Part shown: positions 1 through 64,000 of the stretch, piece after piece
How the letters are laid out: every line of letters starts with the position of its first letter
Position numbering within the stretch: the first letter of the stretch is position 1
From: a bacterium
GTDB taxonomy: Bacteria; Patescibacteriota; Minisyncoccia; Phycocordibacterales; CALRBL01
Length of the DNA stretch: 64,000 bases
Direction: 5' to 3'
Assembly (NCBI GenBank): GCA_027487075.1
Contig: JAIYEG010000010.1
Location: 111,270 to 175,269, forward strand
Notes under the pieces: generated by a model
The model's database searches: none
Seen by the model: only the letters and a program-made list of their open reading frames with translations
Told to the model about the DNA's origin: nothing
Translations under genes and position numbers: made by a program

Positions 1-156
1 ACTTAAAAACATATGATCTCCCTTTTGAATCGTCGGGTTCATGGAATCACTCACCACGATGTACCAAGGAAAAAACATGACAGAGAAAATTCTCAATACA
101 AAAAGAATAAGAACAATAGTGGGTATAGTGTGAAATATTGATTTTAAAATTTTCAT
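1..156 (-). CDS. lepB: Signal peptidase I, N-terminal part; the gene runs off the window start
   Basis: Minus-strand translation from the ATG at 156 gives MKILKSIFHTIPTIVLILFVLRIFSVMFFPWYIVVSDSMNPTIQKGDHMF. This is an N-terminal TM helix followed by the SPase I box B motif (SDSMNPTI...GD). Confidence 0.7.
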   Translation of the reverse strand, partial: MKILKSIFHTIPTIVLILFVLRIFSVMFFPWYIVVSDSMNPTIQKGDHMFLS

Positions 157-160
157 GTAG

Positions 161-184
161 TGCGGAAGATGAGGGATTCGAATC
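161..184 (-). repeat. 24-bp direct repeat of the tRNA-Ser 3' end (T-arm plus acceptor), isolated 113 bp from the intact gene
   Basis: tgcggaagatgagggattcgaa(t/c)c occurs at 161-184 and 297-320. The copy at 161 has no matching 5' half or T-stem partner. Confidence 0.6.
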
Positions 185-298
185 TTACAGATTCGGTACA
201 GGCTTCGTATCGTGCTCGCTGCGCTCCGCGCGATATACTCAGCCTTTTCGAATCCCCACGAAGCTTCGCTTCTTCTCATTATATGCAAACTTCGTTTG

Positions 299-385
299 CG
301 GAAGATGAGGGATTCGAACCCTCGAAGAGATTGCTCCCTTGCCACCTTTCCAAGGTGGTGCACTCGACCACTATGCGAATCTTCC
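299..385 (-). tRNA. tRNA-Ser(GGA), type II with long variable arm; CCA not encoded
   Basis: Minus-strand read GGAAGAT-TC-GCA-TAGTGGTCGAG-TGC-A-CCACC-TTGGAAA-GGTGG-(18-nt variable arm)-GAGGG-TTCGAAT-CCCTC-ATCTTCC-G. It has a 3-bp D-stem, anticodon GGA and discriminator G73, as expected for Ser. Confidence 0.8.
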
Positions 386-399
386 GTATCTACCCCTCT

Positions 400-1293
400 T
401 CACTTACCTTCACCACGAAGTGCTTTAATGCGAAGTTCAATTGGAGGGTGAGTCATAAACAATCCCGACAACCCCTTCACCGCTTTTGCACCAAAGGGAT
501 TAGAGATGTAAAGATGTGCCATAGCATTTGAAGCATGACTCAGAGGACGATTGTATCCACCTATTTTTTCGAGCGCGGAGGCAAGACCTTCAGGATAGCG
601 CGTCATGAGGGCTCCGGTTGCATCGGCAAGATATTCGCGACGGCGTGAGATGGCAAGTTGAATGATCGTGGCAATAAAAGGTGAAAGCACAATAAATACA
701 ATACCTAGTATCATTAATGGATTACTTCCTCCCCGATTATCATCCTGACCACCTCCCCCAAACCACATAGAGCGGAGAAAGAAATCCGAAATAATTGAAA
801 TAAAACCAACAAGCACGACAATCACCGAAGAAAGTAAAATATCTTTATTGCCAATATGCGCGAGCTCGTGCGCAATGACCCCTTCAAGCTCACTGCGATT
901 AAGAATCGTGAGAAGTCCCGTCGTCACAGCTACTGCTGCATGATGTTTGTTACGACCTGTAGCAAATGCATTCGGAGCAGGATCACTAATAACATACACA
1001 CGAGGTGTAGGAAGTCCTGCGGTGATAGCGAGATTCTCTACAATGCGCTTGAGTTCTTGATGTTCGACGCCTATTTCTTTTGCACCCGCGAGAGTAAGTG
1101 CGATCTTGTCTGAAAACCAATAACTAGCAATATTCATCACCAAACTAAAAATGATGGCAATATAGAGAAGTGAAGGGTTGTTATACACCACGCTCACTGA
1201 AAATCCTATCGCAATGACCACCGCCACAAACGTGGCCATAAGTAGCCATGTTTTAAGACTATTTGATGTCTGCTGAGTATAAAGCGTTGCCAT
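400..1293 (-). CDS. htpX: Zinc metalloprotease HtpX (M48 family)
   Basis: 297 aa with a HELAHIGNKD HExxH motif, multiple TM segments, and a Gly/Asp-rich linker. Confidence 0.85.
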   Translation of the reverse strand: MATLYTQQTSNSLKTWLLMATFVAVVIAIGFSVSVVYNNPSLLYIAIIFSLVMNIASYWFSDKIALTLAGAKEIGVEHQELKRIVENLAITAGLPTPRVYVISDPAPNAFATGRNKHHAAVAVTTGLLTILNRSELEGVIAHELAHIGNKDILLSSVIVVLVGFISIISDFFLRSMWFGGGGQDDNRGGSNPLMILGIVFIVLSPFIATIIQLAISRRREYLADATGALMTRYPEGLASALEKIGGYNRPLSHASNAMAHLYISNPFGAKAVKGLSGLFMTHPPIELRIKALRGEGK

Positions 1294-1311
1294 AGGCAGA
1301 CTATACGGGAA

Positions 1312-1872
1312 TTAGAATTTTACTTCAACTGGCTTTTTTGCTGCTTGTTCTTCATCTCCAAGCTGGAAGAATTCGAGCTGCTCAAAATGAAAAACGTTCG
1401 CGATGATATTTGAGGGGAAGGACTGAATTGAAGTGTTGAGATCTCGGACATTACCGTTGTAGAAACGTCGTGCGGATTGAATTTTATTTTCGGTATCAGA
1501 AAGTTCTCGCTGAAGCTCAAGAAAATTAGTATTTGCTTTGAGATCAGGATATGCCTCAGCAATAGCGAAGAGCGACTTAAGCGTTCCTGCGAGCTGATTT
1601 TCGGCGAGCGCTTTGTCTTCAAGACTTCCTGCCTGCATCGCTTTGCTACGGGCCTCAGTCACCTTTTCAAAGGCTGTGGACTCGTGGGTCGCATACCCTT
1701 TGACCGTATTAACGAGGTTAGGGATAAGGTCATACCGACGCTTGAGCTGAATATCAATGTCTGACCATGCTTCTTTTGCACGGTTGATGAGAGTAATAAA
1801 ACCGTTATAGCTTGCGATCCCCCAAATCAATACTAGACCAACGATTCCAAGAGCGATGTATATGATAAGCAT
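1312..1872 (-). CDS. lemA: LemA family membrane protein
   Basis: 186 aa with an N-terminal TM helix and the LemA core (NGFITLINRAKEAWSDIDIQLKRRYDLIPNLV). It forms the usual LemA-HtpX pair. Confidence 0.8.
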   Translation of the reverse strand: MLIIYIALGIVGLVLIWGIASYNGFITLINRAKEAWSDIDIQLKRRYDLIPNLVNTVKGYATHESTAFEKVTEARSKAMQAGSLEDKALAENQLAGTLKSLFAIAEAYPDLKANTNFLELQRELSDTENKIQSARRFYNGNVRDLNTSIQSFPSNIIANVFHFEQLEFFQLGDEEQAAKKPVEVKF

Positions 1873-1887
1873 AGTCGCATCATACCA

Positions 1888-4800
1888 CTACAACGCAGGA
1901 GCTTCAACAGGAGCTGATTCTTCTACGGGAGGAGTCACCGTTTCTTCTTCAGTTACGTGAGTATCTACGGTAGTCTCAGTTGTCGTTGAAGTTGTCGTAG
2001 ATTCTTCGGTTGTCGGATCAGTATGTGTGGAATCGGTATAACTTACAGAAACGGGACGACTTGAATTCTCAAGCAATTGATCAACCTGATCTCGAGAAAG
2101 ACAGGTCTCACCACTTGCATCGCTAATACAAAGCTTATCGGTCTTCACTTCTTTTGTCTCAAAGAACGTAGCCATACTTTCGATCTTCTTCCACATTTCC
2201 TGCATACCAGCAATAATAAGCGCTGGGAGACGTGAGTAGTTGATTCCCATGAATCCATCGGTTTTATTCACAAACGTAATTTCTGGGAAAATCTTTTCCA
2301 TATCCTGCGCAATGAAGCCGAAATCCATCTTACCCTCTGTATCACCTTTCCATGTATATGACACGGGATTAAGCACAAGAAGTTTCTGAAGAGTCGTTGA
2401 AGCCTGTTCAGTAGTAGATGCAAGCGACACAACATTATCTTTCAAGCGTTCATCAGAAGTATTGGTGGTAAGTACACCATCTGCTGTGATACGAATATCA
2501 TTTGCAGCTGCTGCGCTCCCTACCGCCGTGAATTGTGCATTGCCTGTTACGACGAGTCTTTGCAACGGAGTCGTAGTGCCTATCCCCACGTTTCCAGAGC
2601 TAAGAATTGACAACTTTTCCTGATCAGACGCAATACCTGGAGTGACGAATGCAAACCTACCATTTCCTAGGCTGTCAGCAGCAATGAACGTAAATACTCC
2701 AAAGTCTCTATCACCCGAACTATCAAACCCACGGAATTGAATTTTCCCAAGCCAATCCCCTGGCGATATAACCACTGGCAAAGCCGCAGTTCCACGAGAT
2801 CGTGTAATAAGAATACCTCCAGCTCCTGCCGCTGCGTCGTTTGTGCTATATCTCTTAAACTGACCAAGTCCTACAGTTCCCTCAACTGCGAGAGGAAAAC
2901 CTGGAGTTGCTATACCAATACCAAGACGTGAATTAGTATTATCCCAGAACAAGTTTGCATTACTCTGGTTTAATGAACCTCCCGTTGCAAAGAATGGAAT
3001 CGAACCAGCGGTAAAATTAGTAAAGGTTGATGAAGCAACACTCAACGTTCCCGTACCAAGAATATTTCCCGCAACGGAGAGTCTTGTACTTGGAGAACTT
3101 GTACCAATACCCACGTTACCAAAGACGTCAACTTTCAAATGCGGTGTCCATGTTGTGCCGTTATGACCCATCACTGAGAAACCGCCTGTGCCGCTGTTTC
3201 GTGTATCAAAGACAATCTCAGCACCTCCGCGTTGTGCACTATTTGTATAGTTATTTCCAAACATCTGAATATATCCACCCTTAGGAGTTCCTGACCCATC
3301 AAGAATTCCCATATTCAATAGATCTGTTGCATCATCTTTGAACACACGCGATGAAGCTCCTGTAAGTGCGATATTACCATTGACATCAAGTCGAGCTGAA
3401 GGAGTGCTGGTACCGATACCCACATTTCCTGATTGAAGCACCGTAAAGAATGTTGAACCACTTGATGATGCAACCGTGAATGGATTATATCCTGCGTTAC
3501 CCCTCACGAAGAATGAAGTAAGCGTAGAGGTACCATTAACTCCAGCGAGTAATCCTGTATCAAACAAGCTACCAGATGTAAGCGTATTATCTGATCCCCA
3601 TGTCACCAAGCGATTCACGATGCCGTAGCCACCAAGTGCATTTTGTTTTGTTGACGGACGTAAGGTTGCATTGATTTCATTAAGAAATGCATCTGCAATA
3701 TGGAGCATACCACTATCGTTCGGATGAATTCCGTCGTTTATATAATCTTGCGTTAGAACCATGTACGACGCTGTATCAACATAAGCGATATTCAACCCAT
3801 CAGCAGCAAGAAGTCGTACATTTTCTTTTGTTCGCTCATTGTATGCATAAATGGTAGCTGCGGACGGAGATCCTGAAGAAGCAAGTATAGTACCACCCAC
3901 AAATACTGCAGGACCTTTATTGAGACTAAAACCCTTATTACCTGCCGCCCAATCAAAGTACACTTTATTTGATGCACTCGTTGGTGAAGTTACGGTCAAT
4001 ACCACAGTATGAGTCCCTTCAGAAAGATTAGGAATTCTCAAAAGCGCTGAGCCGAAATTGCGATTACGTTGAGGTGTCAAAATTTGCCCACCCGATGTTC
4101 CTGTATTTGAATATGTTCCATAATTAACCCCGTCGATGGTAACCGAGAATTGCCCTCCATTTCCGTCTTCCATCGTGTATGCAATATAAGCAGTAGTACC
4201 CTTGATCGTGAACGTTGCGGTAGCACCGTTTGTAGTCGAGTACCTACCTATATTGCCTCCATAATAAGAGCTATCAAGCCATGTTCCTGCGTACACAGGA
4301 CTCGATGATCCTGTAGACTGTCCTATTACTTTATTTTCATGTGGAATTGCTAACCATGCATTCGCAGCTCTTTGGAATAATTGTGAGTTGGTGAGTTGTC
4401 CTGTTGAGAAATATGCTGAGAGGTCGTTCGTTCCTATCATATAGGTAAAGAGCTCTGAGGAAGTTCCGCTCACAATCTTCTGATATACAAATTCCTGAGA
4501 ATCTGCTGCAGCATCTCCACTTCGAGCTCTCTTTGTAATAGGGATACCAAGAGTATTAGCAATGGCATTAAAATACTGATTTGCTGCGCTGATAGACGTA
4601 CAACATCCTTCAGTTATAGAATCACCAAACGCAGTGTAGCTACTATAGGTGTGAATGATTGGTGCTTTAACAATATTTGAAGCGTATAGAGATTCAACAG
4701 TTGTAGTGCCGTTTACAGCAAGCTTAACTCCGGGAGTTGTGGTTCCAATACCCACATTTCCATTGCTAAGGATAGTGAATTTCTCTTGATCTTCAGCGAT

Positions 4801-7257
4801 ACCTGGTGCCATAAATGCAAACCTTCCATTACCGACTGTGTCAGAAGCAATAAATGCAAATGCGCCATAGTCAATATCAGCTGAACCATCAAAGCCACGG
4901 AACTGCACCTTACCAAGCCAATCTCCCGCATTCACTGGTAAAGGACTCGCCTGACTACCTTGTGCTCGGGTAAGCAAGAAACCTCCCGAACTTGCGGCGT
5001 TTGAACTCACTCCGTTTGCTGCATAGCGCTTCAATGAGGCAAGTGCACTTGCCCCTTCAATTTGAAGCATGAACGCTGGGTTTGCAGTTCCAATACCCAC
5101 ATTTCCTGATCCAGCATTGACAAAGAGTGATGGATTACTACTTGTTCCTACCCGCAAACTTCCCCACACATCGAGTCTCTGTGAAGGAGTGGTTGTTCCA
5201 ATACCAACATTTCCCGATGAATCAACGACCAATCGAGAGGCATTTGCCATATCATCAAAAATAGCAAACTTTCCACCACCAAGACCCGAAGTGTTGTTGG
5301 TGCTTACAAAAGAGTATGATCGTCCACCTGTTGCAGGATCCTGAAGTTGAACACCTGTCGAAGTGGTGAGACCTGTTCCTACAATATGCAGTGCGCGGTT
5401 TGGTGTGCTTGTACCGATCCCCACGCTTCCACCAAATGAGGCGAATGTGGCTCCCTGGCTTGTTACCCTACCAGTACCAGTATTATTTACCAGATTTGTA
5501 ATGCCGGTGCGTTGCATTGTTCCCGATTCAAACAATTCAGCAGTACCCGACAGTGACACGAGATAAGGAAGCGGCGTTACGTTATTAACAATAATAGTTG
5601 CACCGCTCATTTTTATTTTTCCAGAACTTGCACTCACCATACTGTCTACTCCTACGTCATAGGTTTCGAGATAAAAATTAGGATTGACGAGTGAGACGTT
5701 TGCGCCCGTCGAAACGATGTATGGTCCTGAAAGTGAACCCCCAGGATTTTCAAAGTGATTGTTGCTCAATACGATTGAAAAAGCGCTGGCACCGATATTT
5801 ACACGACATGAATCAAATGATCCTCCATCAAAAATTCCTGATGCAAGTCCTCCTTGCAAATCTACACAAGTAGCAGATGATGTGCCATTGGTATTTGCAA
5901 AGGTTGTATCTCTAAACATCAGATTTTCTCCACTATTAAAGAGGCCATTAGGGTAAAAGAGGTTCTTACCGTTATTAACAATAATAGAGTGATCAAACTT
6001 TGTGAGCCATGTCTGATCTCCGTATTGAATTCCGATACCGAAACCTTGAATTTTTATACTATCTCCCAAGAACCCCGTTGCTCCATTGTTTCCTCCGAGC
6101 ATAATACCGATAGTTGGATTGCTGCGATTGGTACCTGACAACACAAGATCACGCAGACCAGAGCCAAACGTTAACGTACCAGGGAAATTAAACGTAAATG
6201 CCGTACCCGTACTTGGGGTATACAGCAATCGAGTACACTCTCCCGCACCCTGCAAAACAACTCGTTTATTAATAAGAATTGAAGTGATGTGATATACACC
6301 ACAAGGGAAATACACAACTCCTGCAGAATCAGAAGCTGCAGCAGATATAGCAGCAAGCACTGCAGTCGTATCATCAGCTGATCCATCACCTACGGCCCCA
6401 TACGCTTTTACGTTTGCCACTTGTCCATTCTTATCAAAAATTGAAGCTTTGAGTGATCCCCCCACTTCTACTTGTCCTCCACCTCTATTCAAAATAAGCG
6501 GGTTGGTGCCATTTGCTCCCGAATCAATAACAGCAGAACTACTAGCATTCACCCACAAACGAAGTGATCCATTTACTCCGCTATTTACCAAAGCAATTCC
6601 TCCAGCACTTGAATCAATACCTTGGAAAATCTCAAGGCGTCCTCGAGAAACGTTTGACGTCCCTATTCCCACATTTCCATTTAAATAGTACGCGGTAGTT
6701 CCCGTTGCAGCCCACGGACTGACAAGACCATTATCAAGAATATCGGCAATCTGATCGGTAAGTGTGTCCACATCGGTTTGTACACCATCAATTCTTTCTT
6801 CAAGACTTCTTACACGACGTGCGAGTCCGGATGTGTTTCCTCCTCCACCCGTAGTACGCACCTGAGTTATAATTGTTGTCGTTGCCGGAACATAACTCTC
6901 ATAATAATTAATTGTTGTATTGTTGGTGGTAACGATAACAGGATACAACGTTGCACCAAGTGACTGATTGAGTGTTGCTTTTGCTTCTTTAATTTCTTCG
7001 GGAGCATACGTAAACACGGTTGGAACAACTGAACCATCGTTAGATGAAATAGTGGCTGGTTGAGGAACAACATACGAAAGCACGGAATCAACAGCTGATG
7101 CGAACGTACGATAAAACTTATCATACAGAGAAAAGACTGACGAAGAAAATCCGGCTGCCGCAGAAACCTGAGGCAACGCACATGAAAAAACAAGCATTGC
7201 AATGAGAATGTAGTGTCGTGGTGTACTGAAGTTTTTCATTTGCAATATATAAATCAC
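1888..7257 (-). CDS. Giant secreted multidomain protein: signal peptide, pectate-lyase-3 (tailspike-like) beta-helix, Gly-rich tail-fibre-like repeats, SGNH/GDSL hydrolase, more repeats, C-terminal peptidase-S74 intramolecular-chaperone domain, Thr/Glu-rich tail
   Basis: 1789-aa ORF; the likely start is MKNFSTP at about 7239, giving a signal peptide ...ALPQVSAAAG. KAYGAVGDGSADDTTAVLAAI sits at about 6361-6420. GDSL blocks FGDSITEG (about 4600), GTNDL and DGIHPND (about 3700) are present. More than 10 repeats of SGNVGIGT(S/T)TP...RL.V.G occur. The C-terminus has SDERLKDNV...LNPVSYTWK...GFIAQDMEKIFPE (about 2170-2450), typical of the S74 chaperone domain of phage tail fibres and endosialidases. 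Confidence 0.75.
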   Translation of the reverse strand: MIYILQMKNFSTPRHYILIAMLVFSCALPQVSAAAGFSSSVFSLYDKFYRTFASAVDSVLSYVVPQPATISSNDGSVVPTVFTYAPEEIKEAKATLNQSLGATLYPVIVTTNNTTINYYESYVPATTTIITQVRTTGGGGNTSGLARRVRSLEERIDGVQTDVDTLTDQIADILDNGLVSPWAATGTTAYYLNGNVGIGTSNVSRGRLEIFQGIDSSAGGIALVNSGVNGSLRLWVNASSSAVIDSGANGTNPLILNRGGGQVEVGGSLKASIFDKNGQVANVKAYGAVGDGSADDTTAVLAAISAAASDSAGVVYFPCGVYHITSILINKRVVLQGAGECTRLLYTPSTGTAFTFNFPGTLTFGSGLRDLVLSGTNRSNPTIGIMLGGNNGATGFLGDSIKIQGFGIGIQYGDQTWLTKFDHSIIVNNGKNLFYPNGLFNSGENLMFRDTTFANTNGTSSATCVDLQGGLASGIFDGGSFDSCRVNIGASAFSIVLSNNHFENPGGSLSGPYIVSTGANVSLVNPNFYLETYDVGVDSMVSASSGKIKMSGATIIVNNVTPLPYLVSLSGTAELFESGTMQRTGITNLVNNTGTGRVTSQGATFASFGGSVGIGTSTPNRALHIVGTGLTTSTGVQLQDPATGGRSYSFVSTNNTSGLGGGKFAIFDDMANASRLVVDSSGNVGIGTTTPSQRLDVWGSLRVGTSSNPSLFVNAGSGNVGIGTANPAFMLQIEGASALASLKRYAANGVSSNAASSGGFLLTRAQGSQASPLPVNAGDWLGKVQFRGFDGSADIDYGAFAFIASDTVGNGRFAFMAPGIAEDQEKFTILSNGNVGIGTTTPGVKLAVNGTTTVESLYASNIVKAPIIHTYSSYTAFGDSITEGCCTSISAANQYFNAIANTLGIPITKRARSGDAAADSQEFVYQKIVSGTSSELFTYMIGTNDLSAYFSTGQLTNSQLFQRAANAWLAIPHENKVIGQSTGSSSPVYAGTWLDSSYYGGNIGRYSTTNGATATFTIKGTTAYIAYTMEDGNGGQFSVTIDGVNYGTYSNTGTSGGQILTPQRNRNFGSALLRIPNLSEGTHTVVLTVTSPTSASNKVYFDWAAGNKGFSLNKGPAVFVGGTILASSGSPSAATIYAYNERTKENVRLLAADGLNIAYVDTASYMVLTQDYINDGIHPNDSGMLHIADAFLNEINATLRPSTKQNALGGYGIVNRLVTWGSDNTLTSGSLFDTGLLAGVNGTSTLTSFFVRGNAGYNPFTVASSSGSTFFTVLQSGNVGIGTSTPSARLDVNGNIALTGASSRVFKDDATDLLNMGILDGSGTPKGGYIQMFGNNYTNSAQRGGAEIVFDTRNSGTGGFSVMGHNGTTWTPHLKVDVFGNVGIGTSSPSTRLSVAGNILGTGTLSVASSTFTNFTAGSIPFFATGGSLNQSNANLFWDNTNSRLGIGIATPGFPLAVEGTVGLGQFKRYSTNDAAAGAGGILITRSRGTAALPVVISPGDWLGKIQFRGFDSSGDRDFGVFTFIAADSLGNGRFAFVTPGIASDQEKLSILSSGNVGIGTTTPLQRLVVTGNAQFTAVGSAAAANDIRITADGVLTTNTSDERLKDNVVSLASTTEQASTTLQKLLVLNPVSYTWKGDTEGKMDFGFIAQDMEKIFPEITFVNKTDGFMGINYSRLPALIIAGMQEMWKKIESMATFFETKEVKTDKLCISDASGETCLSRDQVDQLLENSSRPVSVSYTDSTHTDPTTEESTTTSTTTETTVDTHVTEEETVTPPVEESAPVEAPAL

Positions 7258-7287
7258 CTGAATTATACATTACAAGGAAAGAAAATA

Positions 7288-8856
7288 CTACGTGTTTGAG
7301 ACCTGTTTCTGTGGATTCTCGTGCTTATTAAACTTAGGTGTCACCCAAAATCCCATATAGCGCCCGAGAAGAAGTCTCGTCTGCGCATCAAGACCTGGAA
7401 TGGCCCCAAAAATAATGATAGTGACCGGCACCAAGAGCCACTGGAAAAACATGAGGATGCGTGTTCGAGGCTTACCATCAGCACGAATAGCTGGAGGCAA
7501 GAAGCTTAAGAAGACAAACGCACTCACCACAAGTCCTAACATCGCAAGAATCATCAGATTTCTTGTGATAAACGGAAGATTGTATGAGAGCACGGTTGAA
7601 TTGAATACTTTTCCACCAATCGCAAGAGGTAACCATCCCAGAAGGAAAATAAAAATAGGATTTGTTGCAAGTGACCAATACCCCTCAAGTTGAATAAGAG
7701 TGGTCTTAATTTTTTTGCGGAGTGGAATTGCCTTATCTTTGATAAAACCAAAAAGAATGTACGGCACATTCTCTGCACCCCATGCCCAACGTCGCTGTTG
7801 TTTGTAAATATTTTTAAGAGTCTCAAAGAATGTCGGTGCAAGGTTTGCATCCATTGATACCGGATATGAGATAGATACCGTACGATAATTCCCTTCGTAC
7901 GCAAAGTATGCATTCCAGAAAATACGAGAATCCTCTGACACCATATTGCGCTGCCAATACCCAATCTCATACAGTGTTTTAAACGGTACACTGTGTGACG
8001 AGAAGGTGACGTTACGCTCTGGTCGCTCTTGTTGGGTCATCTGCCAAAAGGTTCCTGATCCAGCAACAACACGAGACAATGCAGGTGCATTCCAAATGTT
8101 GTTGTTATAAAACGGCACCGGCTGATATGAAGCATGATAAGGATCTTCTTCAGTAAGGAAATACCATGTCACACACTGGAAGTAGTGAGGATACACGACC
8201 GTATCAATATCAAACGCAGACACCATGACGTCTTCATAGGGAATACGCTCAACATCAAGCACTTCTACACGAGCTCGTTCGATTGCCCATGAAATATTAG
8301 CTCCCTTTCCTGCCATTTCACCGGGAAGCCCTTCGGGATGAATTGTCGTGATGAAGTGTCCAAACTTGTCCGCATACATTGACTTTATCAATGCTGCAAG
8401 GTGCTCAGCCGACTTCCCTCGTTTTCCCTCGGCCGCGAGAACAACAATAATTTTTTTATGATCTGTCTTCGTAGCAAGAAGTGACTTCACGCTATTTTCA
8501 ATGGTTTCCTGCCCCTCGCTATAGAACGGCAAAATCACCATATGATAGATATGGTCATGCTTTACCTCGCTTAACATCTTGTCCCAATCTGCATGCAAGT
8601 TGTGCGTGATTCTTCGCCAATTTCTGCTGAGATAAAATGAAAGATAGATGGTCTTCAAAAGCCAGTAGAGGTCGAAGATGATGATGAAAATTGCTGCAGC
8701 AACAGGAAAAAAGTACGAGAGCGCCACGGTACCAAAAAGAGAACCCCACGAAAGGATCCCTGGAACCATCTCAAGAAATCGATAGAGTATATAGTCTTTA
8801 CCAGTGAGTTCGGTTGCTCTACCAACGTGAAAGTAAGGAGAGTTCTTATATGACAT
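7288..8856 (-). CDS. Family 2 glycosyltransferase, membrane-bound, processive type with QxxRW motif
   Basis: The ORF 7288..8877 begins with GTG inside the tRNA-Thr gene, so the ATG at 8856 (MSYKNSPYF) is more likely. It contains D,D motifs and QQRRWAWG with flanking TM helices, a cellulose/chitin-synthase-like fold. Confidence 0.7.
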   Translation of the reverse strand: MSYKNSPYFHVGRATELTGKDYILYRFLEMVPGILSWGSLFGTVALSYFFPVAAAIFIIIFDLYWLLKTIYLSFYLSRNWRRITHNLHADWDKMLSEVKHDHIYHMVILPFYSEGQETIENSVKSLLATKTDHKKIIVVLAAEGKRGKSAEHLAALIKSMYADKFGHFITTIHPEGLPGEMAGKGANISWAIERARVEVLDVERIPYEDVMVSAFDIDTVVYPHYFQCVTWYFLTEEDPYHASYQPVPFYNNNIWNAPALSRVVAGSGTFWQMTQQERPERNVTFSSHSVPFKTLYEIGYWQRNMVSEDSRIFWNAYFAYEGNYRTVSISYPVSMDANLAPTFFETLKNIYKQQRRWAWGAENVPYILFGFIKDKAIPLRKKIKTTLIQLEGYWSLATNPIFIFLLGWLPLAIGGKVFNSTVLSYNLPFITRNLMILAMLGLVVSAFVFLSFLPPAIRADGKPRTRILMFFQWLLVPVTIIIFGAIPGLDAQTRLLLGRYMGFWVTPKFNKHENPQKQVSNT

Positions 8857-8871
8857 ACATGTGATTGAGGG

Positions 8872-8944
8872 AGCCACCTCTCGGATTTGAACCGAGGACC
8901 TTCACTTTACAAAAGTGTTGCTCTACCAACTGAGCTAAGGTGGC
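8872..8944 (-). tRNA. tRNA-Thr(UGU)
   Basis: GCCACCT-TA-GCTC-AGTTGGTA-GAGC-A-ACACT-TTTGTAA-AGTGA-AGGTC-CTCGG-TTCAAAT-CCGAG-AGGTGGC-T. It has a cloverleaf and anticodon TGT. Confidence 0.85.
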
Positions 8945-9026
8945 GTAATACTATTCTTACCTTATTCTTTCCATTTTGACCATCTTGGTGTTCAGAGCTA
9001 CCAAGACAGCTAAGGTGGCATAATCT

Positions 9027-9326
9027 TTACCGATAATACCGCGGAAATTTTCTTCGTACAAAATCCATTGCTTTCGAAAACCTTTCTTCTACTTCCTCGA
9101 TAATAAGGTGGATAAGAAGATGGAAGGTTCTTCGATTGAAGTAGCGAAGAAACTTTCGTACTTCTGCAATCTTTCTTCGAAGCACGTGATCCACTTTTCG
9201 TGCTCTATGTGACACAAGACGGTGGAAGAAATGCTCATCATGTAGTGTAACATAAAGTACACGAGACAGGATCATGAGTACGATCACCACCGCTGACACG
9301 ACAAAAATGTAGAAGTATATTGGCAT
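9027..9326 (-). CDS. Hypothetical small membrane protein; its ATG overlaps the tsf stop in a TAATG arrangement
   Basis: 99 aa with one N-terminal TM helix followed by a basic tail. The start/stop overlap suggests translational coupling. No recognisable family. Confidence 0.35.
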   Translation of the reverse strand: MPIYFYIFVVSAVVIVLMILSRVLYVTLHDEHFFHRLVSHRARKVDHVLRRKIAEVRKFLRYFNRRTFHLLIHLIIEEVEERFSKAMDFVRRKFPRYYR

Positions 9327-9784
9327 TACATCGCAGAGAAGCGAGCAAATCTCGCAATCTCAACTTTTTCTCCGAACTTCTGGATTGCTCCAGTAATAAG
9401 TCCGCCGATGGTAACATCTGGATTTTTGATGAACGGCTGCGCGAGAAGCGCTTCACTGTTTCCTTCTTCTACGTCAGATGCTGCAATGTGCATCGCAATA
9501 TCTTTTGCAAGGTCAGTGAACTCCTTATTCTTTGACACGAAATCGGTTTCAGACATGAGAAGCACCATAGCACCAATTGATCCACTTGAGTGAACATATG
9601 AACCAATCGCCCCCGCCCCAAGAACACGATCACCCTTCTTTGCAGCAATATCGGCGCTCTTTGCTCGAAGAATGTCGAGAGCTTTTTCCATATCACCCCC
9701 TGCTTCTTCGAGCGCCTTGCTACACTGCATTATAGAGATACCGGTCTTGTCGCGGAGCTCTTTGATCTGGTCCATGCTTGCCAT
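9326..9784 (-). CDS. tsf: Elongation factor Ts (short form)
   Basis: 152 aa starting MASMDQIKELRDKTGISIMQCSKALEEAGGDMEKALDILRAK, an EF-Ts UBA-like N-terminus. It lies downstream of rpsB as in the canonical operon. Confidence 0.85.
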   Translation of the reverse strand: MASMDQIKELRDKTGISIMQCSKALEEAGGDMEKALDILRAKSADIAAKKGDRVLGAGAIGSYVHSSGSIGAMVLLMSETDFVSKNKEFTDLAKDIAMHIAASDVEEGNSEALLAQPFIKNPDVTIGGLITGAIQKFGEKVEIARFARFSAM

Positions 9785-9801
9785 ATATGTAACTTTAAAA
9801 A

Positions 9802-10497
9802 TTATTGCTTGTAAGCTGCAATCACTTCGTCAACGATGTAAGACACACTGCTAAGGGTAGCATCGTTAGCAACGATTGGGTAGTCTACTTTTGAGATATC
9901 ACAGTCTGAACCGCAGATAGCGATTACGGGGATGTTAAGAGCGAGGGCTTCTGCAAATGCATTGTGCTCACGCTTAGGGTCTACGATGAAGAGCGCGTCG
10001 GGAGCCTTGGTAAGTGATACGAGACCTGAGAAAAGAGTTTCGAGGCGTTCGATTTCGCGATCGATGAGAAGACGTTCTTTCTTAGTGTATTTGCCAAGCT
10101 CACCCTTCTCACGCTTTGAGGTAAGGTCGAGAAGTTTTTCAATACGCTTGCGGATTTCTCCGAAATTACTGATAGTTCCTCCCACCCATCGTCCTGCAAC
10201 ATATGGAAGATTGAGCGCTTCACCAGCCTTCTTGGTAGCTCGCTTTGCTTCACTCTTTCCTCCCACAAAAAGAATAGTCTTCTTTTCTGATGCAAGCTTC
10301 TTCACATACTCAAGTGCGTCATCGAGAAGAGGCTGTGTCTTTTCGAGGTTGAAAATTTCAACGCGATTCTTAACACCGAAAATAAATGGGCTCACTGTAG
10401 GGTGGCGGCGTGACTTGATAAAACCGAAATGAGCACCTGCTTTAAAGAGGGCTTCAATCTTAGGATTTTGCTTGGTTTGTTCGCTGTTTTTTGGCAT
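9802..10497 (-). CDS. rpsB: 30S ribosomal protein S2
   Basis: 231 aa with ...LFKAGAHFGF...RRHPTVSPFIFGVKNRVEIFNLEKT..., the S2 signature. Confidence 0.9.
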   Translation of the reverse strand: MPKNSEQTKQNPKIEALFKAGAHFGFIKSRRHPTVSPFIFGVKNRVEIFNLEKTQPLLDDALEYVKKLASEKKTILFVGGKSEAKRATKKAGEALNLPYVAGRWVGGTISNFGEIRKRIEKLLDLTSKREKGELGKYTKKERLLIDREIERLETLFSGLVSLTKAPDALFIVDPKREHNAFAEALALNIPVIAICGSDCDISKVDYPIVANDATLSSVSYIVDEVIAAYKQ

Positions 10498-10516
10498 GTT
10501 CGGCTATACTACCAAA

Positions 10517-11470
10517 TTATTCGTTTTGCGCAACCTCTTCGGTACCAGGTTCCCCCTTATAGTTCAAGAGGCTCTCAATAATAGGGTCCATATAGCCAAG
10601 GAAGATTTTATCGATATTGTGCCAGCTCTCTCGGATACGGTGGTCGGTGATGCGGTCTTGGAGGATGTTATAGGTGCGGATTTTCTCCGAACGATCCCCC
10701 GTACCGATTTGATCCTTTCGATTCGCAGCAAATTTTTTCATTTCTTCCTCTTCTTTCATAGCTTCAAGCTTTGCTACAAGAATAGACATGGCTTTTTCAC
10801 GGTTTTTGAGCTGACTACGTTCTGAGGTCGAACGCACGTCGATACCGGTTGGCTTGTGGATAAGTCGTACCGCAGTTTCCACCTTGTTCACATTCTGCCC
10901 TCCTGCGCCACCCGAACGTGAGAATTCCATTTCAATATCTGCGGGGTTGATTTCGATTTTAGTCTTCTTGCGAAGTGGTAGAATCGCTACTGATGCAGTC
11001 GAGGTGTGTACGCGCCCCATTTTTTCAGTCGCGGGCACACGCTGCACACGGTGCACCCCTGTTTCAAATCGAAGTTTGTCATACACTCCTTCACCATCAA
11101 GCTGAAATGAGAGATCACTAATGGGAGTAATACGCCACCCCTGCATCCCTGCATATTTTTGATACATAAGCTCAAGATCGTGTGCAAATATGTTTGCTTC
11201 ATCTCCTCCAGCTCCCGCACGGATTTCGACGATAATCGATCGAGGCGATTCATTATCCGCCTCCTCATCCTTCTTCACAATATCCTCCATCTGTGTCCAC
11301 ACCATCTTCATCTGCTCCTCAATCTGAGCAGTTTCTTCTTTTGCGAGTTCTGCCATAGATGGATCACTTTCTACAAGTGCCACCGACTCCTCCTTCTGCT
11401 TCAAAAGCCGCTCGTATTCAGCAGCTAAAAAGCTCGTCTTATAGTTTTCCTTAAAATCCGAGAGTTCCAT
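10517..11470 (-). CDS. prfA: Peptide chain release factor 1
   Basis: 317 aa with the GGQ motif ([20 protein letters not shown]) and the RF1 PxT tripeptide (RVQRVPATE). Confidence 0.9.
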
Positions 11471-11527
11471 TGGGGTAGTATAGCAAAAAATAAAATTTTC
11501 TTAGTTCTTACTCGTAAAAAACATTGC

Positions 11528-11586
11528 GGAGCCTCTGAGGCGAGCATAGGAACTTTTTAGCAAAAAAGTATCCGTGTTTTTGAAGA
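11528..11586. repeat. Core copy (A) of a repeated structured intergenic element, between rpmE and prfA
   Basis: ggagcctctgaggcgagcataggaactttttagcaaaaaagtatccgtgtttttgaag matches the cores at 13257-13321, 57256-57312 and, inverted, 30598-30657. Confidence 0.5.
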
Positions 11587-11606
11587 GTAACGAACCTAAG
11601 AAAATC

Positions 11607-11816
11607 TTATTTCTTTGCAGCTGTCTTTCGAGCCTTGAACTTTTCTACGCGTCCTGCGGTATCGAGTACCTTTTCGTTGCCTGTATATACAGGGTGACAA
11701 TGACTGCAAATTTCGACATTAGTAGCCTGCTTTGTAGAGCCGATCTGATAGATGGCACCACACGCACAGGTAACAGTTGCGTCTTTATGATAAGTAGGAT
11801 GAATGTCTTTTTTCAT
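11607..11816 (-). CDS. rpmE: 50S ribosomal protein L31
   Basis: 69 aa, [20 protein letters not shown]...[10 protein letters not shown]. This is the L31 Cys-x-x-Cys zinc ribbon. Confidence 0.9.
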
Positions 11817-11838
11817 GTCGAGTTAGCCTATCAAACTA

Positions 11839-13176
11839 TCACTGATTTTGCAAGAAATCGATATCTGATTGGAATCCATTGGCCAGCGCAAGCACGCTAT
11901 TGGCATACCCTAAGCCATGCGTTGCCCAGCCCCCTCCAGCATAGTATCTACCAGCCGCCTCCCGCTCTGCACTATAGCCACCCTTCGATGCTCCAAGATC
12001 TGCCAAGAACAAAGCAGTGGCAGTAAAGGCATGTTCAGCGTTCCAAGGGTTTGCCTGAGAAACACCAAGAGCTGCCGCCACTCGTTTTTCGTAGCTAACC
12101 CACGTAGAAGGAATAAACTGAGAAGGACCCATGGCTCCTCCGAAGCCAATCGACTGAGGACATGAGACCACGGTGGTGTAGGGATCAAGTCCGAGGCGCT
12201 TGGTAACATCAAGAAATGGCACCACATCACGATCAGGCTTCATTACCTTCGCAAATGGCGTACCTGTATTTTTTCCCTTACCTGCTCCCGTGGTTGGATC
12301 GGTAAGATAACATTGCCCAACGTTTGCACCAAGATTAGTCTCCTGCTTCAAGATACCGAGAATAAATGCAGCACGCACACCTGTTGCTTGTGAGGCTTCA
12401 GTTGCAAAACGGAGCGCGTCTTCGAATTTGATGGGGCCAGAATTGATGAGAGGAAAGAGTCGATTTCTAATGGAAGCAGCTTTTGCTTGCTGCTGAGCAA
12501 TAAGATTTTGGTATGATTTCTGATCTTGTTGATTGAGACTAAGAAGACGCTTCTTTTCGGCTTCAGCCGCCTTGATTTTTTTCTGCTCATTCTCAACGTT
12601 TACTTTGGTATCAATTTCTTGATCACGTTTCTCACTCAAATCAATTTTCTGTTTCTCGGTATCTGCTTTAGCCTCTTTTACATCTGAAAGCACTGAATGA
12701 AGCGATTCCTGCACCGTCGCTAACACATCAAAATCCTGAAAGAAATCGGCAAAATTACGCTTTGCGAGAAATGCCTCAGCAATCGAATAAGAATCAAGTT
12801 TATTAGTTTTATTCAAAATATCAGCCAGCGCCTGTTTGTCTTCAGCAATACGTGTGTCTAGATTCTTAATAGTACTCACCTTCACCGTAATATCTTTTCC
12901 AAGCTTATCGATTGCAATATTGTGCGCCTTAATCTTAAGCTGTGCACCCTTAATCTGCGCATCGAGAATGGCAATATCTCGCGCAATTGACTGTCCTTCG
13001 GTCTTCTTCTGATTAAGAATTCCCTGTTGTTCTTTGATCTGTCGCTCTATATCTGCCAACTCCTTCTCAAGAGCCTGTCGTTCTTCTGGGGTGAGGTCCT
13101 GCTGGGCTTTTACCATCGGTGTCACCACAAAAAATGCCAATACGAATATAAGAATACATGTAAAAACTTTTCGCAT
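11839..13176 (-). CDS. Secreted coiled-coil protein with a C-terminal MltB-like (SLT_2) lytic transglycosylase domain
   Basis: 445 aa with a signal peptide and a coiled-coil of about 230 aa. It also has ...LKQETNLG... and ...GFGGAMGPSQFIPSTW..., matching the MltB GAMGQ.QFMP.T signature. Confidence 0.65.
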   Translation of the reverse strand: MRKVFTCILIFVLAFFVVTPMVKAQQDLTPEERQALEKELADIERQIKEQQGILNQKKTEGQSIARDIAILDAQIKGAQLKIKAHNIAIDKLGKDITVKVSTIKNLDTRIAEDKQALADILNKTNKLDSYSIAEAFLAKRNFADFFQDFDVLATVQESLHSVLSDVKEAKADTEKQKIDLSEKRDQEIDTKVNVENEQKKIKAAEAEKKRLLSLNQQDQKSYQNLIAQQQAKAASIRNRLFPLINSGPIKFEDALRFATEASQATGVRAAFILGILKQETNLGANVGQCYLTDPTTGAGKGKNTGTPFAKVMKPDRDVVPFLDVTKRLGLDPYTTVVSCPQSIGFGGAMGPSQFIPSTWVSYEKRVAAALGVSQANPWNAEHAFTATALFLADLGASKGGYSAEREAAGRYYAGGGWATHGLGYANSVLALANGFQSDIDFLQNQ

Positions 13177-13192
13177 TCTTCCAGTATACCAG

Positions 13193-13384
13193 AAAAAAAG
13201 GGACAGGCACCTTTTTCTACGAGACAGAGAAACATATAATCGTCAGTGTCCTGAAAGGAGCCTTGTGAGGCTCGACGGAGCGAGCACGAGGAATTTTCTA
13301 GTAAGAAAATATCCGTGCTCCTGTAAGGACACTGACGATTATGTGGTGATCTGCTTCACGAAAAAAGGTGCCTGTCCCTTTTTT
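13193..13384. repeat. Copy B of a TIR-flanked long-hairpin intergenic element, about 190 bp
   Basis: The 21-bp terminal inverted repeats are aaaaaaagggacaggcaccttttt and aaaaaaggtgcctgtccctttttt. Nested imperfect inverted repeats surround a conserved core, gagcacgaggaattttctagtaagaaaatatccgtgctc. The right TIR overlaps the rplY stop codon, and the left TIR ends 17 nt before the downstream start. Confidence 0.6.
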
Positions 13385-14024
13385 ATTCTGTTGGAGCGTC
13401 TTCCTCTTCCTTCTTACCCTTCTTTTCTGAGATTTCGATAGCTGAGATATCAACTGGAGCTGATTCTTCAACTTCTTCCTTAGCCTCAGATACGAGTGCT
13501 ACTACTTCTTCAGGGTCAGTAACGAGGGTTACACCTGATGGAAGCTTAATGTCTTTTGCGAGGATCTGTGAGTCAAACGTAACAAGTGAATCAATAGAAA
13601 CGGTAAGATCGTGTGGAAGATCGGTAGGCTTTGCCTCGATTTCGATTTCGTGAAGCACCTTAGTAAGAGTACCTCCGAGTTCCTTTACCGCAGGAGCTGA
13701 ACCCTCGAATACAAGAGGAACACTCACCTGTACTTTCTTACCCTTTTCTACCACGTAGAAGTCTGCATGGCGTACTTTACCTGATACAGGGTCTACATCT
13801 ACTTCGTGAATAAGTGCGTCGTGGGTCTCTCCTTCTACTTCAAGAGCGATGATTGATGATTCTCCGGCCTTTCGCCATGCTTTTACGAATTCTACTTCGT
13901 TAAGACGGATAGGTGTTGAGGCTTCTTTGGGCCCGTAGAATACTGCAGGCATATTGCCCTCCTTGCGAATTACAGGAAGTTTCTCGGTACGTGCGCGTTT
14001 TGCGGCTTTGAGGTTAATAGTCAT
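13383..14024 (-). CDS. rplY: 50S ribosomal protein L25 / general stress protein Ctc
   Basis: The ORF extends to 14078, but the conserved start is MTINLKAAKRARTEK... at 14024. It has the L25 beta-barrel plus a Ctc-type acidic C-terminal extension. Confidence 0.85.
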   Translation of the reverse strand: MTINLKAAKRARTEKLPVIRKEGNMPAVFYGPKEASTPIRLNEVEFVKAWRKAGESSIIALEVEGETHDALIHEVDVDPVSGKVRHADFYVVEKGKKVQVSVPLVFEGSAPAVKELGGTLTKVLHEIEIEAKPTDLPHDLTVSIDSLVTFDSQILAKDIKLPSGVTLVTDPEEVVALVSEAKEEVEESAPVDISAIEISEKKGKKEEEDAPTE

Positions 14025-14070
14025 ATGTCGGGATACTATAGCGGGAGATAAGGAAAAAATCAAGAGACTA

Positions 14071-14934
14071 TTAGGCAAGTCCGTTAAACAGCTTCAATCG
14101 CTCCTCAACCACCGCCTGCATCGCCTCCTTCGCTTCCTTCATATACTTGTATGGTGCAACTTCATCCGGATTTGCTTCAAGGGTCTTTCGGAGAGCCTCA
14201 CCCATGGCACGACGGAGCTCGGTAGAGATGTGAATAATCGCCATACCATTCTTGGCTGCAGCCACGAAGTCCTCATCGGGGATACCAGAACCACCGTGGA
14301 GCACGAGAGGTACCTTAGTAGCATCAGAAATCGCCTTCACACGATCAATATGAATGTGAGGGTTCGGACCGCTACGTGCCATACCATGAATGTTTCCAAC
14401 TGCAGGAGCAAACAGATCAATTCCTGTTGCTTCTACGAACCGCACTGCGTCTTCTGCTGAGGTGAGTTGGCTATCGTCCTGCGCCGCACCGTCCGGAATC
14501 TTGTCCCACACCTTCGATGATGACCCAATGAAGCCGAATTCTGCCTCAATGAGAATTTCAGGATTCACGCTCTTTGCATAGTCCACGCATTGCTTGGTCA
14601 CTTTCACGTTTTCTTCATACGGGAGCTTGGCACAATCGATGATCACCGAATCATATCCGGCGTCCACTACCTCTTTTACACGTTCAAACGAATAGGTGTG
14701 ATCAGCATTGAGAAATACCTTCACTCCCTGAGCTTTCTGCATATCCACGAGAGCTTTGATTTCTTTTACTCCCATCCAATCGCGCTCCCCTTCAGAAACA
14801 CCGATGATGACAGGAACATCAAGTTTTTTTGAAGCATTGATCACCGCCCAAAACCCTTCAATGTTTGAAATATTAAAATGTCCGATAGCAACCCCTCGTT
14901 TCAGTGCATCCGCAATCGTTTCTTTGTATGTCAT
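14071..14934 (-). CDS. fba: Fructose-bisphosphate aldolase, class II
   Basis: Starting from MTYKETIADAL (ATG at 14934), it has GVAIGHFN, HLDHG-type metal ligands and the HGGSG motif. Confidence 0.9.
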   Translation of the reverse strand: MTYKETIADALKRGVAIGHFNISNIEGFWAVINASKKLDVPVIIGVSEGERDWMGVKEIKALVDMQKAQGVKVFLNADHTYSFERVKEVVDAGYDSVIIDCAKLPYEENVKVTKQCVDYAKSVNPEILIEAEFGFIGSSSKVWDKIPDGAAQDDSQLTSAEDAVRFVEATGIDLFAPAVGNIHGMARSGPNPHIHIDRVKAISDATKVPLVLHGGSGIPDEDFVAAAKNGMAIIHISTELRRAMGEALRKTLEANPDEVAPYKYMKEAKEAMQAVVEERLKLFNGLA

Positions 14935-14952
14935 ATCTAAATTGTAACAAAA

Positions 14953-14993
14953 ATAATAGGGACAGGCACCTTTTGTGTGCCTGTCCCTATTAT
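14953..14993. terminator. Perfect 15-bp-stem hairpin built from the same gggacaggcacc motif as the TIR elements; it sits in a divergent intergenic region
   Basis: aatagggacaggcac-cttttgt-gtgcctgtccctatt, lying between the fba start and the plus-strand DUF1653 gene. Confidence 0.45.
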
Positions 14994-15032
14994 TGATTGC
15001 TATTAAAAACGCCACGTACTAAAATATAGGTA

Positions 15033-15254
15033 ATGAAAATAAAAATTGGTGGAACATATCGGCATTACAAGGACAACTTATATAAAGTCATTGCACTTGC
15101 AAAAGATAGCGGCACCCTTCAGGACATCGTTGTGTACGAAGCACTCTACCCCAACCCGCTTTCACGTGTCTGGATTCGACCTTATTCTGAATGGACCGAA
15201 GAAGTTACCACCTCAAAAGGCGAGAAAGTTGCTCGATTTATTCTTGAGGAATAA
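15033..15254 (+). CDS. DUF1653 domain protein
   Basis: 73 aa, YRHYKDNLYKVIALAKDSGTLQDIVVYEALYP..., matching the DUF1653 consensus. It is the only plus-strand gene for about 20 kb. Confidence 0.6.
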   Translation: MKIKIGGTYRHYKDNLYKVIALAKDSGTLQDIVVYEALYPNPLSRVWIRPYSEWTEEVTTSKGEKVARFILEE

Positions 15255-15266
15255 CTAACCGTTTTT

Positions 15267-16262
15267 TTAGATCTCTTTTGCTACAAAACTAGCAGGTGCC
15301 TTGGCGATGTATTCAAGGAGCTTTTCTTGTGTAAGGAGTCCTTCCTGTGCTCCTACGTACTGCACCACCGACATTGAATTGATTGATCCCCATGCAAGCG
15401 CTTCAGGGATTGTTTTTCCAAGTGATCGAGCTGAAGTAAAGGTTGAAGCAAAGGCATCGCCGGCACCAGTTCGTTCGTATGGCTCTTTTGGATCAGGATA
15501 TGGGGGCATAAACCACGCTTTATTGTTTTCTTTATCAAATGCATAGGCGCCGTTTGGACCATCAGTAACCACCACCGTCTTAGGACCAAGCTCACTGAGC
15601 TTTTGCATGAGCTTCTTAACATCTTTCTCCTCAGTACCCAAAATACGCTGTGCTTCTTCTACATTACAGAAAAAGATCGTTGCGTGATGATACATACCAG
15701 CAAGCGCATCGACACCAAGCGACATTTGAAATGTTCCTGGTTGGAAAGCAAGTTGCACTTCAGGATGCGCATCAAGGTACGCCTCAAGTGATTTGTGAAA
15801 TGGGAGCGATGTTTTTGAAAGTGACGAAAGATATATCCATTTTGGTGAGCCCACATCAGGAAGCTCATACGGATAATCTTCATGCTTAATAAGAATGGTG
15901 CGCTCATTATGGAACCAAAGCACGTAGTGATAGTTGGTTTTCTTGCCCTCATGCACTTTCACAAAATCAGTGTGCACACCATTTTGTTTAAAGGTCTCAA
16001 GACAATCCTTTCCGTAGTCATCACCTCCAACGTTTGAAAGAAGGAATGAACGGAGACCAAGTCGAGCGGCAGACACCGCAGCATTTGGACTGTTTCCTAC
16101 CGCTGAGAGCACGGTTGCAAATTCAAATGGAATTTTATCTCCGAAGGTCATGCAGAGCTGTCGTGTTTTGTGATCTGCGCTGAAAGTATCCTCTGCTTGT
16201 GACAACCTGATAAATGCATCGACGACGGTATCGCCAATCGCAAGAAAATCTATATGGTGCAT
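15267..16262 (-). CDS. PfkB-family carbohydrate kinase (ribokinase-like)
   Basis: 331 aa with an N-terminal GD di-Gly motif and a C-terminal TGAGDAF motif. Confidence 0.8.
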   Translation of the reverse strand: MHHIDFLAIGDTVVDAFIRLSQAEDTFSADHKTRQLCMTFGDKIPFEFATVLSAVGNSPNAAVSAARLGLRSFLLSNVGGDDYGKDCLETFKQNGVHTDFVKVHEGKKTNYHYVLWFHNERTILIKHEDYPYELPDVGSPKWIYLSSLSKTSLPFHKSLEAYLDAHPEVQLAFQPGTFQMSLGVDALAGMYHHATIFFCNVEEAQRILGTEEKDVKKLMQKLSELGPKTVVVTDGPNGAYAFDKENNKAWFMPPYPDPKEPYERTGAGDAFASTFTSARSLGKTIPEALAWGSINSMSVVQYVGAQEGLLTQEKLLEYIAKAPASFVAKEI

Positions 16263-16271
16263 ATGTATCTA

Positions 16272-17258
16272 CTATAGCAACTTTTTGACTGCAGCGACAA
16301 CGTCTTTTTCCCCCATCCCATAATATTCAATGAGTTCTGCTGGAGTTCCTGATTGACCGAACTTATCATGCACACCAAGACGCATCACCTGAGTTGGATG
16401 TTGTTCTGAAAGCACTTCACACACTACACTTCCAAGACCACCTGCGATCTGATGTTCTTCGAGTGTTACAATTTTTCCGGTTTTCTGTGCAAGTGTGACG
16501 ACCGCTTCTGTATCAAGTGGTTTGATCGTGACAACATTAAGTACCTCAACAGCAATTCCCTCTTCTTCGAGTGTTTGTGCCGCACAAAGCGCTTTATGTA
16601 CGAGTGCCCCCGTTGCAATAATTCCCACCTTCGGCTTGTCATCTTTTGCTACCCAATACGTGTATGCTTTACCGATTTCAAATGGGGTATCATCAGTGGT
16701 GATGAGAGGTGTTTTTTCGCGTGCAAGACGGATGTAGGTAGGAGTTTTAGTGCGCGAAGCCGCAAGCGTTGCCTTACGAGCTTGTATGGCATCACATGGC
16801 GAAATAACCTCCATATTAGGAATTACACGCGTGATAGCAATATCTTCGATTGCTTGATGAGTTCCCCCATCTGGCCCAACCGAAACACCGGCGTGCGAAC
16901 CAGCGATTTTTACTGGAACATCGTTGTAACAAATAGTAGTGCGAATCTGTTCCCAATTCCGCCCAGGAGAAAACATCGCATATGACGCAATAAATGGAAT
17001 CTTGCCCATATGTGCCATACCCGCAGCAACTGAAGCCATATTTTGCTCACCAATACCGATTTCATAAAAACGTTCTGGAAATTCTTTTTTGAATGCATCT
17101 ACTTTTGCCGACTCGGTAAGGTCAGCAACAAGCGCGACCACTTGTGAATTTTCTTTTCCGGCTTCGACGAGCCCTTCGCCGAATCCTTGGCGGATAGGAA
17201 TCTGGTTTACTTCTGGTGAAAAGATATCGGAATTGAGTTTGAGATGTTTGTTAATCAT
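16272..17258 (-). CDS. Transketolase, C-terminal (pyrimidine-binding) subunit
   Basis: 328 aa. Together with the adjacent N-terminal subunit gene it forms a split transketolase, as in archaea and reduced bacteria. Confidence 0.9.
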   Translation of the reverse strand: MINKHLKLNSDIFSPEVNQIPIRQGFGEGLVEAGKENSQVVALVADLTESAKVDAFKKEFPERFYEIGIGEQNMASVAAGMAHMGKIPFIASYAMFSPGRNWEQIRTTICYNDVPVKIAGSHAGVSVGPDGGTHQAIEDIAITRVIPNMEVISPCDAIQARKATLAASRTKTPTYIRLAREKTPLITTDDTPFEIGKAYTYWVAKDDKPKVGIIATGALVHKALCAAQTLEEEGIAVEVLNVVTIKPLDTEAVVTLAQKTGKIVTLEEHQIAGGLGSVVCEVLSEQHPTQVMRLGVHDKFGQSGTPAELIEYYGMGEKDVVAAVKKLL

Positions 17259-18088
17259 ATACGTGATTGTAATTCCTTTAGCGCCGCTTCACCCTGCTCT
17301 TTATTTGGAGGATTACCATGCCAGTAAGGCTTGTTTTCAAATTCTTTCACTCCCTTTCCTGGGGTGTTGTATGAAAGAATCACGATTGGCTGGGAGCGAA
17401 TTGCTTTTGCTTCTTCGACGATCGAAATAATTTCTTCAAAGTTATGACCATTGATTTCGAATACTTTCCAATTGAATGATGCCCATTTTTCGTAGAGCGA
17501 CTCAAGTGGCATCACATCTTCAGTGAAGCCATCGATCTGAATATGATTACGATCTACGACAGCAATAAGGTTGCCGAGCTGCTCCTTACCAGCCAGCATC
17601 ATTGCTTCCCAGTTTTGACCTTCATTGAGTTCACCATCACCAAGAAAACAATACACAAAACGATCATCCTGCTTATCTGCACGAAGTGCGAGGGTCATAC
17701 CCACCGCTTGTGAAAGCCCCGAACCCAGTGGACCAGAACTTGTTTCGAGTGCAGGCAGGAACTCTCTATGAGGATGACCCTGAAGTATCGAACCAAACTT
17801 GCGAAGCGTCATAAGCGTATCAAGAGGGAAATATCCCGCATGCGCCATCGACGCATAGAGTACGGGACAAATGTGACCATTTGAGAGCACCACGAGATCA
17901 CGCTCATTCCAATCAGGACGCTTTGGGTCGTGTTTGAGAATATGAAAATAAAATGCAGCAAAGATGTCTGCCATACCAAGAGGTCCTGCGGTGTGTCCTG
18001 ACTTTGCCTCTACCAGCATGCGAATTATCGACTGGCGGATATCATTCGCCTTCTTTGCAAGCACGTTCACTTCTTCGTCGGTAATCAT
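17255..18088 (-). CDS. Transketolase, N-terminal (TPP-binding) subunit
   Basis: 277 aa with GHTAGPLGM, GDGELNEG and a TPP-binding fold. Its stop overlaps the downstream subunit start by 4 nt. Confidence 0.9.
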   Translation of the reverse strand: MITDEEVNVLAKKANDIRQSIIRMLVEAKSGHTAGPLGMADIFAAFYFHILKHDPKRPDWNERDLVVLSNGHICPVLYASMAHAGYFPLDTLMTLRKFGSILQGHPHREFLPALETSSGPLGSGLSQAVGMTLALRADKQDDRFVYCFLGDGELNEGQNWEAMMLAGKEQLGNLIAVVDRNHIQIDGFTEDVMPLESLYEKWASFNWKVFEINGHNFEEIISIVEEAKAIRSQPIVILSYNTPGKGVKEFENKPYWHGNPPNKEQGEAALKELQSRI

Positions 18089-18100
18089 GAAGCAATTGTA

Positions 18101-18388
18101 TCAGGAATTCTCTAATGCGATAAGGCGACGCTCGACATCACCAAAGACTTTTTCTCCCAAAAAGACAATTGACTCACGAGAAAATGCAAGTGATTTGTCG
18201 AGCTTTTCTTCCATTCGCACCATTTCTGACTCAAGAATATCTAATCTATGTTCAACTCTATCCAGCCTCTCATTCACTTTGACTAAACTCATCAACACAA
18301 CATTCATGTTTTCGGTAAGAATGTTTATCTTTTGATCGATGTGTGCAAGGGTGATATCCATAAAATATACGTTAATACTAATGCTCAT
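18101..18388 (-). CDS. Hypothetical small coiled-coil protein
   Basis: 95-aa ORF in the 13-bp gap upstream of the transketolase. It has heptad-like Leu/Glu spacing and no recognisable family. Confidence 0.35.
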   Translation of the reverse strand: MSISINVYFMDITLAHIDQKINILTENMNVVLMSLVKVNERLDRVEHRLDILESEMVRMEEKLDKSLAFSRESIVFLGEKVFGDVERRLIALENS

Positions 18389-18462
18389 ATACTACTCATG
18401 CAACATAAAATTCACGTAAACAATCAATCAAATACACATCAACATCGTCGTCAAATTTGTAC

Positions 18463-19137
18463 CTAGGACAAAGACTCAAAATAGCTCACCGCTTCAGCAA
18501 CATCGACATCTCCAAAGATTGCCGAACCGATGACAAGTCTATCCACTCCTGCATTAACAAGAGATTGTGCAGTATCCTCATTCACTCCCCCATCAACACT
18601 CACAGGAAGGTCGGGGTACTTTGCTTTAACATCTTTCACGCGCTTAAGCACGCGTTCATCAAATGGCTGTCCCTGAAATCCAATACGCTCAATCCCCATA
18701 AGCTGCACCGCGTCGATGCGAGACCGGTACTTCTCCAGTACTTCAAGTGAATCTCCGATATGAAGCGCCAACCCCACCTCAACCCCTCTCTCTTTTGTCT
18801 TGTCCATGAGTCCAAGAAGCGTTGCGGCCTCTTGCTCACGATAATGAAAGATAATGCGTGAAGATCCTGCATCGATCCACTGCTCGTAGTCATGCGCTGG
18901 ATTAAGGACCATAAGATCAATTTCAAAATCAAAATCTTCCCACATCGGAAGACCACGTTCTTGTGCGAGAATTTCTTTAAACTCTATATCGCCACCAATA
19001 TATGGCCACGAAGGAGAACCCGTGAGTCGCCCATCACAAACATCGATCTGCACTGAGCGTGTCAAACCTCGCACCATCACAAGCTTGCTTTCAAGATCCT
19101 CGAAGTCAGTGGGAATAATTGCAGGATGAATAATCAT
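18463..19137 (-). CDS. rpe: Ribulose-phosphate 3-epimerase
   Basis: TIM-barrel epimerase motifs are present (IIPTDF...HIGDSLEVL...SVDGGVN...). The likely start is MIIHPAI at 19137. Confidence 0.8.
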   Translation of the reverse strand: MIIHPAIIPTDFEDLESKLVMVRGLTRSVQIDVCDGRLTGSPSWPYIGGDIEFKEILAQERGLPMWEDFDFEIDLMVLNPAHDYEQWIDAGSSRIIFHYREQEAATLLGLMDKTKERGVEVGLALHIGDSLEVLEKYRSRIDAVQLMGIERIGFQGQPFDERVLKRVKDVKAKYPDLPVSVDGGVNEDTAQSLVNAGVDRLVIGSAIFGDVDVAEAVSYFESLS

Positions 19138-19147
19138 ATGAACAGAG

Positions 19148-19606
19148 TTACTGGTGATCAATATCTTTATTTCGCCTTGCATGGCGACCCTCTTCGCTGA
19201 ACGAGAATGCGAGCCACAGATCTACTGCTTGCTTTGCTTGGTCTTCAGTGAGGAAGCGGGCACCAAGAGAAAGAACGTTAGCGTCGTTGTGTTCTCGAGA
19301 AAGCTGAAGAATCTTTACATCACCTCCGTAATACACCGTCGCGCGAATACCCGCATGACGATTTGCCACCATCGCTTCACCTTGTCCTGAACCTCCAAGA
19401 ATAATCGCTTTTGACTCATGTAACCCTTGCTTCATATCAGCAGTAAGGCGTTCAATCGCTTTTGGAATAAGCTTCGTATAGTCATCGCGCTCGTCAAATA
19501 CTTCTGGACCACAATCAACCGCATTGATTCCCTGTGCGGTGAGATGTGCGACAAGTGTATTCTTGAGTTCGAACCCGGCGTGATCTGATGCAAGATAAAT
19601 ATTCAT
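19148..19606 (-). CDS. rpiB: Ribose-5-phosphate isomerase B
   Basis: 152 aa, MNIYLASDHAGFELK...ILGGSGQGEAMVANRHAGIRA, the RpiB/LacAB signature. Confidence 0.9.
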   Translation of the reverse strand: MNIYLASDHAGFELKNTLVAHLTAQGINAVDCGPEVFDERDDYTKLIPKAIERLTADMKQGLHESKAIILGGSGQGEAMVANRHAGIRATVYYGGDVKILQLSREHNDANVLSLGARFLTEDQAKQAVDLWLAFSFSEEGRHARRNKDIDHQ

Positions 19607-19607
19607 A

Positions 19608-19916
19608 TTATGATGTTTTTTCTCCTTTCATGATAATGCGTTTTTCAAAACCTCCTCGTTCTGCTCGCTTTTTAAGTCGAATCGCTTCTACGTCACCGTA
19701 CTCAGGAAGCTCAAGTAGTGCTTTCACTACCTCAATGACATCAGCCAATTCTTCAGGACTTCCCGCTTCCTGAAATTCAGCAATTTCCTCACCAAGCTTT
19801 TCGATAAGTCGTGCTTTGAATTCTTCTTGATCTGCGGTGTGCTTCTCGTAGGGAACCTTCTTCTCATCAAGAAGTGATGGGATATTGTCTCTGACAAGCT
19901 TATCGTATCTTTCCAT
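19608..19916 (-). CDS. MazG/HisE-like nucleotide pyrophosphohydrolase
   Basis: 102 aa, MERYDKLVRDNIP...EELADVIEVV. This is a four-helix EE..D NTP-pyrophosphatase fold. Confidence 0.6.
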   Translation of the reverse strand: MERYDKLVRDNIPSLLDEKKVPYEKHTADQEEFKARLIEKLGEEIAEFQEAGSPEELADVIEVVKALLELPEYGDVEAIRLKKRAERGGFEKRIIMKGEKTS

Positions 19917-19925
19917 TTGTATAGA

Positions 19926-20951
19926 TTACTTCAAAAAGCTCCCTGTCTTAATCACGTGACGTACGAGTGTTTCAGTGTAGCCACGTTCGTTGTCATACCA
20001 TGCAAGCACTTTCACGAGATTTCCTCCCACTACACGTGTCATCTTGAGATCAGCGATTGATGCATGGGTGTTTCCGACTATGTCACGTGATACAAGCTCT
20101 TCGTCGCTTGCGAGGAAGATATCTTTCCAACGATCAGTTGCTGCAGCTTTTCGAAGAATGTCATTCACTTCTTCTACGGTTGTTTCTTTCTTTGAGATAA
20201 AGGTAATGTCTGCAAGAGAACCAGCAACTACCGGCACACGCACTGAAATACCATCGAATTTACCATTAAGGTCAGTGATGATCTGACCGAGTGCTTTTGC
20301 AGCTCCTGTTGATGATGGTGCCATGTTCATGGCGGCTGCGCGACCTTCGCGGAAATCTTTCTTTGAAGGAGCGTCCACCAGCGCCTGAGATGCGGTGTAT
20401 GCGTGGGTGGTGTTGAGGATCGCCTTTTCGATACCAAGCGCTTCATCGAGAATGGCAACTACAGGGCTTGAAGCGTTGGTGGTACATGATGCGTTTGAGC
20501 TCACTACCTTTTCTTTGAGGGTATCGCAGTTGATTGAAAGAAGCACCATTCCCTCAGTCGCATCAGCAGCAGGACCCTTTGCAGGGGCTGAGATCACCAC
20601 TTTCTTCGCACCAGCTTCGATGTGAGCACGAGCCGCAGTGTAATCGGTGAAGAAACCTGTTGATTCGACAACGACATCCACCTCCATATCTTTCCATGGA
20701 AGCGTCTTTGGATCTTTTTCTGATACGTAACGCACAGTCTGACCGTTGATCACGAGATTTCCGTTCTCAACCTTAATATCAAGAGTTGATACACCATACA
20801 CAGAGTCGTATTTGAGGAGATACGCAATGTTGTCGATAGAAGTGAGGTCATTTAAAGCAACGATTTCTACTTCTGGTCGGTCCCACGCTGCTTTTAAGAA
20901 TGCTCGTCCAATTCGTCCTGCGCCGTTAATGGCAATGCGTATTTTTTTCAT
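19926..20951 (-). CDS. gap: Glyceraldehyde-3-phosphate dehydrogenase
   Basis: 341 aa with INGAGRIGR (Rossmann) and the SNASCTTN active-site Cys. Confidence 0.9.
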   Translation of the reverse strand: MKKIRIAINGAGRIGRAFLKAAWDRPEVEIVALNDLTSIDNIAYLLKYDSVYGVSTLDIKVENGNLVINGQTVRYVSEKDPKTLPWKDMEVDVVVESTGFFTDYTAARAHIEAGAKKVVISAPAKGPAADATEGMVLLSINCDTLKEKVVSSNASCTTNASSPVVAILDEALGIEKAILNTTHAYTASQALVDAPSKKDFREGRAAAMNMAPSSTGAAKALGQIITDLNGKFDGISVRVPVVAGSLADITFISKKETTVEEVNDILRKAAATDRWKDIFLASDEELVSRDIVGNTHASIADLKMTRVVGGNLVKVLAWYDNERGYTETLVRHVIKTGSFLK

Positions 20952-20967
20952 ATGGGACTAGTATATA

Positions 20968-21000
20968 TAAAAAAACCACCTGTCGCCAGGCGGTTTTTTA
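20968..21000. terminator. Bidirectional rho-independent terminator
   Basis: aaaaaaccacctgtcgccaggcggtttttt: a GC stem flanked by an A-run on one side and a T-run on the other. Confidence 0.6.
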
Positions 21001-21052
21001 CTCTTCCCTCATCACTAATTATCTTAAGTAAAGAGGAGGAAGATGTCAATGT

Positions 21053-21120
21053 GGGTATGACAGGAATCGAACCCGTAAACCCTTCTTGATGAGGGAAGAG
21101 TCTTGAGCCATCACATACCC
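21053..21120 (-). ncRNA. Degenerate tRNA-like element (pseudo-tRNA or TLS) with a possible CAU anticodon
   Basis: The minus-strand acceptor GGGTATG/CATACCC and the T-arm ACGGG-TTCGATT-CCTGT are good, and an anticodon-like CTTCC-CTCATCA-AGAAG is present. The D-arm is 4 nt short and irregular. A bidirectional terminator lies immediately 3'. Confidence 0.3.
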
Positions 21121-21252
21121 ACGACTCAAGTTATCAGCTTAAGCCTGCGCATATTCTAAATGACACTATTTAAATTCTCGGCTAAAAGACTATCAATTAT
21201 TTCTAAACAAATAGCCTACAAAACGAGTTTTACCCGCTCCAACACCTCAGAT

Positions 21253-21402
21253 TCATCTAAATTTTGATGGATATTGTTGATTTTCCTTCTTGAGCTGATC
21301 TCCAAAGTAGTGACACAGAACTTTATTCTCGTGATTCAAGACAACTGCACCAACCGATACATGATATGGGTGTTCTTTTGTTCCTTGAAAAATATTTACC
21401 AT
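21253..21402 (-). pseudogene. Truncated NUDIX-like N-terminal fragment of 49 codons; its ATG overlaps the gatB stop (TAATG)
   Basis: MVNIFQGTKEHPYHVSVGAVVLNHENKVLCHYFGDQLKKENQQYPSKFR* stops before any NUDIX box. No continuation appears in other frames. Confidence 0.25.
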
Positions 21403-22847
21403 TAGTTTGAAATCAATTTTATTGCAACTTGCTTGAGCACCTCTGGATTCGCACTTCCCTTCGATGCTTTCATTCCTTGTCCTACGAAAAACATAAGCGC
21501 ACTTTCCTTTCCTGCTTTGTAATCAGCTACCACTTGAGGATTCGCTTCGATAAGTGGCTTAAGAAGTGCTTCGATAGATGCTTCATCGTTTTTCTGAAGC
21601 ATTCCTTCTCGTTCTGCAATTTCCGCAGGATCGCCACCCTTTTCAAACATGATCTTCAAGATATCCTTTCCCGCGCGTGATGAGAGCTTTCCTTCTGCAA
21701 GCATGATCATGAGCTTTGCGAATGCCTCTGCACCATCGTTTCTTCGCGTAAGCCATGCAGGAAAATCAAAGCCTGACGTTTTCACAAAACCAGCAACGTC
21801 GGTGGCGATATAGTTTGCTGCGAGTTGCACCGCTTTCTTATTATCCCCGCACTGTGAAGCGACCTTGTCATAGAAATTTCCATACAGCTCATTTGAAACA
21901 AACATTTCTGCATCCTCAGCTTTAAGACCCATATCCAAGAATCGCTGACGTTTTGCCCATGGTAATTCAGGGAGTTCAGCTGCAAGTGCGTCGCGTGAGA
22001 ATTCAGGAACTTCAGCGAGTTTGATTTTTGGAAGATCTGGATCAGGGAAATAGCGGTAGTCGTGCGAGTTTTCCTTCTTGCGCTGTGAGAAGGTGCTCTG
22101 CTTATTTTCGTCCCATCCGCGTGTTTCCTGTTCGATAGTTCCACCCTTTTCAAGTACTTCAATATGACGCTGTACTTCATAGTCGATTGCGCGCTCCACC
22201 GAACGGAAAGAGTTGAGGTTCTTCACCTCCACTTTTGTTCCGAACTTGTTCTTGTCTTTCGACACTGAGATGTTCGCCTCAACGCGCATCTCGCCTTTCT
22301 CCATGTTCGCTTCGCCGACTTTGAGCGTACGGAGCAAGAGCTGGAGCTCGCGTGCAAAATCCCCTGCCTGCTTGGCAGAATGTATCACCGGCTCAGTCAC
22401 GAGCTCCATGAGTGGAAGTCCAGCACGATTAAAATCTACAAGGCTGTAGTCGCCCGTATCATGCGATGACTTTGCCGTATCTTCTTCGAGGTGGATACGT
22501 GTGATGTCGACGCCATGGAGCGAGCCGCCCGATACGAGCGGATATTTGTATTGGCTGATTTGATATCCTTTCGGAATATCGGGGTAGAAATAGTTTTTAC
22601 GATCAAATTCCGTGAATTCAGTGGCGAGGTGTGAGCCAAGTGCCACACCCACCTTGAGTACGTGCTTCACTGCTTCTTTGTTGATATACGGCAGCGTGCC
22701 AGGGTGGCCCATGCAGATAGGACACACATTTACGTTCGGTCGTTCCTCATCCGGGTCGTTCTTACAACGACAAAACATTTTGGTGTTTGTCTTGAGTTCA
22801 GCATGGATTTCGAGACCAATTGTGGTGAAATATTCAGATTCTGACAT
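21402..22847 (-). CDS. gatB: Asp/Glu-tRNA amidotransferase subunit B
   Basis: 481 aa, MSESEYFTTIGLEIHAEL...CRC...CPIC. This is the GatB N-terminal cradle plus the C-terminal YqeY-like domain. Confidence 0.9.
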   Translation of the reverse strand: MSESEYFTTIGLEIHAELKTNTKMFCRCKNDPDEERPNVNVCPICMGHPGTLPYINKEAVKHVLKVGVALGSHLATEFTEFDRKNYFYPDIPKGYQISQYKYPLVSGGSLHGVDITRIHLEEDTAKSSHDTGDYSLVDFNRAGLPLMELVTEPVIHSAKQAGDFARELQLLLRTLKVGEANMEKGEMRVEANISVSKDKNKFGTKVEVKNLNSFRSVERAIDYEVQRHIEVLEKGGTIEQETRGWDENKQSTFSQRKKENSHDYRYFPDPDLPKIKLAEVPEFSRDALAAELPELPWAKRQRFLDMGLKAEDAEMFVSNELYGNFYDKVASQCGDNKKAVQLAANYIATDVAGFVKTSGFDFPAWLTRRNDGAEAFAKLMIMLAEGKLSSRAGKDILKIMFEKGGDPAEIAEREGMLQKNDEASIEALLKPLIEANPQVVADYKAGKESALMFFVGQGMKASKGSANPEVLKQVAIKLISN

Positions 22848-22886
22848 ATGAGAGCATACTAGCAGAAAAGAGTGATATGAAAAAGA

Positions 22887-23861
22887 TCACTTATTCCTCA
22901 ACAATTTCAAAATCCCCTCACTCAATTCCTTAATCGAAACGTCGTCATATACGGTGACCTTAAAAAATTCTCCGTTATGAACTTGCTTGAGCGAAGCGAT
23001 CCTCTCTTCCATCACCTCCGGAGTCACCATGTCGGTCTTAGTGAAAATAATATATTCATCTTTTTTTGCCACCTCAGCATCAAAGGCTTCAAGCTCGTTT
23101 CTAATAATGTTATAGGTTGCAACAACATCTTCGTTTTCGAGAGAGATGCAGTGGAACAATACTTTCGTACGCTTGATGTGGCGCAAGAATTTGATTCCGA
23201 GCCCCTTTCCATCGGCTGCACCAGCGATGAGTCCTGGAATATCAGCGAGTACGAATTCATACAGCGCACCGAGATTTGGTTCGAGGGTGGTGAACTGATA
23301 ATCACCCACCTTTGCTTCGGCGCGTGTGAGCGCATTGAGAAGACTTGATTTACCGGCGTTTGGAAGTCCGATGAAAGACGCACTCGCCGTAAGTTGAAGC
23401 TCGATAAGAAAATCCGCTTCTTCCCCTTCACGTCCGAGGGTAAATTCTTGTGGAGCAACGTTTGTCGACGCCTTAAAATGTTCGTTACCAAGACCACCGC
23501 GACCTCCTTTCAAAATAAGCACTGGTTCTCCGAGAGTGGTAATATCAAATGCTTTTTCATTATCAAGATTAGTCACAAGCGTTCCAATAGGAACCTCAAT
23601 AATAAGATCATCACCATCTTTTCCATGCATACTGCGAGACTGACCATCATCACCACGCATAGCGGCAAACTCTTTCTTGTGACGATAGTGTGCAAGCTTC
23701 GACAAATCACTCACCCCAACCACATACACATCGCCACCTTTTCCACCATTTCCTCCTGCAGGACCCATGAATTCCTTGCCCTTTTCATGCAACCACCGCA
23801 CCACGCCGTCTCCGCCGTTTCCTGCCCGAATATGTACTTTTAATTCATCAACGAATGCCAT
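22887..23861 (-). CDS. obg: GTPase Obg (short form without C-terminal extension)
   Basis: 324 aa with the Gly-rich Obg fold (GNGGDG...GGNGGKGG) followed by a G-domain (GLPNAGKSSL, DIPG). Confidence 0.9.
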   Translation of the reverse strand: MAFVDELKVHIRAGNGGDGVVRWLHEKGKEFMGPAGGNGGKGGDVYVVGVSDLSKLAHYRHKKEFAAMRGDDGQSRSMHGKDGDDLIIEVPIGTLVTNLDNEKAFDITTLGEPVLILKGGRGGLGNEHFKASTNVAPQEFTLGREGEEADFLIELQLTASASFIGLPNAGKSSLLNALTRAEAKVGDYQFTTLEPNLGALYEFVLADIPGLIAGAADGKGLGIKFLRHIKRTKVLFHCISLENEDVVATYNIIRNELEAFDAEVAKKDEYIIFTKTDMVTPEVMEERIASLKQVHNGEFFKVTVYDDVSIKELSEGILKLLRNK

Positions 23862-24024
23862 AAATTTTACTATAGCATGTTTATCAAAATTTGATGGTAT
23901 ATGGGATAGGATAGCCTAAGAACTATGTTGTACCTTATCAAAACCATCCTCATTCACCTATTTGAAAAAGACAATACTTCCACAAAGAACGCGCGAAGTG
24001 CCTGGATTGAGTGAGTGAGAAAAA

Positions 24025-24912
24025 TCACGCTTCAACTGCAAGGCGCGCAAGCTTGAGCGCGCCTTCTTTTGAATTAGCAACCACAATAAAGCGGCCGTTG
24101 TGGCAGAAGTTTGCATCATGCACACCCGTCACTTCTGCAAGCGCACTTCCTGTTTTCCCTGCCCAGCTTTCGGGAAAGAGCTTGCGACTTTGAAACGACA
24201 CACCATCTTTTCGAATGGCTGACACTGCCCACGTCGTCTGCTTACCATCATTCATGATCACAAAAAGTGGCTCAGAGTATTTCGTGAGTACATCACGCCA
24301 TGAATAGTTATTATCGAGTATCACCATCCGCTTATCCTCGGCTTGCTTATATGCTCTCTCTACTTCTTGCTCACCATCGATAAATGCACGCGCTTTTGCC
24401 ACCTCGCGCTGCAGCACCGCCTGAGCAAGTGTCACCGCCTGCATAAAAGCTTGATCGACACTTTTCTCTTTTTCCTGCCACGTTGGCAAAAATGAAATCA
24501 AAGCTGCTTCAAGAAGATATGGCTTAAAATGTTTATTCGCTTTTTGAAACGTATCAATACCGTTATCCATTGCATCGATAGGAAGCACGAGCTTTTCTTC
24601 GATAGTCGCTGCTGCGCGCGCAGAGCCCGCAATCTGCTCACCAAACTGTTTCCAGATCAGCCCAAACGCAGCATAGGGAATACCATTCTCACGCTTTCCT
24701 GCTCCACCTTCTTGATGATGATCAAACCGATTCTCTTCAGGTAGGTACTTAAACCCCACATCAAGTACGACATCTTCAGGAGCCTTTTCTTCAATGGTTT
24801 TGATGTCGCGGGTACGCTCAATCACCACATCAGTTCCATACAAGATACGAAGCGCCGCACATGCAAGCACTTCATCAGGATGAAAGTTACCACTATGCGT
24901 GATGATCTTCAT
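24025..24912 (-). CDS. MYG1/UPF0160 family metal-dependent hydrolase
   Basis: 295 aa starting MKIITHSGNFHPDEVLA, with HH and D motifs characteristic of the MYG1 family. Confidence 0.7.
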   Translation of the reverse strand: MKIITHSGNFHPDEVLACAALRILYGTDVVIERTRDIKTIEEKAPEDVVLDVGFKYLPEENRFDHHQEGGAGKRENGIPYAAFGLIWKQFGEQIAGSARAAATIEEKLVLPIDAMDNGIDTFQKANKHFKPYLLEAALISFLPTWQEKEKSVDQAFMQAVTLAQAVLQREVAKARAFIDGEQEVERAYKQAEDKRMVILDNNYSWRDVLTKYSEPLFVIMNDGKQTTWAVSAIRKDGVSFQSRKLFPESWAGKTGSALAEVTGVHDANFCHNGRFIVVANSKEGALKLARLAVEA

Positions 24913-25954
24913 GTTCTTCTGTCTTCACAATAAGTCGATAAATACCAAAGAGCGCCATAAAGAGCGAGATGGTGAGTGGTCCGAGAATAAATCCAACAGG
25001 ACCATAGAACGACAAACCTCCAATAATTGAGAACAAAATAATAAGCGGATGAATCTTGAGACCTTTGCCGATAAGACGTGGTGATAAGAAGTTATCGAGA
25101 AGTCCTACCGCAAGAAGCGCCCAGATACCAAGCCCGATTCCCTGGAAGAGTGAACCAATAGCGAATGCATATGCCACCGCCGGCACCAACACAAGCGACG
25201 TTCCAACCCCTGGAACAAGCGCAGAAAGACCCGTGAGCATTCCCCACAACGCAGGATTAGGAATACCAAAGATCGCGTAGCCGATACCTGACACCACCCC
25301 CTGCATCACCGCCACCGTCAAAGAACCCCCAATAATTGATCGGATCGATAGGCGTAATTTATCAATGAGAACAAGTGCATGCTCTCGTGGAATCGGGCTC
25401 TGACTTTCAAATGTGTGAACAAACATTTTTCCATCCTTGATGAAGTAATACAGAGCAATAATGCCGAGAAATAAGTGAACTCCAATACTTATTGTACTTG
25501 AGAAAAACGCTCCCACATTCTTCAAAAGCCACTGTGAACCTGCAGCGACATAATCTCCGAGATCAACATTGACTCCAGGAAACACCGACTCGATAGCACG
25601 ATTAATACGCATCTCAAATGTATCTGCCACCGTACTCAACGAACTTCCTTCTGAAGTGATGTATTGATACGTATTATTTGCTTCATTAAAAATCTGTGCG
25701 GCAATGAGGTAGAGCGGAACAATGATGAGAAAGAAGAGGCACACAAGTGTGATGGCTGATGCAAACGCACTATTCCCTTTCACAGCTTCCACCACTTTCT
25801 TATGTGCAGGGTAAATCACTACCGCAAGCGTAGCAGCAATAATAAGCGTTGATAAAAACGGCAAAAATACCAAAAACGCCAACACTCCAACAACAATCAA
25901 AACTGCCAGGAAAAAATATGTTTCCGGACGAGTATAGGGAGTATATGTTTGCAT
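24893..25954 (-). CDS. AI-2E family transporter (PerM/UPF0118)
   Basis: 353 aa with 7-8 TM helices and AI-2E-like topology and motifs. Confidence 0.7.
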   Translation of the reverse strand: MQTYTPYTRPETYFFLAVLIVVGVLAFLVFLPFLSTLIIAATLAVVIYPAHKKVVEAVKGNSAFASAITLVCLFFLIIVPLYLIAAQIFNEANNTYQYITSEGSSLSTVADTFEMRINRAIESVFPGVNVDLGDYVAAGSQWLLKNVGAFFSSTISIGVHLFLGIIALYYFIKDGKMFVHTFESQSPIPREHALVLIDKLRLSIRSIIGGSLTVAVMQGVVSGIGYAIFGIPNPALWGMLTGLSALVPGVGTSLVLVPAVAYAFAIGSLFQGIGLGIWALLAVGLLDNFLSPRLIGKGLKIHPLIILFSIIGGLSFYGPVGFILGPLTISLFMALFGIYRLIVKTEEHEDHHA

Positions 25955-25966
25955 GTACCAAGTATA

Positions 25967-26752
25967 TTAGAAAAGCACAAAAAAGAAAATCAAACCGGCA
26001 ATAATGCGGTAGATACCGAATACGATGAATGAATGCTTTTGAATATACGTGAGAAGCCACTTAATAACCATGAGCGCCACCACAAACGCTGTTACAAACC
26101 CTATTCCCAAAAGAAGCCATTGCTCACCTGAGAACGTGATACCACTCTTCAAAAGATCGAGTCCACTTGCTGCAAGCATGGTAGGAATCGCCAAAAGAAA
26201 CGAGAACTCTACCACTGCCGCACGAGACAGACCAAGCGACTGTCCTGCAACAATGGTCGTCCCTGATCTCGACACCCCAGGTATCACGGCGAGAGCCTGC
26301 GAAATACCAATATACACTGCGATTTTGAAGGGTACCTCACTCACGGTATTAAATGTGGCAACATATCCTGTTGCAGTTTTTCGTTGACACCATCGCTCGA
26401 ATACAATAAGTATCACACCTCCAATAATCAGTGACCATACCACAATCATGGCATTACCAAGGAGATACTGCTTCACTAATGTATAGAGAAGAAATCCGAT
26501 CACACCCGTAGGAATAAACGCAGCAAGAACCCTCTTCCATGTTGCTACACTGGTCGCAATGGTACGACGATAGTAATACACCACAGCAAGAATCGCTCCC
26601 AGCTGAATAAAAATCTCAAAACTTCTCAAAAATTCTGAATCGACAAGACCTATAAGCTTTGATGTAACAATCAGATGTCCTGTCGAAGAAATCGGCAAAA
26701 ATTCAGTGATACCTTCGACAATTCCAAGAATAATGGCGTGTATGAATGTCAT
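25967..26752 (-). CDS. uppP: Undecaprenyl-diphosphatase
   Basis: 261 aa with GIVEGITEFLPISSTGHL and a C-terminal SRSG motif, typical of the BacA/UppP family. Confidence 0.9.
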   Translation of the reverse strand: MTFIHAIILGIVEGITEFLPISSTGHLIVTSKLIGLVDSEFLRSFEIFIQLGAILAVVYYYRRTIATSVATWKRVLAAFIPTGVIGFLLYTLVKQYLLGNAMIVVWSLIIGGVILIVFERWCQRKTATGYVATFNTVSEVPFKIAVYIGISQALAVIPGVSRSGTTIVAGQSLGLSRAAVVEFSFLLAIPTMLAASGLDLLKSGITFSGEQWLLLGIGFVTAFVVALMVIKWLLTYIQKHSFIVFGIYRIIAGLIFFFVLF

Positions 26753-26763
26753 ATTTTAACAAA

Positions 26764-27291
26764 TTAATGAATCCGTCTTTCCCACTTTATTTCATTTCCC
26801 TCGCGATTCATCTCAATATAAGTTGGTTCTCTATGCTCATCAAGTACAATCAATGTATCAAAGCCTTCTGTAAGTTCAGGAGGATACTTTTTTAATGTCT
26901 TATCCATTCTTTCTATTGAGGTCTCTTTTGTTTGTAATTCACGCTCTGCATTTCTTTCTTTAGCAATTTCAATTGGTGTATCAAAAAAAATTCCTTGAAT
27001 TTTTTCTGCCCCTGCTTCTCGCAAAAACTTTAAGGTCATCTCTCTTCCTTCCTGTTGAGCAAACGTTGCATCGATAACCACGGTATGTCCATGTGCGAGC
27101 GAGTCAGCAGCTCGCTGTCTAAGCGCTTCGAAAACTTCAACGTTCTTTGTTTGATCATAATAATCTCCTATAATTTCTTGTCTGATTTCATCTGAACTTA
27201 GATAGTCATATCCATGTTCAGTAGCAAACTGCTTAAGATACGTAGTTTTACCGGCCCCTGGGATCCCGATACTGAGAATAACTTTAGACAT
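26764..27291 (-). CDS. P-loop kinase (AAA_33 / polynucleotide-kinase-like ATP-binding protein)
   Basis: It starts MSKVILSIGIPGAGKTTYL (Walker A) and has a DATF Walker B-like motif. Its start overlaps the stop of the upstream phosphatase gene by about 8 nt. Confidence 0.6.
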   Translation of the reverse strand: MSKVILSIGIPGAGKTTYLKQFATEHGYDYLSSDEIRQEIIGDYYDQTKNVEVFEALRQRAADSLAHGHTVVIDATFAQQEGREMTLKFLREAGAEKIQGIFFDTPIEIAKERNAERELQTKETSIERMDKTLKKYPPELTEGFDTLIVLDEHREPTYIEMNREGNEIKWERRIH

Positions 27292-27925
27292 ATAGGTGTG
27301 ATTGATCATTCCATGATACTACATTCCATCGAACCTGTTCATCCTCTTTCTTTTGGACCGTACATTTTGATATACCAGTATTTCCCATCTTAAAAACACG
27401 TTTAATACTCTTATATTCCTTATGCGTAAATACGTCTCCGAATATCATTCCGCTTAAAAGATGTGGCAATAATCCTCCATGTGTTACCACAAGCACTCGC
27501 TCATGACCACAATCTTTTAGAAATGAGAGCACTTCAAGCGCACGATGTTTAATATTGCTAAATGATTCTTCATTCTCATATACCCAATCTACATTTAGTT
27601 CTTGCTCCTTTTTTCGTACAACGTTCACTTCTTTCACGCGCTCATCTTCTGATGAAAGTCCGATAAGTGAAGTTGGATTCGTTTTTTCTTTGAGCGAATC
27701 ATAGACTTGCACTGGGATATTATGTGTTTCAGCAATAATTTTTGCTGATTCAAGCGCCCGAGGAAGCGGACTACAAAAGACTGCATCAAGTTGTATGCCA
27801 GCAAGACGTTTTGCTAGTATCTGAACTTGTTTTACACCTTCTTCAGTTAAGACATCATCAGCACCTTGAATAGTTTTTGACTTATTCGCTAAAGTCTCCC
27901 CGTGTCGAATAAAGTATACTTCCAT
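27284..27925 (-). CDS. Histidine phosphatase family protein (PGAM/SixA-like)
   Basis: 213 aa with the RHGE catalytic motif (MEVYFIRHGETLAN...) and a downstream H in THGG. Confidence 0.7.
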   Translation of the reverse strand: MEVYFIRHGETLANKSKTIQGADDVLTEEGVKQVQILAKRLAGIQLDAVFCSPLPRALESAKIIAETHNIPVQVYDSLKEKTNPTSLIGLSSEDERVKEVNVVRKKEQELNVDWVYENEESFSNIKHRALEVLSFLKDCGHERVLVVTHGGLLPHLLSGMIFGDVFTHKEYKSIKRVFKMGNTGISKCTVQKKEDEQVRWNVVSWNDQSHLYV

Positions 27926-27928
27926 ACA

Positions 27929-30244
27929 TTAACCTTTCTTCTCAATCTCCAAATGCATCATAATCCGCACGATCTCATCATCAGTTGCCTGAAGCATTTC
28001 TTTGTAGAGGCGGAGGCTTTCCTTACGGTATTCGACAAGCGGATCACGCTGTCCATACGCACGGAGGTTCACACTCTGACGTGAATAATCCATGAGCTCA
28101 AGATGATCAATCCAGAACAAGCTAATAGCTTGGAGCATGACTTGTCTCACCACATTAGTGAATTCTTTTTCAGGAATGAGCGCTTTCTTTGCATCAATTG
28201 CCGCTTTTTCTTCTTCAGTTCGTATCGCATACACCGCATTCCATTCTTCCATTACCACCTCTTCAGTGCCAGTGAGAATTTTACGACGACGATCATAGAC
28301 TGACTTTCGCTGAGTAGAGAGCACATCATCGTATTGAAGTGTGTGCTTGCGGGCATCAAAGTGGAATCCCTCGATCTTTGTCTGGGCATTCTCAAGGCCT
28401 TTACTGATAAGACCTGCTTGGATAGGTTCATCTTCGGGAATGCCAAAGCGTCCCATCATGTTCTTGATCGTATCTGTTGCAAACACTTTCATGAGATCGT
28501 CTTCAAGCGATACAAAGAACTGTGTTTCTCCGGGATCTCCTTGGCGTCCTGCTCGTCCGCGAAGCTGGTTGTCGATACGACGCGCTTCGTGACGTTCGGT
28601 ACCAAGGACGAACAAACCTCCAAGCGCGCGCACCTCCTCGACTTCTTCCGGAGTTGCCTGTGGACCTCCGAGCTTGATGTCCACTCCTCGTCCTGCCATG
28701 TTGGTAGCGATAGTCACCGCACCCTTCTTTCCAGCTTCCGCAATGATTTCTCCTTCACGTTCTGCAAACTGTGGCTTTGCATTCAAGATCTGATGCTTCA
28801 CTCCTTCCTTCTTCAAATAGTCGGCAAGTAATTCGTTCTTTTCGATCGAGACTGTACCAATGAGGATCGGTTGACCCTTTTTGTTGAGCTCTTTCACTTT
28901 CTTGGCGATAGCCATGAATTTTCCTTTTTCGGTTTGGAAGATGAGATCATTTTGATCGATACGAGCGATTGGTCGATGTGTCGGCACTTCGTATACATCA
29001 AGATTGTATACCTTGAGAAATTCTTCTTTGCTTGTTGATGCTGTTCCGGTCATTCCCGAAAGTTTTTTGTACAAGCGGAAATAGTTTTGGAACGTGATAG
29101 AAGCTGCAGTGCGTGACTCGCGCTGCACACGCACACCCTCTTTCGCTTCGATTGCTTGATGAAGGCCTTCTGACCATCGGCGACCTGGCTGAAGACGACC
29201 CGTCGATTCGTCGACGATGATCACCTCATCGCCCTTCACGACATATTCCTTGTTTACATTATAGAGCGCTTTCGCACGTACGGCGGTCTCAAGATGGTGC
29301 ACATACTTAATTCCCTTATCGGTGTAAATATTGCCGACACCAAGCATCTTCTCTGCTTTGTTGATACCTTCGTCAGTGAGTGAAATCTGTTTGAACTTCA
29401 GATCGACGGTAAAGTCCTCACCTTCAGTAAGCTTTGATGCAATCTTTGCAAAGGTTGCATAGAGATTTTCTGATTCGACAGTTGGCATTGAGATGATGAG
29501 CGGTGTACGTGCTTCATCAATGAGAATAGAGTCAATTTCGTCTACGACTGCATAGTGATAATCACGTTGACGAAGTTGTGCGGGATCACGCTCGATATTG
29601 TCGCGAAGATAATCAAAACCAAATTCATTGTTGGTACCATAGGTAATATCAGCATGATACGCATCTTTGCGTGATGCGGGTCGCAAAAATTCGTGCACGA
29701 CTTTGAAGGATGCCACTTGATCACGATTTGTATCAAGCTCAGTATGACTTGGATCATACATATATGATGCATCACCATTAATCACCCCAATGGTCATACC
29801 AAGAAATGCAAATACCTGCCCCATCCATACGGCATCACGACGTGAGAGATAGTCATTCACGGTCACTACATGCACCCCTTTTCCTTCAAGGGCATTGAGA
29901 TAAGTGGGCAACGTCGCCACCAAGGTCTTTCCTTCTCCGGTCTTCATTTCAGCAATTGCACCCTTGTGAAGGGTGATTCCGCCAAGAAGCTGCACATCGA
30001 AATGGCGCAACTTGAGTGTGCGCTGAGCTGCTTCTCGCACTACCGCAAATGCCTCAGGAAGAATATCATCGACAGTTTTCCCCTCAGCCAACTGAGCCTT
30101 AAAATAAGCGGTTTTTGCCTTAAGCTCCTCATCGGTGAGAGACTTGAGACTTTCTTCTAATGCATTAATCTTCGCAACGATCGGTGCAAACGAATCCAAC
30201 TGTTTCTGACTATGACTTTTGAAAAATGATTGTAAAAATGACAT
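27929..30244 (-). CDS. secA: Preprotein translocase ATPase SecA
   Basis: 771 aa with DEAD-like motors (MKTGEGKTLVATLP, DEVD), a preprotein cross-linking domain and a helical wing/scaffold. Confidence 0.95.
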   Translation of the reverse strand: MSFLQSFFKSHSQKQLDSFAPIVAKINALEESLKSLTDEELKAKTAYFKAQLAEGKTVDDILPEAFAVVREAAQRTLKLRHFDVQLLGGITLHKGAIAEMKTGEGKTLVATLPTYLNALEGKGVHVVTVNDYLSRRDAVWMGQVFAFLGMTIGVINGDASYMYDPSHTELDTNRDQVASFKVVHEFLRPASRKDAYHADITYGTNNEFGFDYLRDNIERDPAQLRQRDYHYAVVDEIDSILIDEARTPLIISMPTVESENLYATFAKIASKLTEGEDFTVDLKFKQISLTDEGINKAEKMLGVGNIYTDKGIKYVHHLETAVRAKALYNVNKEYVVKGDEVIIVDESTGRLQPGRRWSEGLHQAIEAKEGVRVQRESRTAASITFQNYFRLYKKLSGMTGTASTSKEEFLKVYNLDVYEVPTHRPIARIDQNDLIFQTEKGKFMAIAKKVKELNKKGQPILIGTVSIEKNELLADYLKKEGVKHQILNAKPQFAEREGEIIAEAGKKGAVTIATNMAGRGVDIKLGGPQATPEEVEEVRALGGLFVLGTERHEARRIDNQLRGRAGRQGDPGETQFFVSLEDDLMKVFATDTIKNMMGRFGIPEDEPIQAGLISKGLENAQTKIEGFHFDARKHTLQYDDVLSTQRKSVYDRRRKILTGTEEVVMEEWNAVYAIRTEEEKAAIDAKKALIPEKEFTNVVRQVMLQAISLFWIDHLELMDYSRQSVNLRAYGQRDPLVEYRKESLRLYKEMLQATDDEIVRIMMHLEIEKKG

Positions 30245-30287
30245 GTGAGTACTAGATTACCATACCCGACTGGAGGATACCACCAAG

Positions 30288-30316
30288 TAAAAACCCCGGC
30301 ACGAGACCGGGGTTTT
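30288..30316. terminator. Bidirectional rho-independent terminator
   Basis: aaaaaccccggcacgagaccggggttttt, lying between the small Lys-rich peptide gene and secA. Confidence 0.65.
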
Positions 30317-30334
30317 TACTAAGTGGGAAGAAGA

Positions 30335-30412
30335 CTACTTTCGCTTCTTTGTTGACTTCTTCTTTGTAGCCTTTTTCTTTGCTACCTTCTTTGCTTTTTT
30401 CTTTGCTGCCAT
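30335..30412 (-). CDS. 25-aa Lys/Ala-rich small basic peptide
   Basis: MAAKKKAKKVAKKKATKKKSTKKRK*. Its ATG is followed by a clean frame and a terminator 20 nt after the stop. The 60-aa ORF 30335..30517 is the same frame extended into AT-rich leader sequence. Confidence 0.4.
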   Translation of the reverse strand: MAAKKKAKKVAKKKATKKKSTKKRK

Positions 30413-30597
30413 ATGAGTAGTATAAAATTTTATTTTTAAGAGTATGCGGAGAACGACTTTTATAAAAATATTTTCTCTGCAATACCTGAAGTAATTATCA
30501 TACAAATAATTTTTCATTACAATTATTTTTTACACAAATGTGTGGATAACTTTACATTTTGTTTTTTGAATTTTTTCCACATAATTATTTTAAAAAT

Positions 30598-30657
30598 TTC
30601 CACGGATATTTTTTTACTAAAAAATTCCTCGTGTTCGCTCCGTCGAGCCTCACAAGG
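30598..30657. repeat. Inverted-orientation core copy (D) of the repeated structured element
   Basis: Its reverse complement, ccttgtgaggctcgacggagcgaacacgaggaattttttagtaaaaaaatatccgtgg, matches the copy B core at 13261-13318 at about 90 percent. It lies in a 350-bp AT-rich spacer. Confidence 0.5.
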
Positions 30658-30767
30658 AAAATTTTTTAAAATAATTTTGTAATAAAAACTCAAAATCAAA
30701 ATTTGCTTAATACAAAAAAACTACCCTCCTCCCGTGAAGGAGAAGGGTGTTTGTTTTGTGAGCTGCT

Positions 30768-31418
30768 TCACCCGGAAATTTTGAGGCCAAACTTTGCCAA
30801 AAAATCTTCCAAGCATCGCAACCTGTCTGCATCTGTTGAACCGTAGATTGGTGCATAACCTCGGCTACTTGTGTCGAGCATAGCAACAAATGACATCAGA
30901 ACGTCTTGTGGCTGATATGCCACATTAACGATGTGAAGCCAATCGAGTTTTTGAAACTCGGAAGCGAGATTATCGCTGATACCGAGAGCTGTCAAACTGA
31001 AAGAACGGTACACTTCCTGCTCAAGCAGGCCAGCGATCTTATCGCTGCAGCCAACCACCCCACGCTCCCTCAAATATTCCCGCAGTATCCACCATGTCTT
31101 TTTACCCACATCTCGCATCTTAAGGAATTGAGCTTCAGTCATTCGAGTGATTTGTCCCAGTGTATGCACACCAGCTTTCTTGAGATTGTTGACCAACCTG
31201 AGATGGAGAAGCCCTGGCGGCAACTCATCGATTTTTGTTGCAAAGATTGCGTCCAACGCGTCACCTTCGAAAACGAGTTCAACTGTTGGTGAAGTCGCAA
31301 AACTTACTGCAACTTGTGCCATCATCCCCGAAGGAATGAGATCATGTGATGTGAGGTAACCTTCGACGAGTGAAGTCAAGGCAGCGGTATGTTCAGGAGA
31401 AAGAGAGAAAGTATTCAT
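30768..31418 (-). CDS. Hypothetical protein with an RNA polymerase alpha-CTD-like helix-hairpin-helix
   Basis: 216 aa. The segment LRLVNNLKKAGVHTLGQITRMTEAQFLKMRDVGKKTWWILREYL resembles the alphaCTD (RpoA_CTD) fold. Confidence 0.45.
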   Translation of the reverse strand: MNTFSLSPEHTAALTSLVEGYLTSHDLIPSGMMAQVAVSFATSPTVELVFEGDALDAIFATKIDELPPGLLHLRLVNNLKKAGVHTLGQITRMTEAQFLKMRDVGKKTWWILREYLRERGVVGCSDKIAGLLEQEVYRSFSLTALGISDNLASEFQKLDWLHIVNVAYQPQDVLMSFVAMLDTSSRGYAPIYGSTDADRLRCLEDFLAKFGLKISG

Positions 31419-31460
31419 TTAAGCATCTTTTAACACAAAAATCAAAAGTGGTCAAAATAC

Positions 31461-31494
31461 AAAAAACACCTCGCGTGATGCGAAGTGTTTTTTG
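31461..31494. terminator. Bidirectional terminator downstream of nrdB
   Basis: aaaaaacacctcgcgtgatgcgaagtgttttttg. Confidence 0.5.
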
Positions 31495-31680
31495 TATTTG
31501 TATCCCCACTCATGGCGAGCGGGTGCGAGCTCCAAAGTAAATATCTATGTGAGTGCAGTCGCTCGCCATGACTGAGGACACTCATCACCCATTATTAAGT
31601 AGTTCCGCATAAAAATCAAATATAAAACAGCACTTTATGAGTGCTGTTTTATATATTATTTATCTTGTCTCTCGATCTTA

Positions 31681-32679
31681 CTACTTCGCCGTAGCTGCCA
31701 CCTTGTGTGCGTGTGAATCCACTTCATAGCTCGTGTTCTGCATTTCAAAGAAGTTCACGAGTTCGTGCACGTCAGTTGCAGTTGCCATCCACTTTGCAGG
31801 GTTGGTTACATTATAGTGTGGTTCGAAACCAAGCTCTTCAAGACGTCGGTCGGCCACATACTTTACGTACTGATTGATGTAGTCGGCGTTGAGACCGAGA
31901 ATTCCTCGTGGGAACAAATCCTGGTTGTATGCCACTTCAAGCTCAACTCCCTGAATGATGATGTTACGAATTTCGTCGGCAAATTCCGCGCTCACTACCG
32001 CTTCGTTTTCTGCGAGGATTTCGGTCACAAGATTGATACCAAATTTGAGGTGAAGTGATTCGTCGCGAAGCACCCATGAAATCATTGAACCAAAGTTGCG
32101 AAGCTGGTTGCGCTGACGGAATGAGAGAGCCACCATAAATCCTGAGTAGAACCACACTCCTTCCATCACCACATTGGTTGCAATGAGGTTTCGGATAAAG
32201 TCGCGCTTACCTTCTGGTGTATCGATATCGAGTGTGCTTTCAGTCATGCGCTTGACGTACTGTGATACAAACTCTTCTTTTGCAAGCATTGAAGGTACTT
32301 CGAGGTGAAGCTTGAAGATCTGCTCACGATCAAAGCCGAAGGTCTGAAGCACGTATTCGAATGACACACAGTGGTTTGCCTCTTCCCACATTTGCTTTGC
32401 GAGGTAGAGGTGAGCTTCAGGAGCCTTGAGGTACGGATATACACCAAGAGCAATCGAACGATTCACAATAAGTTCTGCTGGGTTGAAGAATGCCATCAAG
32501 AATTTCACGGCATGTTGCTCGTCAGGAGTCATTGCCTGAAAATCGCGTACATCTTCGCCGAGTGCAATTTCGTGTGGAAACCATGTATTACGCACTGCTT
32601 GCTGATACAAATCGTATGCCCATTGATATTTAATGGGGTGAAGTGTCATGTCTTCTGGTGAAGCTTTTCCTAATAGCAT
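31681..32679 (-). CDS. nrdB: Ribonucleotide reductase class I beta subunit
   Basis: 332 aa with ferritin-like di-iron ligands (EEANH...E..H motifs) and a tyrosyl-radical region. Confidence 0.9.
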   Translation of the reverse strand: MLLGKASPEDMTLHPIKYQWAYDLYQQAVRNTWFPHEIALGEDVRDFQAMTPDEQHAVKFLMAFFNPAELIVNRSIALGVYPYLKAPEAHLYLAKQMWEEANHCVSFEYVLQTFGFDREQIFKLHLEVPSMLAKEEFVSQYVKRMTESTLDIDTPEGKRDFIRNLIATNVVMEGVWFYSGFMVALSFRQRNQLRNFGSMISWVLRDESLHLKFGINLVTEILAENEAVVSAEFADEIRNIIIQGVELEVAYNQDLFPRGILGLNADYINQYVKYVADRRLEELGFEPHYNVTNPAKWMATATDVHELVNFFEMQNTSYEVDSHAHKVAATAK

Positions 32680-32718
32680 ATATGTTGTGAAATTAATTAT
32701 TAATAAATACTAACCACT

Positions 32719-35418
32719 CTACTGACAACTATCACACTGCATCGCATCTGCGGGATCGGTCGGATAATTTGCAGATCGCACCACCTTGAACTTTTTGGGC
32801 TCAGGAGCTGCTGGCTGCGTTGACTGCTGCGTGCTACCAAACAATGTTGCTGCGGGTTCTGGAGTGATACCTTCAAAAGGTTTTGGTTTTTCGAGTTCTG
32901 CTGATGCGGGAACTTCTGGTACTTCGACAGTATGTGTGGTCATCTGTGCGAGAGATACCGGCACGAGCTCTGGCTGATCGACTTCGATAGGACTCTTGAT
33001 TGCCACTTCTTCTTTTGGAAGCTCGGTCTTTACCGATGCAAATGCGCCGAATGCCTTGCGTCCGAGTTTTGCCGACTTATCTACCTTCACCGTGCTTTGC
33101 TCTGCGGTATGACGAGGCTTGAGGTGGAGATAGTACGTAGACTTGAGCCCCTTCTTCCATGCTGTTGAGTAGATATTGATGGTCTCATCGATGTCACGTG
33201 TCTCGAGATACATATTTCGTGAGAGCGCCTGATCAACCCACTTCTGTGCGCGTGCCGCTACTTCGATGTATCCGTAAGGAGAGGTAGTGAATGATGTCTT
33301 GTAAATTGATTTCAAGTGATCAGGGATACCAGGGATATCAGAGATATCTCCCTGCTTCTCGATGATGAGGTCTTTCACCTTGTCCCAAAGTCCCATGTTC
33401 TTGAGATCCTTCACGAGGTTATGATTCACATCCATGTACTTTCCTGAAATCTTGTTGCGAGAGAATACCTGCGCGAAGCGTGGATCGAAACCTGGAGTAG
33501 TACCCACGAGAAGTCCGATGTTTGCATTTGGTGCTACTGCCATGAGGGTAGCGTTTCGCATTCCCTTCTTTACTTTTTCGCGAAGGAGATCCCAGTTGAG
33601 CCCCTTATGCTTACTTCCCTTGTCGATAGAAAGTTCGATGCCACGACCTTCTTCGAGTGTCTTGATGCTGTCGATAGGTACGCGACCCTTTGACCACTCT
33701 GAACCTTGGAAGTGTTTGTATGAACCTCGCTCTTGAGCAAGATTGGTGCTTTCATCGATGGCCATGTAGCTGATGAATTCGAAGACACGGTCTGCGAAGT
33801 CGTAAGCATGTTCGCTGTCGTATGCCATACCAAGCTGTTCGATAGTATCTGAGAATCCCATCACTCCAAGACCCATCGCGCGATTTTCTTTGTCTGAACG
33901 TTCTGCTTCTGGAATAGGAAGCACGTTGATATCGATGAGGTTATCGAGCTGACGCACCGCGAGACGCACTGACTTTTCGAGCTTACCCCAATTCACTTCT
34001 TTGCGACTGACGTGAGCAGCGAGGTTGATGGAAGCCAAGTTACATACCGCCACATTATCTTTGTCTTGTGGAAGACAAATTTCTGTACAGAGGTTCGACA
34101 TGTGAATGGTGCCGGTGTTGTTGTTGAGAGCGCGGAGGTTGATCGAATCTTTCCACGTGATCCACGGGTGAGACGTAGACTGCAATGCAGAAATAATATT
34201 GCGGAATTGCTCTTCTGCAGGCACTTTCTTGAAGACTCGAAGCTTTCCTGCTTCTGCCATTTCGATGTACTCAGCATAGCGCTTGCTAAATGCCTGTCCG
34301 TAGAGCTCATTGAGGTCAGGAGTTTCTACGGGATCGAACATATACCAATCACCATGAGACTCAACTCGCTTCATGAATTCGTCTGAAAGGAAACACGCAG
34401 TGTTTGCGGTGCGCATACGCATGTAGTCATCGCCCGCATTGTGCTTCCAGTCGATAAACTCTGGGAAGTCGATGTGCCAGTTCTCCATGTAGAAACAGAG
34501 GGCGCCTTTTTTCTTTCCTCCTCGCTGAATAGCGCGAATAGCCGTATCGATGATTTTGGCAAAAGGAGTGGGGCCAGTAGAAGTACCATTGTTTGACTTG
34601 AGTGGTGATCCTGCAGCGCGAAGCTTCGTCACTGATGCACCAATACCTCCGGAACCTTTCGAAAGAAGCATCACGTCTGCAACAGACTTTGCGATATGCC
34701 CCATGTCGTCATGGATTTCCATGAGGTAGCAGTTTGAAAGTGCGGCGTTTGGCGTACCTGCTCCGAGGTTTGCTGATCCTCCTGCAATATATTCAAACTT
34801 CGACATCTTGTCGTAGAAGATCTTTGCCCATTCGGTAGGATTCTTTTCGTTCATCGAAAGACCCATAGCCACACGCATAAAGAAGTATTGGGGAGTTTCG
34901 ATAGTATCTTGTGTTTTGTAGTGCTTGAGGGCATAACGACTCAAAAAACCTGAAAGCCCAGCATAGAGGAACTGGTCATCACGATCGATGCGGAGCGCGT
35001 CTGCGAGAACTTCGAGATCGAAGAGCTTTTCCATGCGCTCATCGAGGCGCTTATCCTCTACACCATTCTTTACATATGAGATAAAGCCTTCACGATGCTT
35101 CTTTTTAAGATCTTCAGAGTTTTCTTTGTTGTAATCACCAATTACTTTTCTATATATAGTCTTGAGAAGGAGGCGGGTAGCGATCTTGTCATACTCGATA
35201 TCCTCTTTAATATTTTGTACTGCAGCATTGATGGTCGCCTGATCGAGCTCATCGGTAGAAATACCATCGTAGAGTGTGATCTGGGTCTCTGTTGCTATCT
35301 GAATAACCTTCGAAACTGGATCGGTAAGGCCGTGTGCTGCCCGCTCGATCGACCGGTTGATAAGATCTGCATTAAACGGCTCTCTGGTACCGTCTTGTTT
35401 TGTAATGGTGATGTTCAT
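32719..35418 (-). CDS. nrdA: Ribonucleotide reductase class I alpha subunit with N-terminal ATP-cone and a long low-complexity C-terminal tail ending in CxxC
   Basis: The start is MNITITKQDGTREPF at 35418. It has the ATP-cone, the catalytic NLCTEI Cys, and a tail of about 150 aa ending ...QCDSCQ. Confidence 0.9.
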   Translation of the reverse strand: MNITITKQDGTREPFNADLINRSIERAAHGLTDPVSKVIQIATETQITLYDGISTDELDQATINAAVQNIKEDIEYDKIATRLLLKTIYRKVIGDYNKENSEDLKKKHREGFISYVKNGVEDKRLDERMEKLFDLEVLADALRIDRDDQFLYAGLSGFLSRYALKHYKTQDTIETPQYFFMRVAMGLSMNEKNPTEWAKIFYDKMSKFEYIAGGSANLGAGTPNAALSNCYLMEIHDDMGHIAKSVADVMLLSKGSGGIGASVTKLRAAGSPLKSNNGTSTGPTPFAKIIDTAIRAIQRGGKKKGALCFYMENWHIDFPEFIDWKHNAGDDYMRMRTANTACFLSDEFMKRVESHGDWYMFDPVETPDLNELYGQAFSKRYAEYIEMAEAGKLRVFKKVPAEEQFRNIISALQSTSHPWITWKDSINLRALNNNTGTIHMSNLCTEICLPQDKDNVAVCNLASINLAAHVSRKEVNWGKLEKSVRLAVRQLDNLIDINVLPIPEAERSDKENRAMGLGVMGFSDTIEQLGMAYDSEHAYDFADRVFEFISYMAIDESTNLAQERGSYKHFQGSEWSKGRVPIDSIKTLEEGRGIELSIDKGSKHKGLNWDLLREKVKKGMRNATLMAVAPNANIGLLVGTTPGFDPRFAQVFSRNKISGKYMDVNHNLVKDLKNMGLWDKVKDLIIEKQGDISDIPGIPDHLKSIYKTSFTTSPYGYIEVAARAQKWVDQALSRNMYLETRDIDETINIYSTAWKKGLKSTYYLHLKPRHTAEQSTVKVDKSAKLGRKAFGAFASVKTELPKEEVAIKSPIEVDQPELVPVSLAQMTTHTVEVPEVPASAELEKPKPFEGITPEPAATLFGSTQQSTQPAAPEPKKFKVVRSANYPTDPADAMQCDSCQ

Positions 35419-35627
35419 ATCGAAGAAAATTTTACCACGAGGTGAACGAATGAACAGCACGTTTTCCCCTGTTTTTTGTATGAAGAAACAAATTCAAAAG
35501 CCTATCAACCCACCCGTCAAAATAGCCCTAAAATAAGTGCCGAAATGACCAAGATAAAGTTTTTATAAAATGCAAGCCCTTTTTTGCTTTACTTCCTCTC
35601 TCTGTGCCTTACAATTATCCACATATG

Positions 35628-36290
35628 CGCATGCTCATCATCGAAGACGAACAAGAAATCCGAGAATATTTGAAGATAAATTTTGAAAAAGAGGGCTATG
35701 TCGTCGATACTGCTGAGGATGGCGAACACGGCTCATACCTCGCACGCACGAATGAGTATCAGATCATCATTCTTGATCACATTCTCCCCAAGAAGACTGG
35801 TCTTAAGGTTGTCGAGGATATCCGCGAGAGTCTTCGCTCTGTCCCCATCATCATGCTCTCGGTAGAAACCGCTATTCCAAACAAGATCAACTGCTTCAAA
35901 GCCGGCGCAGACGACTATGTCACCAAGCCCTTCTCATACCAAGAGCTTACTATGCGCATCAAGACCGTACTCAAGCGCCCCTACGACATCAAAAGCTCTA
36001 CCTATACGATAAACGACCTCACGATCTACACCGACAAACAGCAAGTCACCAAGAATGGCAAAGAGCTTCCCCTCACCCGCAAAGAATTCATGCTCCTTGA
36101 GTGTCTCGCAAAAGAAAAAGGTCGTGTTCTCACCCGTGGCGCTCTCATGGAAAACGTCTGGGATATGAACATCGACCCCTTCTCAAATACTTTAGAGACT
36201 CATATTCTCAACCTTCGCAAAAAGATTGGTAAAAACGGCAAGAATATCATCAAGACCGTTACAGGAAGAGGTTATCGTATTGCTGAATAG
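35628..36290 (+). CDS. OmpR/PhoB-family response regulator
   Basis: It starts MRMLIIEDE, with a receiver (D, D, K) and a winged-helix C-terminus (...VTGRGYRIAE). No histidine kinase is adjacent. Confidence 0.85.
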   Translation, partial: RMLIIEDEQEIREYLKINFEKEGYVVDTAEDGEHGSYLARTNEYQIIILDHILPKKTGLKVVEDIRESLRSVPIIMLSVETAIPNKINCFKAGADDYVTKPFSYQELTMRIKTVLKRPYDIKSSTYTINDLTIYTDKQQVTKNGKELPLTRKEFMLLECLAKEKGRVLTRGALMENVWDMNIDPFSNTLETHILNLRKKIGKNGKNIIKTVTGRGYRIAE

Positions 36291-36999
36291 GCACAGTGAA
36301 TTCTTGAAGACCGAGTACATACGGACCCACTTGGTATTGCTGAAACACAAACGTAATATTATCTCCTTCGACAAACCATGTATTCCAATTTTCAATCTTT
36401 GGTGCTGTTCCCTCTTTGATAGTCATCTCATTTGCATCCTCACCGAGATGTTTGATCAGATATACTTGAGCGGCTTCACTAAGTTGCGGCAAGACGGTGG
36501 GATTGATCTCTACTTTTTTACCTGAACGATCATATGTGTACGTTGTTATAAAGGTGCCTCCATGAGCACCACCTGTGTCCATGTAGGTAGTGAGCACATA
36601 CGTTATACTTGAAGATGAAGTACTGACCGCGGTCGTCATCAAAAGTGAGTAGGAACGATCTTTGGTAAGACCAATATACGCCGCTTCTTCATCAGTCTTT
36701 GGTACCATATCCATAAACTGTGTTCGTATAGAATCAACGTATGATTGAATATCCCCCAAACGATTATCAACGTTCTTTGGATATTCCATATCTATGTTGT
36801 AATACGAACCCACGATGTGTTCTGTCTCAAAAGGCACTGGTGTGAGCGGAGTTTCTGTTGATGGTGTTGATGTTGCCTGTTGAGACAGCGTATCTGCTCG
36901 CCTACTATCCTTCCATGCGCTGAGTGACGCGAACATAGCAATAAGCGCAGATCCTCCGAGGACAATACCTACAAGCAACATAACTTTTTTTCTATTCAT
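36259..36999 (-). CDS. Membrane-anchored DUF3298/DUF4163 (RsiV-like) domain protein
   Basis: 246 aa with an N-terminal TM helix and a TGGAHG motif. It converges on the response regulator and overlaps it by 32 bp. Confidence 0.55.
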   Translation of the reverse strand: MNRKKVMLLVGIVLGGSALIAMFASLSAWKDSRRADTLSQQATSTPSTETPLTPVPFETEHIVGSYYNIDMEYPKNVDNRLGDIQSYVDSIRTQFMDMVPKTDEEAAYIGLTKDRSYSLLMTTAVSTSSSSITYVLTTYMDTGGAHGGTFITTYTYDRSGKKVEINPTVLPQLSEAAQVYLIKHLGEDANEMTIKEGTAPKIENWNTWFVEGDNITFVFQQYQVGPYVLGLQEFTVPIQQYDNLFL

Positions 37000-37002
37000 A
37001 TA

Positions 37003-37566
37003 TTATGAAGTGATCGTAAAGCTATCGACTACTGTTTTGATTGCTTTATCAAGAACATCCTGATCGAATGACACCACCGCTCCAGGCTCGTAGTTGGCAA
37101 TATTCATCGAATGCACAAAAAGCGTTATTTCATAACACATGCCCGGTTGACCTTTGGTATAGACCAGTGAGTGATAAAAATTACCTGCTCCTGCTTCTTC
37201 GGTGATGATAGGATCCTTACCAGCCGCTACACATGTTGAACTTGCGGCAAGCTTCTCAATATAGATGCGACTATCTGTTGCAAGGTTGGTGCCTGTTGTA
37301 AGTTGTGGTGGTACTACAAACGATACCCCTTTATTAAAAAGATCATCTTCAGTTGAGGTTGCTAGAATAAAATCTTTTGGATAGTGCACCCGATACCCAT
37401 CATTTGTGTTTATATATGTAGCAGTATTTGTATCGGAAACCACAGGAGGAGCTTCCTGACTTTGCTTTTCTCTTACATCAAACGGAACCACATCACGAAC
37501 GGCATACACGAATACACCCATAAACACCACGAAGATCACCGTCCATGTAAGTGTGCTTCTTTTCAT
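37003..37566 (-). CDS. Hypothetical membrane-anchored or secreted protein
   Basis: 187 aa with an N-terminal TM helix. No recognisable family. Confidence 0.4.
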   Translation of the reverse strand: MKRSTLTWTVIFVVFMGVFVYAVRDVVPFDVREKQSQEAPPVVSDTNTATYINTNDGYRVHYPKDFILATSTEDDLFNKGVSFVVPPQLTTGTNLATDSRIYIEKLAASSTCVAAGKDPIITEEAGAGNFYHSLVYTKGQPGMCYEITLFVHSMNIANYEPGAVVSFDQDVLDKAIKTVVDSFTITS

Positions 37567-37588
37567 ATGGTAAGTGTATCACAGATGC

Positions 37589-39178
37589 TCACACGTCAAG
37601 CCACTTTCGCACATCGTCTTCAGTGCCACCAACTTTCTTTTTTGGATTAAAAATTCCTTCAGGATCGAATAGGTTCTTTGTTTTTACAAACGCCTCATAT
37701 AATTCATCTCCATAAAACTCACGAAGAAATGGTGTACGGATAATACCATCGCTATGATCAGCGCTCATGTTCCCCTTCACTTTCTTCACCAAGACAAAGA
37801 CATCTCGCGTAAATGCAATAATCTTGTCGGCAACATCTGGATCTTTGAAATTGAAGACGGGGATTATGCGAAGGGCGCCATCGCCAATGTGTCCATGATA
37901 TCCATATGAGATACCATGCTTTTTCATAATAGCAACAAGTTCTTCAATGAATTCATCAAAGTGTGCAACGGGAACAATAATATCTTCGATACACGGCACG
38001 GCTTTGTATCCATCTTCATTGTAATCGCGCATCACTGTGTAGCTGGTGCGACGAATACGCCATGCTGCAGCTGCAATCTCTGGATCTTCTACATATTCAA
38101 ATGACACCTTATGACCTTCAAGAAGTGATGCACATTCTTTTGCCACCTTGTCGGTCTCTTCCTGTGTTTGTTCAGAAAACTGCGCAAGGATGATTGAGCT
38201 TGTTGTTGGATGAATCGCATGTGCAATACGATCAGTATCTGCGGGAGTATTTTTCTTTGCACGGTTGTAGGTATTGATATCAAAGGTCTCCACACCTTCT
38301 GGATGATGCTTCATAACGGTCTTCAAAATAAACGGCATGTCATGAATGGAGTCAATGGAAATAATGAGAAGACGGGTGTATGCAGGAAGAGGCACGAGCT
38401 TGAGCACCGCCTTTGTCACAATCCCCAAGGTTCCCTGCGCCCCCACAAACAGCGGTGTGAGATCAAAGACATCATCTTTCACTAATCGCTCGATGCGGTA
38501 TCCTGATGCTGCTTTTGGTACATCACCTATTGCTTTCTTGAGTTTTTCTCCATATTGCTGATAGATATGGTAGGCATCATCTTGGAGGCGTGCGTAGGGG
38601 GTACGCGCATGGGTCTGCTCAATTCTGAGTGATGGTAATGTTTGTACTACCTGGCCATCAGCCAGCACCACCTCGAGTGCAAGGACATTATCGATCGTTG
38701 CTCCGTAGCGAATACTCTTTTCTCCCGAAGCATTATTACCAATCATACCTCCGATACCACAGATAAGGTGTGAAGACGTGTACGGTGCAAACATCAAACC
38801 ATGCTTAGCAGCTTCTGATTCGATGTCACGGAAGTACGCACCCATTTCTACCACCGCCACCGATGCATCAACATCAACCTCTATCTTGTGCATATACTTG
38901 GTCATGTTGAGCATGATGCCGGTATTAAGTGATCCTCCGCTCATGCACGTACCCCCTGCGCGGACTGATATTGAAGCATGCGGATCGGTCTTTCGTTGCT
39001 CATGCACATACTGCACAGCACGCACCACATCCTGCACATCTTTTGGATAGACGACCGCAGATGGCACTACCTTAAATACACTTGCGTCTTTGGCGTGTTC
39101 TTGCAGCGTCTTATCATCCACTACCACATCGCCTTTAAAATCTTTGATGAACATGAGAATATAATAGCATGTTCTCAT
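37589..39178 (-). CDS. FAD-linked oxidase (GlcD / D-lactate dehydrogenase-like)
   Basis: 529 aa with a FAD_binding_4 region (VRAGGTCMSGGS...) and an FAD-oxidase C-terminal domain. The start could instead be MFIKDF at 39154. Confidence 0.8.
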   Translation of the reverse strand: MRTCYYILMFIKDFKGDVVVDDKTLQEHAKDASVFKVVPSAVVYPKDVQDVVRAVQYVHEQRKTDPHASISVRAGGTCMSGGSLNTGIMLNMTKYMHKIEVDVDASVAVVEMGAYFRDIESEAAKHGLMFAPYTSSHLICGIGGMIGNNASGEKSIRYGATIDNVLALEVVLADGQVVQTLPSLRIEQTHARTPYARLQDDAYHIYQQYGEKLKKAIGDVPKAASGYRIERLVKDDVFDLTPLFVGAQGTLGIVTKAVLKLVPLPAYTRLLIISIDSIHDMPFILKTVMKHHPEGVETFDINTYNRAKKNTPADTDRIAHAIHPTTSSIILAQFSEQTQEETDKVAKECASLLEGHKVSFEYVEDPEIAAAAWRIRRTSYTVMRDYNEDGYKAVPCIEDIIVPVAHFDEFIEELVAIMKKHGISYGYHGHIGDGALRIIPVFNFKDPDVADKIIAFTRDVFVLVKKVKGNMSADHSDGIIRTPFLREFYGDELYEAFVKTKNLFDPEGIFNPKKKVGGTEDDVRKWLDV

Positions 39179-39735
39179 TTGATGCGCCGATGACAGTACT
39201 CCTCAATACCTATGCTCTCACACACCAACCGCTGTTGTATGCTGCGGTAGTCTTTGCAACCGATGTTCCTTACATCCTCATTTCTTTTCTTATCGTCTAC
39301 ATATTTTTTGATCACAAAAAAGCAAGTGAGCGTGGACATGTGGTCTTCACCGCTCTTCTTGCAGGACTCATCGCACGCTATGTGGTGAAGTCGATCATCG
39401 TACTTGGCTACGCCTTCTCACGCCCCTACGTTGCCCTCCAAGACATCACGCTCCTCATTCCCCCTATTCTTTCTGAAGAACATATGAGCTTTCCTTCTGG
39501 ACACATGCTTTTTTTCTTTGCGGTGAGCGCGGTGATGTATACACACAACAAAACTATCGGCACAACATTCTTTATCACCTCTCTTATTGTCGGCAGTGCT
39601 CGTATCATGGCAGGGGTTCATTATCCAAGTGATATTTTCTTTGGGGCACTTATTGGCACCCTCGTGGGCTTTGCTATTACCCGCACCATGTCGTTTTACC
39701 ACTCACACGCAGAGCTTCGAAGGCGTCTCCCCTAA
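39169..39735 (+). CDS. PAP2 family phosphatase
   Basis: 188 aa with the KxxxxxxRP / PSGH / SRxxxxxHxxxD triad (FSRPYV, SFPSGH, GVHYPSD). The start could instead be MTVLLN at 39190. Confidence 0.75.
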   Translation: MFSFDAPMTVLLNTYALTHQPLLYAAVVFATDVPYILISFLIVYIFFDHKKASERGHVVFTALLAGLIARYVVKSIIVLGYAFSRPYVALQDITLLIPPILSEEHMSFPSGHMLFFFAVSAVMYTHNKTIGTTFFITSLIVGSARIMAGVHYPSDIFFGALIGTLVGFAITRTMSFYHSHAELRRRLP

Positions 39736-39745
39736 CTGATACACA

Positions 39746-39777
39746 AAACACCACACGATGAGGTGTGGTGTTTTGAA
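39746..39777. terminator. Bidirectional terminator
   Basis: aaaacaccacacgatgaggtgtggtgtttt. Confidence 0.6.
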
Positions 39778-39793
39778 CTCGTTCTATTAATAA

Positions 39794-39907
39794 TTATTTT
39801 TTCTTTGTTCGAGCAGCTTTTGCGGCGTGCTTGATCGCAAGACGCTTCTTAGTCTTCTTTGACCGTGAAGTCTTATTCTTGGTGTTTACTGACATTCGTT
39901 TTGCCAT
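39794..39907 (-). CDS. 37-aa highly basic small protein
   Basis: MAKRMSVNTKNKTSRSKKTKKRLAIKHAAKAARTKKK*. It lies 18 nt downstream of the DUF1295 gene and is followed by a terminator. It is below the 60-aa cutoff of the ORF track. Confidence 0.4.
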   Translation of the reverse strand: MAKRMSVNTKNKTSRSKKTKKRLAIKHAAKAARTKKK

Positions 39908-39924
39908 GCGCTTATTATATCACG

Positions 39925-40695
39925 CTATTGCTTGGGTGGAAGTGGAAAGAACACACTCGTCGTGCGTCGATACTCGTCATACATAGGATTTTCTCTCATA
40001 CTCTTTTCGAGCATTGGCACACCCGACACTTTGAGGATGAGGAAGGTGATTGTAAGTGGACCAATGACACCAATGATGCCGTAAGGAACAGAGAGCGCTA
40101 TAATCCATATTCCCCACCACATCGTCACTTCACCAAAATAGTTGGGATGACGCGTGTATCGCCACAACCCTGTCGAAAGCACCGTTCCTTTTTTTGAAGG
40201 GTCTGCGAGAAATTGTCTGAGTTGACGATCACCCACTGATTCAAAATAAAATCCTATGATCCACACTACAAGACCTATCACATCCCCGAGTGTGAGCATA
40301 AGCGGACCACGAAACATATTGATGAGAATAACCGGAGTAACAATAAGTAAGAGCAACAATCCCTGCAACATAAATATCTGAACATAACTACGAGACACAA
40401 ACCACTTTCCCCACGAGGCGCGCCATGCTGCATAGCGCTTATCTTCTGACTTGTGAATATTGCGCTTGAAAATATGCCACGCCAAACGTGATCCCCAGAT
40501 CGTGACAAGCGCGGTCACCAGAAGCCCTCGATCAACCTGCATGCCGTACACAACAAAGGTATACACCGCAACCACAATAAACCCGAGCCCCCATGCAATA
40601 TCAGCAACATCATTACGCTTAATCAAAAGCGCAATAAGAAACCACACCGACATGTACACATAGATTAGAAGCGCGCTATCCATACCACAATACAT
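39925..40695 (-). CDS. DUF1295 / steroid-5-alpha-reductase / ICMT-like membrane methyltransferase-fold protein
   Basis: 256 aa, multi-TM, with an RHPNYFGE motif. Confidence 0.65.
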   Translation of the reverse strand: MYCGMDSALLIYVYMSVWFLIALLIKRNDVADIAWGLGFIVVAVYTFVVYGMQVDRGLLVTALVTIWGSRLAWHIFKRNIHKSEDKRYAAWRASWGKWFVSRSYVQIFMLQGLLLLLIVTPVILINMFRGPLMLTLGDVIGLVVWIIGFYFESVGDRQLRQFLADPSKKGTVLSTGLWRYTRHPNYFGEVTMWWGIWIIALSVPYGIIGVIGPLTITFLILKVSGVPMLEKSMRENPMYDEYRRTTSVFFPLPPKQ

Positions 40696-41048
40696 GAAAC
40701 CAGCGATGTAAGAATAGTGCCCCAGATAATATCAAGAATAGTAATGAGGACTGGCCACTCTTTCATAACTGCGTGGTTAGTAAGATCGTACGTTGCATAT
40801 GCCACTAAACCGAAGAACGCACCAGCGAGCGCAACGTGCATAAGACTTGCTCCTGATTTGATCGCTGGTCCTATCACAAAGTGCATCAACCCAGCTGCGT
40901 AGATAAGATAAAAAAGCGCGGCTGGTACAAAATTCGGCGTAGACGCCATCAAGTGACCAAGCTTTGCTTTGTACAAGCCTGCCGTCGAAAAAAGCCACAC
41001 CGCATCAATCACCAAGAAAACCCCAAGAGTTGTTATATATGTGATCAT
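40665..41048 (-). CDS. Small polytopic membrane protein (DUF2177-like)
   Basis: 127 aa with 4 TM helices. Confidence 0.45.
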   Translation of the reverse strand: MITYITTLGVFLVIDAVWLFSTAGLYKAKLGHLMASTPNFVPAALFYLIYAAGLMHFVIGPAIKSGASLMHVALAGAFFGLVAYATYDLTNHAVMKEWPVLITILDIIWGTILTSLVSCIVVWIARF

Positions 41049-41057
41049 ACGTATATC

Positions 41058-41636
41058 TTACCCTCTTTTTCGAATGAATGCAGTCATGAGAGAATTGGTG
41101 ATAATCATCCAGATGGAGTGAAAAGTCGTTGCCACATTGTAGGCATTGAGTGAGAAGAGAGTGAGAATATGACGAAGCACATTCATTTCATAGAGAAGCG
41201 GTTGCTCGGTATGAGGATGTTCCCATGCTTTGCGGAGCGTCGGAATAAAAGCCACCACATCGATGAGCACCACCACGACCACCGAGATGGTCGGATCTCT
41301 TGTTAGTGCCCAGGGAATAAGACCAAGGAGTGCGATAATGAGGAAGATGTGGTCGACTTTTCGAATATGTCCCGCGCGACGCTTGAAGAGATACTTGAGT
41401 GAAAAAATGAAGATGATAATGGTAAAGCCTTCAGCGATACCTGTCGGCAAGGCACCGATCCCTGCCCCTTTTGCAATACCTCCAAAAAAAGTCGTCATCG
41501 ATACAATAGACCAAATAAACCACGTGTATGGATGCGGGATGACTGTTCCTTTAATCACATCACGAAGATACGAGACATTGCCGACAATTGCGAGGAGTGA
41601 GGCGATGATAGCGAAGATAAGTTTGGAGTCAAACAT
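41058..41636 (-). CDS. Hypothetical polytopic membrane protein
   Basis: 192 aa with 5-6 TM helices. Confidence 0.45.
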   Translation of the reverse strand: MFDSKLIFAIIASLLAIVGNVSYLRDVIKGTVIPHPYTWFIWSIVSMTTFFGGIAKGAGIGALPTGIAEGFTIIIFIFSLKYLFKRRAGHIRKVDHIFLIIALLGLIPWALTRDPTISVVVVVLIDVVAFIPTLRKAWEHPHTEQPLLYEMNVLRHILTLFSLNAYNVATTFHSIWMIITNSLMTAFIRKRG

Positions 41637-41653
41637 ACACTTCTACACATGAG

Positions 41654-44600
41654 CTACCACCAAAGTCCTGTAAGACCTGATGCTTTCATCTGCGCGCGAG
41701 TCTTTGGACCGAAGGCGCCTGTTGCTGGAATGATACTATTTTTCTTTTGATATGCTGACAGAGCTGCTGCTGTTTGGGGACCGAAGGTGCCTGTTGCACC
41801 GTTTGGAATAGCAAACCCTTGTGCAATAAGAAGTGCTTGAAGTGCCTTAACATCATCACCTGTCATACCACTGCGAAGATCACGTGTTACTTGTGGAGCA
41901 GTTGATGTTGCGGGAGTTATAGGTGTTGTATTCGCATTCATAATGAACGCTCGTGTCTTAGGGCCGAAATACCCTGAAGCAGGTACGATACCATTTGCTG
42001 CTTGGAACCGCATAAGCGCTTGTCGCGTAAGCTGACCGAAGATTGTTGTCTCATTTCCAACTGAACCTGGTCCTGACGGAGCAATGACGAAGCCTTGTGC
42101 ATTAAGGAATTTTTGTAGCTCTCGCACATCATCACCTGACACACCTAGATCAATATTGCGCGTAAATACTACCGGAGATTGAGATGGTGTAGTTGTGACA
42201 TCTGTACGAGCAGTCACAGCACGTCGACTTCCTGATGTTCTACTCTTTCGAACTTGAGGAGCAGATTCACCACTTACAAAGTCTGGATATCTCCCCACGT
42301 GCATATACCATACAGGAACATTCGCAAAATCCCACTTACCTTGGAACGGACTCTTTGTATCAAGACCGAAGCCTTGGAAGTACTCTGCGTTTGCAACTTT
42401 TGTGGGTTGCACAGCATTAGAATTACCATTGCCTACCTCAAAATTATTAAACCAGAAGTTGTTGGTGATCGTATCACCCGTCTCACCATACCCCACAATA
42501 CCTCCTGTATCATATTCAGGATTAGCAACGATGTCTGAGGTAGAGAATGAATCAGAGATACCCGCATTATCATTGCTTTCACTATATCCTGCAATACCAC
42601 CTGTATTGTAGCCATCATTTATAACTGCGCCCGTGGAATATGCGCGCTCAATAGAGCCCGTATTGTATCCTACAATACCTCCCACATGACTAATTCCTGT
42701 TATGGTACTTGAAGCGTATACATCATGGATCAAACCTGTAGCTCCAAAATTAAATCCTGCAATACCTCCCGCATAATTACGACCTGTTACACTTCCGGTA
42801 AAATATGATGTACGTATCTCTTTACGGTTTTCTCCTACTAGACCTCCCGATGCACCACTCATCGCTTCAACATGTGCCGACGAGTGTGAACCGATAATAG
42901 TACTTCCACCAGACCGAAATGCATCAGCAAATGGTCCTGCGTACGTTCGTGTGTTCCATGTAGTTTGATACTCAATATTCTCAGGAGTAGCAGGATACGG
43001 AGCCATATCACGAGCGTATGTTGTCATACCTCGATATGGCAAGTAGGCAGCAGACTGTCCAAGCTCACCTATATCGCTATACGTTGCATGTTTGTAGAAG
43101 ACATTGTTGAGCAAGATAAAGCTTCGTTCGGTACCTTCGGTAGCAGGAGGAACATACGGGAATTCAATCGACATCTGATCACCGTAGCGCATTACCACGA
43201 AATGGTCATCGGCAGCATTGAGCAATTCTGTAACATTGCCATACTTGGTGAAGTTTCCATATTGATTCACAAATGGAAGTTCTGGAAGCGGTCTCACCTC
43301 ATAATAATCATGGTCATAGAAATGAGTACGATCAATTTTGGTGAATCCATAGTAACCGAGATCAGCACGTTCTGGTGAATGGGTGGTAGCGGTAAATGGA
43401 ATTTGAGGAGATCGATCAACCGCAAAATAATTTGCATTAAACGTATCGAATGCTACTTTTACTTGATACGTATTTGAAAGGAACTTACCTGTAAGATCAA
43501 TAACGCGAAGACGAGGTGTTCCGTCAGAACCAAGCTGACTCTTATTATAAATTTCAACCCACTTTCCTTGTGCGTCTTTTACCTGAATCGAACGTGCTGA
43601 ATTGCCTGGGAATTCTGCAGATGCCGCATAGTCACGCGCACCTCGCATAACAAGTTGGATACTTGATGTTCCCGACAAGTCACCGAAGTCCAGAATAAAT
43701 GACTTACGTAAATTCTTTGGATCATATTGACCTTTCTTATTTGCATAACTCCATTGATCATCGTATGCAGATAATGCCGATGTACAATCGACACCCTTCT
43801 CATCTACGCACGAAATAAGTGGATGAGTCGGTGTATTACTTACACTTCTCAACTGATCAAGTGAAGATACTCTTCCAAGTTGTTCAACGATGGTATAGCC
43901 AGGCTGATGATCAAAGGTCAAAAGCTTAAGCTCATCAAAATACACAATTTCGTTATACTCCTCTCCAATCTTCATGAGATACTTTCCATCTTTTGGTGCC
44001 AGATCTGCGCGATCAATAGAAGCAAGGTCGAGACCATTCAATTCTTTCGGAAGAAGTGAACCAACGTCATTGGTATACACATACTTTGTGCCATTCCATG
44101 TATAGACAAGGGGGCTTGAGTTAGGAAAGCTATTATTTGCAACGTGCACTCCCACAAGTCCTCCTACTCGATATCCTCCTGTCACATTTCCGGTACTATA
44201 TACATTCGTAAGGGTTCCCGATAACCCTCCTGCTACTGCACCGACAGAAGACTCCTCTCCGTAGATACTCACATTCTCTAGACCAAGGTTTTTTACCTCA
44301 GCGCCTGCCGAAATCGTTCTAAAAAGACCTACATAATATCCATCGGGGTCGGACCAATTGATTCCCCGATTGATATACAGGTTGCTAATTTTCTTATTAT
44401 TTCCATCAAAGTGGCCTGTGAAGCTCATGTGGGTAAAGCCTTGATTTACATTATTTCCTACAAACTCAAGGTCTCCAATAGGATTGAATCCTTTATCGTC
44501 AGTCCACTGACTTCCTTCGTTTGCTGGGTTTTCAGGATCTGTCGCCGCACAATCTATGTCGGTCGTAAGAATATAGTATTTATCCAAGAATGATTCATCA

Positions 44601-45454
44601 GAATCGATTGCCTGCAACAACGAACAACTTGAAATCTGATAGGGACTCTCAGCGGTTCCCTCTCCAGAAAATGGCACACTCGCCACAGGCTCAGGAATTT
44701 CGGTGCCTTCTACCGCGACATTATCAACTGCACCATATCGCTCATCAGAAGTACCGAAATATGCACGCACCGCTTCAGCGTTAGTCATATCACTATTTGA
44801 AATATCAGTGATAGTGTGAGTTGTCTTCAGTGGTCCAAGGGTACCACTACTATCTGAAGGATAGATTTCAAAGGTCATATCATACAGGTTATCCGCTCTT
44901 CCGGTGATCTCTAGTCTCATAAACCACCACCCATCAGTCATATCGCCATCAGCCCATGAAAGGTCTTGAAGATTCTGTGCATTACTTACAAAGTTTCCTC
45001 CACCCCCATGAAAAACAATACCGAGACCTCTCACCGCCTTAGGAGTTCCATTCAAAATTCCCCCTGTTCGTCTTGTTGAGAGACCAAGCCCTCCGTATCC
45101 ACCTGAGCCTATATTATTAAAATAACCTTCAATGGTAATAGTTTCATCTATGGCTGGAGCGCTATAGGTAGTGCGTGTTGCCCACACATTTGAAACACCT
45201 GTCACATCGATTGCTGCCGACCCTGCAAGACCTGTACTTGTGGCATAAGTGTAATTAGGACTTACGATAGCTTCACGAAAATCATTACTAAGAAGTTCAG
45301 AGAGATCAGTTCCTTCAAAATCATACAGAGTGTTGGTTTGTGTTGCGTGAGCATGAGAAGTGCCGATGAGCATACTAGGAATCACAAGCATGAGTGCAAG
45401 GACGAGCGACTGTATGTATGTACTAAAAGAACGTGGTAATGACAATGAACGCAT
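41654..45454 (-). CDS. Giant secreted surface protein with GLUG-motif repeats and two C-terminal peptidoglycan-binding (PG_binding_1) domains
   Basis: 1266 aa with a signal peptide. Repeated GG(I/L)(A/V)G...N blocks occur at about 42450-42900. Two copies of (D)LxxGMxGDDVxxLQxxLxAQGF...FGPxTxxAxxxFQ fall in the last 170 aa. Confidence 0.75.
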   Translation of the reverse strand: MRSLSLPRSFSTYIQSLVLALMLVIPSMLIGTSHAHATQTNTLYDFEGTDLSELLSNDFREAIVSPNYTYATSTGLAGSAAIDVTGVSNVWATRTTYSAPAIDETITIEGYFNNIGSGGYGGLGLSTRRTGGILNGTPKAVRGLGIVFHGGGGNFVSNAQNLQDLSWADGDMTDGWWFMRLEITGRADNLYDMTFEIYPSDSSGTLGPLKTTHTITDISNSDMTNAEAVRAYFGTSDERYGAVDNVAVEGTEIPEPVASVPFSGEGTAESPYQISSCSLLQAIDSDESFLDKYYILTTDIDCAATDPENPANEGSQWTDDKGFNPIGDLEFVGNNVNQGFTHMSFTGHFDGNNKKISNLYINRGINWSDPDGYYVGLFRTISAGAEVKNLGLENVSIYGEESSVGAVAGGLSGTLTNVYSTGNVTGGYRVGGLVGVHVANNSFPNSSPLVYTWNGTKYVYTNDVGSLLPKELNGLDLASIDRADLAPKDGKYLMKIGEEYNEIVYFDELKLLTFDHQPGYTIVEQLGRVSSLDQLRSVSNTPTHPLISCVDEKGVDCTSALSAYDDQWSYANKKGQYDPKNLRKSFILDFGDLSGTSSIQLVMRGARDYAASAEFPGNSARSIQVKDAQGKWVEIYNKSQLGSDGTPRLRVIDLTGKFLSNTYQVKVAFDTFNANYFAVDRSPQIPFTATTHSPERADLGYYGFTKIDRTHFYDHDYYEVRPLPELPFVNQYGNFTKYGNVTELLNAADDHFVVMRYGDQMSIEFPYVPPATEGTERSFILLNNVFYKHATYSDIGELGQSAAYLPYRGMTTYARDMAPYPATPENIEYQTTWNTRTYAGPFADAFRSGGSTIIGSHSSAHVEAMSGASGGLVGENRKEIRTSYFTGSVTGRNYAGGIAGFNFGATGLIHDVYASSTITGISHVGGIVGYNTGSIERAYSTGAVINDGYNTGGIAGYSESNDNAGISDSFSTSDIVANPEYDTGGIVGYGETGDTITNNFWFNNFEVGNGNSNAVQPTKVANAEYFQGFGLDTKSPFQGKWDFANVPVWYMHVGRYPDFVSGESAPQVRKSRTSGSRRAVTARTDVTTTPSQSPVVFTRNIDLGVSGDDVRELQKFLNAQGFVIAPSGPGSVGNETTIFGQLTRQALMRFQAANGIVPASGYFGPKTRAFIMNANTTPITPATSTAPQVTRDLRSGMTGDDVKALQALLIAQGFAIPNGATGTFGPQTAAALSAYQKKNSIIPATGAFGPKTRAQMKASGLTGLWW

Positions 45455-45535
45455 ATTTATAAAAATGTAATTTGATAAAACACATCGGCATGATGTTCAT
45501 ACATTATATACATAAATAGATGTGTGTGACAGAGT

Positions 45536-45586
45536 AAAAACCCCGACCATTTCTGGTCGGGGCGGAACAGCGCGAAGCTGTTCCTA
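45536..45586 (-). terminator. Double-hairpin terminator module, copy 1, beginning at the leuA stop codon
   Basis: Minus-strand read TAG-gaacagcttcgcgcgctgttcc-gccccgaccagaaatggtcgggg-ttttt. The same module, differing only in the loop of the first hairpin, follows the 2OG-oxygenase gene at 48241-48298. Confidence 0.6.
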
Positions 45587-47221
45587 TTTTCTGTTCAGCG
45601 CGGAAAGGACCGCACGGATGGACGCCAATGGAATACTCGTATCAACGCCTGCTCCCCACCGGATCGCTCCGTCTTGAAACTGAAGCTTCACATACGAGAT
45701 TGCTTTCGCATCTGCACCACTACCAAGCGCATGCTCAGCTTGATCGAGGATACTCACACCAGTCTCACATCTGCTATTGAAACCACAAACGAATGCATCG
45801 ATTGGACCATTTCCATTCGATGATATTTCGTGACCTTTATACCGATGCGAGACCACTCCCTTGAAGCGACATTCACGTCCGCCTTCATCAAAATGAACTT
45901 CGCCGAGCTTCCACGGATCTGTCCGCGCGACATACTCGTTGAAGAACATAGCTTTCAGATCTGCTGCAGTCGCTTCTCTACCGAGACGATCTATCAAAGG
46001 ACCCGCAATGGCGCCGAATTCCCTCGCCATGTCTTTCGGCAAACGAATACCACAGCCATGTTCGAGCATGTGCGCGATGCCGCCTTTGCCTGACTGTCCG
46101 TTGATGCGGATCAAGCCGTCGCGCGTGCGACCGATGTCCAGCGGATCAATGATGAGATAGGGAACTTCCCATACCACACCTTCGTTCTGCAAGCCTTTGC
46201 GGATTGCATCCTGATGCGATCCGGAGAACGCCGTGAAGACAAGCTCTCCGCTGTATGGCTGGCGCGGTGGCACGGTCATTCCCGTGCATTCCTCATACAC
46301 ATCACGGATCGCATCAAGGTTTGAAAATTCCAAACCAGGATCGATTCCCTGCGTGTACATGTTCAGTGCCACGATGACGATATCGAGATTTCCGGTCCGC
46401 TCTCCGTTTCCAAAGAGCGTTCCTTCTGCCCGATCTGCTCCTGCAAGCAATGCAAGCTCTGTTGCCGCTACACCCGTCCCGCGATCATTGTGCGTATGCA
46501 CACTGATGATAGCCGAGTCGCGCCGCGTCATATGCGTCGCAAACCATTCGATCTGATCTGCATAGACGTTAGGCATGGCCACCTCTACCGTGCACGGAAG
46601 ATTGAGAATCATTCTATGCTCGGGCGTCGGCTGCCACACATCCATCACTGCTTCGCAGACTTCGAGCGCAAACTCCACTTCAGTCGCCGAAAAGCTTTCG
46701 GGCGAATATTGAAAGGTTACATTCGCACCTTGAAGTGCGGCGACGCTTTCTTTGACCCACTTAGTGCCCCGAACTGCCATCGCAATGATGTCCTGCTTTT
46801 CCAAACCGAAGACGATGCGACGCTGTGCTGGCGAGGTGGAGTTGTAGAGATGCATGATGACGTTCTTCGCGCCGACGAGCGACGCGATAGTCGTCTTGAT
46901 GAGTTCCTCACGTGCTTGGACGAGCACTTGGATCGTGACGTCTTCGGGAATGCGCCCTTCTTCGATCAGCTTCCTCACGAATGCGAATTCTGTCGGAGAT
47001 GCTGCCGGAAATCCGACTTCGATTTCTTTGAAACCGCATGCGACGAGTATGTCGAACATCTTCAATTTCTGTTCGACCGTCATGGGAACTGCCAAGGCTT
47101 GGTTGCCATCGCGAAGATCGACGCTGCACCACAAGGGCGCATGCGTGATGCTCTTGTTCGGCCATGTGCGATGCGGAAGATCGATACGCGGAAATGGCAG
47201 ATACTTATGTTGTGGATTCAT
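45584..47221 (-). CDS. leuA: 2-isopropylmalate synthase (long LeuA2-type with C-terminal regulatory domain)
   Basis: 545 aa with a DRE-TIM metallolyase (DLRDGNQA...HTHNDRGTG) and a LeuA-dimer/regulatory C-terminal domain. GC is visibly higher than in the flanks. Confidence 0.85.
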   Translation of the reverse strand: MNPQHKYLPFPRIDLPHRTWPNKSITHAPLWCSVDLRDGNQALAVPMTVEQKLKMFDILVACGFKEIEVGFPAASPTEFAFVRKLIEEGRIPEDVTIQVLVQAREELIKTTIASLVGAKNVIMHLYNSTSPAQRRIVFGLEKQDIIAMAVRGTKWVKESVAALQGANVTFQYSPESFSATEVEFALEVCEAVMDVWQPTPEHRMILNLPCTVEVAMPNVYADQIEWFATHMTRRDSAIISVHTHNDRGTGVAATELALLAGADRAEGTLFGNGERTGNLDIVIVALNMYTQGIDPGLEFSNLDAIRDVYEECTGMTVPPRQPYSGELVFTAFSGSHQDAIRKGLQNEGVVWEVPYLIIDPLDIGRTRDGLIRINGQSGKGGIAHMLEHGCGIRLPKDMAREFGAIAGPLIDRLGREATAADLKAMFFNEYVARTDPWKLGEVHFDEGGRECRFKGVVSHRYKGHEISSNGNGPIDAFVCGFNSRCETGVSILDQAEHALGSGADAKAISYVKLQFQDGAIRWGAGVDTSIPLASIRAVLSALNRK

Positions 47222-47284
47222 ACGAATATTCCTTTCTAAAGAACAACCGAAGTTTAGTTATGACTTTCTTTTGCGCACTCATGT

Positions 47285-47320
47285 AACGCAAAACCAGCTC
47301 CTTCGGTGAAGAGCTGGCTT
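47285..47320 (-). promoter_or_regulatory. Possible leader terminator/attenuator hairpin in the leuA 5' leader
   Basis: Minus-strand ccagctcttcaccgaaggagctgg-ttttgcg lies about 65 nt upstream of the leuA ATG. A 28-codon ORF (47347-47433, MPSQAHNLRTLLNLRTTGGDFACAHTIE) precedes it. Confidence 0.3.
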
Positions 47321-47563
47321 GTATCTATCTATCGTTTTTTCTTCGACTACTCAATAGTATGGGCACAAGCAAAATCTCCACCGGTTGTTCGGAGGTTGAG
47401 CAGGGTTCGAAGATTGTGTGCTTGTGAAGGCATAGGAAAAGAGTAGCGGATTGAGGGTGGGGTGTCAAATGAAAATTATATCTCAAACTAATTTATATAA
47501 AAGAACACCCTGCTCCAGACGAATCTGAAGCAGGGTGCGGGGCCAAGGATCTGTCCGATTGGC

Positions 47564-47992
47564 CTAAACTTTTTTGCGAACGGCCAGGAAACAGCAGAGG
47601 GAAGACCTATCGCAGCCACACCAGAGGAGGCCGAGATAGCGCATCAAGCCATCCCCGCTGAGATACGGGACGCGGAAAAAACCACGGATCTTGCTGACGG
47701 AGCCGAGCGCGAGGATCGGGAACTTATGCTGCTCGTCAGGGTGCTTTGCACCGAAGGCGAGCAGATGCTCCGTTTTCGCCACTTCCCAGCTAGCCTCCTC
47801 GATCAAACGCCCAGCATCCTTCAAAGAGACACGGGGTTCAAAGTGGAAAAGATGGGCTTCCAGCTCTTCCACGCCTTTCCCTTCGATCTGCAAACGCTTG
47901 ACCATGGGATCGTCGATACTCAAGTTGTTGAGATCAGCGGCGATCATCTGTTCGAGCGTCTTCGAGTAATCCACCGAGAGCGTAAAATTCAT
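47564..47992 (-). CDS. Hypothetical protein (GC-rich island)
   Basis: 142-aa ORF with its own downstream hairpin terminator (47506-47537). A 120-aa antisense ORF overlaps it, so the strand choice rests on the start context and the terminator. Confidence 0.4.
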   Translation of the reverse strand: MNFTLSVDYSKTLEQMIAADLNNLSIDDPMVKRLQIEGKGVEELEAHLFHFEPRVSLKDAGRLIEEASWEVAKTEHLLAFGAKHPDEQHKFPILALGSVSKIRGFFRVPYLSGDGLMRYLGLLWCGCDRSSLCCFLAVRKKV

Positions 47993-48240
47993 AGTCGGTC
48001 TTTCAATTTGGAATTGTTCGTTAGAACTATGTCCGTTTATTTGATGCTAGAGGGCTACCTTATCGCCATAGCTAGGAAATGCCCATAATTGAGCAGTTTT
48101 TAGCTATGGCGATATTGCAAATAGGTGTAAAAGAACTGTGGTGTATTATAGCATAATATATACCATATTGTCAATATCGTATATATTATACAAATCATAC
48201 GGCATGGATTATTTATTGTTCGACAGAAGGAGACAATAAA

Positions 48241-48298
48241 AAAACCCCGACCATTTCTGGTCGGGGCGAAACAGCAATGCTGTTCCCAGCTGTTCCTA
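48241..48298 (-). terminator. Double-hairpin terminator module, copy 2, beginning at the 2OG-oxygenase stop codon
   Basis: Minus-strand read TAG-gaacagctgggaacagcattgctgtttc-gccccgaccagaaatggtcgggg-tttttt. Confidence 0.6.
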
Positions 48299-49129
48299 CT
48301 TAAACATCTGCACGAACTCGCCATGCGGCATATCGTAGTTGAAACCGGGTTTCTTCTCCTGCAAGCGACCGTGCCCTGCTTTGTCATACTTTGGAGTACG
48401 ACTCAACTGCACAAAGCATACCGCAGAATATCTTCCATGCCCTGCGGTTTCTGGAGTTGCCACCACCCGATGACACAGCGCACGAAGCGTGCCTTCTGAC
48501 CGAAGCTGTAATTGCATTGACGGAATGATGACCGTCTCACCTTCCGACACCGGCATGTCGATCCACTGACGATCGTCGTAGGTGAGACACTGCAACCCTG
48601 GTGCACTCTCGAACAAGTGAAGAGTGAAGCCACTTTGATCGGTGTGCGCGGTTGCAGTCTCTTCACCGATTTTGCGATCACCGAAGTAGTGAATGAATCG
48701 AACAAAGAACGCTACCTCACTCTCTTCCACCTCTTTGGCGAAACCTTTGATACCAAACTCAGATTCGACCTGAGCAGCAAACTGCACGATGGTCGGCTTC
48801 ATGAGTCCGACGAGCGTACTTGCTTGTTGCACGAACCGACGAGCAACATCAGAGCTCACCGAGCCAAGATGCTGTTCGACCCACTGTTCCCCTGCGAGCG
48901 TGATGTCAAAGTTTTCTTTTCGGTCAGCACTGGGTCCTTCACCAAGTTTGAGTTCGTATCCAACACCATCAGCACCATTGCTGTATGGCAAGCCTCGCTT
49001 CACCTCTTCAGGCAGAGCGCAGAATTTGTGCCACAGACTGATTGTATCCACGACTGCTTGTCGCAAATCGGGAGGATATGAAATTGAAACAAAACCATGA
49101 GTTCCTAGTTGTGTGATTGATGTGTTCAT
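48296..49129 (-). CDS. 2-oxoglutarate/Fe(II)-dependent oxygenase (IPNS/flavanone-hydroxylase-like)
   Basis: 277 aa with an HTDQSGFTLH...H HxD...H facial triad, an RxS-like motif, and a DIOX_N-like N-terminus. Confidence 0.7.
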   Translation of the reverse strand: MNTSITQLGTHGFVSISYPPDLRQAVVDTISLWHKFCALPEEVKRGLPYSNGADGVGYELKLGEGPSADRKENFDITLAGEQWVEQHLGSVSSDVARRFVQQASTLVGLMKPTIVQFAAQVESEFGIKGFAKEVEESEVAFFVRFIHYFGDRKIGEETATAHTDQSGFTLHLFESAPGLQCLTYDDRQWIDMPVSEGETVIIPSMQLQLRSEGTLRALCHRVVATPETAGHGRYSAVCFVQLSRTPKYDKAGHGRLQEKKPGFNYDMPHGEFVQMFK

Positions 49130-49188
49130 AATCTATGAACAGTCTATAGATAGACCCACAAAAAGATAGCGAGGACTCCCTCGGTAGA

Positions 49189-49908
49189 CTATTCCTCGAT
49201 CGTATCGCTCTGTATTTCTTCCTTAAAGAAAAATGGCATGGTATCTATGGTGCCATCTTTAATTGCGGTGAGTACCGGCACCAAACTTCTGATCGAATCA
49301 TACTCAGCAGACTCATGCTGTATCGCTTGATCGATAGGAACCCAGATATGGTGTCCGAACGATGAATCAATAAGAAGCTCACCCGATGATGAGTCAGTAT
49401 AGGCAATGGGAAAGAGTACATCAGAAAAGAGTTCACCTTGTTTGTAGAGAATGCGGCGCTCCATAGCCACAAGTTTGAAGGTGGCATCAAGTCCGGTTTC
49501 TTGTTTGAGTTTACGGGTTGCTGCAGGTTCGATGAGTTCACCTTTGAGCACAACTCCACCCATGACACCAACTTTTCCATACGATGGGTTTGAGTGTCGG
49601 ACCTGATTGAGAATTTCTATCGCACCATTATTGATGCGCGAGACGATAGTGATGACATTCACCTTAAAGAGACTCGTGATGGCGTCGTTAGTGGGATAGG
49701 GATCAGCAACGTGCTTGATTCCCTTTTGTGACAAGGCATAACCCTCATCTGTCTTGGTGACGAAGTCTTTTTTGACGAGGTGTTGGAGGTGGTAGTTGAA
49801 GAGGTCGTTCGGGACTTTGGGAGGTTGGAGCTCGCTATAGCGAAGAGACGCTGCGTTTTTGAGCTTGGAGAGGATATGGTTTTGGATGGGAGACAGGTTG
49901 AGGGACAT
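49189..49908 (-). CDS. NUDIX hydrolase with N-terminal winged-HTH domain
   Basis: 239 aa with N-terminal HTH-like helices and a Nudix box, GVVLKGELIEPAATRKLKQETGL. Confidence 0.6.
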   Translation of the reverse strand: MSLNLSPIQNHILSKLKNAASLRYSELQPPKVPNDLFNYHLQHLVKKDFVTKTDEGYALSQKGIKHVADPYPTNDAITSLFKVNVITIVSRINNGAIEILNQVRHSNPSYGKVGVMGGVVLKGELIEPAATRKLKQETGLDATFKLVAMERRILYKQGELFSDVLFPIAYTDSSSGELLIDSSFGHHIWVPIDQAIQHESAEYDSIRSLVPVLTAIKDGTIDTMPFFFKEEIQSDTIEE

Positions 49909-49953
49909 GAGGTGATACTACTCAGTCTGGGAGAAAATTCAACTTGTAACAAC

Positions 49954-50403
49954 CTACACCGTCATTGTCGGCACCACCTCATCACTCTGATACTGTGCAT
50001 CACCGAAAGCGAGGAGAGGATAGAAGATGACGGGCAAAAAGATAAGTCCAAGTGTGTATCCTACTCCCTTTCCAAAGACACGTGAGAGTTCAACATAGAC
50101 GAGAAGAAGTATAATAAGGTTGACGAATGGAATAAACAGGAGGAATATCCACCATATTGGCTTTTTGATGATTTGGAGGAGAACGACGGTGTTATAGATA
50201 GGAATGAGAGATGCCCAGCCTGGCTGGTGTGCCTTGGTGAAGATACGCCATAGTGATGCCACCATGAGCACGATAACAAATACTACAAAGATGAAGATAG
50301 GTGCGTAAACAGTAACGTCGGGACACGGGACCTCTTGACCGTTGACGCGACACAGTGCTGCCGCGAGGTTAGATGGTGATGAAAATAATGAAAAAATGTT
50401 CAT
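49954..50403 (-). CDS. Hypothetical membrane protein
   Basis: 149 aa with 3-4 TM helices and a PGWASLIPIYN motif. Confidence 0.45.
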   Translation of the reverse strand: MNIFSLFSSPSNLAAALCRVNGQEVPCPDVTVYAPIFIFVVFVIVLMVASLWRIFTKAHQPGWASLIPIYNTVVLLQIIKKPIWWIFLLFIPFVNLIILLLVYVELSRVFGKGVGYTLGLIFLPVIFYPLLAFGDAQYQSDEVVPTMTV

Positions 50404-50452
50404 GTGATTGTTGTTTGGTTGGTATGAATAAATTATATCATTTGAAATGAAA

Positions 50453-50806
50453 TTACATCACCTCTATCTGATACACATCCGTCGCAGGTTCTTCATACGG
50501 GTGCGCTTCGCGAATTGCTTTTAACACTGTTTGAAGTTTGTCTTCCGAGCAGACGGTTTCAATACGATCTTCTTGAACTTCTTCCAATGTTCCAACCGTA
50601 CCAATGGTTGGATGAGCTCCTTCGAGGGGCTTAAACCTACCTACTCCTTTAAGGGTGAATGTGCAGTGTGAATAATTACCTATCTTTCCAGCACCAGCGT
50701 TTCCGATTGCATCACGAAGCACATCAGCATGTGTTTCGGGAACATAAATGACAATTTTGTATTGTTTCTGCATGAGGTAATTATACACATAAGCGCCAAT
50801 TGACAT
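50453..50806 (-). CDS. Small PII-like / Nif3-insert-like domain protein
   Basis: The conserved part begins MSIGAYVYNYLMQKQYKIVIYVPETHADVLRDAIGNAGAGKIGNYSHCTF...EAHPYEEPATDVYQIE. This matches the YqfO/NIF3 PII-like insert domain (COG3323-like). The ORF's first 64 codons look non-coding. Confidence 0.45.
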   Translation of the reverse strand: MSIGAYVYNYLMQKQYKIVIYVPETHADVLRDAIGNAGAGKIGNYSHCTFTLKGVGRFKPLEGAHPTIGTVGTLEEVQEDRIETVCSEDKLQTVLKAIREAHPYEEPATDVYQIEVM

Positions 50807-51090
50807 ATCGACACTATATGGTTGTATAAGCTGTGAATGAACAAGCCACTCAACGAACTTTCCCGGAGCACGTCGTTTGTCCCTGTACAAAGAAGTGATA
50901 TGCGGAGCTTCCATGGAGCCGAGCACTGTGGCCCCTACCTTCTTCTCATCCAAACAGTTTCTGTTCCCGACAATGGGGATTGGAACTGCGTGTGCCAAAC
51001 GACGGGAACTCTTTGCTTTTTACCACCACTTCATCGCGTCACTCCTGTAAAGGTGAAGGTAACCCTTGTGATGTGACGCATGGGTTCAAT

Positions 51091-51120
51091 CCGCACACCT
51101 CTCAGTGTGCGGATTTTTAT
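51091..51120 (+). terminator. Plus-strand rho-independent terminator with no annotated plus-strand gene upstream
   Basis: ccgcacacctctcagtgtgcgg-atttttat. The T-run is on the plus strand only. Confidence 0.45.
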
Positions 51121-51126
51121 GTATGC

Positions 51127-52785
51127 TTAATTTAAATCAATACCGTACCTTTTTACTCTCTGCCTGTTTAAATCAGATTCTTGACCAATTTTAATAAGAG
51201 CATTTTCAAAAGTTGTAGTAATTTTTTTCATTTCATCACTTGCGTTAGCATATTTTCCAAATTGAAGCGCCTGACTAATAATTGTTCGTAACTCTCTTCC
51301 TTCGGAGTTTTTAATTATGCTATAGTAATTTTCAACCGTCACTTCAGAAAGCCTCTTTAAATCATCCTCGTTCCATCCTCCATTTTTAGCAATATCTATT
51401 AATAAACTTTTTGGATCCCTATTATCTTTAAAACTCAAGAACTTATTATTGAATGCCTTAATAAGATTCGGATCACTTAACTCACTCAATAATAAACTTT
51501 GTGTATTATAAAAATTTTTTGATTCCTTTCTTTCATTAATGTAAAAATCAATCATTTCTTCTGCTTCCTCATCTTTATCGAATTTTCTAAAAAGACGAAC
51601 TGTTGCATCTAAATCATTAGGAGTAACTGCCTGCACACCCTTTTTTAGAGACTCTTTAATGTTAGTTAAAATTTCTTCTTTTTCACCTAGAAATGATTCA
51701 TCAAACTTATTCCATGCCTCACCAAAAGTATTACCATAATTTTCAATACTAATACTCTTATCGAATTCATCAGCTTTATCCTTAATTGCCTTGGTATCAA
51801 AATAGCCACACTTAATTGCCTCCAAGATAAGATTATCAACTTCATCAAAATGAGTAAAATTAATTGAACTTAACTGCAACCTCCATCTTTTTTCCACTTC
51901 ATTTTCTTTTGTCTTGCTATCTCTTAAAAAATTATAATGGTTAAAATTCTTAATATAATTGAGGTCAGGTGCAACATTCGGTTGATAAAAAGACCAACCC
52001 AACAAAACGACAGAAGGAAGCCAACCTACGAAAACCTTTTGACTATTATCTTTTAATATAATTTCTAGTTTATCTAAAATTCTTTCAATCTTTTTAATAA
52101 TCCTAATATTTTTGATGTTTAATGATATACAAATACTTTTAAAATCTTTACTAAAAGATTTAGTATCATTGACTGCGATTTGTATAGCTTCAATAGTTGT
52201 TGGTTCAAATTTAATATCAATATCAAAAACTTTTTCTAGTTGCAGATCAAAATCTTTTCTATTATGCTCAGTAAGCATTTCATAATTTAATAACACCACA
52301 ACCTTGCATTTTCTCTGTTCCTTAAGAAACAAGGCCAACCCAAATATATCATTCATGGTTAGATCAGCTCCACAACGTTCTAAATCGTCAATACAAATAA
52401 TTTGATTTGAGACCAAACTAAAAGTAGGAAATATTGATTTATAATCTTTAATTTTTGGTATTTCACCTACAAATTTGTAGACTTTTCTCCAGCTATTCCA
52501 TTTTCCAAAAGAAAAATATGAAAGAATGTAATCAATGTAATTAATTTTAAGTTTTTTAGAATTTTCAAAAATTGAAAATTTTACTTCTTCTAGAGAATTA
52601 ACTCCAAATAAGCTAACGTACGAATACTTTCTCAAAGCAACATTATTTTTTTGAGTAGCTAAATTTAAATAGTGATTCCAAGTATAAGTTTTTCCAACTC
52701 CCCACTCACCAGTAACACACATGATTTCTGGTTCAGAGGTTGAGATAAATCTTTCAATTTCTTCTGCTGCTAGTTTAACTGACAT
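51127..52785 (-). CDS. KAP-family P-loop NTPase
   Basis: 552 aa with Walker A GEWGVGKTYTW and the KAP-type Walker B ICIDDLERC. The gene is strongly AT-rich, about 30 percent GC against about 45 percent in the flanks. Confidence 0.8.
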   Translation of the reverse strand: MSVKLAAEEIERFISTSEPEIMCVTGEWGVGKTYTWNHYLNLATQKNNVALRKYSYVSLFGVNSLEEVKFSIFENSKKLKINYIDYILSYFSFGKWNSWRKVYKFVGEIPKIKDYKSIFPTFSLVSNQIICIDDLERCGADLTMNDIFGLALFLKEQRKCKVVVLLNYEMLTEHNRKDFDLQLEKVFDIDIKFEPTTIEAIQIAVNDTKSFSKDFKSICISLNIKNIRIIKKIERILDKLEIILKDNSQKVFVGWLPSVVLLGWSFYQPNVAPDLNYIKNFNHYNFLRDSKTKENEVEKRWRLQLSSINFTHFDEVDNLILEAIKCGYFDTKAIKDKADEFDKSISIENYGNTFGEAWNKFDESFLGEKEEILTNIKESLKKGVQAVTPNDLDATVRLFRKFDKDEEAEEMIDFYINERKESKNFYNTQSLLLSELSDPNLIKAFNNKFLSFKDNRDPKSLLIDIAKNGGWNEDDLKRLSEVTVENYYSIIKNSEGRELRTIISQALQFGKYANASDEMKKITTTFENALIKIGQESDLNRQRVKRYGIDLN

Positions 52786-52950
52786 AGTTTTAAATTAACT
52801 TGAATTCAAGGCTCGGTCACGGATAATTTTTTGCTAAAAATTTCCGCGACCCCGCCTCGCGCCGTCGCGCTCCGGCTTTCGAGTCCGCGTTACGCTTTCC
52901 ACAAAAGCTACGCCGTCTCTCAGTCTCGCTCACCCTTCGGGTATCGCTTG

Positions 52951-53021
52951 CTGCGAGACTAGGACTCGAACCTAGATAAACGGTGCCAGAAACCGTTGTC
53001 CTACCATTAGACGATCTCGCA
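52951..53021 (-). tRNA. tRNA-Gln(CUG)
   Basis: TGCGAGA-TC-GTCT-AATGGTA-GGAC-A-ACGGT-TTCTGGC-ACCGT-TTATC-CTAGG-TTCGAGT-CCTAG-TCTCGCA-G. U1-A72 and G73 are typical of Gln. The 74-aa ORF 52817..53041 across it is spurious. Confidence 0.85.
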
Positions 53022-53037
53022 ATGTTCTCCATTTGTA

Positions 53038-54138
53038 TCACAAAAACGTGATAACGACAATTTCGGCTTTGGTGCCGATACGAAACGGCGGACCCCAGGT
53101 TCCTGCCCCGCTTGTGGTGATCTGGGTCATGGTGCCGTAGGCTTTCATGCCGTAGTCGTAGCCTTGGTAAATCTTTTTGGTGATGTAGCTCAAGGGATAG
53201 AGCTGGGCGTGGTGGGTGTGACCTGAGACGGCGAGGTCGATACCGGCGGCTTCAGGGACTTCGAGGTGGAGGGGGACGTGTTTGATGAGGATGGTGGGAG
53301 TGGTGCTTGCGGTGGTGAGTGAGGTGAGAACGGAGGTGTAGTCTATGGCATCTTCGGTGGATTGGTAGTCGACACCGATGATGTCGACACCTTGTACCGT
53401 GCGCTTTTCATTGTTGAGGACGGTGACACCTGCATTGCGCAATCCTTCGAAAAAACCGATGGGCGAGCCGTGGAGTTCTTCGTGGTTACCTGAGGCGAAG
53501 TAGACACCCCACGGTGCGGTGATGGTGGCGAGGGGTGCGACACTTGCCTTCTCATCGATCTTCACACCGTCGTACACGTCTCCGGCAAGGAGGACGATGT
53601 CGGCACGTTCGGTGTTGGTGAGGTCGGCGATCTTCTGTGAGAAAGCGGTGCTTCTGATGTTGCCAAGATGCATGTCGGCGACGAGCACGGCTTTCTTTCC
53701 CTTCCACGCTTCAGGTGTGTTTGGGAGGCGCACGTCGTACCTCGTGACCTGCACATCGAATGCGCGGTATGCGCTGTATATGGTGAGGACTCCGGCAATC
53801 ACGACGAATGCGAGACCGATGCGAGAGAGGTATGGTGCAAGTGGTGGGATGAGCGCGATGAGTGCATACAAGATCGAAGCGACAAAGAGAAAATACAAAA
53901 GTCCCATCCAATAGGCAGAAATATTGTACAGCACTTTGATCACGATGTTGCTGTATTGCACAGAAACGATGGTTAACACCAAGAAACTGAGCGCAAGGAC
54001 GACAAACACCGTGCGAAACACGGTGAGGTGCGGCATGAGTGCGGTGGCAAACACCGCAAGAAGAAACTTATACACCGCAAGATGTACGAGTGAGATGATA
54101 CCGAGTACGATGCTGAAGAAAAACGCGAAGGCAATCAT
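53038..54138 (-). CDS. Membrane-anchored metallophosphoesterase (calcineurin-like)
   Basis: 366 aa with N-terminal TM helices and GDxxD / GNHE / GHTH motifs (DMHLG, GDVYDG, SGNHE, SGHTHH). Confidence 0.8.
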   Translation of the reverse strand: MIAFAFFFSIVLGIISLVHLAVYKFLLAVFATALMPHLTVFRTVFVVLALSFLVLTIVSVQYSNIVIKVLYNISAYWMGLLYFLFVASILYALIALIPPLAPYLSRIGLAFVVIAGVLTIYSAYRAFDVQVTRYDVRLPNTPEAWKGKKAVLVADMHLGNIRSTAFSQKIADLTNTERADIVLLAGDVYDGVKIDEKASVAPLATITAPWGVYFASGNHEELHGSPIGFFEGLRNAGVTVLNNEKRTVQGVDIIGVDYQSTEDAIDYTSVLTSLTTASTTPTILIKHVPLHLEVPEAAGIDLAVSGHTHHAQLYPLSYITKKIYQGYDYGMKAYGTMTQITTSGAGTWGPPFRIGTKAEIVVITFL

Positions 54139-54141
54139 GCC

Positions 54142-55068
54142 CTACACCTTAATATATTTCTTGACGGCAATCCAGCTTGAGATGATACCGAGGATGATAC
54201 CTGCTGCAATAATGATGGCAGTAATTTGCATGAAGTTGTCGAGATAGTAGGTGAAGATATTCAAACCAGTACCAAGGTCATACGTATACGGACCGAGCCA
54301 ATACGTGATGGGATAAAAGATAGCGAGGGTAATGAGCGACGAAATGAAGCCGTAGATGATACCGATGATAATGAAGGGGCCTTTGATATAGCGGGCTGAT
54401 GCACCTACGAGGCGCATGACGGCAATCTCATCCTTTGAGGTATAAATAGCGAGACGCACGGTATTGAAGGTGATGAGGATAGAGATGAGTGCGAAGAAGA
54501 TAGTGATGATGAGGCCGAGCTTTTCCGAAGAATCGATCATGCGACTCAAGGTGTCGATAGCTTCTTTGTTTTCGATGTAGCTGATCTTGTCGACGATATT
54601 GCGCGTCTTATCTCCTGAGACATTTTGAGTGGTCACAAAATCTGCAATTGCTTGGTATTGTGACGGATCGACAGCGCGGATGTTAAGACTTGGCTCCAGA
54701 GGATTCCCTCCTACTTCATCGAGCGCTTCGGTGATGAGCGGGTTGTCAGCATGGCGTGCGCGGAAGTTTTCGAGGGCCTCTGCTGCGGTGGTGTAGGTCA
54801 CTGAGGCTACTTCAGGACGCGCTTCGAGTGCTTGCTTGAGTGCTTGCGCTTGATCGTCGGTCGTGGTGGTTTCGAGATAGACATTGATGTCGACTTTCTC
54901 ACGAATTCCCTGCAAGGTTGATTGAAGGAGTGCACCAACAAACAAAATAGAGAGCACCACCGACAACGTCACTGTCATGATGAGTGTTGATGCAACAGAC
55001 ACTGATCCATTGCGAACAAATCCTTTTGCTCCAGCTTTTATGACACGTTTAATTTTGGTCCAGATCAT
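54142..55068 (-). CDS. ftsX: Cell division permease FtsX
   Basis: 308 aa with one N-terminal TM helix, a periplasmic domain and 3 C-terminal TM helices. It lies downstream of ftsE. Confidence 0.85.
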   Translation of the reverse strand: MIWTKIKRVIKAGAKGFVRNGSVSVASTLIMTVTLSVVLSILFVGALLQSTLQGIREKVDINVYLETTTTDDQAQALKQALEARPEVASVTYTTAAEALENFRARHADNPLITEALDEVGGNPLEPSLNIRAVDPSQYQAIADFVTTQNVSGDKTRNIVDKISYIENKEAIDTLSRMIDSSEKLGLIITIFFALISILITFNTVRLAIYTSKDEIAVMRLVGASARYIKGPFIIIGIIYGFISSLITLAIFYPITYWLGPYTYDLGTGLNIFTYYLDNFMQITAIIIAAGIILGIISSWIAVKKYIKV

Positions 55069-55078
55069 ATATGTTTAG

Positions 55079-55759
55079 TTATAGCATGTATTTGCCTGAT
55101 GTATCATCACGCACAATCTTACCATTTTCCATGGTCACCACACGACGACCGAGCGAATCGATGACACCTTTGTTGTGGGTAGTGAGGATGACGGTGGTGC
55201 CGAGGTCGTTAATTTTTTTGAGGATTTGAATGATTTCGTAGGTGTTCACAGGATCGAGGTTTCCGGTCGGCTCGTCAGCGATGATGATGTCAGGCTGATT
55301 GACAATGGCACGTGCAATAGCCACGCGCTGCTTCTCTCCCCCTGAAAGCTGATGAGGAAAATTCCAAATCTTATTGCCGAGATCCACGAGCTCGAGCACA
55401 TGCGGCACATCCACCGCAATCTCCTCTTCGCTACGACCTGCTGCCTCCATAGCAAATGCAATATTCTCATACACGTTCTTATGAGCAAGGAGGCGGAAGT
55501 CTTGGAAAACGGTTCCGATACGACGGCGATAGTTGTTGAGGTCGGTTTTCTTGAGGGCGTGGATATCGGTCTCCTCGAAGTACACTGCACCGTAGGTCGG
55601 CTTCTCTTCTCCGAGGATCATCTTGATGAGTGTGGTCTTACCTGCTCCCGACTGACCTACGATAGACACGAACTCCTTCGGGTCGACACGAAAGGTGATG
55701 TTATCGAGCGCAGCAGTGTGATCGCCGTAGATTTTTGAAACGTTGTCGAAGTAAATCAT
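55079..55759 (-). CDS. ftsE: Cell division ATP-binding protein FtsE
   Basis: It starts MIYFDNVSKIYG at 55759 and has GQSGAGKTT, LSGGEKQR and IADEPTGNLD. The longer 273-aa ORF adds a non-conserved N-terminus. Confidence 0.9.
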   Translation of the reverse strand: MIYFDNVSKIYGDHTAALDNITFRVDPKEFVSIVGQSGAGKTTLIKMILGEEKPTYGAVYFEETDIHALKKTDLNNYRRRIGTVFQDFRLLAHKNVYENIAFAMEAAGRSEEEIAVDVPHVLELVDLGNKIWNFPHQLSGGEKQRVAIARAIVNQPDIIIADEPTGNLDPVNTYEIIQILKKINDLGTTVILTTHNKGVIDSLGRRVVTMENGKIVRDDTSGKYML

Positions 55760-55810
55760 GCGAGATTCATTATACCAGCTGACTTGAGAGGCGCAATCAT
55801 GGAAGAGGCA

Positions 55811-55849
55811 TAAGAAAAGCGCCCGACCACGATGGTCGGGCGCTTTCGA
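55811..55849. terminator. Bidirectional terminator
   Basis: aagaaaagcgcccgaccacgatggtcgggcgctttcgag. Confidence 0.55.
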
Positions 55850-55859
55850 GCCAAGGCAC

Positions 55860-56687
55860 TCAGGCCGCGGCGAGCTTTTTGGAGCAGCACGGATATTCAA
55901 GCCGCTGCCGTACTTTCCACAGCACCACGCCGAGCAGTCCGCCGAACAGGCTTGCGCCGATCATCCACGCGGCGTCCTCAGCTTTGGTGGCCATTGACGG
56001 ACGCAGAAGGTAATCGGCCGAGAAGGCGATCAATGCTCCGACGCCAGCCGCCACGCTTTGCGTGGTAGCAACGTAGAAAAAGAGCGTGATGAGCGCGTCG
56101 AGAATAATGACAATCCACAACAGTACACACACATTCAGAGCGATAATGATGAGTGTCCAATCTCGTGCCATGACCAATGCTTCACGTACACCATGAGCGG
56201 TTACTAGCTTCCCTTCCCTATCACGAAGAGTGATTTTTCTTTCTGGCTTATCACCCGGACCTGAGTCATCAGGAAGCATCCTACCGATCATTTTACACAG
56301 CGGAAACTTGAACGATCCTTTGTCTAAGCACATGCACACTGCGAGCATTGCAGCAATGAAGCCTAGCACCAAAGTGATCGGCGTCGCAAAGTGTGCTGTC
56401 CAAGGCGAGACGAAGTACGTGACGCCGATATGCATCGGCATGATTCCAATGGTGAGCACCATCAGAGAGAAGACTGCCCATATCACCCCTTTGATGGTGT
56501 TTCCGAACACCTCCCAGAATGCTTCGACAGTCTTCTTCGGGTCGCAGAGTGCGATCGCGAATACCACGCCGAGCAAGCCGACGTACCAGGTATCGAAACG
56601 GCGCGTGAGCGCCAAGGACATGAATGTGCCGATTGCGGCGCAGGCAAAAAGCCTGAAGAGTTTTGAAGGAACCGAATTTGGATTCAT
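55860..56687 (-). CDS. Hypothetical polytopic membrane protein (GC-rich gene)
   Basis: About 275 aa from MNPNSVPSKLF, with 7-8 TM helices. Its GC is visibly higher than the neighbours. No recognisable family. Confidence 0.45.
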   Translation of the reverse strand: MNPNSVPSKLFRLFACAAIGTFMSLALTRRFDTWYVGLLGVVFAIALCDPKKTVEAFWEVFGNTIKGVIWAVFSLMVLTIGIMPMHIGVTYFVSPWTAHFATPITLVLGFIAAMLAVCMCLDKGSFKFPLCKMIGRMLPDDSGPGDKPERKITLRDREGKLVTAHGVREALVMARDWTLIIIALNVCVLLWIVIILDALITLFFYVATTQSVAAGVGALIAFSADYLLRPSMATKAEDAAWMIGASLFGGLLGVVLWKVRQRLEYPCCSKKLAAA

Positions 56688-56777
56688 AAACAAGCATGAC
56701 GTAGATCGGGCACCATGCACGACGATACGTTCTGCTAGCAGATTACAACGTTTACATCGTAAGTCAAAGCGGTTTAG

Positions 56778-57164
56778 TTATGATGCGAGAATACCCACGA
56801 GAAGCTTATCGAGTACCACCTGCGTCTGTGGATTGGCGTGTCCTTCTTCGTTATTGAAAAGCGCACTTCCATCTTTGCCACATGCTTTCACGATTGCCTG
56901 ACCACCTGGGTGAATCGGGATGAATGGGGTGAGATTGTAGACCTTGCCGTTAATTGCTGACCAACAATCTGATGCCGTGTTGTGAGGAGCGATGTCTGCA
57001 AGCGTAAGCTTCGTTGAAAGAGCAGTCTCAGTTGCACGTACGGACATATCAGGAATCGCGGCGATCTTTGCCTGAATATTCTTGAGCATGTAATAGTAGA
57101 CACCTCCTCCGATGAGGGTGAGCACAAGAATAACGAGGGCAATAATTTTGATGGTTTTGTTCAT
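56778..57164 (-). CDS. Membrane-anchored cytochrome b5-like heme-binding domain protein
   Basis: 128 aa with an N-terminal TM helix and the b5 signature HPGG (PFIPIHPGGQAI). Confidence 0.55.
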   Translation of the reverse strand: MNKTIKIIALVILVLTLIGGGVYYYMLKNIQAKIAAIPDMSVRATETALSTKLTLADIAPHNTASDCWSAINGKVYNLTPFIPIHPGGQAIVKACGKDGSALFNNEEGHANPQTQVVLDKLLVGILAS

Positions 57165-57183
57165 GAATTGAGTATATCAAAAT

Positions 57184-57369
57184 AAAAGGGACAGGCACCT
57201 TTTTATAGAAGTAATTGAGCTGTAGAATGTTCTCGCCTGGAGAAAACATTGCGCAAGCACGACGGTGCGAGCATAAGAATTTTCTAGTAAGAAAATATCT
57301 GTGTTTTCGAAGGGCGTAGAAGATTGTACAACCAAGTTGCTTGGTGAAAAAAGGTGCCTGTCCCCTTTT
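57184..57369. repeat. Copy C of the TIR-flanked long-hairpin intergenic element, about 186 bp
   Basis: The TIRs are aaaagggacaggcaccttttt and aaaaaaggtgcctgtcccctttt, and the core is gcgagcataagaattttctagtaagaaaatatctgtgttttcgaag. The right TIR overlaps the prfB stop, and the left TIR ends 20 nt before the cyt-b5-like start. Confidence 0.6.
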
Positions 57370-58225
57370 ATTTGATAAACAAATCGAGATCTCCAGCGAG
57401 CACACTTTCGACATCACTCGTCTCTACTTCAGTACGATGATCCTTCACCATCTTGTAGGGATGAAGCACATACGAACGGATCTGGTTGCCCCATTCATTG
57501 TCACTCGTCTTTGAGACATACATTCCCTTTTCTTTTGCCAAACGCTCTTCTTCTTTGCGTACATAGAGCTTTGCCTTGAGGAGCGCGATCGCTTTTTCTT
57601 TGTTTTGTGCCTGACTGCGCTCACTCGTCACATGCACTGATATTTTTGTCGGGATATGAAGCATGCGCACCGCGGTCTCGCGCTTGTTCACGTTTTGTCC
57701 TCCAGGACCTCCGGCGCGTGCGATCGTCACTTCGATTTCATCATCTTTGAGTTCAATATCTGCCGAGGTATGTTCGAACTTCGGAATCACTTCCACCATA
57801 GCAAACGATGTCTGTCGCAAACCCTTCGCACCAAATGGCGAAATGCGCACCAAGCGATGGACACCTGATTCATTCTTCAAATCACCGTATACATTTTTTC
57901 CTGATACTTCAAAGGTCACATTACGGATACCATTGTGATCATTTTGATGTTCATGAATAAGCACACTTTTCCAACCCCGCTTTTCGATGTATCGCTGATA
58001 CATATCAAAGAGCATACGTGCCCAATCTTCGGCATCATCTCCTCCTGCACCAGCAAAGATAGTGACCACGGCATCACCGCGATCGTACTTTTTTTCGGGA
58101 TCACCATCGCGCTTGAGTGCATTGAGTTCTTGTACGAGCTCCTGCGCTTTATCTTTGTTTGCCCAGAATCCTGGATCAAGCATGGCGTCTTCGATTTCTT
58201 TGATGCGTTGTTCGTATGCTGACAT
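57368..58225 (-). CDS. prfB: Peptide chain release factor 2 without the programmed +1 frameshift leader
   Basis: It has the SPF tripeptide ([10 protein letters not shown]) and GGQ ([19 protein letters not shown]). It starts [21 protein letters not shown], which aligns to the region just after the frameshift site of E. coli and B. subtilis RF2. The ORF track's 58226-58294 extension is a TTG read-through of the tRNA-Thr gene. Confidence 0.85.
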
Positions 58226-58233
58226 GTATATTG

Positions 58234-58309
58234 TGGAGCCAAAGGGCGGGATCGAACCGCCGACCCTTCGCTTACGATGCGAATGCTCTACCAACTGAGC
58301 TACTTTGGC
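58234..58309 (-). tRNA. tRNA-Thr(CGU), CCA encoded
   Basis: GCCAAAG-TA-GCTC-AGTTGGTA-GAGC-A-TTCGC-ATCGTAA-GCGAA-GGGTC-GGCGG-TTCGATC-CCGCC-CTTTGGC-T-CCA. Confidence 0.85.
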
Positions 58310-58341
58310 ACAAGCCCGAAGGCTTGATATCTACGTATTGA

Positions 58342-59091
58342 CTACTGCTTTTTACTAAATCCTTCGAATGCTTTCAAGACTTCAAGAGGTGTAGCAAACA
58401 CTACCGTGTTTGATGCGTCTGAAGAAATGTCGTTTATCGACTGGAGCGTGCGAAGATGAAGCGCTCCCGGCACCGCAGATAGAATAGCAGCTGCTTCAGC
58501 AATCTTTTGTGATGCCGCAAGCTCTCCTTCTGAGTTGATAATGACGGCGCGCTTCTCACGTTCTGCTTCTGCCTGCTTTGCGATCGTGCGCTCCATATCT
58601 GGAGGAAGACTTACGTCTTTGAGCTCTACGTTTGCTACCTTGAGTCCCCACGCATCAGTTTCGTGATCAACAATTTCGCGAATACGATCAGCAATCTTGT
58701 CACGATTTGCAAGAAGCTCATCGAGGGTCACTTCTCCGACAATGTTACGCATGGTGGTCTGCGCATACTGCGATACTGCGTAGCGAAAATCTTCTACTTC
58801 GATGATCGCTTTATCTGCAGCTGAGACCTTGTAATAGATCACGGCATTTACACGCACGGACACGTTGTCACGCGTGATGGCATTCTGATCTGGCACATCC
58901 ACCGCCTTGGTGCGCATATCCACCTTCTGATACGACTGAATGATCGGAAGCACCAAGCGCCATCCTGGCTCCATGATGCTTGAGAATTTTCCGAAACTAA
59001 ACTTCACTCCACGCTCATACTGATTAATCTGACGAATACTGGTAAGAATAATAAAACCACCTGCAATAAGTAGCAAAATTAATAATGGCAT
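58342..59091 (-). CDS. SPFH/band-7 (stomatin/HflK-like) protein
   Basis: 249 aa with an N-terminal TM helix and an SPFH domain (...YERGVKFSFGKF...VNAVIYYKV...). Confidence 0.85.
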   Translation of the reverse strand: MPLLILLLIAGGFIILTSIRQINQYERGVKFSFGKFSSIMEPGWRLVLPIIQSYQKVDMRTKAVDVPDQNAITRDNVSVRVNAVIYYKVSAADKAIIEVEDFRYAVSQYAQTTMRNIVGEVTLDELLANRDKIADRIREIVDHETDAWGLKVANVELKDVSLPPDMERTIAKQAEAEREKRAVIINSEGELAASQKIAEAAAILSAVPGALHLRTLQSINDISSDASNTVVFATPLEVLKAFEGFSKKQ

Positions 59092-59130
59092 ACCGCGATA
59101 GTATCAAAATCTCCTCTATTTAGCCAGATA

Positions 59131-60339
59131 CTAGGTAATAGGTAAGGTGATATGCACATGTGTTCCTTTTCCCTCTTTTGATTCAAGAAAAATAGTGCCT
59201 TTATGCAATTCAATAATTCGTTTTGCAGTGTACGTCCCAATCCCGCTTCGATTTGGCTCAAGCTTTTCAGCCTCATGACCACGATATAAACGCTCAAAAA
59301 TAAGTGAGAGTTCAGCACTAGGTATGCCAATACCAGTATCTGCGACATCAATATGAATCTCTCGGTGGTGTAGCGACATTCGAATCTCCACATGTCCATC
59401 AGGGCTATACATGCATGCATTCTCAATAATATTACTTAATGCAAGCGTCAACATGCTCTTATTTGCTTTAGTGACCAGCGAATCGGGGGTCACCAGCGTC
59501 AATTGCACATGCTTTCGCTTGATTAACTCATCATGAGACTCAACAATGTGCTTTATAATATCAACTATATTCACTACTTCAGGAAGCACAATGGCATGAT
59601 TATCCAACTGAATCGAGCGAAGCAATTCATCAACGACTGATTGCGCGTGTTGCACCTGTATGAGACCTTTTTGAGCAACATCAAACACGTCTTTAGGTAA
59701 AGACTTATGTTCGAGTAATGTAGTAAATGCATATGAAGCATCGGTGAGCGGTGTATGGAGACGCTGAGATGCGATTGTCATAAAGTCACTCTTTATACGC
59801 TCAACTTCCATCAAACGATCAAAATTTGCATGAATCGCTTCTTTATCAATCACCAAGCGCGTAATTAAATACATGACTAACATTAAAATAAACGTGGTAA
59901 ATGCATGACGCACCACAAACTCAGGATGAACTGATGAGCTTTGCACAAAAAGCGACAAGAGAAAGATCACAATAACTACTGCTGTCACCACCACATCTCT
60001 CACCTTAAGATCTACTGCAGCAACCAGAATAGGAAATACAAAAAGATAGGTCACCACACTTGCAATCCCTCCAGAATTTATGACAAGCAACGAAAAGAAA
60101 AGTACCCATATATATCGATATATAGTAAATATAAGAGGATGACGATACGTCTTACGTATCAATAAAAAAATAACATTACAAATTCCAATATATGCAAATA
60201 ACCACAACACGATACGTGGTTCACCAAAAAAAGTAAAAAGCTCAGGACGAGTAACCAACGAAATTCCCGTCACGCAGACCGCCAATAGACCGATGGTCTC
60301 TATGGTTTTGTAATACCGTGTGAGCTTATGATTAGTCAT
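59131..60339 (-). CDS. Sensor histidine kinase (membrane, 5-6 TM)
   Basis: 402 aa with an HisKA-like region (MTIASQRLHTPLT) and HATPase_c motifs (NIIENACMYS, DTGIGIP, GIGTYTAKRIIELHKG). Confidence 0.75.
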   Translation of the reverse strand: MTNHKLTRYYKTIETIGLLAVCVTGISLVTRPELFTFFGEPRIVLWLFAYIGICNVIFLLIRKTYRHPLIFTIYRYIWVLFFSLLVINSGGIASVVTYLFVFPILVAAVDLKVRDVVVTAVVIVIFLLSLFVQSSSVHPEFVVRHAFTTFILMLVMYLITRLVIDKEAIHANFDRLMEVERIKSDFMTIASQRLHTPLTDASYAFTTLLEHKSLPKDVFDVAQKGLIQVQHAQSVVDELLRSIQLDNHAIVLPEVVNIVDIIKHIVESHDELIKRKHVQLTLVTPDSLVTKANKSMLTLALSNIIENACMYSPDGHVEIRMSLHHREIHIDVADTGIGIPSAELSLIFERLYRGHEAEKLEPNRSGIGTYTAKRIIELHKGTIFLESKEGKGTHVHITLPIT

Positions 60340-61255
60340 GTAAAGAAAACTTCATATCACGGACAAGCTGATCAAAGCTCAACATCTTGCGATGATCTCT
60401 TACTTCTTTTGCCATAGTGATTGCTTTATCAAAGTAATTTAACCGTTTTGTAAGTGCAGGCACCACTGCTTTGGGAAACGCTTCGACCTCTTTTTCAGCT
60501 AAAGCAGCGCGGCCTTCTGCAAAAGCGACTTGAGATTCTGCCCATGCCACCATGCGTCCTCTATAATATCCTTTAGTGAGCGTATCAATACGGTGACCAC
60601 GTTGTACTGCTTCACGGATATCTACGTTCTCTTCTCTAAACAGCTCATCTCCCGTTCGAATATACGACTCTGCCCCATCGAGCCCTGCTCCGCATATATC
60701 AGCAAGCGCAAGCGCCCTTGTCACCACTGATGATTCCGGTGTTAGGTGCGGCTGAACCACGGTCATATGTTCAAGATTAAAATCAGGAATCGTTGCCACA
60801 ATTGCCTCTTCTACCACACGCATATCTTCAGGAGAAAAAATCTCTTCACCCGCTTCTTCATTGCATGCTTCCATATATGCAATCGCTTCACGTGCACTTG
60901 CACGCTCATTGTCACCCCGCATTTTCTGGGCAATCTTTTTTATAAACGGCTTTGGATGATCTGCGATAATCTCTTTCTTTTCTACAACGTTGAACTGTTG
61001 TTCGGTGTCGTGACGCGCTGCTGCAAACCTCCCCAAAGAAACATCATGTGCTGTAGCAACTCCCGCTTCAACACATACGTCAAGAATGCTTTGTACACGA
61101 CGCATTACATCTTCAGTATGAGCCACATGATGATACGGCAATTCCTTTTCATTCAAACGTGAGCGGATAAGCTCACGTGCTTCTTGAATTCCCCTCTCTA
61201 TCGCGGCTTCGAATTGTGGTTCTTGTTCGTGAGTGTGAGGTCGTTCTGGTTTCAT
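60332..61255 (-). CDS. HD-domain phosphohydrolase-like protein
   Basis: 307 aa containing YHHVAHTEDV...ARHDTEQ (H...HD). Confidence 0.55.
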   Translation of the reverse strand: MKPERPHTHEQEPQFEAAIERGIQEARELIRSRLNEKELPYHHVAHTEDVMRRVQSILDVCVEAGVATAHDVSLGRFAAARHDTEQQFNVVEKKEIIADHPKPFIKKIAQKMRGDNERASAREAIAYMEACNEEAGEEIFSPEDMRVVEEAIVATIPDFNLEHMTVVQPHLTPESSVVTRALALADICGAGLDGAESYIRTGDELFREENVDIREAVQRGHRIDTLTKGYYRGRMVAWAESQVAFAEGRAALAEKEVEAFPKAVVPALTKRLNYFDKAITMAKEVRDHRKMLSFDQLVRDMKFSLHD

Positions 61256-61270
61256 ATCAGTATGATATGT

Positions 61271-61909
61271 CTACTTCGTCTGCTTGTAAAACCACGCGCC
61301 TCCAGCAAGTGTGGCAATGGTACCCACGATCACCATAGCAGATATTGCGAGAGGTGAAGGATCAAAGGTAAAGAATACTCCTGCAGACACAAGTACCACC
61401 GTAAGGGGAAGACCGACAATCACGTGAACAAGAATAAACTGTAGATATGACATTTTAGTAAGACCCGCTGCATAACACACCACCTCAGGCATCGGACTAA
61501 AGCATACACGCGCAAAAATATATCCTCTGAGTGATCCGAGCTTCGTAAGAATTTTTTGCATAAGCACATTTTCTTCTTTGATGAAGCGCGACGCAATGCG
61601 TATACCATAATGACGTGAGATATAAAACGCGATGGTGCCTCCAAGTGCATCGCCGATCATAAGCACCGTTAGACCTTGCCAAAATCCAAACACGGCACCG
61701 GCAACAGGATACAACGCTGCTCCTGACAAAGGTGCAAAGACGATCGTCGCTGCTTTTGAAAGCACGAACATAAGTGGAGCGAGCACCCCAAAACGTGCCA
61801 CAAAACTTTGCACGTCCGCCAAGTCAAAATAGGTAAAAGCGATATAAATGAGCGCGAAGACAATCGCGAGTGAGACCACATTCTCAATAACGTCTTTGTA
61901 CTTTTTCAC
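61271..61909 (-). CDS. DedA/TVP38/TMEM64 (VTT-domain) membrane protein
   Basis: The ORF 61271..61963 starts inside the tRNA 3' exon. A GTG at 61909, 3 nt after the tRNA end, or a downstream start is more likely. The VTT domain has the motif FVLSKAATIVFAPLSG. Confidence 0.6.
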   Translation of the reverse strand: MKKYKDVIENVVSLAIVFALIYIAFTYFDLADVQSFVARFGVLAPLMFVLSKAATIVFAPLSGAALYPVAGAVFGFWQGLTVLMIGDALGGTIAFYISRHYGIRIASRFIKEENVLMQKILTKLGSLRGYIFARVCFSPMPEVVCYAAGLTKMSYLQFILVHVIVGLPLTVVLVSAGVFFTFDPSPLAISAMVIVGTIATLAGGAWFYKQTK

Positions 61910-61911
61910 TG

Positions 61912-62178
61912 AGCCGTTGATCGGGATTGAACCGATGACCTTTTCCTTCGTTGATACCTCCACTTCGCAGTGCTTATAGGAGGACTAGACTGTATCTTAC
62001 GCATACTCTTATGAGTGAAGCGCCCCTTGTCAGTCGTTCGGGCTCATAGATAATCTATCGCCACGGTCTTACCCACGTGTGTGGACTTTAACCGTTATTC
62101 GGGCTTCATTCTGCAGTTTCCCGCAGAGAGGGCTATGCAATAACCATGGAAATGCTCTACCAACTGAGCTACAACGGC
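61912..62178 (-). tRNA. tRNA-Thr(GGU) interrupted in the anticodon loop by a 194-nt group I intron
   Basis: The 5' exon is GCCGTTG-TA-GCTC-AGTTGGTA-GAGC-A-TTTCC-ATGGT (62178..62143). The 3' exon is AA-GGAAA-AGGTC-ATCGG-TTCAATC-CCGAT-CAACGGC-T (61948..61912). Joined, they give a canonical 73-nt cloverleaf with the anticodon loop ATGGTAA. Confidence 0.75.
61949..62142 (-). mobile_element. Group I self-splicing intron within the tRNA-Thr anticodon loop, between positions 36 and 37
   Basis: Core elements are present: P-like TGCGGGAAA, Q-like CTGCAG, R-like CGAACGACTGACAAGG, and S-like AAGATACAGTCTAGTCC with P7 GACTG/CAGTC. The 5' exon ends in U, which can pair with the G of an internal guide GCC 10 nt into the intron. 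The intron ends in G (omega-G). Confidence 0.7.
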
Positions 62179-62210
62179 TTGTAACGTGCCAACGCATAGT
62201 ACCCGATTTA

Positions 62211-62798
62211 TTAAATATTTTCAATAACCTTACTAATAGAGGTTTTAAGCTTCATATTATTGAAATACACCGTCAAAACCCCATGTTCAGATTTTCTACC
62301 ATAACTACCCTTTCCTCTTATCTGACTCACCACAATTGATGGATAAAAGTAGTCTAAACTAAAACCCAATTCCTTAGACCAAAATTGAAGAGCGACATTT
62401 GGATCAATATCGTTAAATATTTGTAAACCAAACCTCAACTTAGTGGCATCAATTTTATAAGTGTGTATTAAAAATTTTATGAACATTTTTATCAAACTCG
62501 GATCAGTATTTCCCAACCTTACTGAATACTTATTCCTTTTATTACCCTCACCCCAAAATAATCCAATACCTAAACCAAATAAAAAATCATCATAATTACT
62601 AATGTTTTGCGGAAGAGTAAATGGATCACCTTTTATATTGTTTTTAATATAAATTGATTCTGAAATTGATCTTTTCTCAATATTAAATTTTTTCAACCAG
62701 TAATTTACTTTTGAAACTGTGTAATTTACATCAAGCGCGATTTCAGCAGCTGATTTTTTATTACTTACATATTCTCTATACAAGTATTCTTTATCCAC
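62211..62798 (-). CDS. Free-standing putative LAGLIDADG-like homing endonuclease, AT-rich, immediately upstream of the intron-containing tRNA
   Basis: 195 aa. Residues 1-45 are helix-turn-helix-like. The motif DFLFGLGIGLFWGEGNK fits a degenerate LAGLIDADG (GIGLFWGEG), followed by a basic beta-saddle-like region. GC is about 30 percent. Confidence 0.45.
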   Translation of the reverse strand: MDKEYLYREYVSNKKSAAEIALDVNYTVSKVNYWLKKFNIEKRSISESIYIKNNIKGDPFTLPQNISNYDDFLFGLGIGLFWGEGNKRNKYSVRLGNTDPSLIKMFIKFLIHTYKIDATKLRFGLQIFNDIDPNVALQFWSKELGFSLDYFYPSIVVSQIRGKGSYGRKSEHGVLTVYFNNMKLKTSISKVIENI

Positions 62799-62838
62799 TC
62801 ATTTATTATGAGTTCTCAAGATAAAGAAAACATAAAGA

Positions 62839-63462
62839 CTAATCCTTCACCGCCTCAACCAATGCCTTATGAATGATATTGGTACTTGCAGGAACGAGAT
62901 TGAAGAGGATTCCTGCAGCAAACAGCACGATAGAAATCACCGGACTAATAAACGAAAGCACCACTCCGAAGAGCGCTGTCACCACCGGAAAAAGAATACG
63001 CACATACCCACTCACTTTTTCGTCAAGATGAAATTGCTCGGTCTCTATCTTAGGATGTTCTTCGATATAGCGACGCATAAAGAAGAGGGTCATACCGATG
63101 AGAATAACGTTTGTACCATAGATAATGATGGCGGCTTGATTATAGACATGCTCACCAAGAAGACCCGCAGTGAATGGCACGAGTACAATGAGGAAGAAAA
63201 AGAGTGCATTCCAGTTTGCAAGACCGACGTTCAACGTCTTTGCATAGACTGACACCAAAAAGTGATGAGCGCGCCAGTACGTAAAGAGAAGTGCAAATGA
63301 AAGGGTGAGGCTCACGAAGACATGTGACATGTTGACAACCGCAATCCAGATGTCAGTAGGATCCACAATATTGCCATGAGGCACCTTGAGCTCAAAAGCA
63401 AGGATAGTCATAACGATGGCAAAGATTCCGTCGGCGAGGCCGTTCAAGCGCTGTTGTTGCAT
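62839..63462 (-). CDS. TMEM175/DUF1211 family potassium-channel-like membrane protein
   Basis: 207 aa with RLNGLADGIFAIVMTILAFEL, the RxxxFSD-like signature helix, and 6 TM helices. Confidence 0.7.
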   Translation of the reverse strand: MQQQRLNGLADGIFAIVMTILAFELKVPHGNIVDPTDIWIAVVNMSHVFVSLTLSFALLFTYWRAHHFLVSVYAKTLNVGLANWNALFFFLIVLVPFTAGLLGEHVYNQAAIIIYGTNVILIGMTLFFMRRYIEEHPKIETEQFHLDEKVSGYVRILFPVVTALFGVVLSFISPVISIVLFAAGILFNLVPASTNIIHKALVEAVKD

Positions 63463-63487
63463 ACCGTTTTTAGTATATCATAAGCAC

Positions 63488-64000
63488 ATGACCGATATCA
63501 CCGTTTTCAACACACCGTCACGCGCTAAAAAAGTATTTGCTCCACTCAAAGAGGGCGAGGTGCGCATCTATCACTGTGGACCAACGGTGTATCACTTCCA
63601 ACACATCGGCAACATGCGACGCTTTATTTTTGCCGACCTTGTACACCGACTATTTCTTGCACATCACTACAACGTACAGCAGATCATCAACATCACCGAT
63701 GTAGGCCACCTCGTATCGGATCAGAATGACGGCGAAGACAAAATGGAAAAAGGAGCAAAGCGCGAGGGCAAAACCGCACAAGAAATTGCGGCGATGTACA
63801 CCGCTGATTTCATGGAAGATTTGAAGCTCCTCAAGATCAGCACCGAGGACACCCGCTTCCCGAAAGCCACCGAGCACATCCCTGAGCAGATTGCGATGAT
63901 TCAATCACTCGAAGAAAAGGGGTTCACTTATCAAATTACGGATGGTATCTACTTCGACACCTCAAAAGACGAGCACTACCCCGACTTCGCACATCTTGAT
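63488..64000 (+). CDS. cysS: Cysteinyl-tRNA synthetase, N-terminal part; the gene runs off the window end
   Basis: The ATG at 63488 opens a frame to the window end. HCGPTVYHFQHIGNMR is the HIGH motif, and the class I Rossmann fold is recognisable. It is absent from the ORF track because there is no stop in the window. Confidence 0.9.
   Translation, partial: MTDITVFNTPSRAKKVFAPLKEGEVRIYHCGPTVYHFQHIGNMRRFIFADLVHRLFLAHHYNVQQIINITDVGHLVSDQNDGEDKMEKGAKREGKTAQEIAAMYTADFMEDLKLLKISTEDTRFPKATEHIPEQIAMIQSLEEKGFTYQITDGIYFDTSKDEHYPDFAHLD

Follow-up and report, generated by a model that had tools for sequence, protein, structure and literature searches.

A recently acquired single-gene block beside tRNA-Gln in a Patescibacteria chromosome encodes a soluble KAP-type NTPase, probably an anti-phage protein

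Beside the tRNA-Gln(CUG) gene of a Patescibacteria (CPR) chromosome, in a stretch of 64,000 nucleotides that was analysed as a whole (hereafter, the window), we observed an AT-rich block that contains one gene. The evidence supports the conclusion that this block (about position 51116 to 52820-52844) entered the chromosome recently, as a cargo of one gene. The slot that it occupies is variable and is bordered by tRNA-Gln and by a conserved gene of 106 aa. The reading that we favour, and that we consider probable, is that of an acquired cargo in this slot encoding a soluble KAP-type NTPase of the phrog_4740 family, which is most likely a stand-alone anti-phage protein. The defence function is suggested by the genomic context and by the distant relatives Reve, EF_KAP and PifA. 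As a whole, the locus illustrates well, and in a fairly ordinary way, the horizontal acquisition of a gene of the defence type; it follows a known pattern and is no surprise. The features of the locus are collected in Table 1.

Table 1. Position of the NTPase gene, its predicted domains and the flanking elements in the window.
Feature	Position	Strand	Remarks
106-aa gene, conserved left flank	50453..50773	-	L016 orthologue, 78% identity (tblastn, L016 12939-13268)
Non-coding host-like spacer, ~50% GC	50774..51087		Between hairpin and conserved 106-aa gene
Perfect 11-bp hairpin	51088..51115		Terminator scan; begins 11 nt past stop codon, at left GC switch
NTPase ORF, 552 aa	51127..52785	-	KAP-like; phrog_4740 member; PDC-S49 and Reve distant relatives
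C-terminal all-helical solenoid (predicted), aa 246-552	51130..52050	-	Conserved family-wide
N-terminal AAA+/STAND-like P-loop NTPase and helical lid (predicted), aa 1-245	52051..52785	-	
AT-rich 5' leader of NTPase gene	52786..52820	-	Sequence and promoter scan
Near-palindromic 25-nt motif GGAAATTTTTAGCAAAAAATTATCC	52821..52845	-	Exactly at GC switch, 35 nt upstream of ATG
GC-rich host-like spacer, 105 nt	52845..52949	-	GC 0.54-0.65
tRNA-Gln(CUG)	52950..53021	-	ARAGORN; Rfam RF00005, 61 bits
Metallophosphoesterase, conserved right flank	53038..54138	-	Pfam PF00149 recorded for identical protein P0121

The NTPase gene has a GC content of 0.287 and a GC3 of 0.212, the lowest among the 55 ORFs of at least 100 aa in the window (mean GC 0.457, standard deviation 0.040). 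The block has about 29% GC, as compared to a window average of about 45%, and when the GC content is followed in 80-nt windows it switches abruptly at about 51116 and 52844. In tetranucleotide composition, too, no part of the 64 kb deviates more than the 1.7-kb windows placed over the gene (0.58 vs. 0.264 ± 0.051). The first-pass annotation had described a block of about 30% GC following tRNA-Gln(CUG), to be checked for atypical GC content and codon usage; GC and tetranucleotide composition indeed proved extreme, whereas the synonymous codon-usage distance of the gene ranks only 4th of 53. In the low-GC block there is no second ORF of 60 aa or more. The gene is part of a co-directional array and lies beside the core genes tRNA-Gln, ftsEX and prfB.

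Synteny was compared with L016, the nearest relative and the sole usable one in a large protein database. Using its orthologues in tblastn, identities to the window of 87% for RF2, 91% for FtsE, 81% for FtsX, 55% for the phosphoesterase and 78% for the 106-aa gene were measured. In this relative the slot is bordered, as in the window, by the 106-aa gene at one end and by tRNA-Gln at the opposite one, with the phosphoesterase, FtsX and FtsE beyond the tRNA; it holds seven unrelated genes and no NTPase gene. Considering that the composition is foreign and that the gene is missing from the slot of L016, the horizontal acquisition proposed in the annotation is supported. Searches of GTDB genomes and JGI metagenomes yielded no relative beyond 31-42% identity, and none with synteny. 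Two Logan contigs (L015 and L026, the latter holding the 3' part of the NTPase gene) match the window with 100% identity and therefore carry no independent information on population polymorphism.

The composition is what points to an integration at tRNA-Gln, and the more specific idea of an insertion at the 3' end of the tRNA did not find support. The block contains no integrase. When the tRNA together with the spacer was aligned to the left border in search of a direct repeat of the tRNA-Gln 3' end, the best Smith-Waterman scores were 18-20, as compared to 19.1 ± 2.3 for the shuffled null, and a general repeat search gave nothing above chance either. No empty site was found among the GTDB genomes, the JGI metagenomes and the large protein database, the slot of L016 being filled by the other genes. 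A 15-nt inverted repeat at the two ends of the ORF was considered as an att site and rejected, as it is AT-rich and falls within the null. The locus therefore shows the atypical composition of a tRNA-integrated island and its absence from the slot of a relative, without the integrase and the direct repeat; because neither of these was found, the route of insertion is unproven.

On the right side, the metallophosphoesterase with FtsX and FtsE upstream is syntenic with L016, and the order of phosphoesterase and tRNA-Gln is the same in L016 and L015. The ORF lies 164 nt downstream of the tRNA-Gln 3' end (52950), which is the end turned towards the foreign gene. The GC-rich hairpin segment that had been noted between the two was confirmed as the 105-nt spacer. 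According to the terminator scan, it ends on the minus strand with a terminator-like hairpin (52861-52845) and a T-run, and it is probably the tRNA-Gln terminator. This spacer shows no unusual structure (fold z = -0.31) and no conservation in L016. The motif that sits at the GC switch is present in 3 copies in the window (with up to 3 mismatches), as compared to 0 expected in 100 shuffles. In the AT-rich leader, the promoter scan called no minus-strand promoter of the sigma-70 type, and the sequence shows no clear Shine-Dalgarno element.

At the far end of the block, the plus-strand terminator of the annotation was found again: the hairpin has a T-tail on the plus strand only, and an A-tract on the strand of the NTPase gene. 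Possibly it is a 3' hairpin of this gene devoid of a U-tract, or a barrier to antisense transcription. Sites of the attC type are far longer and have extrahelical bases; as an integron attC this hairpin, a perfect short stem of 28 nt with no extrahelical bases, was rejected. The spacer that follows it gave only a sub-threshold Rfam match (Hrs13, 24 bits with respect to a gathering score of 52). A structured RNA was rejected for both spacers, on the basis of the fold z of the GC-rich one and of the sub-threshold Rfam matches, and so was a pseudogene remnant, since tblastn with the proteins of L016 gave nothing. The alignment with L016 places the true start of the 106-aa gene at about 50773. This gene had been called PII-like, and no Pfam match at E ≤ 0.001 was obtained with its 153-aa ORF version (50453-50914).

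The P-loop motifs are intact and readable both in the sequence and in the translation, as the annotation had stated. The Walker A motif GEWGVGKT occupies residues 26-33 (nt 52687-52710) and the Walker B motif IICIDDLERC residues 129-138 (QIICIDDLER at nt 52375-52404); the N-terminal domain also carries a sensor-1-like N167 and the lid residue R228. Between the two Walker motifs, residues 81-120 form a variable soluble helical insert, which is predicted with low confidence. The predicted fold of the N-terminal domain is that of ORC/Cdc6- and STAND-like AAA+ proteins, and the best structural matches of the protein are replication initiators. The C-terminal half had been described as low-complexity and helical: helical it is, but it is a conserved solenoid specific to the family, with residues that are invariant across the family (G327, W358, W471, A529 and N540), and its fold is confidently predicted (pLDDT 91.6). 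In this half we detected no recognisable enzyme fold, winged-helix or DNA-binding domain. As Walker A starts at residue 26, the P-loop is not preceded by any other domain, and no separate effector domain is present. The protein contains no transmembrane segment (the maximum 19-residue Kyte-Doolittle mean is 1.14). A sequence search for relatives of solved structure gave only spurious matches to DNA ligase 4 (E about 0.1).

The assignment to the KAP type rests on the family more than on the single protein. The protein alone matches Pfam KAP_NTPase (PF07693) with 22.4 bits against a cut-off of 20, over residues 13-65 only; among 60 relatives, 55 match the profile (best E 1.2e-9), some of them over profile positions 18-234 or 19-282 of 293. 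By sequence, the match is thus marginal for the NTPase protein and solid for its family, and the profile check suggested by the annotation gave a match above the cut-off in a short region; the transmembrane segments usual in KAP proteins are lacking. The Walker A pattern GxxGxGK[ST], the Walker B pattern hhhhDDLxR and the helical C-terminal extension of KAP NTPases are all present.

A much stronger match was obtained with phrog_4740 (PHROGs v4, "unknown function"; E 7.2e-59), in which residues 7-549 align with profile positions 7-625 of 627. This family comprises 998 clusters at 50% identity (E ≤ 1e-30); the best 150 of the 998 matches are almost all full length, with about 530-630 aa. A 60-sequence alignment is conserved end to end, and GEWGVGKT and IICIDDLER are invariant in it. 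The closest homologues have only 47% identity and are found in contexts of 31-35% GC, and the nearest ones are distributed among Proteobacteria, Cyanobacteria, plasmids and phages; the carriers of this widespread family are for the most part prophages and plasmids. When PADLOC models were searched, PDC-S49 was the only family matched at E ≤ 1 (E 1.6e-14), and the match covers only positions 29-352 of a model of 624 positions. All 60 family members match PDC-S49 (60-104 bits, best E 3e-30, coverage up to about 420 of 624), and none of those compared reaches the score of its seeds. The phrog_4740 family thus looks like a sister of PDC-S49 rather than a member of it. In the literature, we found no paper mentioning PDC-S49 and no phrog_4740 member that had been tested for function.

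The relatives of the gene were found in defence and mobile settings, in line with what the annotation had stated for KAP NTPases in general. One of them lies in a locus with a DpnII restriction-modification system and an Old/AriA/GajA-like nuclease, and one has HicAB, RelE and a recombinase as neighbours; elsewhere the neighbours are an SpbK-like TIR protein and DruE, and another relative is contained in an integrase-bounded island at tRNA-Thr. Relatives are present in phage-plasmids and temperate phages as well, with copies on at least 91 IMG/VR contigs. When these viral contigs were dereplicated, 16-17 of 54 groups (about 30%) carried the gene in the interval between P2 gpA and the portal gene gpQ, an interval established by experiment as the old/tin anti-phage hotspot (PMC9122126). 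Counting against the reading that we favour, the viral-contig copies are not enriched at contig ends. The family is carried by 131 of 5426 complete E. coli genomes (about 2%), by Klebsiella and E. coli plasmids of about 110 kb (the one examined is phage-plasmid-like), by Legionella and rhizobial plasmids and by many prophages. That the gene stands alone, as the annotation had put it, was confirmed both in the low-GC block and over the 54 dereplicated loci, where no partner gene is conserved and the recurrent neighbours are only P2 structural and replication genes.

According to the reading that we favour, the protein would be a stand-alone anti-phage (anti-mobile-element) switch dependent on nucleotides. 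The C-terminal solenoid would recognise a phage component, and ATP binding and hydrolysis in the N-terminal domain (K32/T33, D133/D134, N167 and R228) would drive an oligomerisation or a remodelling that blocks phage replication; the oligomer itself would be the effector. The sensor role of the solenoid, the oligomerisation and the expression in the Patescibacteria host are elements that we infer, and the killing or blocking step is speculative because the protein has no recognisable effector domain. As for the anti-phage or abortive-infection role suggested by the first-pass annotation, the defence contexts and the homology to Reve speak for the former, while nothing indicates the latter, and EF_KAP, a characterised KAP defence, reportedly does not work through abortive infection (PMC13552941). 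A bolder proposal, which we put forward tentatively and consider somewhat doubtful, is that phrog_4740 may represent a distinct and unnamed class of single-protein anti-phage NTPases without an effector domain, in which an ORC-like core triggered by the solenoid would itself stop the phage, for instance through assembly on phage DNA or replication proteins. The phage-derived copies would then confer immunity even on ultra-small episymbiotic Patescibacteria, a group regarded as poor in defences.

The protein might instead serve the mobile elements that carry it, as an AAA+ of the replication-initiator or loader type, as a partition factor or as a target-selection factor, and the copy in the window would be a stranded remnant of a degraded prophage or plasmid. 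This could explain why replication initiators are the top structural matches, why in SSU5-like E. coli phage-plasmids the gene adjoins those of an AAA ATPase, a DnaB-like helicase and a primase, and why the copies of P2-like prophages come after the replication endonuclease gene; moreover, phrog_4740 is a PHROG of unknown function. However, the slot after P2 gpA is an accessory one, outside the replication module (PMC9122126), and ORC-like top matches are also reported for Reve, a validated defence protein. The gene is alone, with no replication or transposition genes in the window, many chromosomal and plasmid loci of the family show unrelated neighbours, and the C-terminal half lacks the DNA-binding parts that were looked for. 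We regard a service to the carrier elements as unlikely.

Quite unlikely, in our opinion, is that the gene is a functionless cargo, recently acquired, silent or not yet adapted, and heading for loss. Patescibacteria genomes are small and streamlined, the composition of the gene is unameliorated (29% vs. about 45% GC), and no promoter or ribosome-binding site is recognisable from the tRNA terminator to the ATG. On the other hand, 552 codons are intact in AT-rich DNA, where stops arise easily, all residues of the invariant columns are present (in an alignment of 60 sequences that includes the protein itself), and Logan contigs assembled independently from one sequencing run contain the very same sequence. 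It is hardly conceivable, finally, that we are dealing with a native housekeeping NTPase of the lineage, AT-rich by chance. The co-directional array and the core genes around would agree with such an origin; against it, the nearest relative has no such gene in the syntenic slot, no gene of the window has a lower GC content or stands out more in k-mer composition, and the nearest homologues, at only 47% identity, come from Proteobacteria, Cyanobacteria, plasmids and phages.

If the defence function were confirmed, a role would be assigned to a large family of about 1000 clusters at 50% identity, which would join PifA, EF_KAP and Reve among the emerging single-gene defences of the KAP type and would offer a clean case of an NTPase without effector for asking how such proteins stop phages. 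On the host side, it would be a phage-type defence cargo that entered a Patescibacteria genome in a variable slot beside a tRNA.

Among known proteins, the phrog_4740 members of the P2 hotspot in E. coli (WP_001518830.1 and WP_023147874.1) have 33-34% identity to the NTPase protein over the whole length, and the family, including the protein of the SSU5-like phage-plasmid (WP_114569656.1), has the same motifs, length and two-domain architecture. Unlike the members from phages and plasmids, the copy described here is chromosomal, in a member of the Patescibacteria, and no phage genes adjoin it; it has at most 47% identity to any sequence found. PDC-S49, a "phage defence candidate" of PADLOC, is likewise a single-gene system. 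PifA of plasmid F, the founder of the KAP family, which excludes phage T7, is also a soluble KAP-type NTPase on a mobile element, without transmembrane helices (PMC13001434). The DDLDR of PifA aligns with the Walker B DDLER of the family, as does the LxK strand that follows (profile-profile hhalign, 44% probability), which supports the assignment to the KAP type, whereas the family profile does not match PifA at E ≤ 10. PifA is larger (741 aa), scores 148 bits on PF07693 as compared to 22 bits for the NTPase protein, and matches the PADLOC models PifA, QatA and PDC-S20, not PDC-S49. In E. faecalis, KAP-fusion proteins give a protection that depends on Walker B (PMC13552941).

Other NTPases of defence or replication differ more clearly. 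Avs/AVAST proteins have an N-terminal effector domain, which the NTPase protein does not have, and the tripartite STAND architecture of effector, STAND NTPase and repeat sensor is not found in it; no STAND family is matched at or above the curated Pfam cut-off, and sub-threshold NB-ARC/nSTAND matches occur only in a few relatives. Tmn, of the YobI family, forms a decameric complex in the membrane and exports Mg2+ (PMC13001434); it has transmembrane helices, in contrast to the NTPase protein. The ORC/Cdc6 initiators combine the AAA+ core with a C-terminal winged-helix DNA-binding domain, which was not detected here.

Among the validated defences, the closest comparison is with Reve, a single-gene system from a P4-satellite hotspot of E. 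coli (NAR 2026 PMC13586616 / bioRxiv 10.64898/2026.02.27.708500), which protects E. coli against Drexlerviridae with an EOP down to 2.5e-6 (PMC13586616). Its authors obtained KAP PF07693 and AAA_22 with HHpred/Pfam, and their top fold match was human ORC (PMC13586616), and the NTPase protein shows a signature of this type (PF07693 and an ORC-like fold match). Both are encoded by one gene, are similar in size (586 aa for Reve, 552 aa for the NTPase protein) and are devoid of transmembrane segments. The motifs of Reve are GEWGVGKTF, IIDDLER and NIRII, and GEWGVGKT(F/Y), I(I/C)IDDLER and the lid motif NIRII are common to both proteins. Against the family profile Reve scores 44.5 bits, with about 26% identity and over profile positions 11-315 only; the aligned part comprises the NTPase with its lid and extends into the beginning of the helical region, and the C-terminal halves do not align significantly. 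Judging from these alignments, Reve is the nearest experimentally validated relative of the NTPase protein, by a homology that is limited to the NTPase domain.

The gene for the KAP-like NTPase starts 164 nt past the 3' end of tRNA-Gln(CUG), on the same strand, and its translation places the Walker A motif GEWGVGKT at residues 26-33 and the Walker B region IICIDDLERC at residues 129-138. Its GC (28.7%) and GC3 (21.2%) are the lowest among the 55 window ORFs of at least 100 aa, whose mean GC is 45.7% (sd 4.0). In 80-nt windows, GC falls from 0.54-0.65 to about 0.3 at ~52844 and climbs again at ~51116; therefore, the low-GC block consists of a single gene with 35-59 nt upstream and 11 nt downstream. 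The 1.7-kb windows across the gene are the top tetranucleotide outliers of the 64 kb (0.58 vs. 0.264 ± 0.051). Its synonymous codon-usage distance is high, yet only rank 4 of 53, and several GC3-rich neighbours deviate in the opposite direction. The composition of the gene is clearly foreign. The first-pass annotation had described the ORF, its motifs, the tRNA, the AT-rich block, the GC-rich hairpin segment towards the tRNA and the plus-strand terminator at the other end, and all were found as described; the atypical GC that it expected is indeed extreme, as is tetranucleotide composition, while codon usage bears this out only in part.

Coordinates of the features in the window
Feature	Position	Strand	Source or remark
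NTPase ORF, 552 codons	51127-52785	-	ORF call
tRNA-Gln(CUG)	52950-53021	-	tRNA search; Rfam, 61 bits
Terminator-like hairpin with T-run, at the end of the GC-rich 105-nt spacer on the tRNA side	52861-52845		terminator scan
Perfect 11-bp hairpin, far side of the block	51088-51115	T-tail on + only	terminator scan
25-nt near-palindrome	11549-11573	+	intergenic
25-nt near-palindrome	30604-30628	-	intergenic
25-nt near-palindrome	52821-52845	-	intergenic
Hrs13 sRNA, weak Rfam match	51024-51119	+	24 bits (gathering score 52), E 0.007
Small neighbour gene, true start	~50773		106 aa, MQKQYKIVIY...; L016 alignment
153-aa ORF version of the small neighbour	50453-50914		no Pfam match
Second variable slot, prfB to ftsE	55860-57164		4316-5431 in L016
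Compositional mosaic	45584-57000
Full-length LeuA (2-isopropylmalate synthase)	45584-47221		GC 0.53; inside the mosaic
Giant protein, 1783 aa	1888-7239	-	pectate-lyase-like, GDSL lipase and Peptidase_S74 (endosialidase chaperone, tailspike-type) domains
Giant protein, 1266 aa	41654-45454	-	GLUG and peptidoglycan-binding domains
Low-GC gene pair	26764-27925	-	GC 0.38, GC3 0.26-0.28; AAA_33 kinase-like protein and His_Phos_1 phosphatase
Low-GC stretch	62001-63000		GC 0.33-0.38; no ORF of at least 100 aa; upstream of TMEM175-like channel gene

The near-palindrome GGAAnTTTTTAGyAAAAAAnTATCC occurs three times in the window, where shuffled sequences give an expectation of zero. One copy coincides exactly with the right-hand GC switch, 35 nt ahead of where the NTPase gene begins, and another falls between rpmE (L31) and the following gene; the motif could serve the host as a terminator-tail, promoter or operator element. 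The Hrs13 match, probably due to chance, overlaps the plus-strand terminator-like hairpin, where no plus-strand gene accounts for a terminator.

The flanks were compared with L016, a JGI contig of the nearest usable relative genome, in which the order FtsE-FtsX-phosphoesterase-tRNA-Gln is kept. Identity to the window is 87% for RF2, 91% for FtsE, 81% for FtsX, 55% for the phosphoesterase and, beyond the block, 78% for the small gene; relatives of the metallophosphoesterase were found in Patescibacteria/CPR only. DNA similarity reaches no further than the 3' end of the tRNA on one side and the small gene's start codon on the other, and between these points L016 lacks the NTPase and carries seven unrelated genes over 4.7 kb (a 158-aa hypothetical protein, PL14 lyase, Ser hydrolase, His phosphatase, an 85-aa ORF, methyltransferase and def). 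This makes the NTPase the occupant of a variable slot between conserved flanks, with no syntenic orthologue there. Since other genes fill the slot, the empty site sought by the first-pass annotation was not obtained; Logan contigs from SRR30952591 were 100% identical to the window and added no information.

The foreign composition and the absence from the syntenic slot make horizontal acquisition of the gene, as originally proposed, well supported, and very probably the acquired gene is a KAP-type NTPase belonging to the PHROGs family phrog_4740. Site-specific integration at the tRNA, also suggested, found no support: ORF calls revealed no integrase in the low-GC block, and no repeat of the tRNA-Gln 3' end was detected at the far border (alignment score 18-20 vs. 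19.1 ± 2.3 for the shuffled null).

The alignment with L016 places the start of the small neighbour, previously called PII-like, at about the position given in the table, leaving 353 nt of non-coding DNA with host-like GC, the perfect 11-bp hairpin inside it (50453-51126 region); a 181-aa version starting at TTG is probably not real. The second variable slot holds a Cyt-b5 protein and a 275-aa membrane protein in the window, and two unrelated proteins of ~170 aa in L016. Within the mosaic several genes have a GC3 of 0.55-0.69, as compared to 0.32-0.50 in the remaining window, and no gene departs further in codon usage than the phosphoesterase. A full-length LeuA is unusual in a Patescibacteria genome. 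The milder low-GC gene pair may likewise have been acquired as a unit.

Among 1.84 billion cluster representatives searched, 3290 were relatives of the NTPase at E <= 0.001, 998 of them at E <= 1e-30. The closest sequence found in any search shares 47% identity, and the best 150 matches listed are almost all full length (~530-630 aa), save some truncated entries. A 60-member alignment shows conservation along the entire length, with invariant residues in Walker A (G26, W28, G29, G31, K32, T33), in the Walker B region (C131, D133, D134, R137), at the end of strand 4 (the sensor-1-like N167), at K185, D188 and P195, in the lid (R228) and in the C-terminal half (G327, W358, W471, A529, N540). On this basis the C-terminal half is a real conserved domain; it is helical, as first described, but not low-complexity. 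The AlphaFold2 model (pLDDT 87.7, pTM 0.70) comprises a five-stranded ASCE core with a helical lid (residues 1-245) and an all-helical region (246-552), the sole poorly predicted part being a helical insert between Walker A and Walker B (81-120). The protein is an apparently catalytically complete, predicted AAA+/STAND-like NTPase joined to a conserved solenoid.

Assignment to the KAP NTPases stands on the motifs and on the family, 55 of 60 relatives matching Pfam KAP_NTPase (several over profile positions 18-234 or 19-282 of 293), whereas the window protein's own match is marginal (22.4 bits vs. a cut-off of 20, residues 13-65) and the transmembrane segments typical of KAP proteins are absent along its length (maximum 19-residue hydropathy 1.14). 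The sole full-length assignment is phrog_4740, "unknown function" (E 7e-59, residues 7-549); NCBIfam has no model for the family. With PADLOC, a partial defence match was obtained: PDC-S49, a single-gene phage defence candidate, was the sole match (E 1.6e-14, model positions 29-352 of 624). All 60 family members match it at 60-104 bits, none at seed level, and the family is regarded as a sister of PDC-S49.

Family members are single genes, mobile, and found in defence-island and prophage-hotspot contexts. On chromosomal and metagenomic contigs they lie beside a DpnII R-M system and an Old/AriA/GajA-like nuclease, beside an RHS toxin and a methyltransferase, or in an integrase-bounded island by tRNA-Thr that also encodes SocA/Panacea and a protein for superinfection immunity and is present as a tandem duplication in one sample. 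This island (L003/L004, ENA GROS21 metagenomes, 4029-13077, family member P0016) adjoins tRNA-Thr(GGT) and carries two tyrosine integrases and SocA/Panacea and Imm_superinfect genes; in L004 the duplicated unit runs from integrase to NTPase. Relatives occur in 127 plasmid records, where neighbours include a SpbK-like TIR protein (Agrobacterium), DruE and a reverse transcriptase (Nostoc), and HicAB, RelE and a recombinase (Legionella); in Klebsiella and E. coli the gene is carried on plasmids of ~110 kb, and the E. coli example examined has a tail-fibre gene. At least 91 IMG/VR contigs also hold relatives, and in Burkholderia temperate phages the gene is beside RelE and an HNH gene. The family genes are AT-rich nearly everywhere, often below their flanks (0.28 vs. 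0.41 in Nostoc; 0.305 vs. 0.375 in contig L020).

When the neighbours of 89 loci (54 groups at 80% identity) were clustered, no conserved partner gene emerged. In 16-17 of the 54 groups the gene is preceded by the P2 replication endonuclease gpA and followed by the portal gpQ and terminase, a position borne out by the RefSeq annotation of two E. coli chromosomes. This P2 interval, where old and tin reside, is an experimentally established reservoir of anti-phage systems (PMC9122126). The E. coli proteins found there share 33-34% identity with the window protein from end to end and neighbour an LA2681-type HEPN protein or an HsdR-N-domain protein. Of 5426 complete E. coli genomes, 131 hold a relative that can be detected at the DNA level. 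In the P2-like prophage contigs L107 (4989-8665) and L108 (4999-9593), the family member is paired with the HEPN protein or with an HsdR-N-domain protein of 883 aa.

We consider an anti-phage function of the family moderately likely. The main rival is that the NTPase serves the selfish replication or maintenance of the element carrying it, which would agree with its ORC-like fold and with family members residing in phage-plasmids; against this, the family contexts are solitary and highly variable, and the NTPase has no winged-helix domain. If the function is anti-phage, parallels with STAND/Avs, EF_KAP, Reve and PifA suggest that the C-terminal solenoid could sense a phage component; binding and hydrolysis of nucleotide would then drive an oligomeric state that halts infection. 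Such a switch is, in these specific terms, a tentative proposal, less likely than not. Because no effector fold was recognized in the NTPase, we speculate that the assembled NTPase itself could be the effector, through sequestration or remodelling of the target or through loading onto phage DNA or the replisome. For the abortive-infection type suggested by the first-pass annotation, whose interpretation was largely right, no evidence was found.

Among known systems, PifA of plasmid F excludes T7 and is a KAP protein lacking transmembrane segments (PMC13001434); its PF07693 score is 148 bits, and its IVVMDDLDR...LQKI aligns to IICIDDLER...LEKV of the NTPase (profile-profile, 44% probability). 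In E. faecalis, KAP-domain proteins fused to C-terminal regions of unknown kind are protective; Walker B and the C-terminal region are required, and EF_KAP is not abortive (PMC13552941). Reve is a validated single-gene defence of E. coli, and in its preprint supplement (bioRxiv 10.64898/2026.02.27.708500; PMC13586616) the top fold match is the human ORC ATPase module, with Pfam PF07693 and PF13401, the same signature as found for the NTPase. The sequence of Reve (preprint Dataset E1) has 586 aa, no transmembrane segment and the motifs GEWGVGKTF, IIDDLER and NIRII. Our family profile matches it with 44.5 bits (positions 11-315); in BLASTP, 145-245 residues align at ~26% identity, whereas the C-terminal halves do not align. 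Plasmid pFD425, the Reve (UnknownSys7) construct to judge from its place in the supplement's pFD421-426 series, cuts Drexlerviridae plating to 2.5e-6 according to the preprint. A literature search returned no paper naming PDC-S49, phrog_4740 or the E. coli accessions WP_001518830.1 and WP_023147874.1. The family is phage-borne and uncharacterised but already catalogued, and Reve is its nearest validated relative; the NTPase is a reasonable candidate for testing, though its locus is no surprise.

Follow-up and report, generated by a model that had tools for sequence, protein, structure and literature searches.

The locus lies on the minus strand of the window, the whole stretch of 64,000 nucleotides that was analysed. 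The reverse complement of positions 61912-62178 is made up of a 36-nt 5′ half and a 37-nt 3′ half of a tRNA gene with a 194-nt insert between them; both halves quoted in the original prediction were found exactly, on the minus strand. When the halves were joined, ARAGORN recognised a 73-nt tRNA-Thr(GGU), as had been expected. The 5′ exon (62143-62178, minus strand) comprises the 5′ strand of the acceptor stem, the D arm, the 5′ strand of the anticodon stem and the loop up to U36, and the 3′ exon (61912-61948, minus strand) runs from A37 onward through the 3′ strand of the anticodon stem, the variable loop, the T arm and the 3′ strand of the acceptor stem to a discriminator U. The insert is therefore located at position 36/37, between U36 and A37 of tRNA-Thr(GGU), and occupies positions 61949-62142 (minus strand) as a compact, divergent group I intron of 194 nt without an internal ORF. 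The junction CATGGT|AAGG is also present in intron-less tRNA-Thr(GGU) alleles of other Patescibacteria, found in the one-genome-per-species scan described below.

Default ARAGORN and Rfam scans found four other tRNAs in the window and missed the split tRNA-Thr(GGU). Both tRNA-Thr(UGU) and tRNA-Thr(CGU) are encoded in the window, no rRNA gene was found in its 64 kb, and ACC and ACU together account for more than half of the Thr codons in its long ORFs. In its intron mode (option -i) ARAGORN called the split gene Pro(GGG), with the boundary off by one base. This call was rejected because the GCC...GGCU acceptor and the discriminator match those of the two other Thr tRNAs of the window, and because the U|...G| boundaries alone fit P1 and the terminal guanosine (omega-G). 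The identical locus was found on contigs of two independent sequencing runs, which excludes an assembly artefact, and the identical locus in two runs together with more than 140 homologous loci excludes chance.

Homologues were collected from genomes and from metagenomes. The genome scan covered one genome per species and searched for the 5′ half of tRNA-Thr(GGU) followed by a T arm ~200 nt further on. About 98 of the 120 matches of the first genome pattern were not introns and were filtered out; nearly all of the non-intron matches inspected were an intact tRNA-Thr followed by other tRNAs, or tandem tRNA-Thr copies. Removal of these tandem-tRNA artefacts left 22 split tRNA-Thr(GGU) genes. The lineages named in the intron-bearing records were Saccharibacteria, Parcubacteria, Kaiserbacteria, Komeilibacteria, Wolfebacteria, Vogelbacteria and 'Patescibacteria group'; five further records give no more than 'bacterium', and one intron-bearing contig of 1.4 kb came from a 'Pedobacter' bin and is probably mis-binned. 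Judged by the lineages of its homologues, the window itself probably comes from a member of Patescibacteria/CPR. A metagenome scan with the intron core added at least 120 further loci, and the matches listed comprised 116 in tRNA-Thr(GGU) at 36/37, two truncated copies and two on phage contigs. For the family occurrences listed, 143 of 151 were resolved automatically to 36/37 and four more by inspection, the remaining four being the two truncated copies and the two in phage contigs.

The 23 pre-tRNAs align with long invariant blocks. In these homologues both the acceptor stem and the anticodon stem form across the insert, with 100% pairing and with compensatory changes. The stems thus covary across the intron, which indicates that the spliced tRNA is under selection.

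The 5′ splice site is defined by P1 (62131-62145, minus strand; all intron elements below are on this strand), in which exon GGU and intron UAU pair with AUAGCC. The internal guide GCC occupies intron positions 10-12, and U36 forms a U·G wobble with it in 23/23 and in 95/95 sequences; covariation in the P1 extension is seen in the 23 homologues and in those from metagenomes. At the 3′ splice site the terminal guanosine (61949) is G in 143/143 homologues. The 5′-exon U, the guide GCC 10 nt into the intron and the terminal G had all been pointed out in the original prediction. Its labelling of TGCGGGAAA and CTGCAG as P and Q has to be corrected: these segments are not P4/P4′ but the arms of P2, a hairpin of the form CUGCGG-GAAA-CUGCAG (62111-62126) in which all pairs covary and whose loop is GNRA in 95 of 100 metagenome homologues. 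The real P4 is ACGGUU/GACCGU, which encloses J4/5, the P5 hairpin and J5/4 (62063-62095); P4 is invariant and P5 covaries. The P6 hairpin follows at 62041-62062, and its pairs also covary.

The 5′ strand of P3, CCC (62101-62103), pairs with GGG (62024-62026) and so forms a pseudoknot; P3 pairing was 100% and 99.3%, and C-G to U-A compensatory changes occurred at all three pairs. A GAAGC/GCUUC pairing was also considered as P3 in the window, and CCC/GGG was preferred because covariation and an intact P8 are obtained with CCC/GGG only. J6/7 (CGAAC) and the 5′ strand of P7 (GACUG) make up the R element (62031-62040), which is invariant in all homologues. The P8 hairpin (61999-62023) covaries in four of its four modelled pairs, and J8/7 (AAGAUA) with the 3′ strand of P7 (CAGUC) forms the S element (61988-61998), in which ATACAGTCTA is invariant and the AAG preceding ATACAGTCTA nearly so. 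The R (CGAACGACTGACAAGG) and S (AAGATACAGTCTAGTCC) strings of the original prediction and the GACTG/CAGTC pairing between them were thus present as described, and both cores are invariant in the 23 and in 95 distinct homologues. The P9 hairpin (61957-61983), whose pairs covary, precedes the 3′ splice site. All helices of the group I order P3-P4-P5-P6-P7-P3′-P8-P7′, with the P3/P7 pseudoknot, were recovered.

The G-C pair of GACU/AGUC in P7, presumably the pair that binds guanosine, is conserved throughout. J3/4 and J6/7 of the window's intron, at ~5 nt and 5 nt, are longer than in canonical introns. The spacer between P7 and P3′ is four nucleotides (ACAA) in all members, none of which has the extra helices P7.1/P7.2 at this point; we take these helices to be a feature of subgroup IA (IA1/IA2). 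No convincing P10 helix was found at the splice junctions, and the exons are therefore probably held together by the anticodon and acceptor stems of the tRNA. The long junctions and the lack of a P10 count against the group I reading.

RNAalifold analysis of the 23 homologues returned the cloverleaf together with P1, P2, P4, P5, P6, P7, P8 and P9, with compensatory changes in 39 of 63 pairs. When P3 was included, 96.3% of the cells of the fold were paired, compared with 33-44% when the partners were slid, and none of 500 shuffles reached the same level; each of the three P3 pairs showed a double change. A hundred independent metagenome copies were then aligned to a covariance model that was derived from the earlier 23 sequences with P3 left out. 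Here too 96.3% were paired (29-48% when slid), and the P3 pseudoknot was recovered though absent from the model. P2, P3, P5, P6, P8 and P9 all show compensatory changes, whereas P4 and P7 never vary in the collected set and carry no covariation evidence. The invariance of P7 is also partly circular, because the 95-homologue metagenome set and the viral set were retrieved with R/S motifs, including ATACAGTCTA, and this search pattern fixed the P7 strands. The window's intron scored 172.4 bits against covariance model R1, a score that confirms alignment membership only, since the alignment behind R1 includes this intron. Taken together, covariation over at least 145 related loci supports the group I fold.

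The Rfam group I model was of little help in the window itself. RF00028 (Intron_gpI) gave no match on the whole window at the gathering threshold and none at E <= 10 when the search was confined to the 401 nt surrounding the locus, and by itself this silence would count against a group I reading. At relaxed thresholds, the homologue L011, which is 80% identical to the window's intron, aligned with RF00028 from end to end (23.9 bits, E = 3e-4 on 311 nt). It matched the consensus in P1, the GAAA-capped P2, P4, P5 and P6 and in the R (GACU) and S (AAGAUA-AGUC) core segments, while the P3 and P9 pairs of the model were largely unformed. The R element aligned to the AGACUA segment of the RF00028 consensus and the S element to AAGAUAUAGUC; in this alignment AACGACUG corresponds to AaAGACUA and AAGAUACAGUCUAA to AAGAUAUAGUCuaa, and these strings are invariant in the family. 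The best score of the family, 23.9 bits, is far under the gathering score of 50, and we conclude that the family is divergent yet recognisably group I. The original prediction had looked to the Intron_gpI model and to a P3-P9 fold together, to be given up if neither was found. The model match was not obtained and the fold was, and because the fold is present the silence of the model does not overturn the reading.

The same intron core was found on 20 viral contigs. The phage copies scored 85-137 bits with model R1 over the full model length, and three of them were located inside ~1.5 kb of one phage contig. RF00028 at the gathering threshold reported none of the phage members of the class; on the same contigs it found a different, canonical intron, which model R1 in turn missed. 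The interrupted phage genes are structural, capsid-like and tape-measure-like. In silico deletion of the copies at U|...G| restored ORFs of 323, 948 and 1145 aa, whereas unspliced read-through in those three genes met a stop codon after 0-13 codons. In a tape-measure-like protein, one of the junctions is bridged by a match to the Pfam SLT domain (32.2 bits; cut-off 21.3). The exon/guide pair covaries among the phage copies (GGU/GCC, GAU/GUC and GCU/GGC) with the U·G always kept, which is the classic P1 signature. The restored ORFs, the SLT match over a junction and the exon/guide covariation suggest that introns of this class are removed from RNA. We found no mention in the literature of phage relatives of the Thr intron class.

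Upstream of the split tRNA gene, on the same strand and ending 32 nt from it, is ORF195 (62211-62798, minus strand), which encodes a protein of 195 aa with an N-terminal HTH and a LAGLIDADG-like domain, a candidate homing endonuclease. Homologues that are 45-60% identical are found in this position and orientation beside intron-bearing tRNA genes, and end anywhere from 7 nt inside the tRNA to ~150 nt upstream of it; at several loci U8-A9-G10 of the tRNA itself serves as the stop codon of the homologue. No such conservation is seen in the other flanking genes. Among the 94 listed metagenome loci with enough upstream sequence, 31 have a full-length ORF195 copy, six a truncated remnant and 57 none, and the corresponding numbers in the genome sample were 8, 2 and 11; a homologue stands beside ~40% of the intron-bearing loci listed. 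Nine distinct ORF195 homologues were also sampled, and the tRNA-Thr(GGU) that follows them was intron-bearing in eight and intron-less in one, as against a background of three intron-bearing genomes among 95 complete Patescibacteria genomes (PMC13011429). The association of ORF195 with the intron is strong. The patchiness of the gene's distribution and the presence of decayed copies agree with the usual succession of invasion, decay and loss. No ORF195 homologue was found at the 20 phage loci, and no mention of an ORF195-like gene flanking the Thr intron was found in the literature.

More than 730 proteins make up the ORF195 family, for which no curated annotation exists. In the AlphaFold model (pLDDT 87.6) the N-terminal HTH is followed by an alpha/beta domain. 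A motif G-L-x-x-W-G-E-G-x-K, in which G83, E84, G85 and K87 are invariant, lies at the C-terminal end of helix 68-84, the first helix of the alpha/beta domain, and the putative catalytic Glu of its GEG is invariant in 44 homologues. hhalign placed the motif on motif 2 of I-DmoI (GLYVAEGDK), weakly (E = 0.054), and gave nothing against I-CreI. Pfam LAGLIDADG_3 was matched weakly by seven of 44 members, and PHROG 'HNH endonuclease' families were matched by all 44, through the HTH region only. Searches of ORF195 against Pfam, NCBIfam and PDB sequence profiles gave nothing at curated thresholds, a Foldseek search of the PDB gave nothing significant, and Pfam searches with six distant paralogues gave HTH matches only. 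We regard ORF195, with moderate confidence, as a probable free-standing homing endonuclease of the LAGLIDADG type. Its association with the intron suggests that it mobilises the intron, and the two would move jointly, through gene conversion, into tRNA-Thr(GGU) alleles that are still empty. An exact-protein look-up of ORF195 and its neighbour returned the same locus alone and no strain with an empty site. Stem pair 30:40 deviates in each of the two intron-less alleles that have an ORF195 homologue beside them; with n = 2, any role of this deviation is speculative. It is likewise speculation that the near-palindromic DNA of the anticodon stem-loop would suit a homodimeric enzyme.

We conclude with high confidence that a compact group I intron, belonging to the 'divergent' class of Patescibacteria, occupies 61949-62142 (minus strand), at U36/A37 of a functional tRNA-Thr(GGU). 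The fold, the boundaries, the selection on the exons and the class membership are demonstrated by the comparisons given here. The central claim of the original prediction, a group I intron at 36/37 of tRNA-Thr(GGU) in a CPR-like bacterium, is borne out by the comparative structure, by the RF00028 alignment of L011 and by the published class.

Splicing is predicted to run as follows. Exon GGU would pair with the GCC guide of the intron to form P1, with the U·G wobble at the cleavage site, and the P3-P8 and P4-P6 domains would assemble round the P3/P7 pseudoknot. A free guanosine held at the P7 G-C pair would then attack after U36; the terminal G of the intron would take the same site, and the freed 3′-OH of U36 would attack after this terminal G. 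The product, ...CAUGGU joined to AAGGAA..., would be the mature 73-nt tRNA. From its conserved parts, the Thr-class intron is predicted to be catalytic and to splice itself, and protein-assisted splicing is possible.

The latter possibility is the substance of the strongest rival reading, in which the intron is derived from group I and depends on a protein cofactor, which would be a host factor or else ORF195 in the role of a LAGLIDADG-type maturase. Some LAGLIDADG proteins do act as maturases, the gene directly upstream specifies a LAGLIDADG-like protein and probably shares a transcript with the tRNA, and the core is divergent enough to escape RF00028. However, ~60% of the intron-bearing loci listed that have enough upstream sequence lack an ORF195 homologue and still conserve exons and core, and the phage members are likewise without ORF195. 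The putative catalytic Glu of the GEG motif, invariant in 44 homologues, is more in keeping with an active nuclease than with a protein that is purely a maturase, and every structural element needed for autocatalysis is conserved. We therefore consider dependence on a cofactor unlikely.

It could also be argued that the insert is never removed and that the locus is a disrupted tRNA pseudogene or an insertion relic, since the gene is passed over by standard tRNA and Rfam scans, and tRNA-Thr(UGU) and tRNA-Thr(CGU) of the window could in principle decode ACC and ACU by superwobble. We hold this to be very improbable: the exons are intact, and in more than 20 lineages their stems show covariation with compensatory changes; the ribozyme-like fold of the insert is conserved and covaries in at least 145 loci; insertion in the tRNA is always exactly at 36/37 with U before and G at the end; and from phage ORFs this element has to be taken out. 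A protein-spliced tRNA intron of the archaeal/eukaryal bulge-helix-bulge type, or another non-group-I element, might be thought of on account of the anticodon loop, which adjoins the canonical 37/38 site of such introns, but with insertion at 36/37, a 5′ junction that covaries as a P1 hairpin with U·G and a core matching the group I R/S consensus, its probability is negligible.

We suggest tentatively that the intron and ORF195 form one mobile unit, a case of collaborative homing that would act across CPR bacteria at a chromosomal tRNA gene. In tRNA-Thr(GGU) alleles that are still empty, ORF195, probably as a homodimer, would cut the DNA of the anticodon stem-loop, which is near-palindromic. 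Endonuclease gene and intron would both be copied in during repair, and the inserted intron would split the target site and shield the host allele. As a part of this reading, and with the same reserve, the occurrence of the same under-detected intron class in phage structural genes may link phages and CPR chromosomes as reservoirs.

These results bear on annotation as well as on mobility. Default tRNA and Rfam scans miss the split tRNA-Thr(GGU), so that genomes appear short of one tRNA, and ARAGORN in intron mode takes it for Pro or Arg. A large and coherent class of ~190-nt introns, with more than 140 copies at a single tRNA site and further copies in phages, is invisible to RF00028, and the abundance of group I introns in CPR bacteria and their phages is consequently underestimated. 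The Thr class is a putative naturally minimal ribozyme. The recurrent endonuclease-like neighbour offers a testable account of the phylum-wide spread of an ORF-less intron at one site. ORF-less tRNA introns are considered to be of limited mobility (PMC13011429), a published view that collaborative homing, if true, would contradict.

The intron class itself has been published. Nakagawa et al. 2026 (mSystems, PMC13011429, Table 1) listed 'divergent group I introns' at 36/37 of tRNA-Thr(GGU) in three complete Patescibacteria genomes (GCA_001029635.1, GCA_016700375.1 and GCA_030583745.1), and they credit the first report of Thr(GGU) introns to Castelle et al. 2018. The original prediction, in which a tRNA-Thr host was unusual and four host tRNAs were known, is out of date in this respect (Williams 2020; PMC13011429); in Williams 2020 the number of known tRNA intron types is raised from 4 to 21. 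The published Thr introns share with the window's intron the tRNA, the anticodon, the site, a comparable length and the blindness of RF00028 to them; they were found by tFind (PMC13011429). Of these three introns, two are given by ARAGORN as Arg(GCG) 34/35 (PMC13011429), and the same mis-calls, Arg(GCG) 34/35 or similar, were reproduced on homologues of the window's intron. By host tRNA, site, length and RF00028 blindness, the window's intron is a further member of the published Thr(GGU) class, and because this class was already known, the locus adds to it. Neither the relatives in phages nor the endonuclease-like gene beside the tRNA is described in the literature that we found, and both observations go beyond it.

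Subgroup covariance models put the Thr introns in IA on a long branch, where they group with the Asn and Asp introns at high bootstrap support (PMC13011429). The IA introns of Patescibacteria tRNA-Asn(GUU) and those of tRNA-Asp(GUC) share the phylum and the anticodon-loop location with the window's intron, but they are inserted at 35/36 rather than 36/37 and are seen by RF00028, and some Asn introns carry internal HNH endonuclease genes whereas the window's intron is ORF-less. Splicing assays were carried out on the Asn and Asp introns only, and both self-splice in vitro (PMC13011429). No IC introns are found in Patescibacteria tRNAs (PMC13011429). Group I introns of tRNA-Arg(CCU) interrupt the same 36/37 point, just 3′ of an anticodon ending in U. 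Subgroup IC3 introns are said to have been described by Reinhold-Hurek and Shub in 1992, in Azoarcus tRNA-Ile(CAU) and Agrobacterium tRNA-Arg(CCU). Like the window's intron, IC3-type tRNA introns are ~200 nt long, are reduced to a minimal P1-P9 architecture and have a P2 capped by a GNRA loop; however, IC-type tRNA introns belong to a different subgroup with a different core sequence and are readily found by RF00028 and tFind, whereas the window's intron is RF00028-negative.

The introns of T4 td and Twort are examples of canonical phage introns of subgroup IA2. A canonical, RF00028-positive phage IA2 intron (L255:5099-5361) has an R/S core close to that of the window's class, with GACUA/UAGUC in place of GACUG/CAGUC, and the J8/7 sequence AAGAUA is common to both. 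This intron has ~40 nt (P7.1/P7.2) between P7 and P3′, where the window's class has only ACAA, and model R1 gave no match to it. With respect to the neighbouring gene, the arrangement at the Thr locus parallels the collaborative or trans homing of phages, in which an ORF-less intron interrupts a highly conserved gene and the endonuclease gene is adjacent. The known cases of collaborative homing concern protein-coding genes of phages, whereas here the interrupted gene encodes a tRNA on the chromosome of CPR bacteria, and the candidate enzyme is LAGLIDADG-like. The patchy distribution and the decayed gene copies at the Thr loci match the pattern of collaborative and trans homing.

The split tRNA-Thr(GGU) gene is preceded, at a distance of 32 nt, by a 195-aa reading frame, ORF195 (window 62211-62798, minus strand), which encodes an HTH plus a LAGLIDADG-like domain and has no Pfam or NCBIfam family assigned to it. 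Among the intron-bearing loci, about 40% have a homologue in this place, and the intron follows 8 of the 9 homologues sampled. ORF195 is a candidate free-standing homing endonuclease. Many of the listed homologues came from short contigs of about 1.0-1.5 kb, roughly the combined size of ORF195 and the split tRNA; this unit may be a place where assemblies break, consistent with variation among strains or with more than one context.

At eight loci (L208, L212, L213, L240, L140, L135, L016 and L053), the intron-bearing tRNA-Thr gene is directly preceded by what is left of an ORF195 gene, truncated or frameshifted and alignable over 22-157 aa, as would be expected if the putative endonuclease gene decays. 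Two intron-less tRNA-Thr(GGU) alleles also have an ORF195 homologue directly upstream (L124:~3101-3175 and L059:~600-678). Both deviate from the usual CC...GG at anticodon-stem pair 30:40 (U-A and G-C); the deviation could reflect target-site immunity, on a sample of n = 2.

A family of distant ORF195 paralogues (26-32% identity), sharing its architecture of an HTH plus xLYWGEGxK...ANSDP, was found near intron-bearing tRNA-Thr genes but at other positions: members in L051, L159, L095 and L166 follow the tRNA at a distance of about 900-1200 nt, and those in L193, L197, L225 and L238 precede it. In two loci a separate gene matching Pfam LAGLIDADG_3 (L126:1-100 and L275:1-458) precedes the ORF195 homologue by about 1-2.4 kb. 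A recurring gene order in CPR loci places prfB, ftsE and ftsX, in that order, after tRNA-Thr(GGU), often with tRNA-Thr(CGU) in between (L123-L128, L271, L273 and L275). In the window, the split tRNA is followed after about 3.6 kb by prfB and tRNA-Thr(CGU) (57368-58309).

Introns of the same divergent class, invisible to the Rfam model RF00028, also interrupt structural genes of phage (IMG/VR) contigs, both capsid-like genes and tape-measure-like genes with an SLT domain. One contig carries three copies within about 1.5 kb (L260:6277-6465, 6743-6935 and 7566-7748), and others were found on L256, L266, L253, L265, L257, L261 and L263; in silico deletion of the introns restored long ORFs. Some phage copies (L250, L254, L262, L264 and L268) have what looks like protein-coding sequence, with a by-eye translation of roughly ...NINAIRSNRSWK..., no more than about 170 nt ahead of the intron core, in a region where the model match is fragmentary; it is a possible intron-encoded endonuclease, whose family would be unrelated to that of ORF195.

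The divergent and canonical classes meet on phage contig L255, where RF00028 misses the divergent intron and the divergent-class model misses the canonical one. The canonical group I intron (L255:5099-5361, plus strand; RF00028, 78.5 bits) has an insertion of roughly 40 nt that is P7.1/P7.2-like, and the divergent-class intron lies about 500 nt upstream of it.

What the first reader, a model, noticed from the sequence alone, without database searches (positions are those of the whole stretch)
62211..62798. AT-rich free-standing LAGLIDADG-like endonuclease gene parked next to the intron-bearing tRNA
The 195-aa ORF immediately upstream of the intron-containing tRNA (same strand) is about 30 percent GC against about 45 percent locally. 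It has an N-terminal HTH-like segment and the motif LFGLGIGLFWGEG, which fits a degenerate single LAGLIDADG. This is the size of a homodimeric I-CreI-type enzyme. Group I introns normally carry their homing endonuclease inside a loop. Here the intron is ORF-less and the candidate endonuclease is outside it, an intron plus trans-acting (collaborative) endonuclease arrangement. That arrangement is known mostly from phage systems and would be a mobility pair in a cellular tRNA gene.
Basis: partly seen in the sequence, partly recalled or inferred. Interest (0 to 1): 0.75.

Follow-up and report, generated by a model that had tools for sequence, protein, structure and literature searches.

The report
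Homing-endonuclease-like gene locked to tRNA-Thr
The AT-rich 195-aa gene is a real, unannotated member of a large Patescibacteria family (helix-turn-helix plus one LAGLIDADG-like domain) that always sits directly in front of a threonine tRNA gene, comes and goes like a selfish homing-endonuclease gene, and is often but not always accompanied by a small ORF-less group I intron in that tRNA.

Summary
The ORF is at 62211-62798 (-), 195 aa, 28.9% GC against 46.5% in the flanks. It lies 32 nt upstream of a split tRNA-Thr(GGU) carrying a 194-nt insert after nucleotide 36.

The family occurs in at least 520 species genomes, nearly all Patescibacteria. In 83 of 85 loci it sits immediately 5' of tRNA-Thr(GGU): 59 with the intron, 24 without. 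Divergent subfamilies flank tRNA-Thr(UGU), tRNA-Thr(CGU) and an intron-bearing tRNA-Tyr, and distant relatives lie in phage tRNA arrays.

Starting from the intron instead, 32 of 92 loci have an intact ORF, 13 have relics and 47 have none. Syntenic relatives of this genome lack the ORF, the intron, or both.

Best reading: a free-standing LAGLIDADG-type homing-endonuclease gene resident at tRNA-Thr, with the intron as a frequent passenger. The strict model in which the intron protects the cleavage site is not supported. Nuclease activity is untested.

The parts
62211..62798 (-). 195-aa ORF (GTG start, TAA stop). Member of an unannotated HTH + LAGLIDADG-like family.
   Evidence: ORF; 731 homologues, no names, no Pfam domains; at least 520 species genomes.
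62640..62798 (-). N-terminal helix-turn-helix DNA-binding domain (residues 1-53, four helices).
62214..62603 (-). C-terminal LAGLIDADG-like domain (residues 66-195).
62538..62582 (-). Motif LFGLGIGLFWGEGNK (residues 73-87). E84 is the putative metal-binding acid and K87 is conserved.
   Evidence: Invariant columns. Aligned to I-DmoI GLYVAEGDK, E117 and K120.
62226..62839 (.). 614-nt segment (40-nt leader plus almost the whole ORF) that is absent from the syntenic relative L221.
   Evidence: In blastn, window 63462..62840 matches L221 2501..3123 and window 62225..62143 matches L221 3124..3207, so the two matches are contiguous in L221. No flanking direct or inverted repeats.
62196..62224 (-). 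Promoter-like site TTGAAA-17-TACTAT for the tRNA. The -35 box overlaps the last ORF codons (ATT GAA AAT ATT TAA).
   Evidence: Consensus scan, not significant on its own. The same element is conserved in the ORF-less relatives L221 and L223 and recurs in many ORF loci.
62143..62178 (-). tRNA-Thr(GGU) 5' exon (nucleotides 1-36, ends in U36).
   Evidence: Sequence. 100% identical over 38 nt to the intron-less tRNA of L222.
61949..62142 (-). 194-nt ORF-less divergent group I intron inserted at 36/37 (ends in G).
   Evidence: Clean insertion relative to L221 and L222. Consensus fold of 36 homologues has P1 with U36-G in 36/36 and 38 covarying pairs. This class is described in PMC13011429.
61912..61948 (-). 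tRNA-Thr(GGU) 3' exon (nucleotide 37 to the discriminator).

Best explanation
The ORF is a free-standing, LAGLIDADG-type homing-endonuclease gene, or a very recent derivative that is still under selection. It lives in one genomic niche, the immediate 5' flank of tRNA-Thr(GGU).

Inferred mechanism:
- The protein has one LAGLIDADG domain and so probably acts as a homodimer. The N-terminal HTH would add extra DNA contacts.
- It recognises conserved DNA in or next to a tRNA-Thr gene that lacks the element, and cuts it.
- Recombinational repair from an element-bearing copy then copies in the gene together with neighbouring DNA.
- The ORF-less group I intron lies only 83 nt downstream, inside any plausible co-conversion tract. 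It therefore spreads and persists as a frequent passenger (trans-homing or hitch-hiking). It is not an obligatory immunity device.
- The 3' end of the gene carries the -35 box of the tRNA promoter. This would explain why deletions leave C-terminal relics.

Shown here: domain architecture and fold class, the invariant acidic residue, the fixed position, the association with the intron, presence/absence and decay, purifying selection on intact copies, and low GC.

Inferred only: nuclease activity, dimerisation, where the enzyme cuts, and homing itself.
For: Fold
- The family profile's only non-HTH hit among 177,635 solved-structure sequences is I-DmoI, at its second LAGLIDADG motif, with E84 on E117. 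hhalign gives E=0.0014.
- Weak LAGLIDADG_3 hits occur in 7 of 48 members.
- E84, K87 and N97 are invariant in 82/82 unique ORFs.

Site specificity
- In 83 of 85 loci tRNA-Thr(GGU) starts within a few tens of nt of the ORF's end or overlaps it. The stop codon is often the tRNA's own U8-A9-G10.
- Subfamilies at 27-33% identity sit before tRNA-Thr(UGU), tRNA-Thr(CGU) and a tRNA-Tyr with a canonical group I intron (RF00028, 83 bits).
- Five distant viral relatives lie in or next to phage tRNA genes, three of them inside arrays of 3-10 tRNA genes.

Selfish-element life cycle
- Of 92 intron-bearing tRNA-Thr(GGU) loci found independently of the ORF, 32 have an intact ORF, 13 have truncated or degenerate copies (mostly C-terminal relics abutting the tRNA) and 47 have none.
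- L094 lacks about 500 nt of the ORF relative to L090, with the aligned flanks 83-92% identical.
- In this genome's own clade (neighbouring gene 74-83% identical), L221 and L222 have neither ORF nor intron. L223 has the intron plus a relic 'VKTLIENI'.
- No target-site duplication or terminal repeats, so this is not a transposon.

Composition and constraint
- The ORF is AT-richer than its flanks in 79/79 loci.
- Intact copies have dN/dS of 0.03-0.11.

Precedent
- T4 SegB is a free-standing endonuclease inserted between tRNA genes, and promoters embedded in endonuclease genes favour their retention (PMC2988022).
Against: - The second-best structural match, WhiA, is a LAGLIDADG-derived transcription factor with an HTH and is not a nuclease.
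- The predicted beta1-beta2 DNA-binding hairpin is shortened and an extra helix is inserted.
- dN/dS below 0.1 and about 30 invariant residues across a phylum are unusually strong constraint for a purely selfish gene.
- ORF GC tracks host GC (r=0.83). Related hosts tend to carry related ORFs. This points to long vertical residence, and no clear horizontal transfer was demonstrated.
- It is unclear how element-bearing chromosomes would be immune, because the tRNA sequence is unchanged.
- No relative was found in cultured-phage genomes.
Confidence: 0.58

Rival explanations
1. Strict collaborative homing. The enzyme cuts the uninterrupted anticodon loop of tRNA-Thr(GGU) at the intron insertion site. 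The intron disrupts that site and protects its carrier, so ORF and intron form an obligate two-part mobile element.
For: - The intron is present in 59 of 83 ORF loci, against about 3% of complete Patescibacteria genomes (PMC13011429).
- A second subfamily is paired with a canonical group I intron in tRNA-Tyr.
- Intron-bearing exons are C30C31/G39G40 in 56 of 59 loci, against 4 of 24 intron-less ORF loci. This could mean that intron-less carriers survive only with resistant arms.
- The anticodon arm is a natural pseudo-palindrome centred 1-2 nt from the insertion site, which would suit a homodimer (inference).
- The mechanism is known in phages: F-CphI with psbA (PMC6083498) and mobE with I-TevIII (PMC2790892).
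Against: - 24 of 83 ORF loci have no intron, yet keep E84, K87 and N97.
- L046, L054, L075, L069 and L050 combine an intact ORF with an uninterrupted arm that is identical to, or of the same type as, the exons of intron-bearing loci. L046 matches L057 over at least 30 bp.
- Whole ORF clades, such as the Peribacteria-labelled one, are intron-less.
- Subfamilies at tRNA-Thr(UGU) and tRNA-Thr(CGU) have no intron.
- The CC/GG bias can equally be a requirement of the intron's own P1/P10 pairing.
Confidence: 0.15
2. A domesticated, WhiA-like DNA-binding protein (HTH plus an inactive or repurposed LAGLIDADG domain) that regulates transcription of the adjacent tRNA-Thr gene, whose promoter overlaps the ORF's own 3' end.
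For: - Purifying selection is strong (dN/dS 0.03-0.11).
- The position relative to the tRNA promoter is invariant.
- ORF GC co-varies with host GC.
Against: - The family is present in only a minority of Patescibacteria and is repeatedly deleted without loss of the tRNA.
- Close syntenic relatives do without it.
- The catalytic-type E-G-x-K is invariant, whereas in my recollection WhiA has lost the acidic residues (not checked here).
- The ORF has consistently lower GC than host genes.
- Relatives lie scattered in phage tRNA arrays.
- There is no obvious reason for one tRNA isoacceptor to need a private regulator.
Confidence: 0.14
3. A free-standing maturase or RNA chaperone that helps the small, divergent group I intron (or the pre-tRNA) to fold and splice, as some LAGLIDADG proteins do in organelles.
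For: - The intron is short (169-212 nt) and too divergent for RF00028 (PMC13011429).
- ORF and pre-tRNA are adjacent or overlapping and could be co-transcribed.
- ORF and intron are strongly associated.
Against: - Half of the intron-bearing loci have no ORF (47 of 92) and 13 more have only relics, so splicing cannot depend on it.
- 29% of ORF loci and whole subfamilies have no intron.
- An HTH and an invariant metal-site residue point to DNA.
Confidence: 0.06

Closest known systems
I-DmoI and related archaeal-intron and intein LAGLIDADG endonucleases (Pfam LAGLIDADG_3 type; PDB 1b24, 2vs8, 7qsu, 2dch)
   Same: - The motif G-L-Y-x-[AG]-E-G-[DN]-K, then a strand, then an N-x-[DN]-x-x-L-[IL] helix, aligns residue for residue with the second I-DmoI motif, including E117 and K120.
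   Different: - One LAGLIDADG domain rather than two, with an extra N-terminal HTH.
- Shortened beta1-beta2 hairpin and one inserted helix.
- Not inside an intron or intein.
- Below every Pfam threshold.
- Activity unknown.
Phage T4 SegB (free-standing GIY-YIG homing endonuclease in the tRNA gene cluster)
   Same: - A free-standing endonuclease gene inserted between or next to tRNA genes and targeting the tRNA region of genomes that lack it (PMC2988022, Table 1).
- The present family's viral relatives also lie in phage tRNA arrays.
   Different: - A different nuclease family (GIY-YIG rather than LAGLIDADG-like).
- A phage rather than a bacterial chromosome.
- SegB activity is demonstrated, and here it is not.
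Collaborative or trans homing: F-CphI with the psbA intron of cyanophage S-PM2, and mobE with the I-TevIII-defective nrdB intron of T4
   Same: An ORF-less self-splicing group I intron with a free-standing endonuclease gene beside the interrupted gene (PMC6083498, PMC2790892, PMC2988022). The ORF-intron association here is strong and recurs at tRNA-Tyr.
   Different: - Cellular tRNA genes rather than phage protein-coding genes.
- The endonuclease gene persists widely without the intron, and alongside an intact insertion site. The intron is therefore not needed for immunity.
WhiA (DUF199), a LAGLIDADG-derived transcription factor of Gram-positive bacteria
   Different: - WhiA has two degenerate LAGLIDADG domains and a C-terminal HTH. 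In my recollection it is near-universal in its phyla and lacks the catalytic acids.
- This family has one domain and an N-terminal HTH, keeps an invariant E, and is patchy and decaying.
LAGLIDADG endonucleases encoded inside rRNA introns of CPR/Patescibacteria (Brown 2015 and Tsurumaki 2024, as cited in PMC13011429)
   Same: Same phylum and same broad enzyme class, linked to group I introns in stable-RNA genes.
   Different: Those are intron-encoded, in rRNA genes, and recognised by Pfam. This family is outside the intron, at tRNA genes, and unannotated. PMC13011429 concluded that most tRNA introns lack endonuclease genes and did not examine flanking ORFs.

Membership tests
LAGLIDADG homing endonucleases | alpha-beta-beta-alpha-beta-beta-alpha core fold | tested here: met
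   [not shown]
LAGLIDADG homing endonucleases | LAGLIDADG helix ending in a conserved acidic metal ligand | tested here: met
   In GLGIGLFWGEG, E84 is invariant in 82/82 sequences. It aligns with the catalytic E117 of I-DmoI.
LAGLIDADG homing endonucleases | Match to a curated family model (Pfam LAGLIDADG_1, _2 or _3, or NCBIfam) above threshold | tested here: not met
   No hit for the window protein. LAGLIDADG_3 appears in 7 of 48 members, with best E=0.022, below the cut-off.
LAGLIDADG homing endonucleases | Two catalytic domains, by homodimerisation or tandem duplication | not testable with these tools
   Only one domain per chain. The dimer could not be modelled.
LAGLIDADG homing endonucleases | Site-specific double-strand cleavage with 4-nt 3' overhangs | not testable with these tools
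   Requires biochemistry.
Homing endonuclease genes as selfish elements (gain, decay and loss cycle) | Presence/absence polymorphism at a fixed site among related genomes, with degenerate copies | tested here: met
   32 intact, 13 relic and 47 absent among 92 intron-bearing loci. L094 against L090 shows a deletion. L221, L222 and L223 differ from the window.
Homing endonuclease genes as selfish elements (gain, decay and loss cycle) | Horizontal spread, seen as incongruence with the host phylogeny | tested here: inconclusive
   Lower GC than the host in 79/79 loci, but r=0.83 with host GC. The NJ tree partly follows the taxon labels. No species tree was available.
Collaborative homing pair (free-standing endonuclease plus ORF-less intron) | ORF-less self-splicing intron beside a free-standing endonuclease gene, co-occurring more often than chance | tested here: met
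   59 of 83 ORF loci carry the intron, against 3 of 95 genomes in PMC13011429. A second pairing occurs at tRNA-Tyr. The comparison is not corrected for phylogeny.
Collaborative homing pair (free-standing endonuclease plus ORF-less intron) | The endonuclease targets the intron insertion site and the intron confers immunity | tested here: inconclusive
   Indirect evidence against: intact ORFs coexist with uninterrupted arms of identical sequence in L046, L054, L075 and others. Cleavage was not tested.
Group I introns (the neighbouring insert) | U at -1 paired with G in P1, a terminal G, and a conserved paired core | tested here: met
   U36-G in 36/36 sequences. The intron ends in G in 58/59. There are 63 predicted pairs, 38 with compensatory changes.
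Group I introns (the neighbouring insert) | Match to Rfam RF00028 | tested here: not met
   No hit even at E<=10. PMC13011429 reports the same and calls these 'divergent group I introns', which are detected only by tFind's model. Self-splicing of the Thr type was not tested there or here.

The most novel reading that the evidence does not exclude
This family may be the first cellular (non-phage) case of trans or collaborative homing. A tRNA-gene-specific free-standing LAGLIDADG nuclease would mobilise itself and drag an ORF-less group I intron with it by co-conversion. That would explain how endonuclease-less tRNA introns became common across Patescibacteria. It would also capture the 'before fusion' stage in the proposed origin of mobile introns. 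The same family has radiated onto all three tRNA-Thr isoacceptors, onto tRNA-Tyr, and into phage tRNA arrays.
Probability: 0.3. Interest if true: 0.8.

Novelty: new variant of a known kind. Interest (0 to 1): 0.66.

Why it matters
A recent survey (PMC13011429) concluded that tRNA introns of Patescibacteria mostly lack homing-endonuclease genes and so move little. It looked only inside the introns.

Here a large, unnamed protein family turns out to be locked to the 5' flank of the very tRNA-Thr gene that hosts the 'divergent' intron. The family is in at least 520 species genomes and has no Pfam or NCBIfam model. It shows the gain, decay and loss pattern of a selfish endonuclease gene.

If the protein is an active nuclease, four things follow:
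1. It provides a mobility engine for ORF-less tRNA introns in bacterial chromosomes.
2. It adds a new architecture (HTH plus a single LAGLIDADG domain) and a new target class (chromosomal tRNA genes) to the meganuclease repertoire.
3. [quoted passage not shown] The series covers ORF present or absent, combined with intron present or absent.
4. It affects annotation. The split tRNA is missed by default tools, which bears on completeness estimates for these genomes.

Tried and rejected
- Rfam at gathering and at E<=10: no Intron_gpI hit for the insert. This was resolved by comparative folding and the literature.
- Pfam, NCBIfam and PHROGs on the single protein: no nuclease family. The PHROG 'HNH endonuclease' hits cover only the HTH, so HNH was rejected.
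- Foldseek against the PDB: only weak, unrelated alpha/beta folds such as YfiB and IspF. afdb50 was unavailable.
- Profile A1 against solved-structure sequences: only a nanobody by chance. The more diverse profiles A2 and A3 were needed to reach I-DmoI.
- The exhaustive profile search mainly returned family members and proteins made of tandem HTH repeats. It gave no bridge to annotated nucleases within the 150 listed.
- tblastn against 50,697 phage records: no match.
- Transposon-like insertion was rejected: no target-site duplication or terminal inverted repeats at the 614-nt insertion boundaries.
- All-against-all megablast of 200+ loci for near-identical ORF+/ORF- pairs found only L094/L153/L203 against L090 and L128 against L205. 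The cleaner empty sites came from the neighbour-gene approach.
- I could not confirm that P0002 (the closest ORF, 61% identical) and P0273 (the neighbour gene, 83% identical) are on the same 5112-bp contig.
- The idea that intron-less carriers are always protected by a different anticodon arm was rejected because of L046, L054, L075, L069 and L050.

Full report
**What is in the window**

The ORF at 62211-62798 (- strand) encodes 195 aa starting from GTG. GC drops to 0.27-0.31 across it, against 0.44-0.49 on both sides. The ORF is 28.9% GC and its flanks are 46.5%.

Thirty-two nt downstream on the same strand lies a split tRNA-Thr(GGU):
- 5' exon 62178..62143, ending in U36;
- a 194-nt insert, 62142..61949, ending in G;
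- 3' exon 61948..61912.

ARAGORN with default settings and Rfam (tRNA, Intron_gpI) do not call it.

The neighbouring genes are a TMEM175-like membrane protein upstream (62839-63462) and a VTT-domain protein downstream.

**What the protein is**

No Pfam or NCBIfam model matches. PHROG 'HNH endonuclease' families match only residues 1-84, which is the HTH.

The full-length AF2 model (pLDDT 88.6) has a four-helix HTH at residues 1-53 and then a separate alpha/beta domain.

Structure evidence for the C-terminal domain:
- PI-PfuI, I-CeuI, I-Vdi141I, I-CvuI, I-MsoI and I-CreI follow.
- Foldseek against the PDB found nothing significant.

Sequence evidence:
- Profiles that include divergent members hit only I-DmoI among 177,635 solved-structure sequences, apart from HTH proteins (E about 0.04).
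- The hit is always at the second I-DmoI LAGLIDADG motif, where GLYVAEGDK..LRIWNKNKALLEIV aligns with GLFWGEGNK..VRLGNTDPSLIKMF. This places E84 on the catalytic E117 and K87 on K120.
- The I-DmoI sequence I used was checked against PDB 1b24.
- Seven of 48 members give sub-threshold LAGLIDADG_3 hits.
- E84, K87 and N97 are invariant in 82 of 82 distinct ORFs.

I conclude that the architecture is an HTH plus one LAGLIDADG-type domain with the acidic motif residue retained. Two departures from the canonical fold are a shortened first hairpin and one inserted helix. Enzyme activity is not shown.

**The family and its address**

The family has at least 731 members at 90% clustering, none named. 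Nearly all are labelled Patescibacteria/CPR. A few short contigs sit in bins with other labels.

I scanned 85 loci (84 fetched loci plus the window) with intron-aware ARAGORN and then read the anticodon regions. In 83 of them the first downstream gene is tRNA-Thr(GGU). One locus has tRNA-Thr(CGU) and one is truncated. ARAGORN's 'tRNA-Arg(gcg)' calls are mis-placed splice sites, as PMC13011429 Table 1 also notes.

The ORF ends 0-50 nt before the tRNA or runs into it. A recurrent arrangement uses the tRNA's own U8-A9-G10 as the stop codon.

Of the 83 tRNAs, 59 carry a 169-212-nt insert at exactly 36/37, which ends in G in 58 of 59. The other 24 are uninterrupted.

More distant members were sampled individually:
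- P0212 (33% identity) lies 6 nt before tRNA-Thr(UGU).
- P0228 and P0189 (27-32%) overlap or precede tRNA-Thr(CGU).
- P0241 precedes an intron-bearing tRNA-Thr(GGU).
- P0270 reads into a tRNA-Tyr(GUA) that contains a canonical group I intron (RF00028, 83 bits).

Five relatives at 24-33% identity in IMG/VR contigs of 55-447 kb all lie within about 1 kb of tRNA genes. Three of them sit inside arrays of 3-10 tRNA genes.

**The intron**

The insert belongs to the class that PMC13011429 calls 'divergent group I introns' of tRNA-Thr(GGU) 36/37. That paper found it in 3 of 95 complete Patescibacteria genomes and reports that it is invisible to RF00028.

A consensus fold of 36 homologues shows P1 with an invariant U36-G pair, several helices, and 38 of 63 pairs with compensatory changes. 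Conserved blocks include CCGAATAACGGTTAA, GACCGTGGC, CCGAACGACTGACAAGG and AAGATACAGTCTA.

**Is the ORF tied to the intron?**

I searched metagenome contigs for the intron core alone, using a pattern that matches 57 of the 59 known copies. All 113 hits with a tRNA call are in tRNA-Thr(GGU).

Of the 92 with at least 700 nt upstream:
- 32 have an intact ORF;
- 13 have truncated or degenerate copies, mostly C-terminal relics of 25-100 residues abutting the tRNA;
- 47 have none. Three or four of these 47 carry very short relics scoring above the controls.

So the probability of an intron given the ORF is about 0.7, and of an ORF or relic given the intron about 0.5. The intron's background frequency is about 3%. 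This is a strong association, though I did not correct it for phylogeny.

The tie is not obligatory, however:
- Intron-less and intron-bearing loci are interleaved on the ORF tree.
- Whole clades are intron-less.
- L046, L054, L075, L069 and L050 combine an intact ORF with an uninterrupted anticodon arm. That arm is identical to, or of the same C30C31/G39G40 type as, the exons of intron-bearing loci.

Intron-bearing exons are C30C31/G39G40 in 56 of 59 loci, against 4 of 24 intron-less ones. That bias fits target-site selection, but it fits the intron's own pairing needs equally well.

**Presence/absence in this genome's own lineage**

Homologues of the upstream TMEM175-like gene at 74-83% identity define a clade. 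Four of its members were examined:
- L221 (78%) has TMEM175, then 47 nt, then an intron-less tRNA-Thr(GGU), then the VTT gene. It has no ORF and no intron.
- L222 (79%) also has neither. Its tRNA is 100% identical to the window's over 38 nt spanning the 36-nt 5' exon.
- L223 (74%) has the intron and no ORF. It retains codons reading VKTLIENI, which is the family's C-terminus.
- L220 (79%) has no tRNA next to the TMEM175 gene.

By blastn, the window differs from L221 by two clean insertions. One is 62839..62226 (614 nt: a 40-nt leader plus the ORF). The other is 62142..61949 (the intron). They are separated by 83 nt of shared promoter-like sequence and 5' exon. There are no flanking repeats.

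Elsewhere, L094 lacks about 500 nt of the ORF relative to L090, with the aligned flanks 83-92% identical.

**A promoter inside the gene's tail**

The last ORF codons (ATT GAA AAT ATT TAA) form the -35 box of a TTGAAA-17-TACTAT element that ends 18 nt before the tRNA.

The element is conserved in the ORF-less L221 and L223 and recurs in many loci. The consensus scan alone is not significant.

If the promoter is real, it explains why deletions stop short of the gene's 3' end. It also parallels the embedded promoters that stabilise T4 endonuclease genes (PMC2988022).

**Selection and composition**

Intact copies are under strong purifying selection, with dN/dS of 0.03-0.11 in 13 pairs.

The ORF is AT-richer than its flanks in 79 of 79 loci, yet its GC tracks host GC (r=0.83). 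This suggests long residence within lineages rather than frequent long-range transfer.

**Interpretation**

The best-supported reading (about 0.58) is a free-standing LAGLIDADG-type homing-endonuclease gene whose niche is the 5' flank of tRNA-Thr genes. The group I intron would be a frequent co-converted passenger.

Rivals:
- The strict collaborative model, in which the enzyme cuts the insertion site and the intron gives immunity, is a narrower version that the intron-less carriers argue against (about 0.15).
- A WhiA-like regulator of the tRNA promoter (about 0.14) would explain the strong constraint. It would not explain the patchiness, the decay, the invariant acidic residue or the phage relatives.
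- A maturase (about 0.06) conflicts with the many ORF-less introns and intron-less ORFs.

**Novelty**

I found no description of this family or of its linkage to tRNA-Thr. PMC13011429 and the tFind preprint discuss the intron but not the flanking ORFs. Searches for free-standing LAGLIDADG genes at tRNA genes returned only organelle and phage cases.

It is a new variant of a known kind: a new architecture and a new target niche for a LAGLIDADG-type free-standing element.

Noticed in passing
window 61912-62178 (-): The split tRNA-Thr(GGU) is missed by default ARAGORN and by the Rfam tRNA and Intron_gpI models. It may be the only tRNA-Thr(GGU) of this genome. The window also holds tRNA-Thr(UGU) at 8870-8944 and tRNA-Thr(CGU) at 58234-58309, neither with a family ORF in front.
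   Followed up: partly
many loci, e.g. L005, L012, L022, L039, L045: In about 20 loci the ORF's stop codon is the tRNA's own U8-A9-G10 (TAG). In others the frame runs through the 5' exon into the intron. RNase P cleavage of a co-transcript would then leave an mRNA without a stop codon, which could act as a built-in brake on expression.
   Followed up: no
L223:3192-3220: Upstream of the intron-bearing tRNA there is a degenerate duplicate of the tRNA's first ~27 nt (GCCGTTGTAGgtgttTTGGTAGgtATG). It may be a recombination or conversion footprint.
   Followed up: no
L215:1334-1412: Downstream of family member P0238 lies a tRNA-Thr(UGU)-like sequence whose 5' acceptor strand mismatches the 3' strand at two positions, and ARAGORN does not call it. 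This could be a chimeric tRNA left by a conversion tract that ended inside the gene. The locus also repeats a Thr-Tyr tRNA pair on both sides of the ORF.
   Followed up: no
L085-L089 (IMG/VR contigs of 55-447 kb): Distant relatives (24-33% identity) keep the LYWGEG[NT]K...NSDP motif. All lie within about 1 kb of tRNA genes, and three sit inside phage arrays of 3-10 tRNA genes. One (L088) runs into a tRNA-Thr(UGU) on the opposite strand.
   Followed up: partly
proteins P0131, P0135, P0137, P0161 and others: The exhaustive profile search found 360-820-aa proteins made of 5-14 tandem copies of the family's N-terminal HTH module and lacking the LAGLIDADG-like domain. Their function is unknown.
   Followed up: no
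proteins P0127 and P0145: Some family members carry a ~70-80-aa N-terminal extension with paired Cys motifs (CxxC...CSxxC), which looks like a zinc-binding DNA-binding add-on.
   Followed up: no
window 61271-61963 (-): The mechanical 230-aa ORF call for the VTT-domain gene starts inside the intron and 3' exon. Comparison with L221 suggests the real start is the GTG at about 61909, directly after the tRNA.
   Followed up: partly
L210:1045-2195: One contig carries an intron-bearing tRNA-Thr(GGU), then 185 nt later a divergent family ORF (P0212), then tRNA-Thr(UGU). Different isoacceptor genes in one cluster can therefore each be associated with the elements.
   Followed up: no
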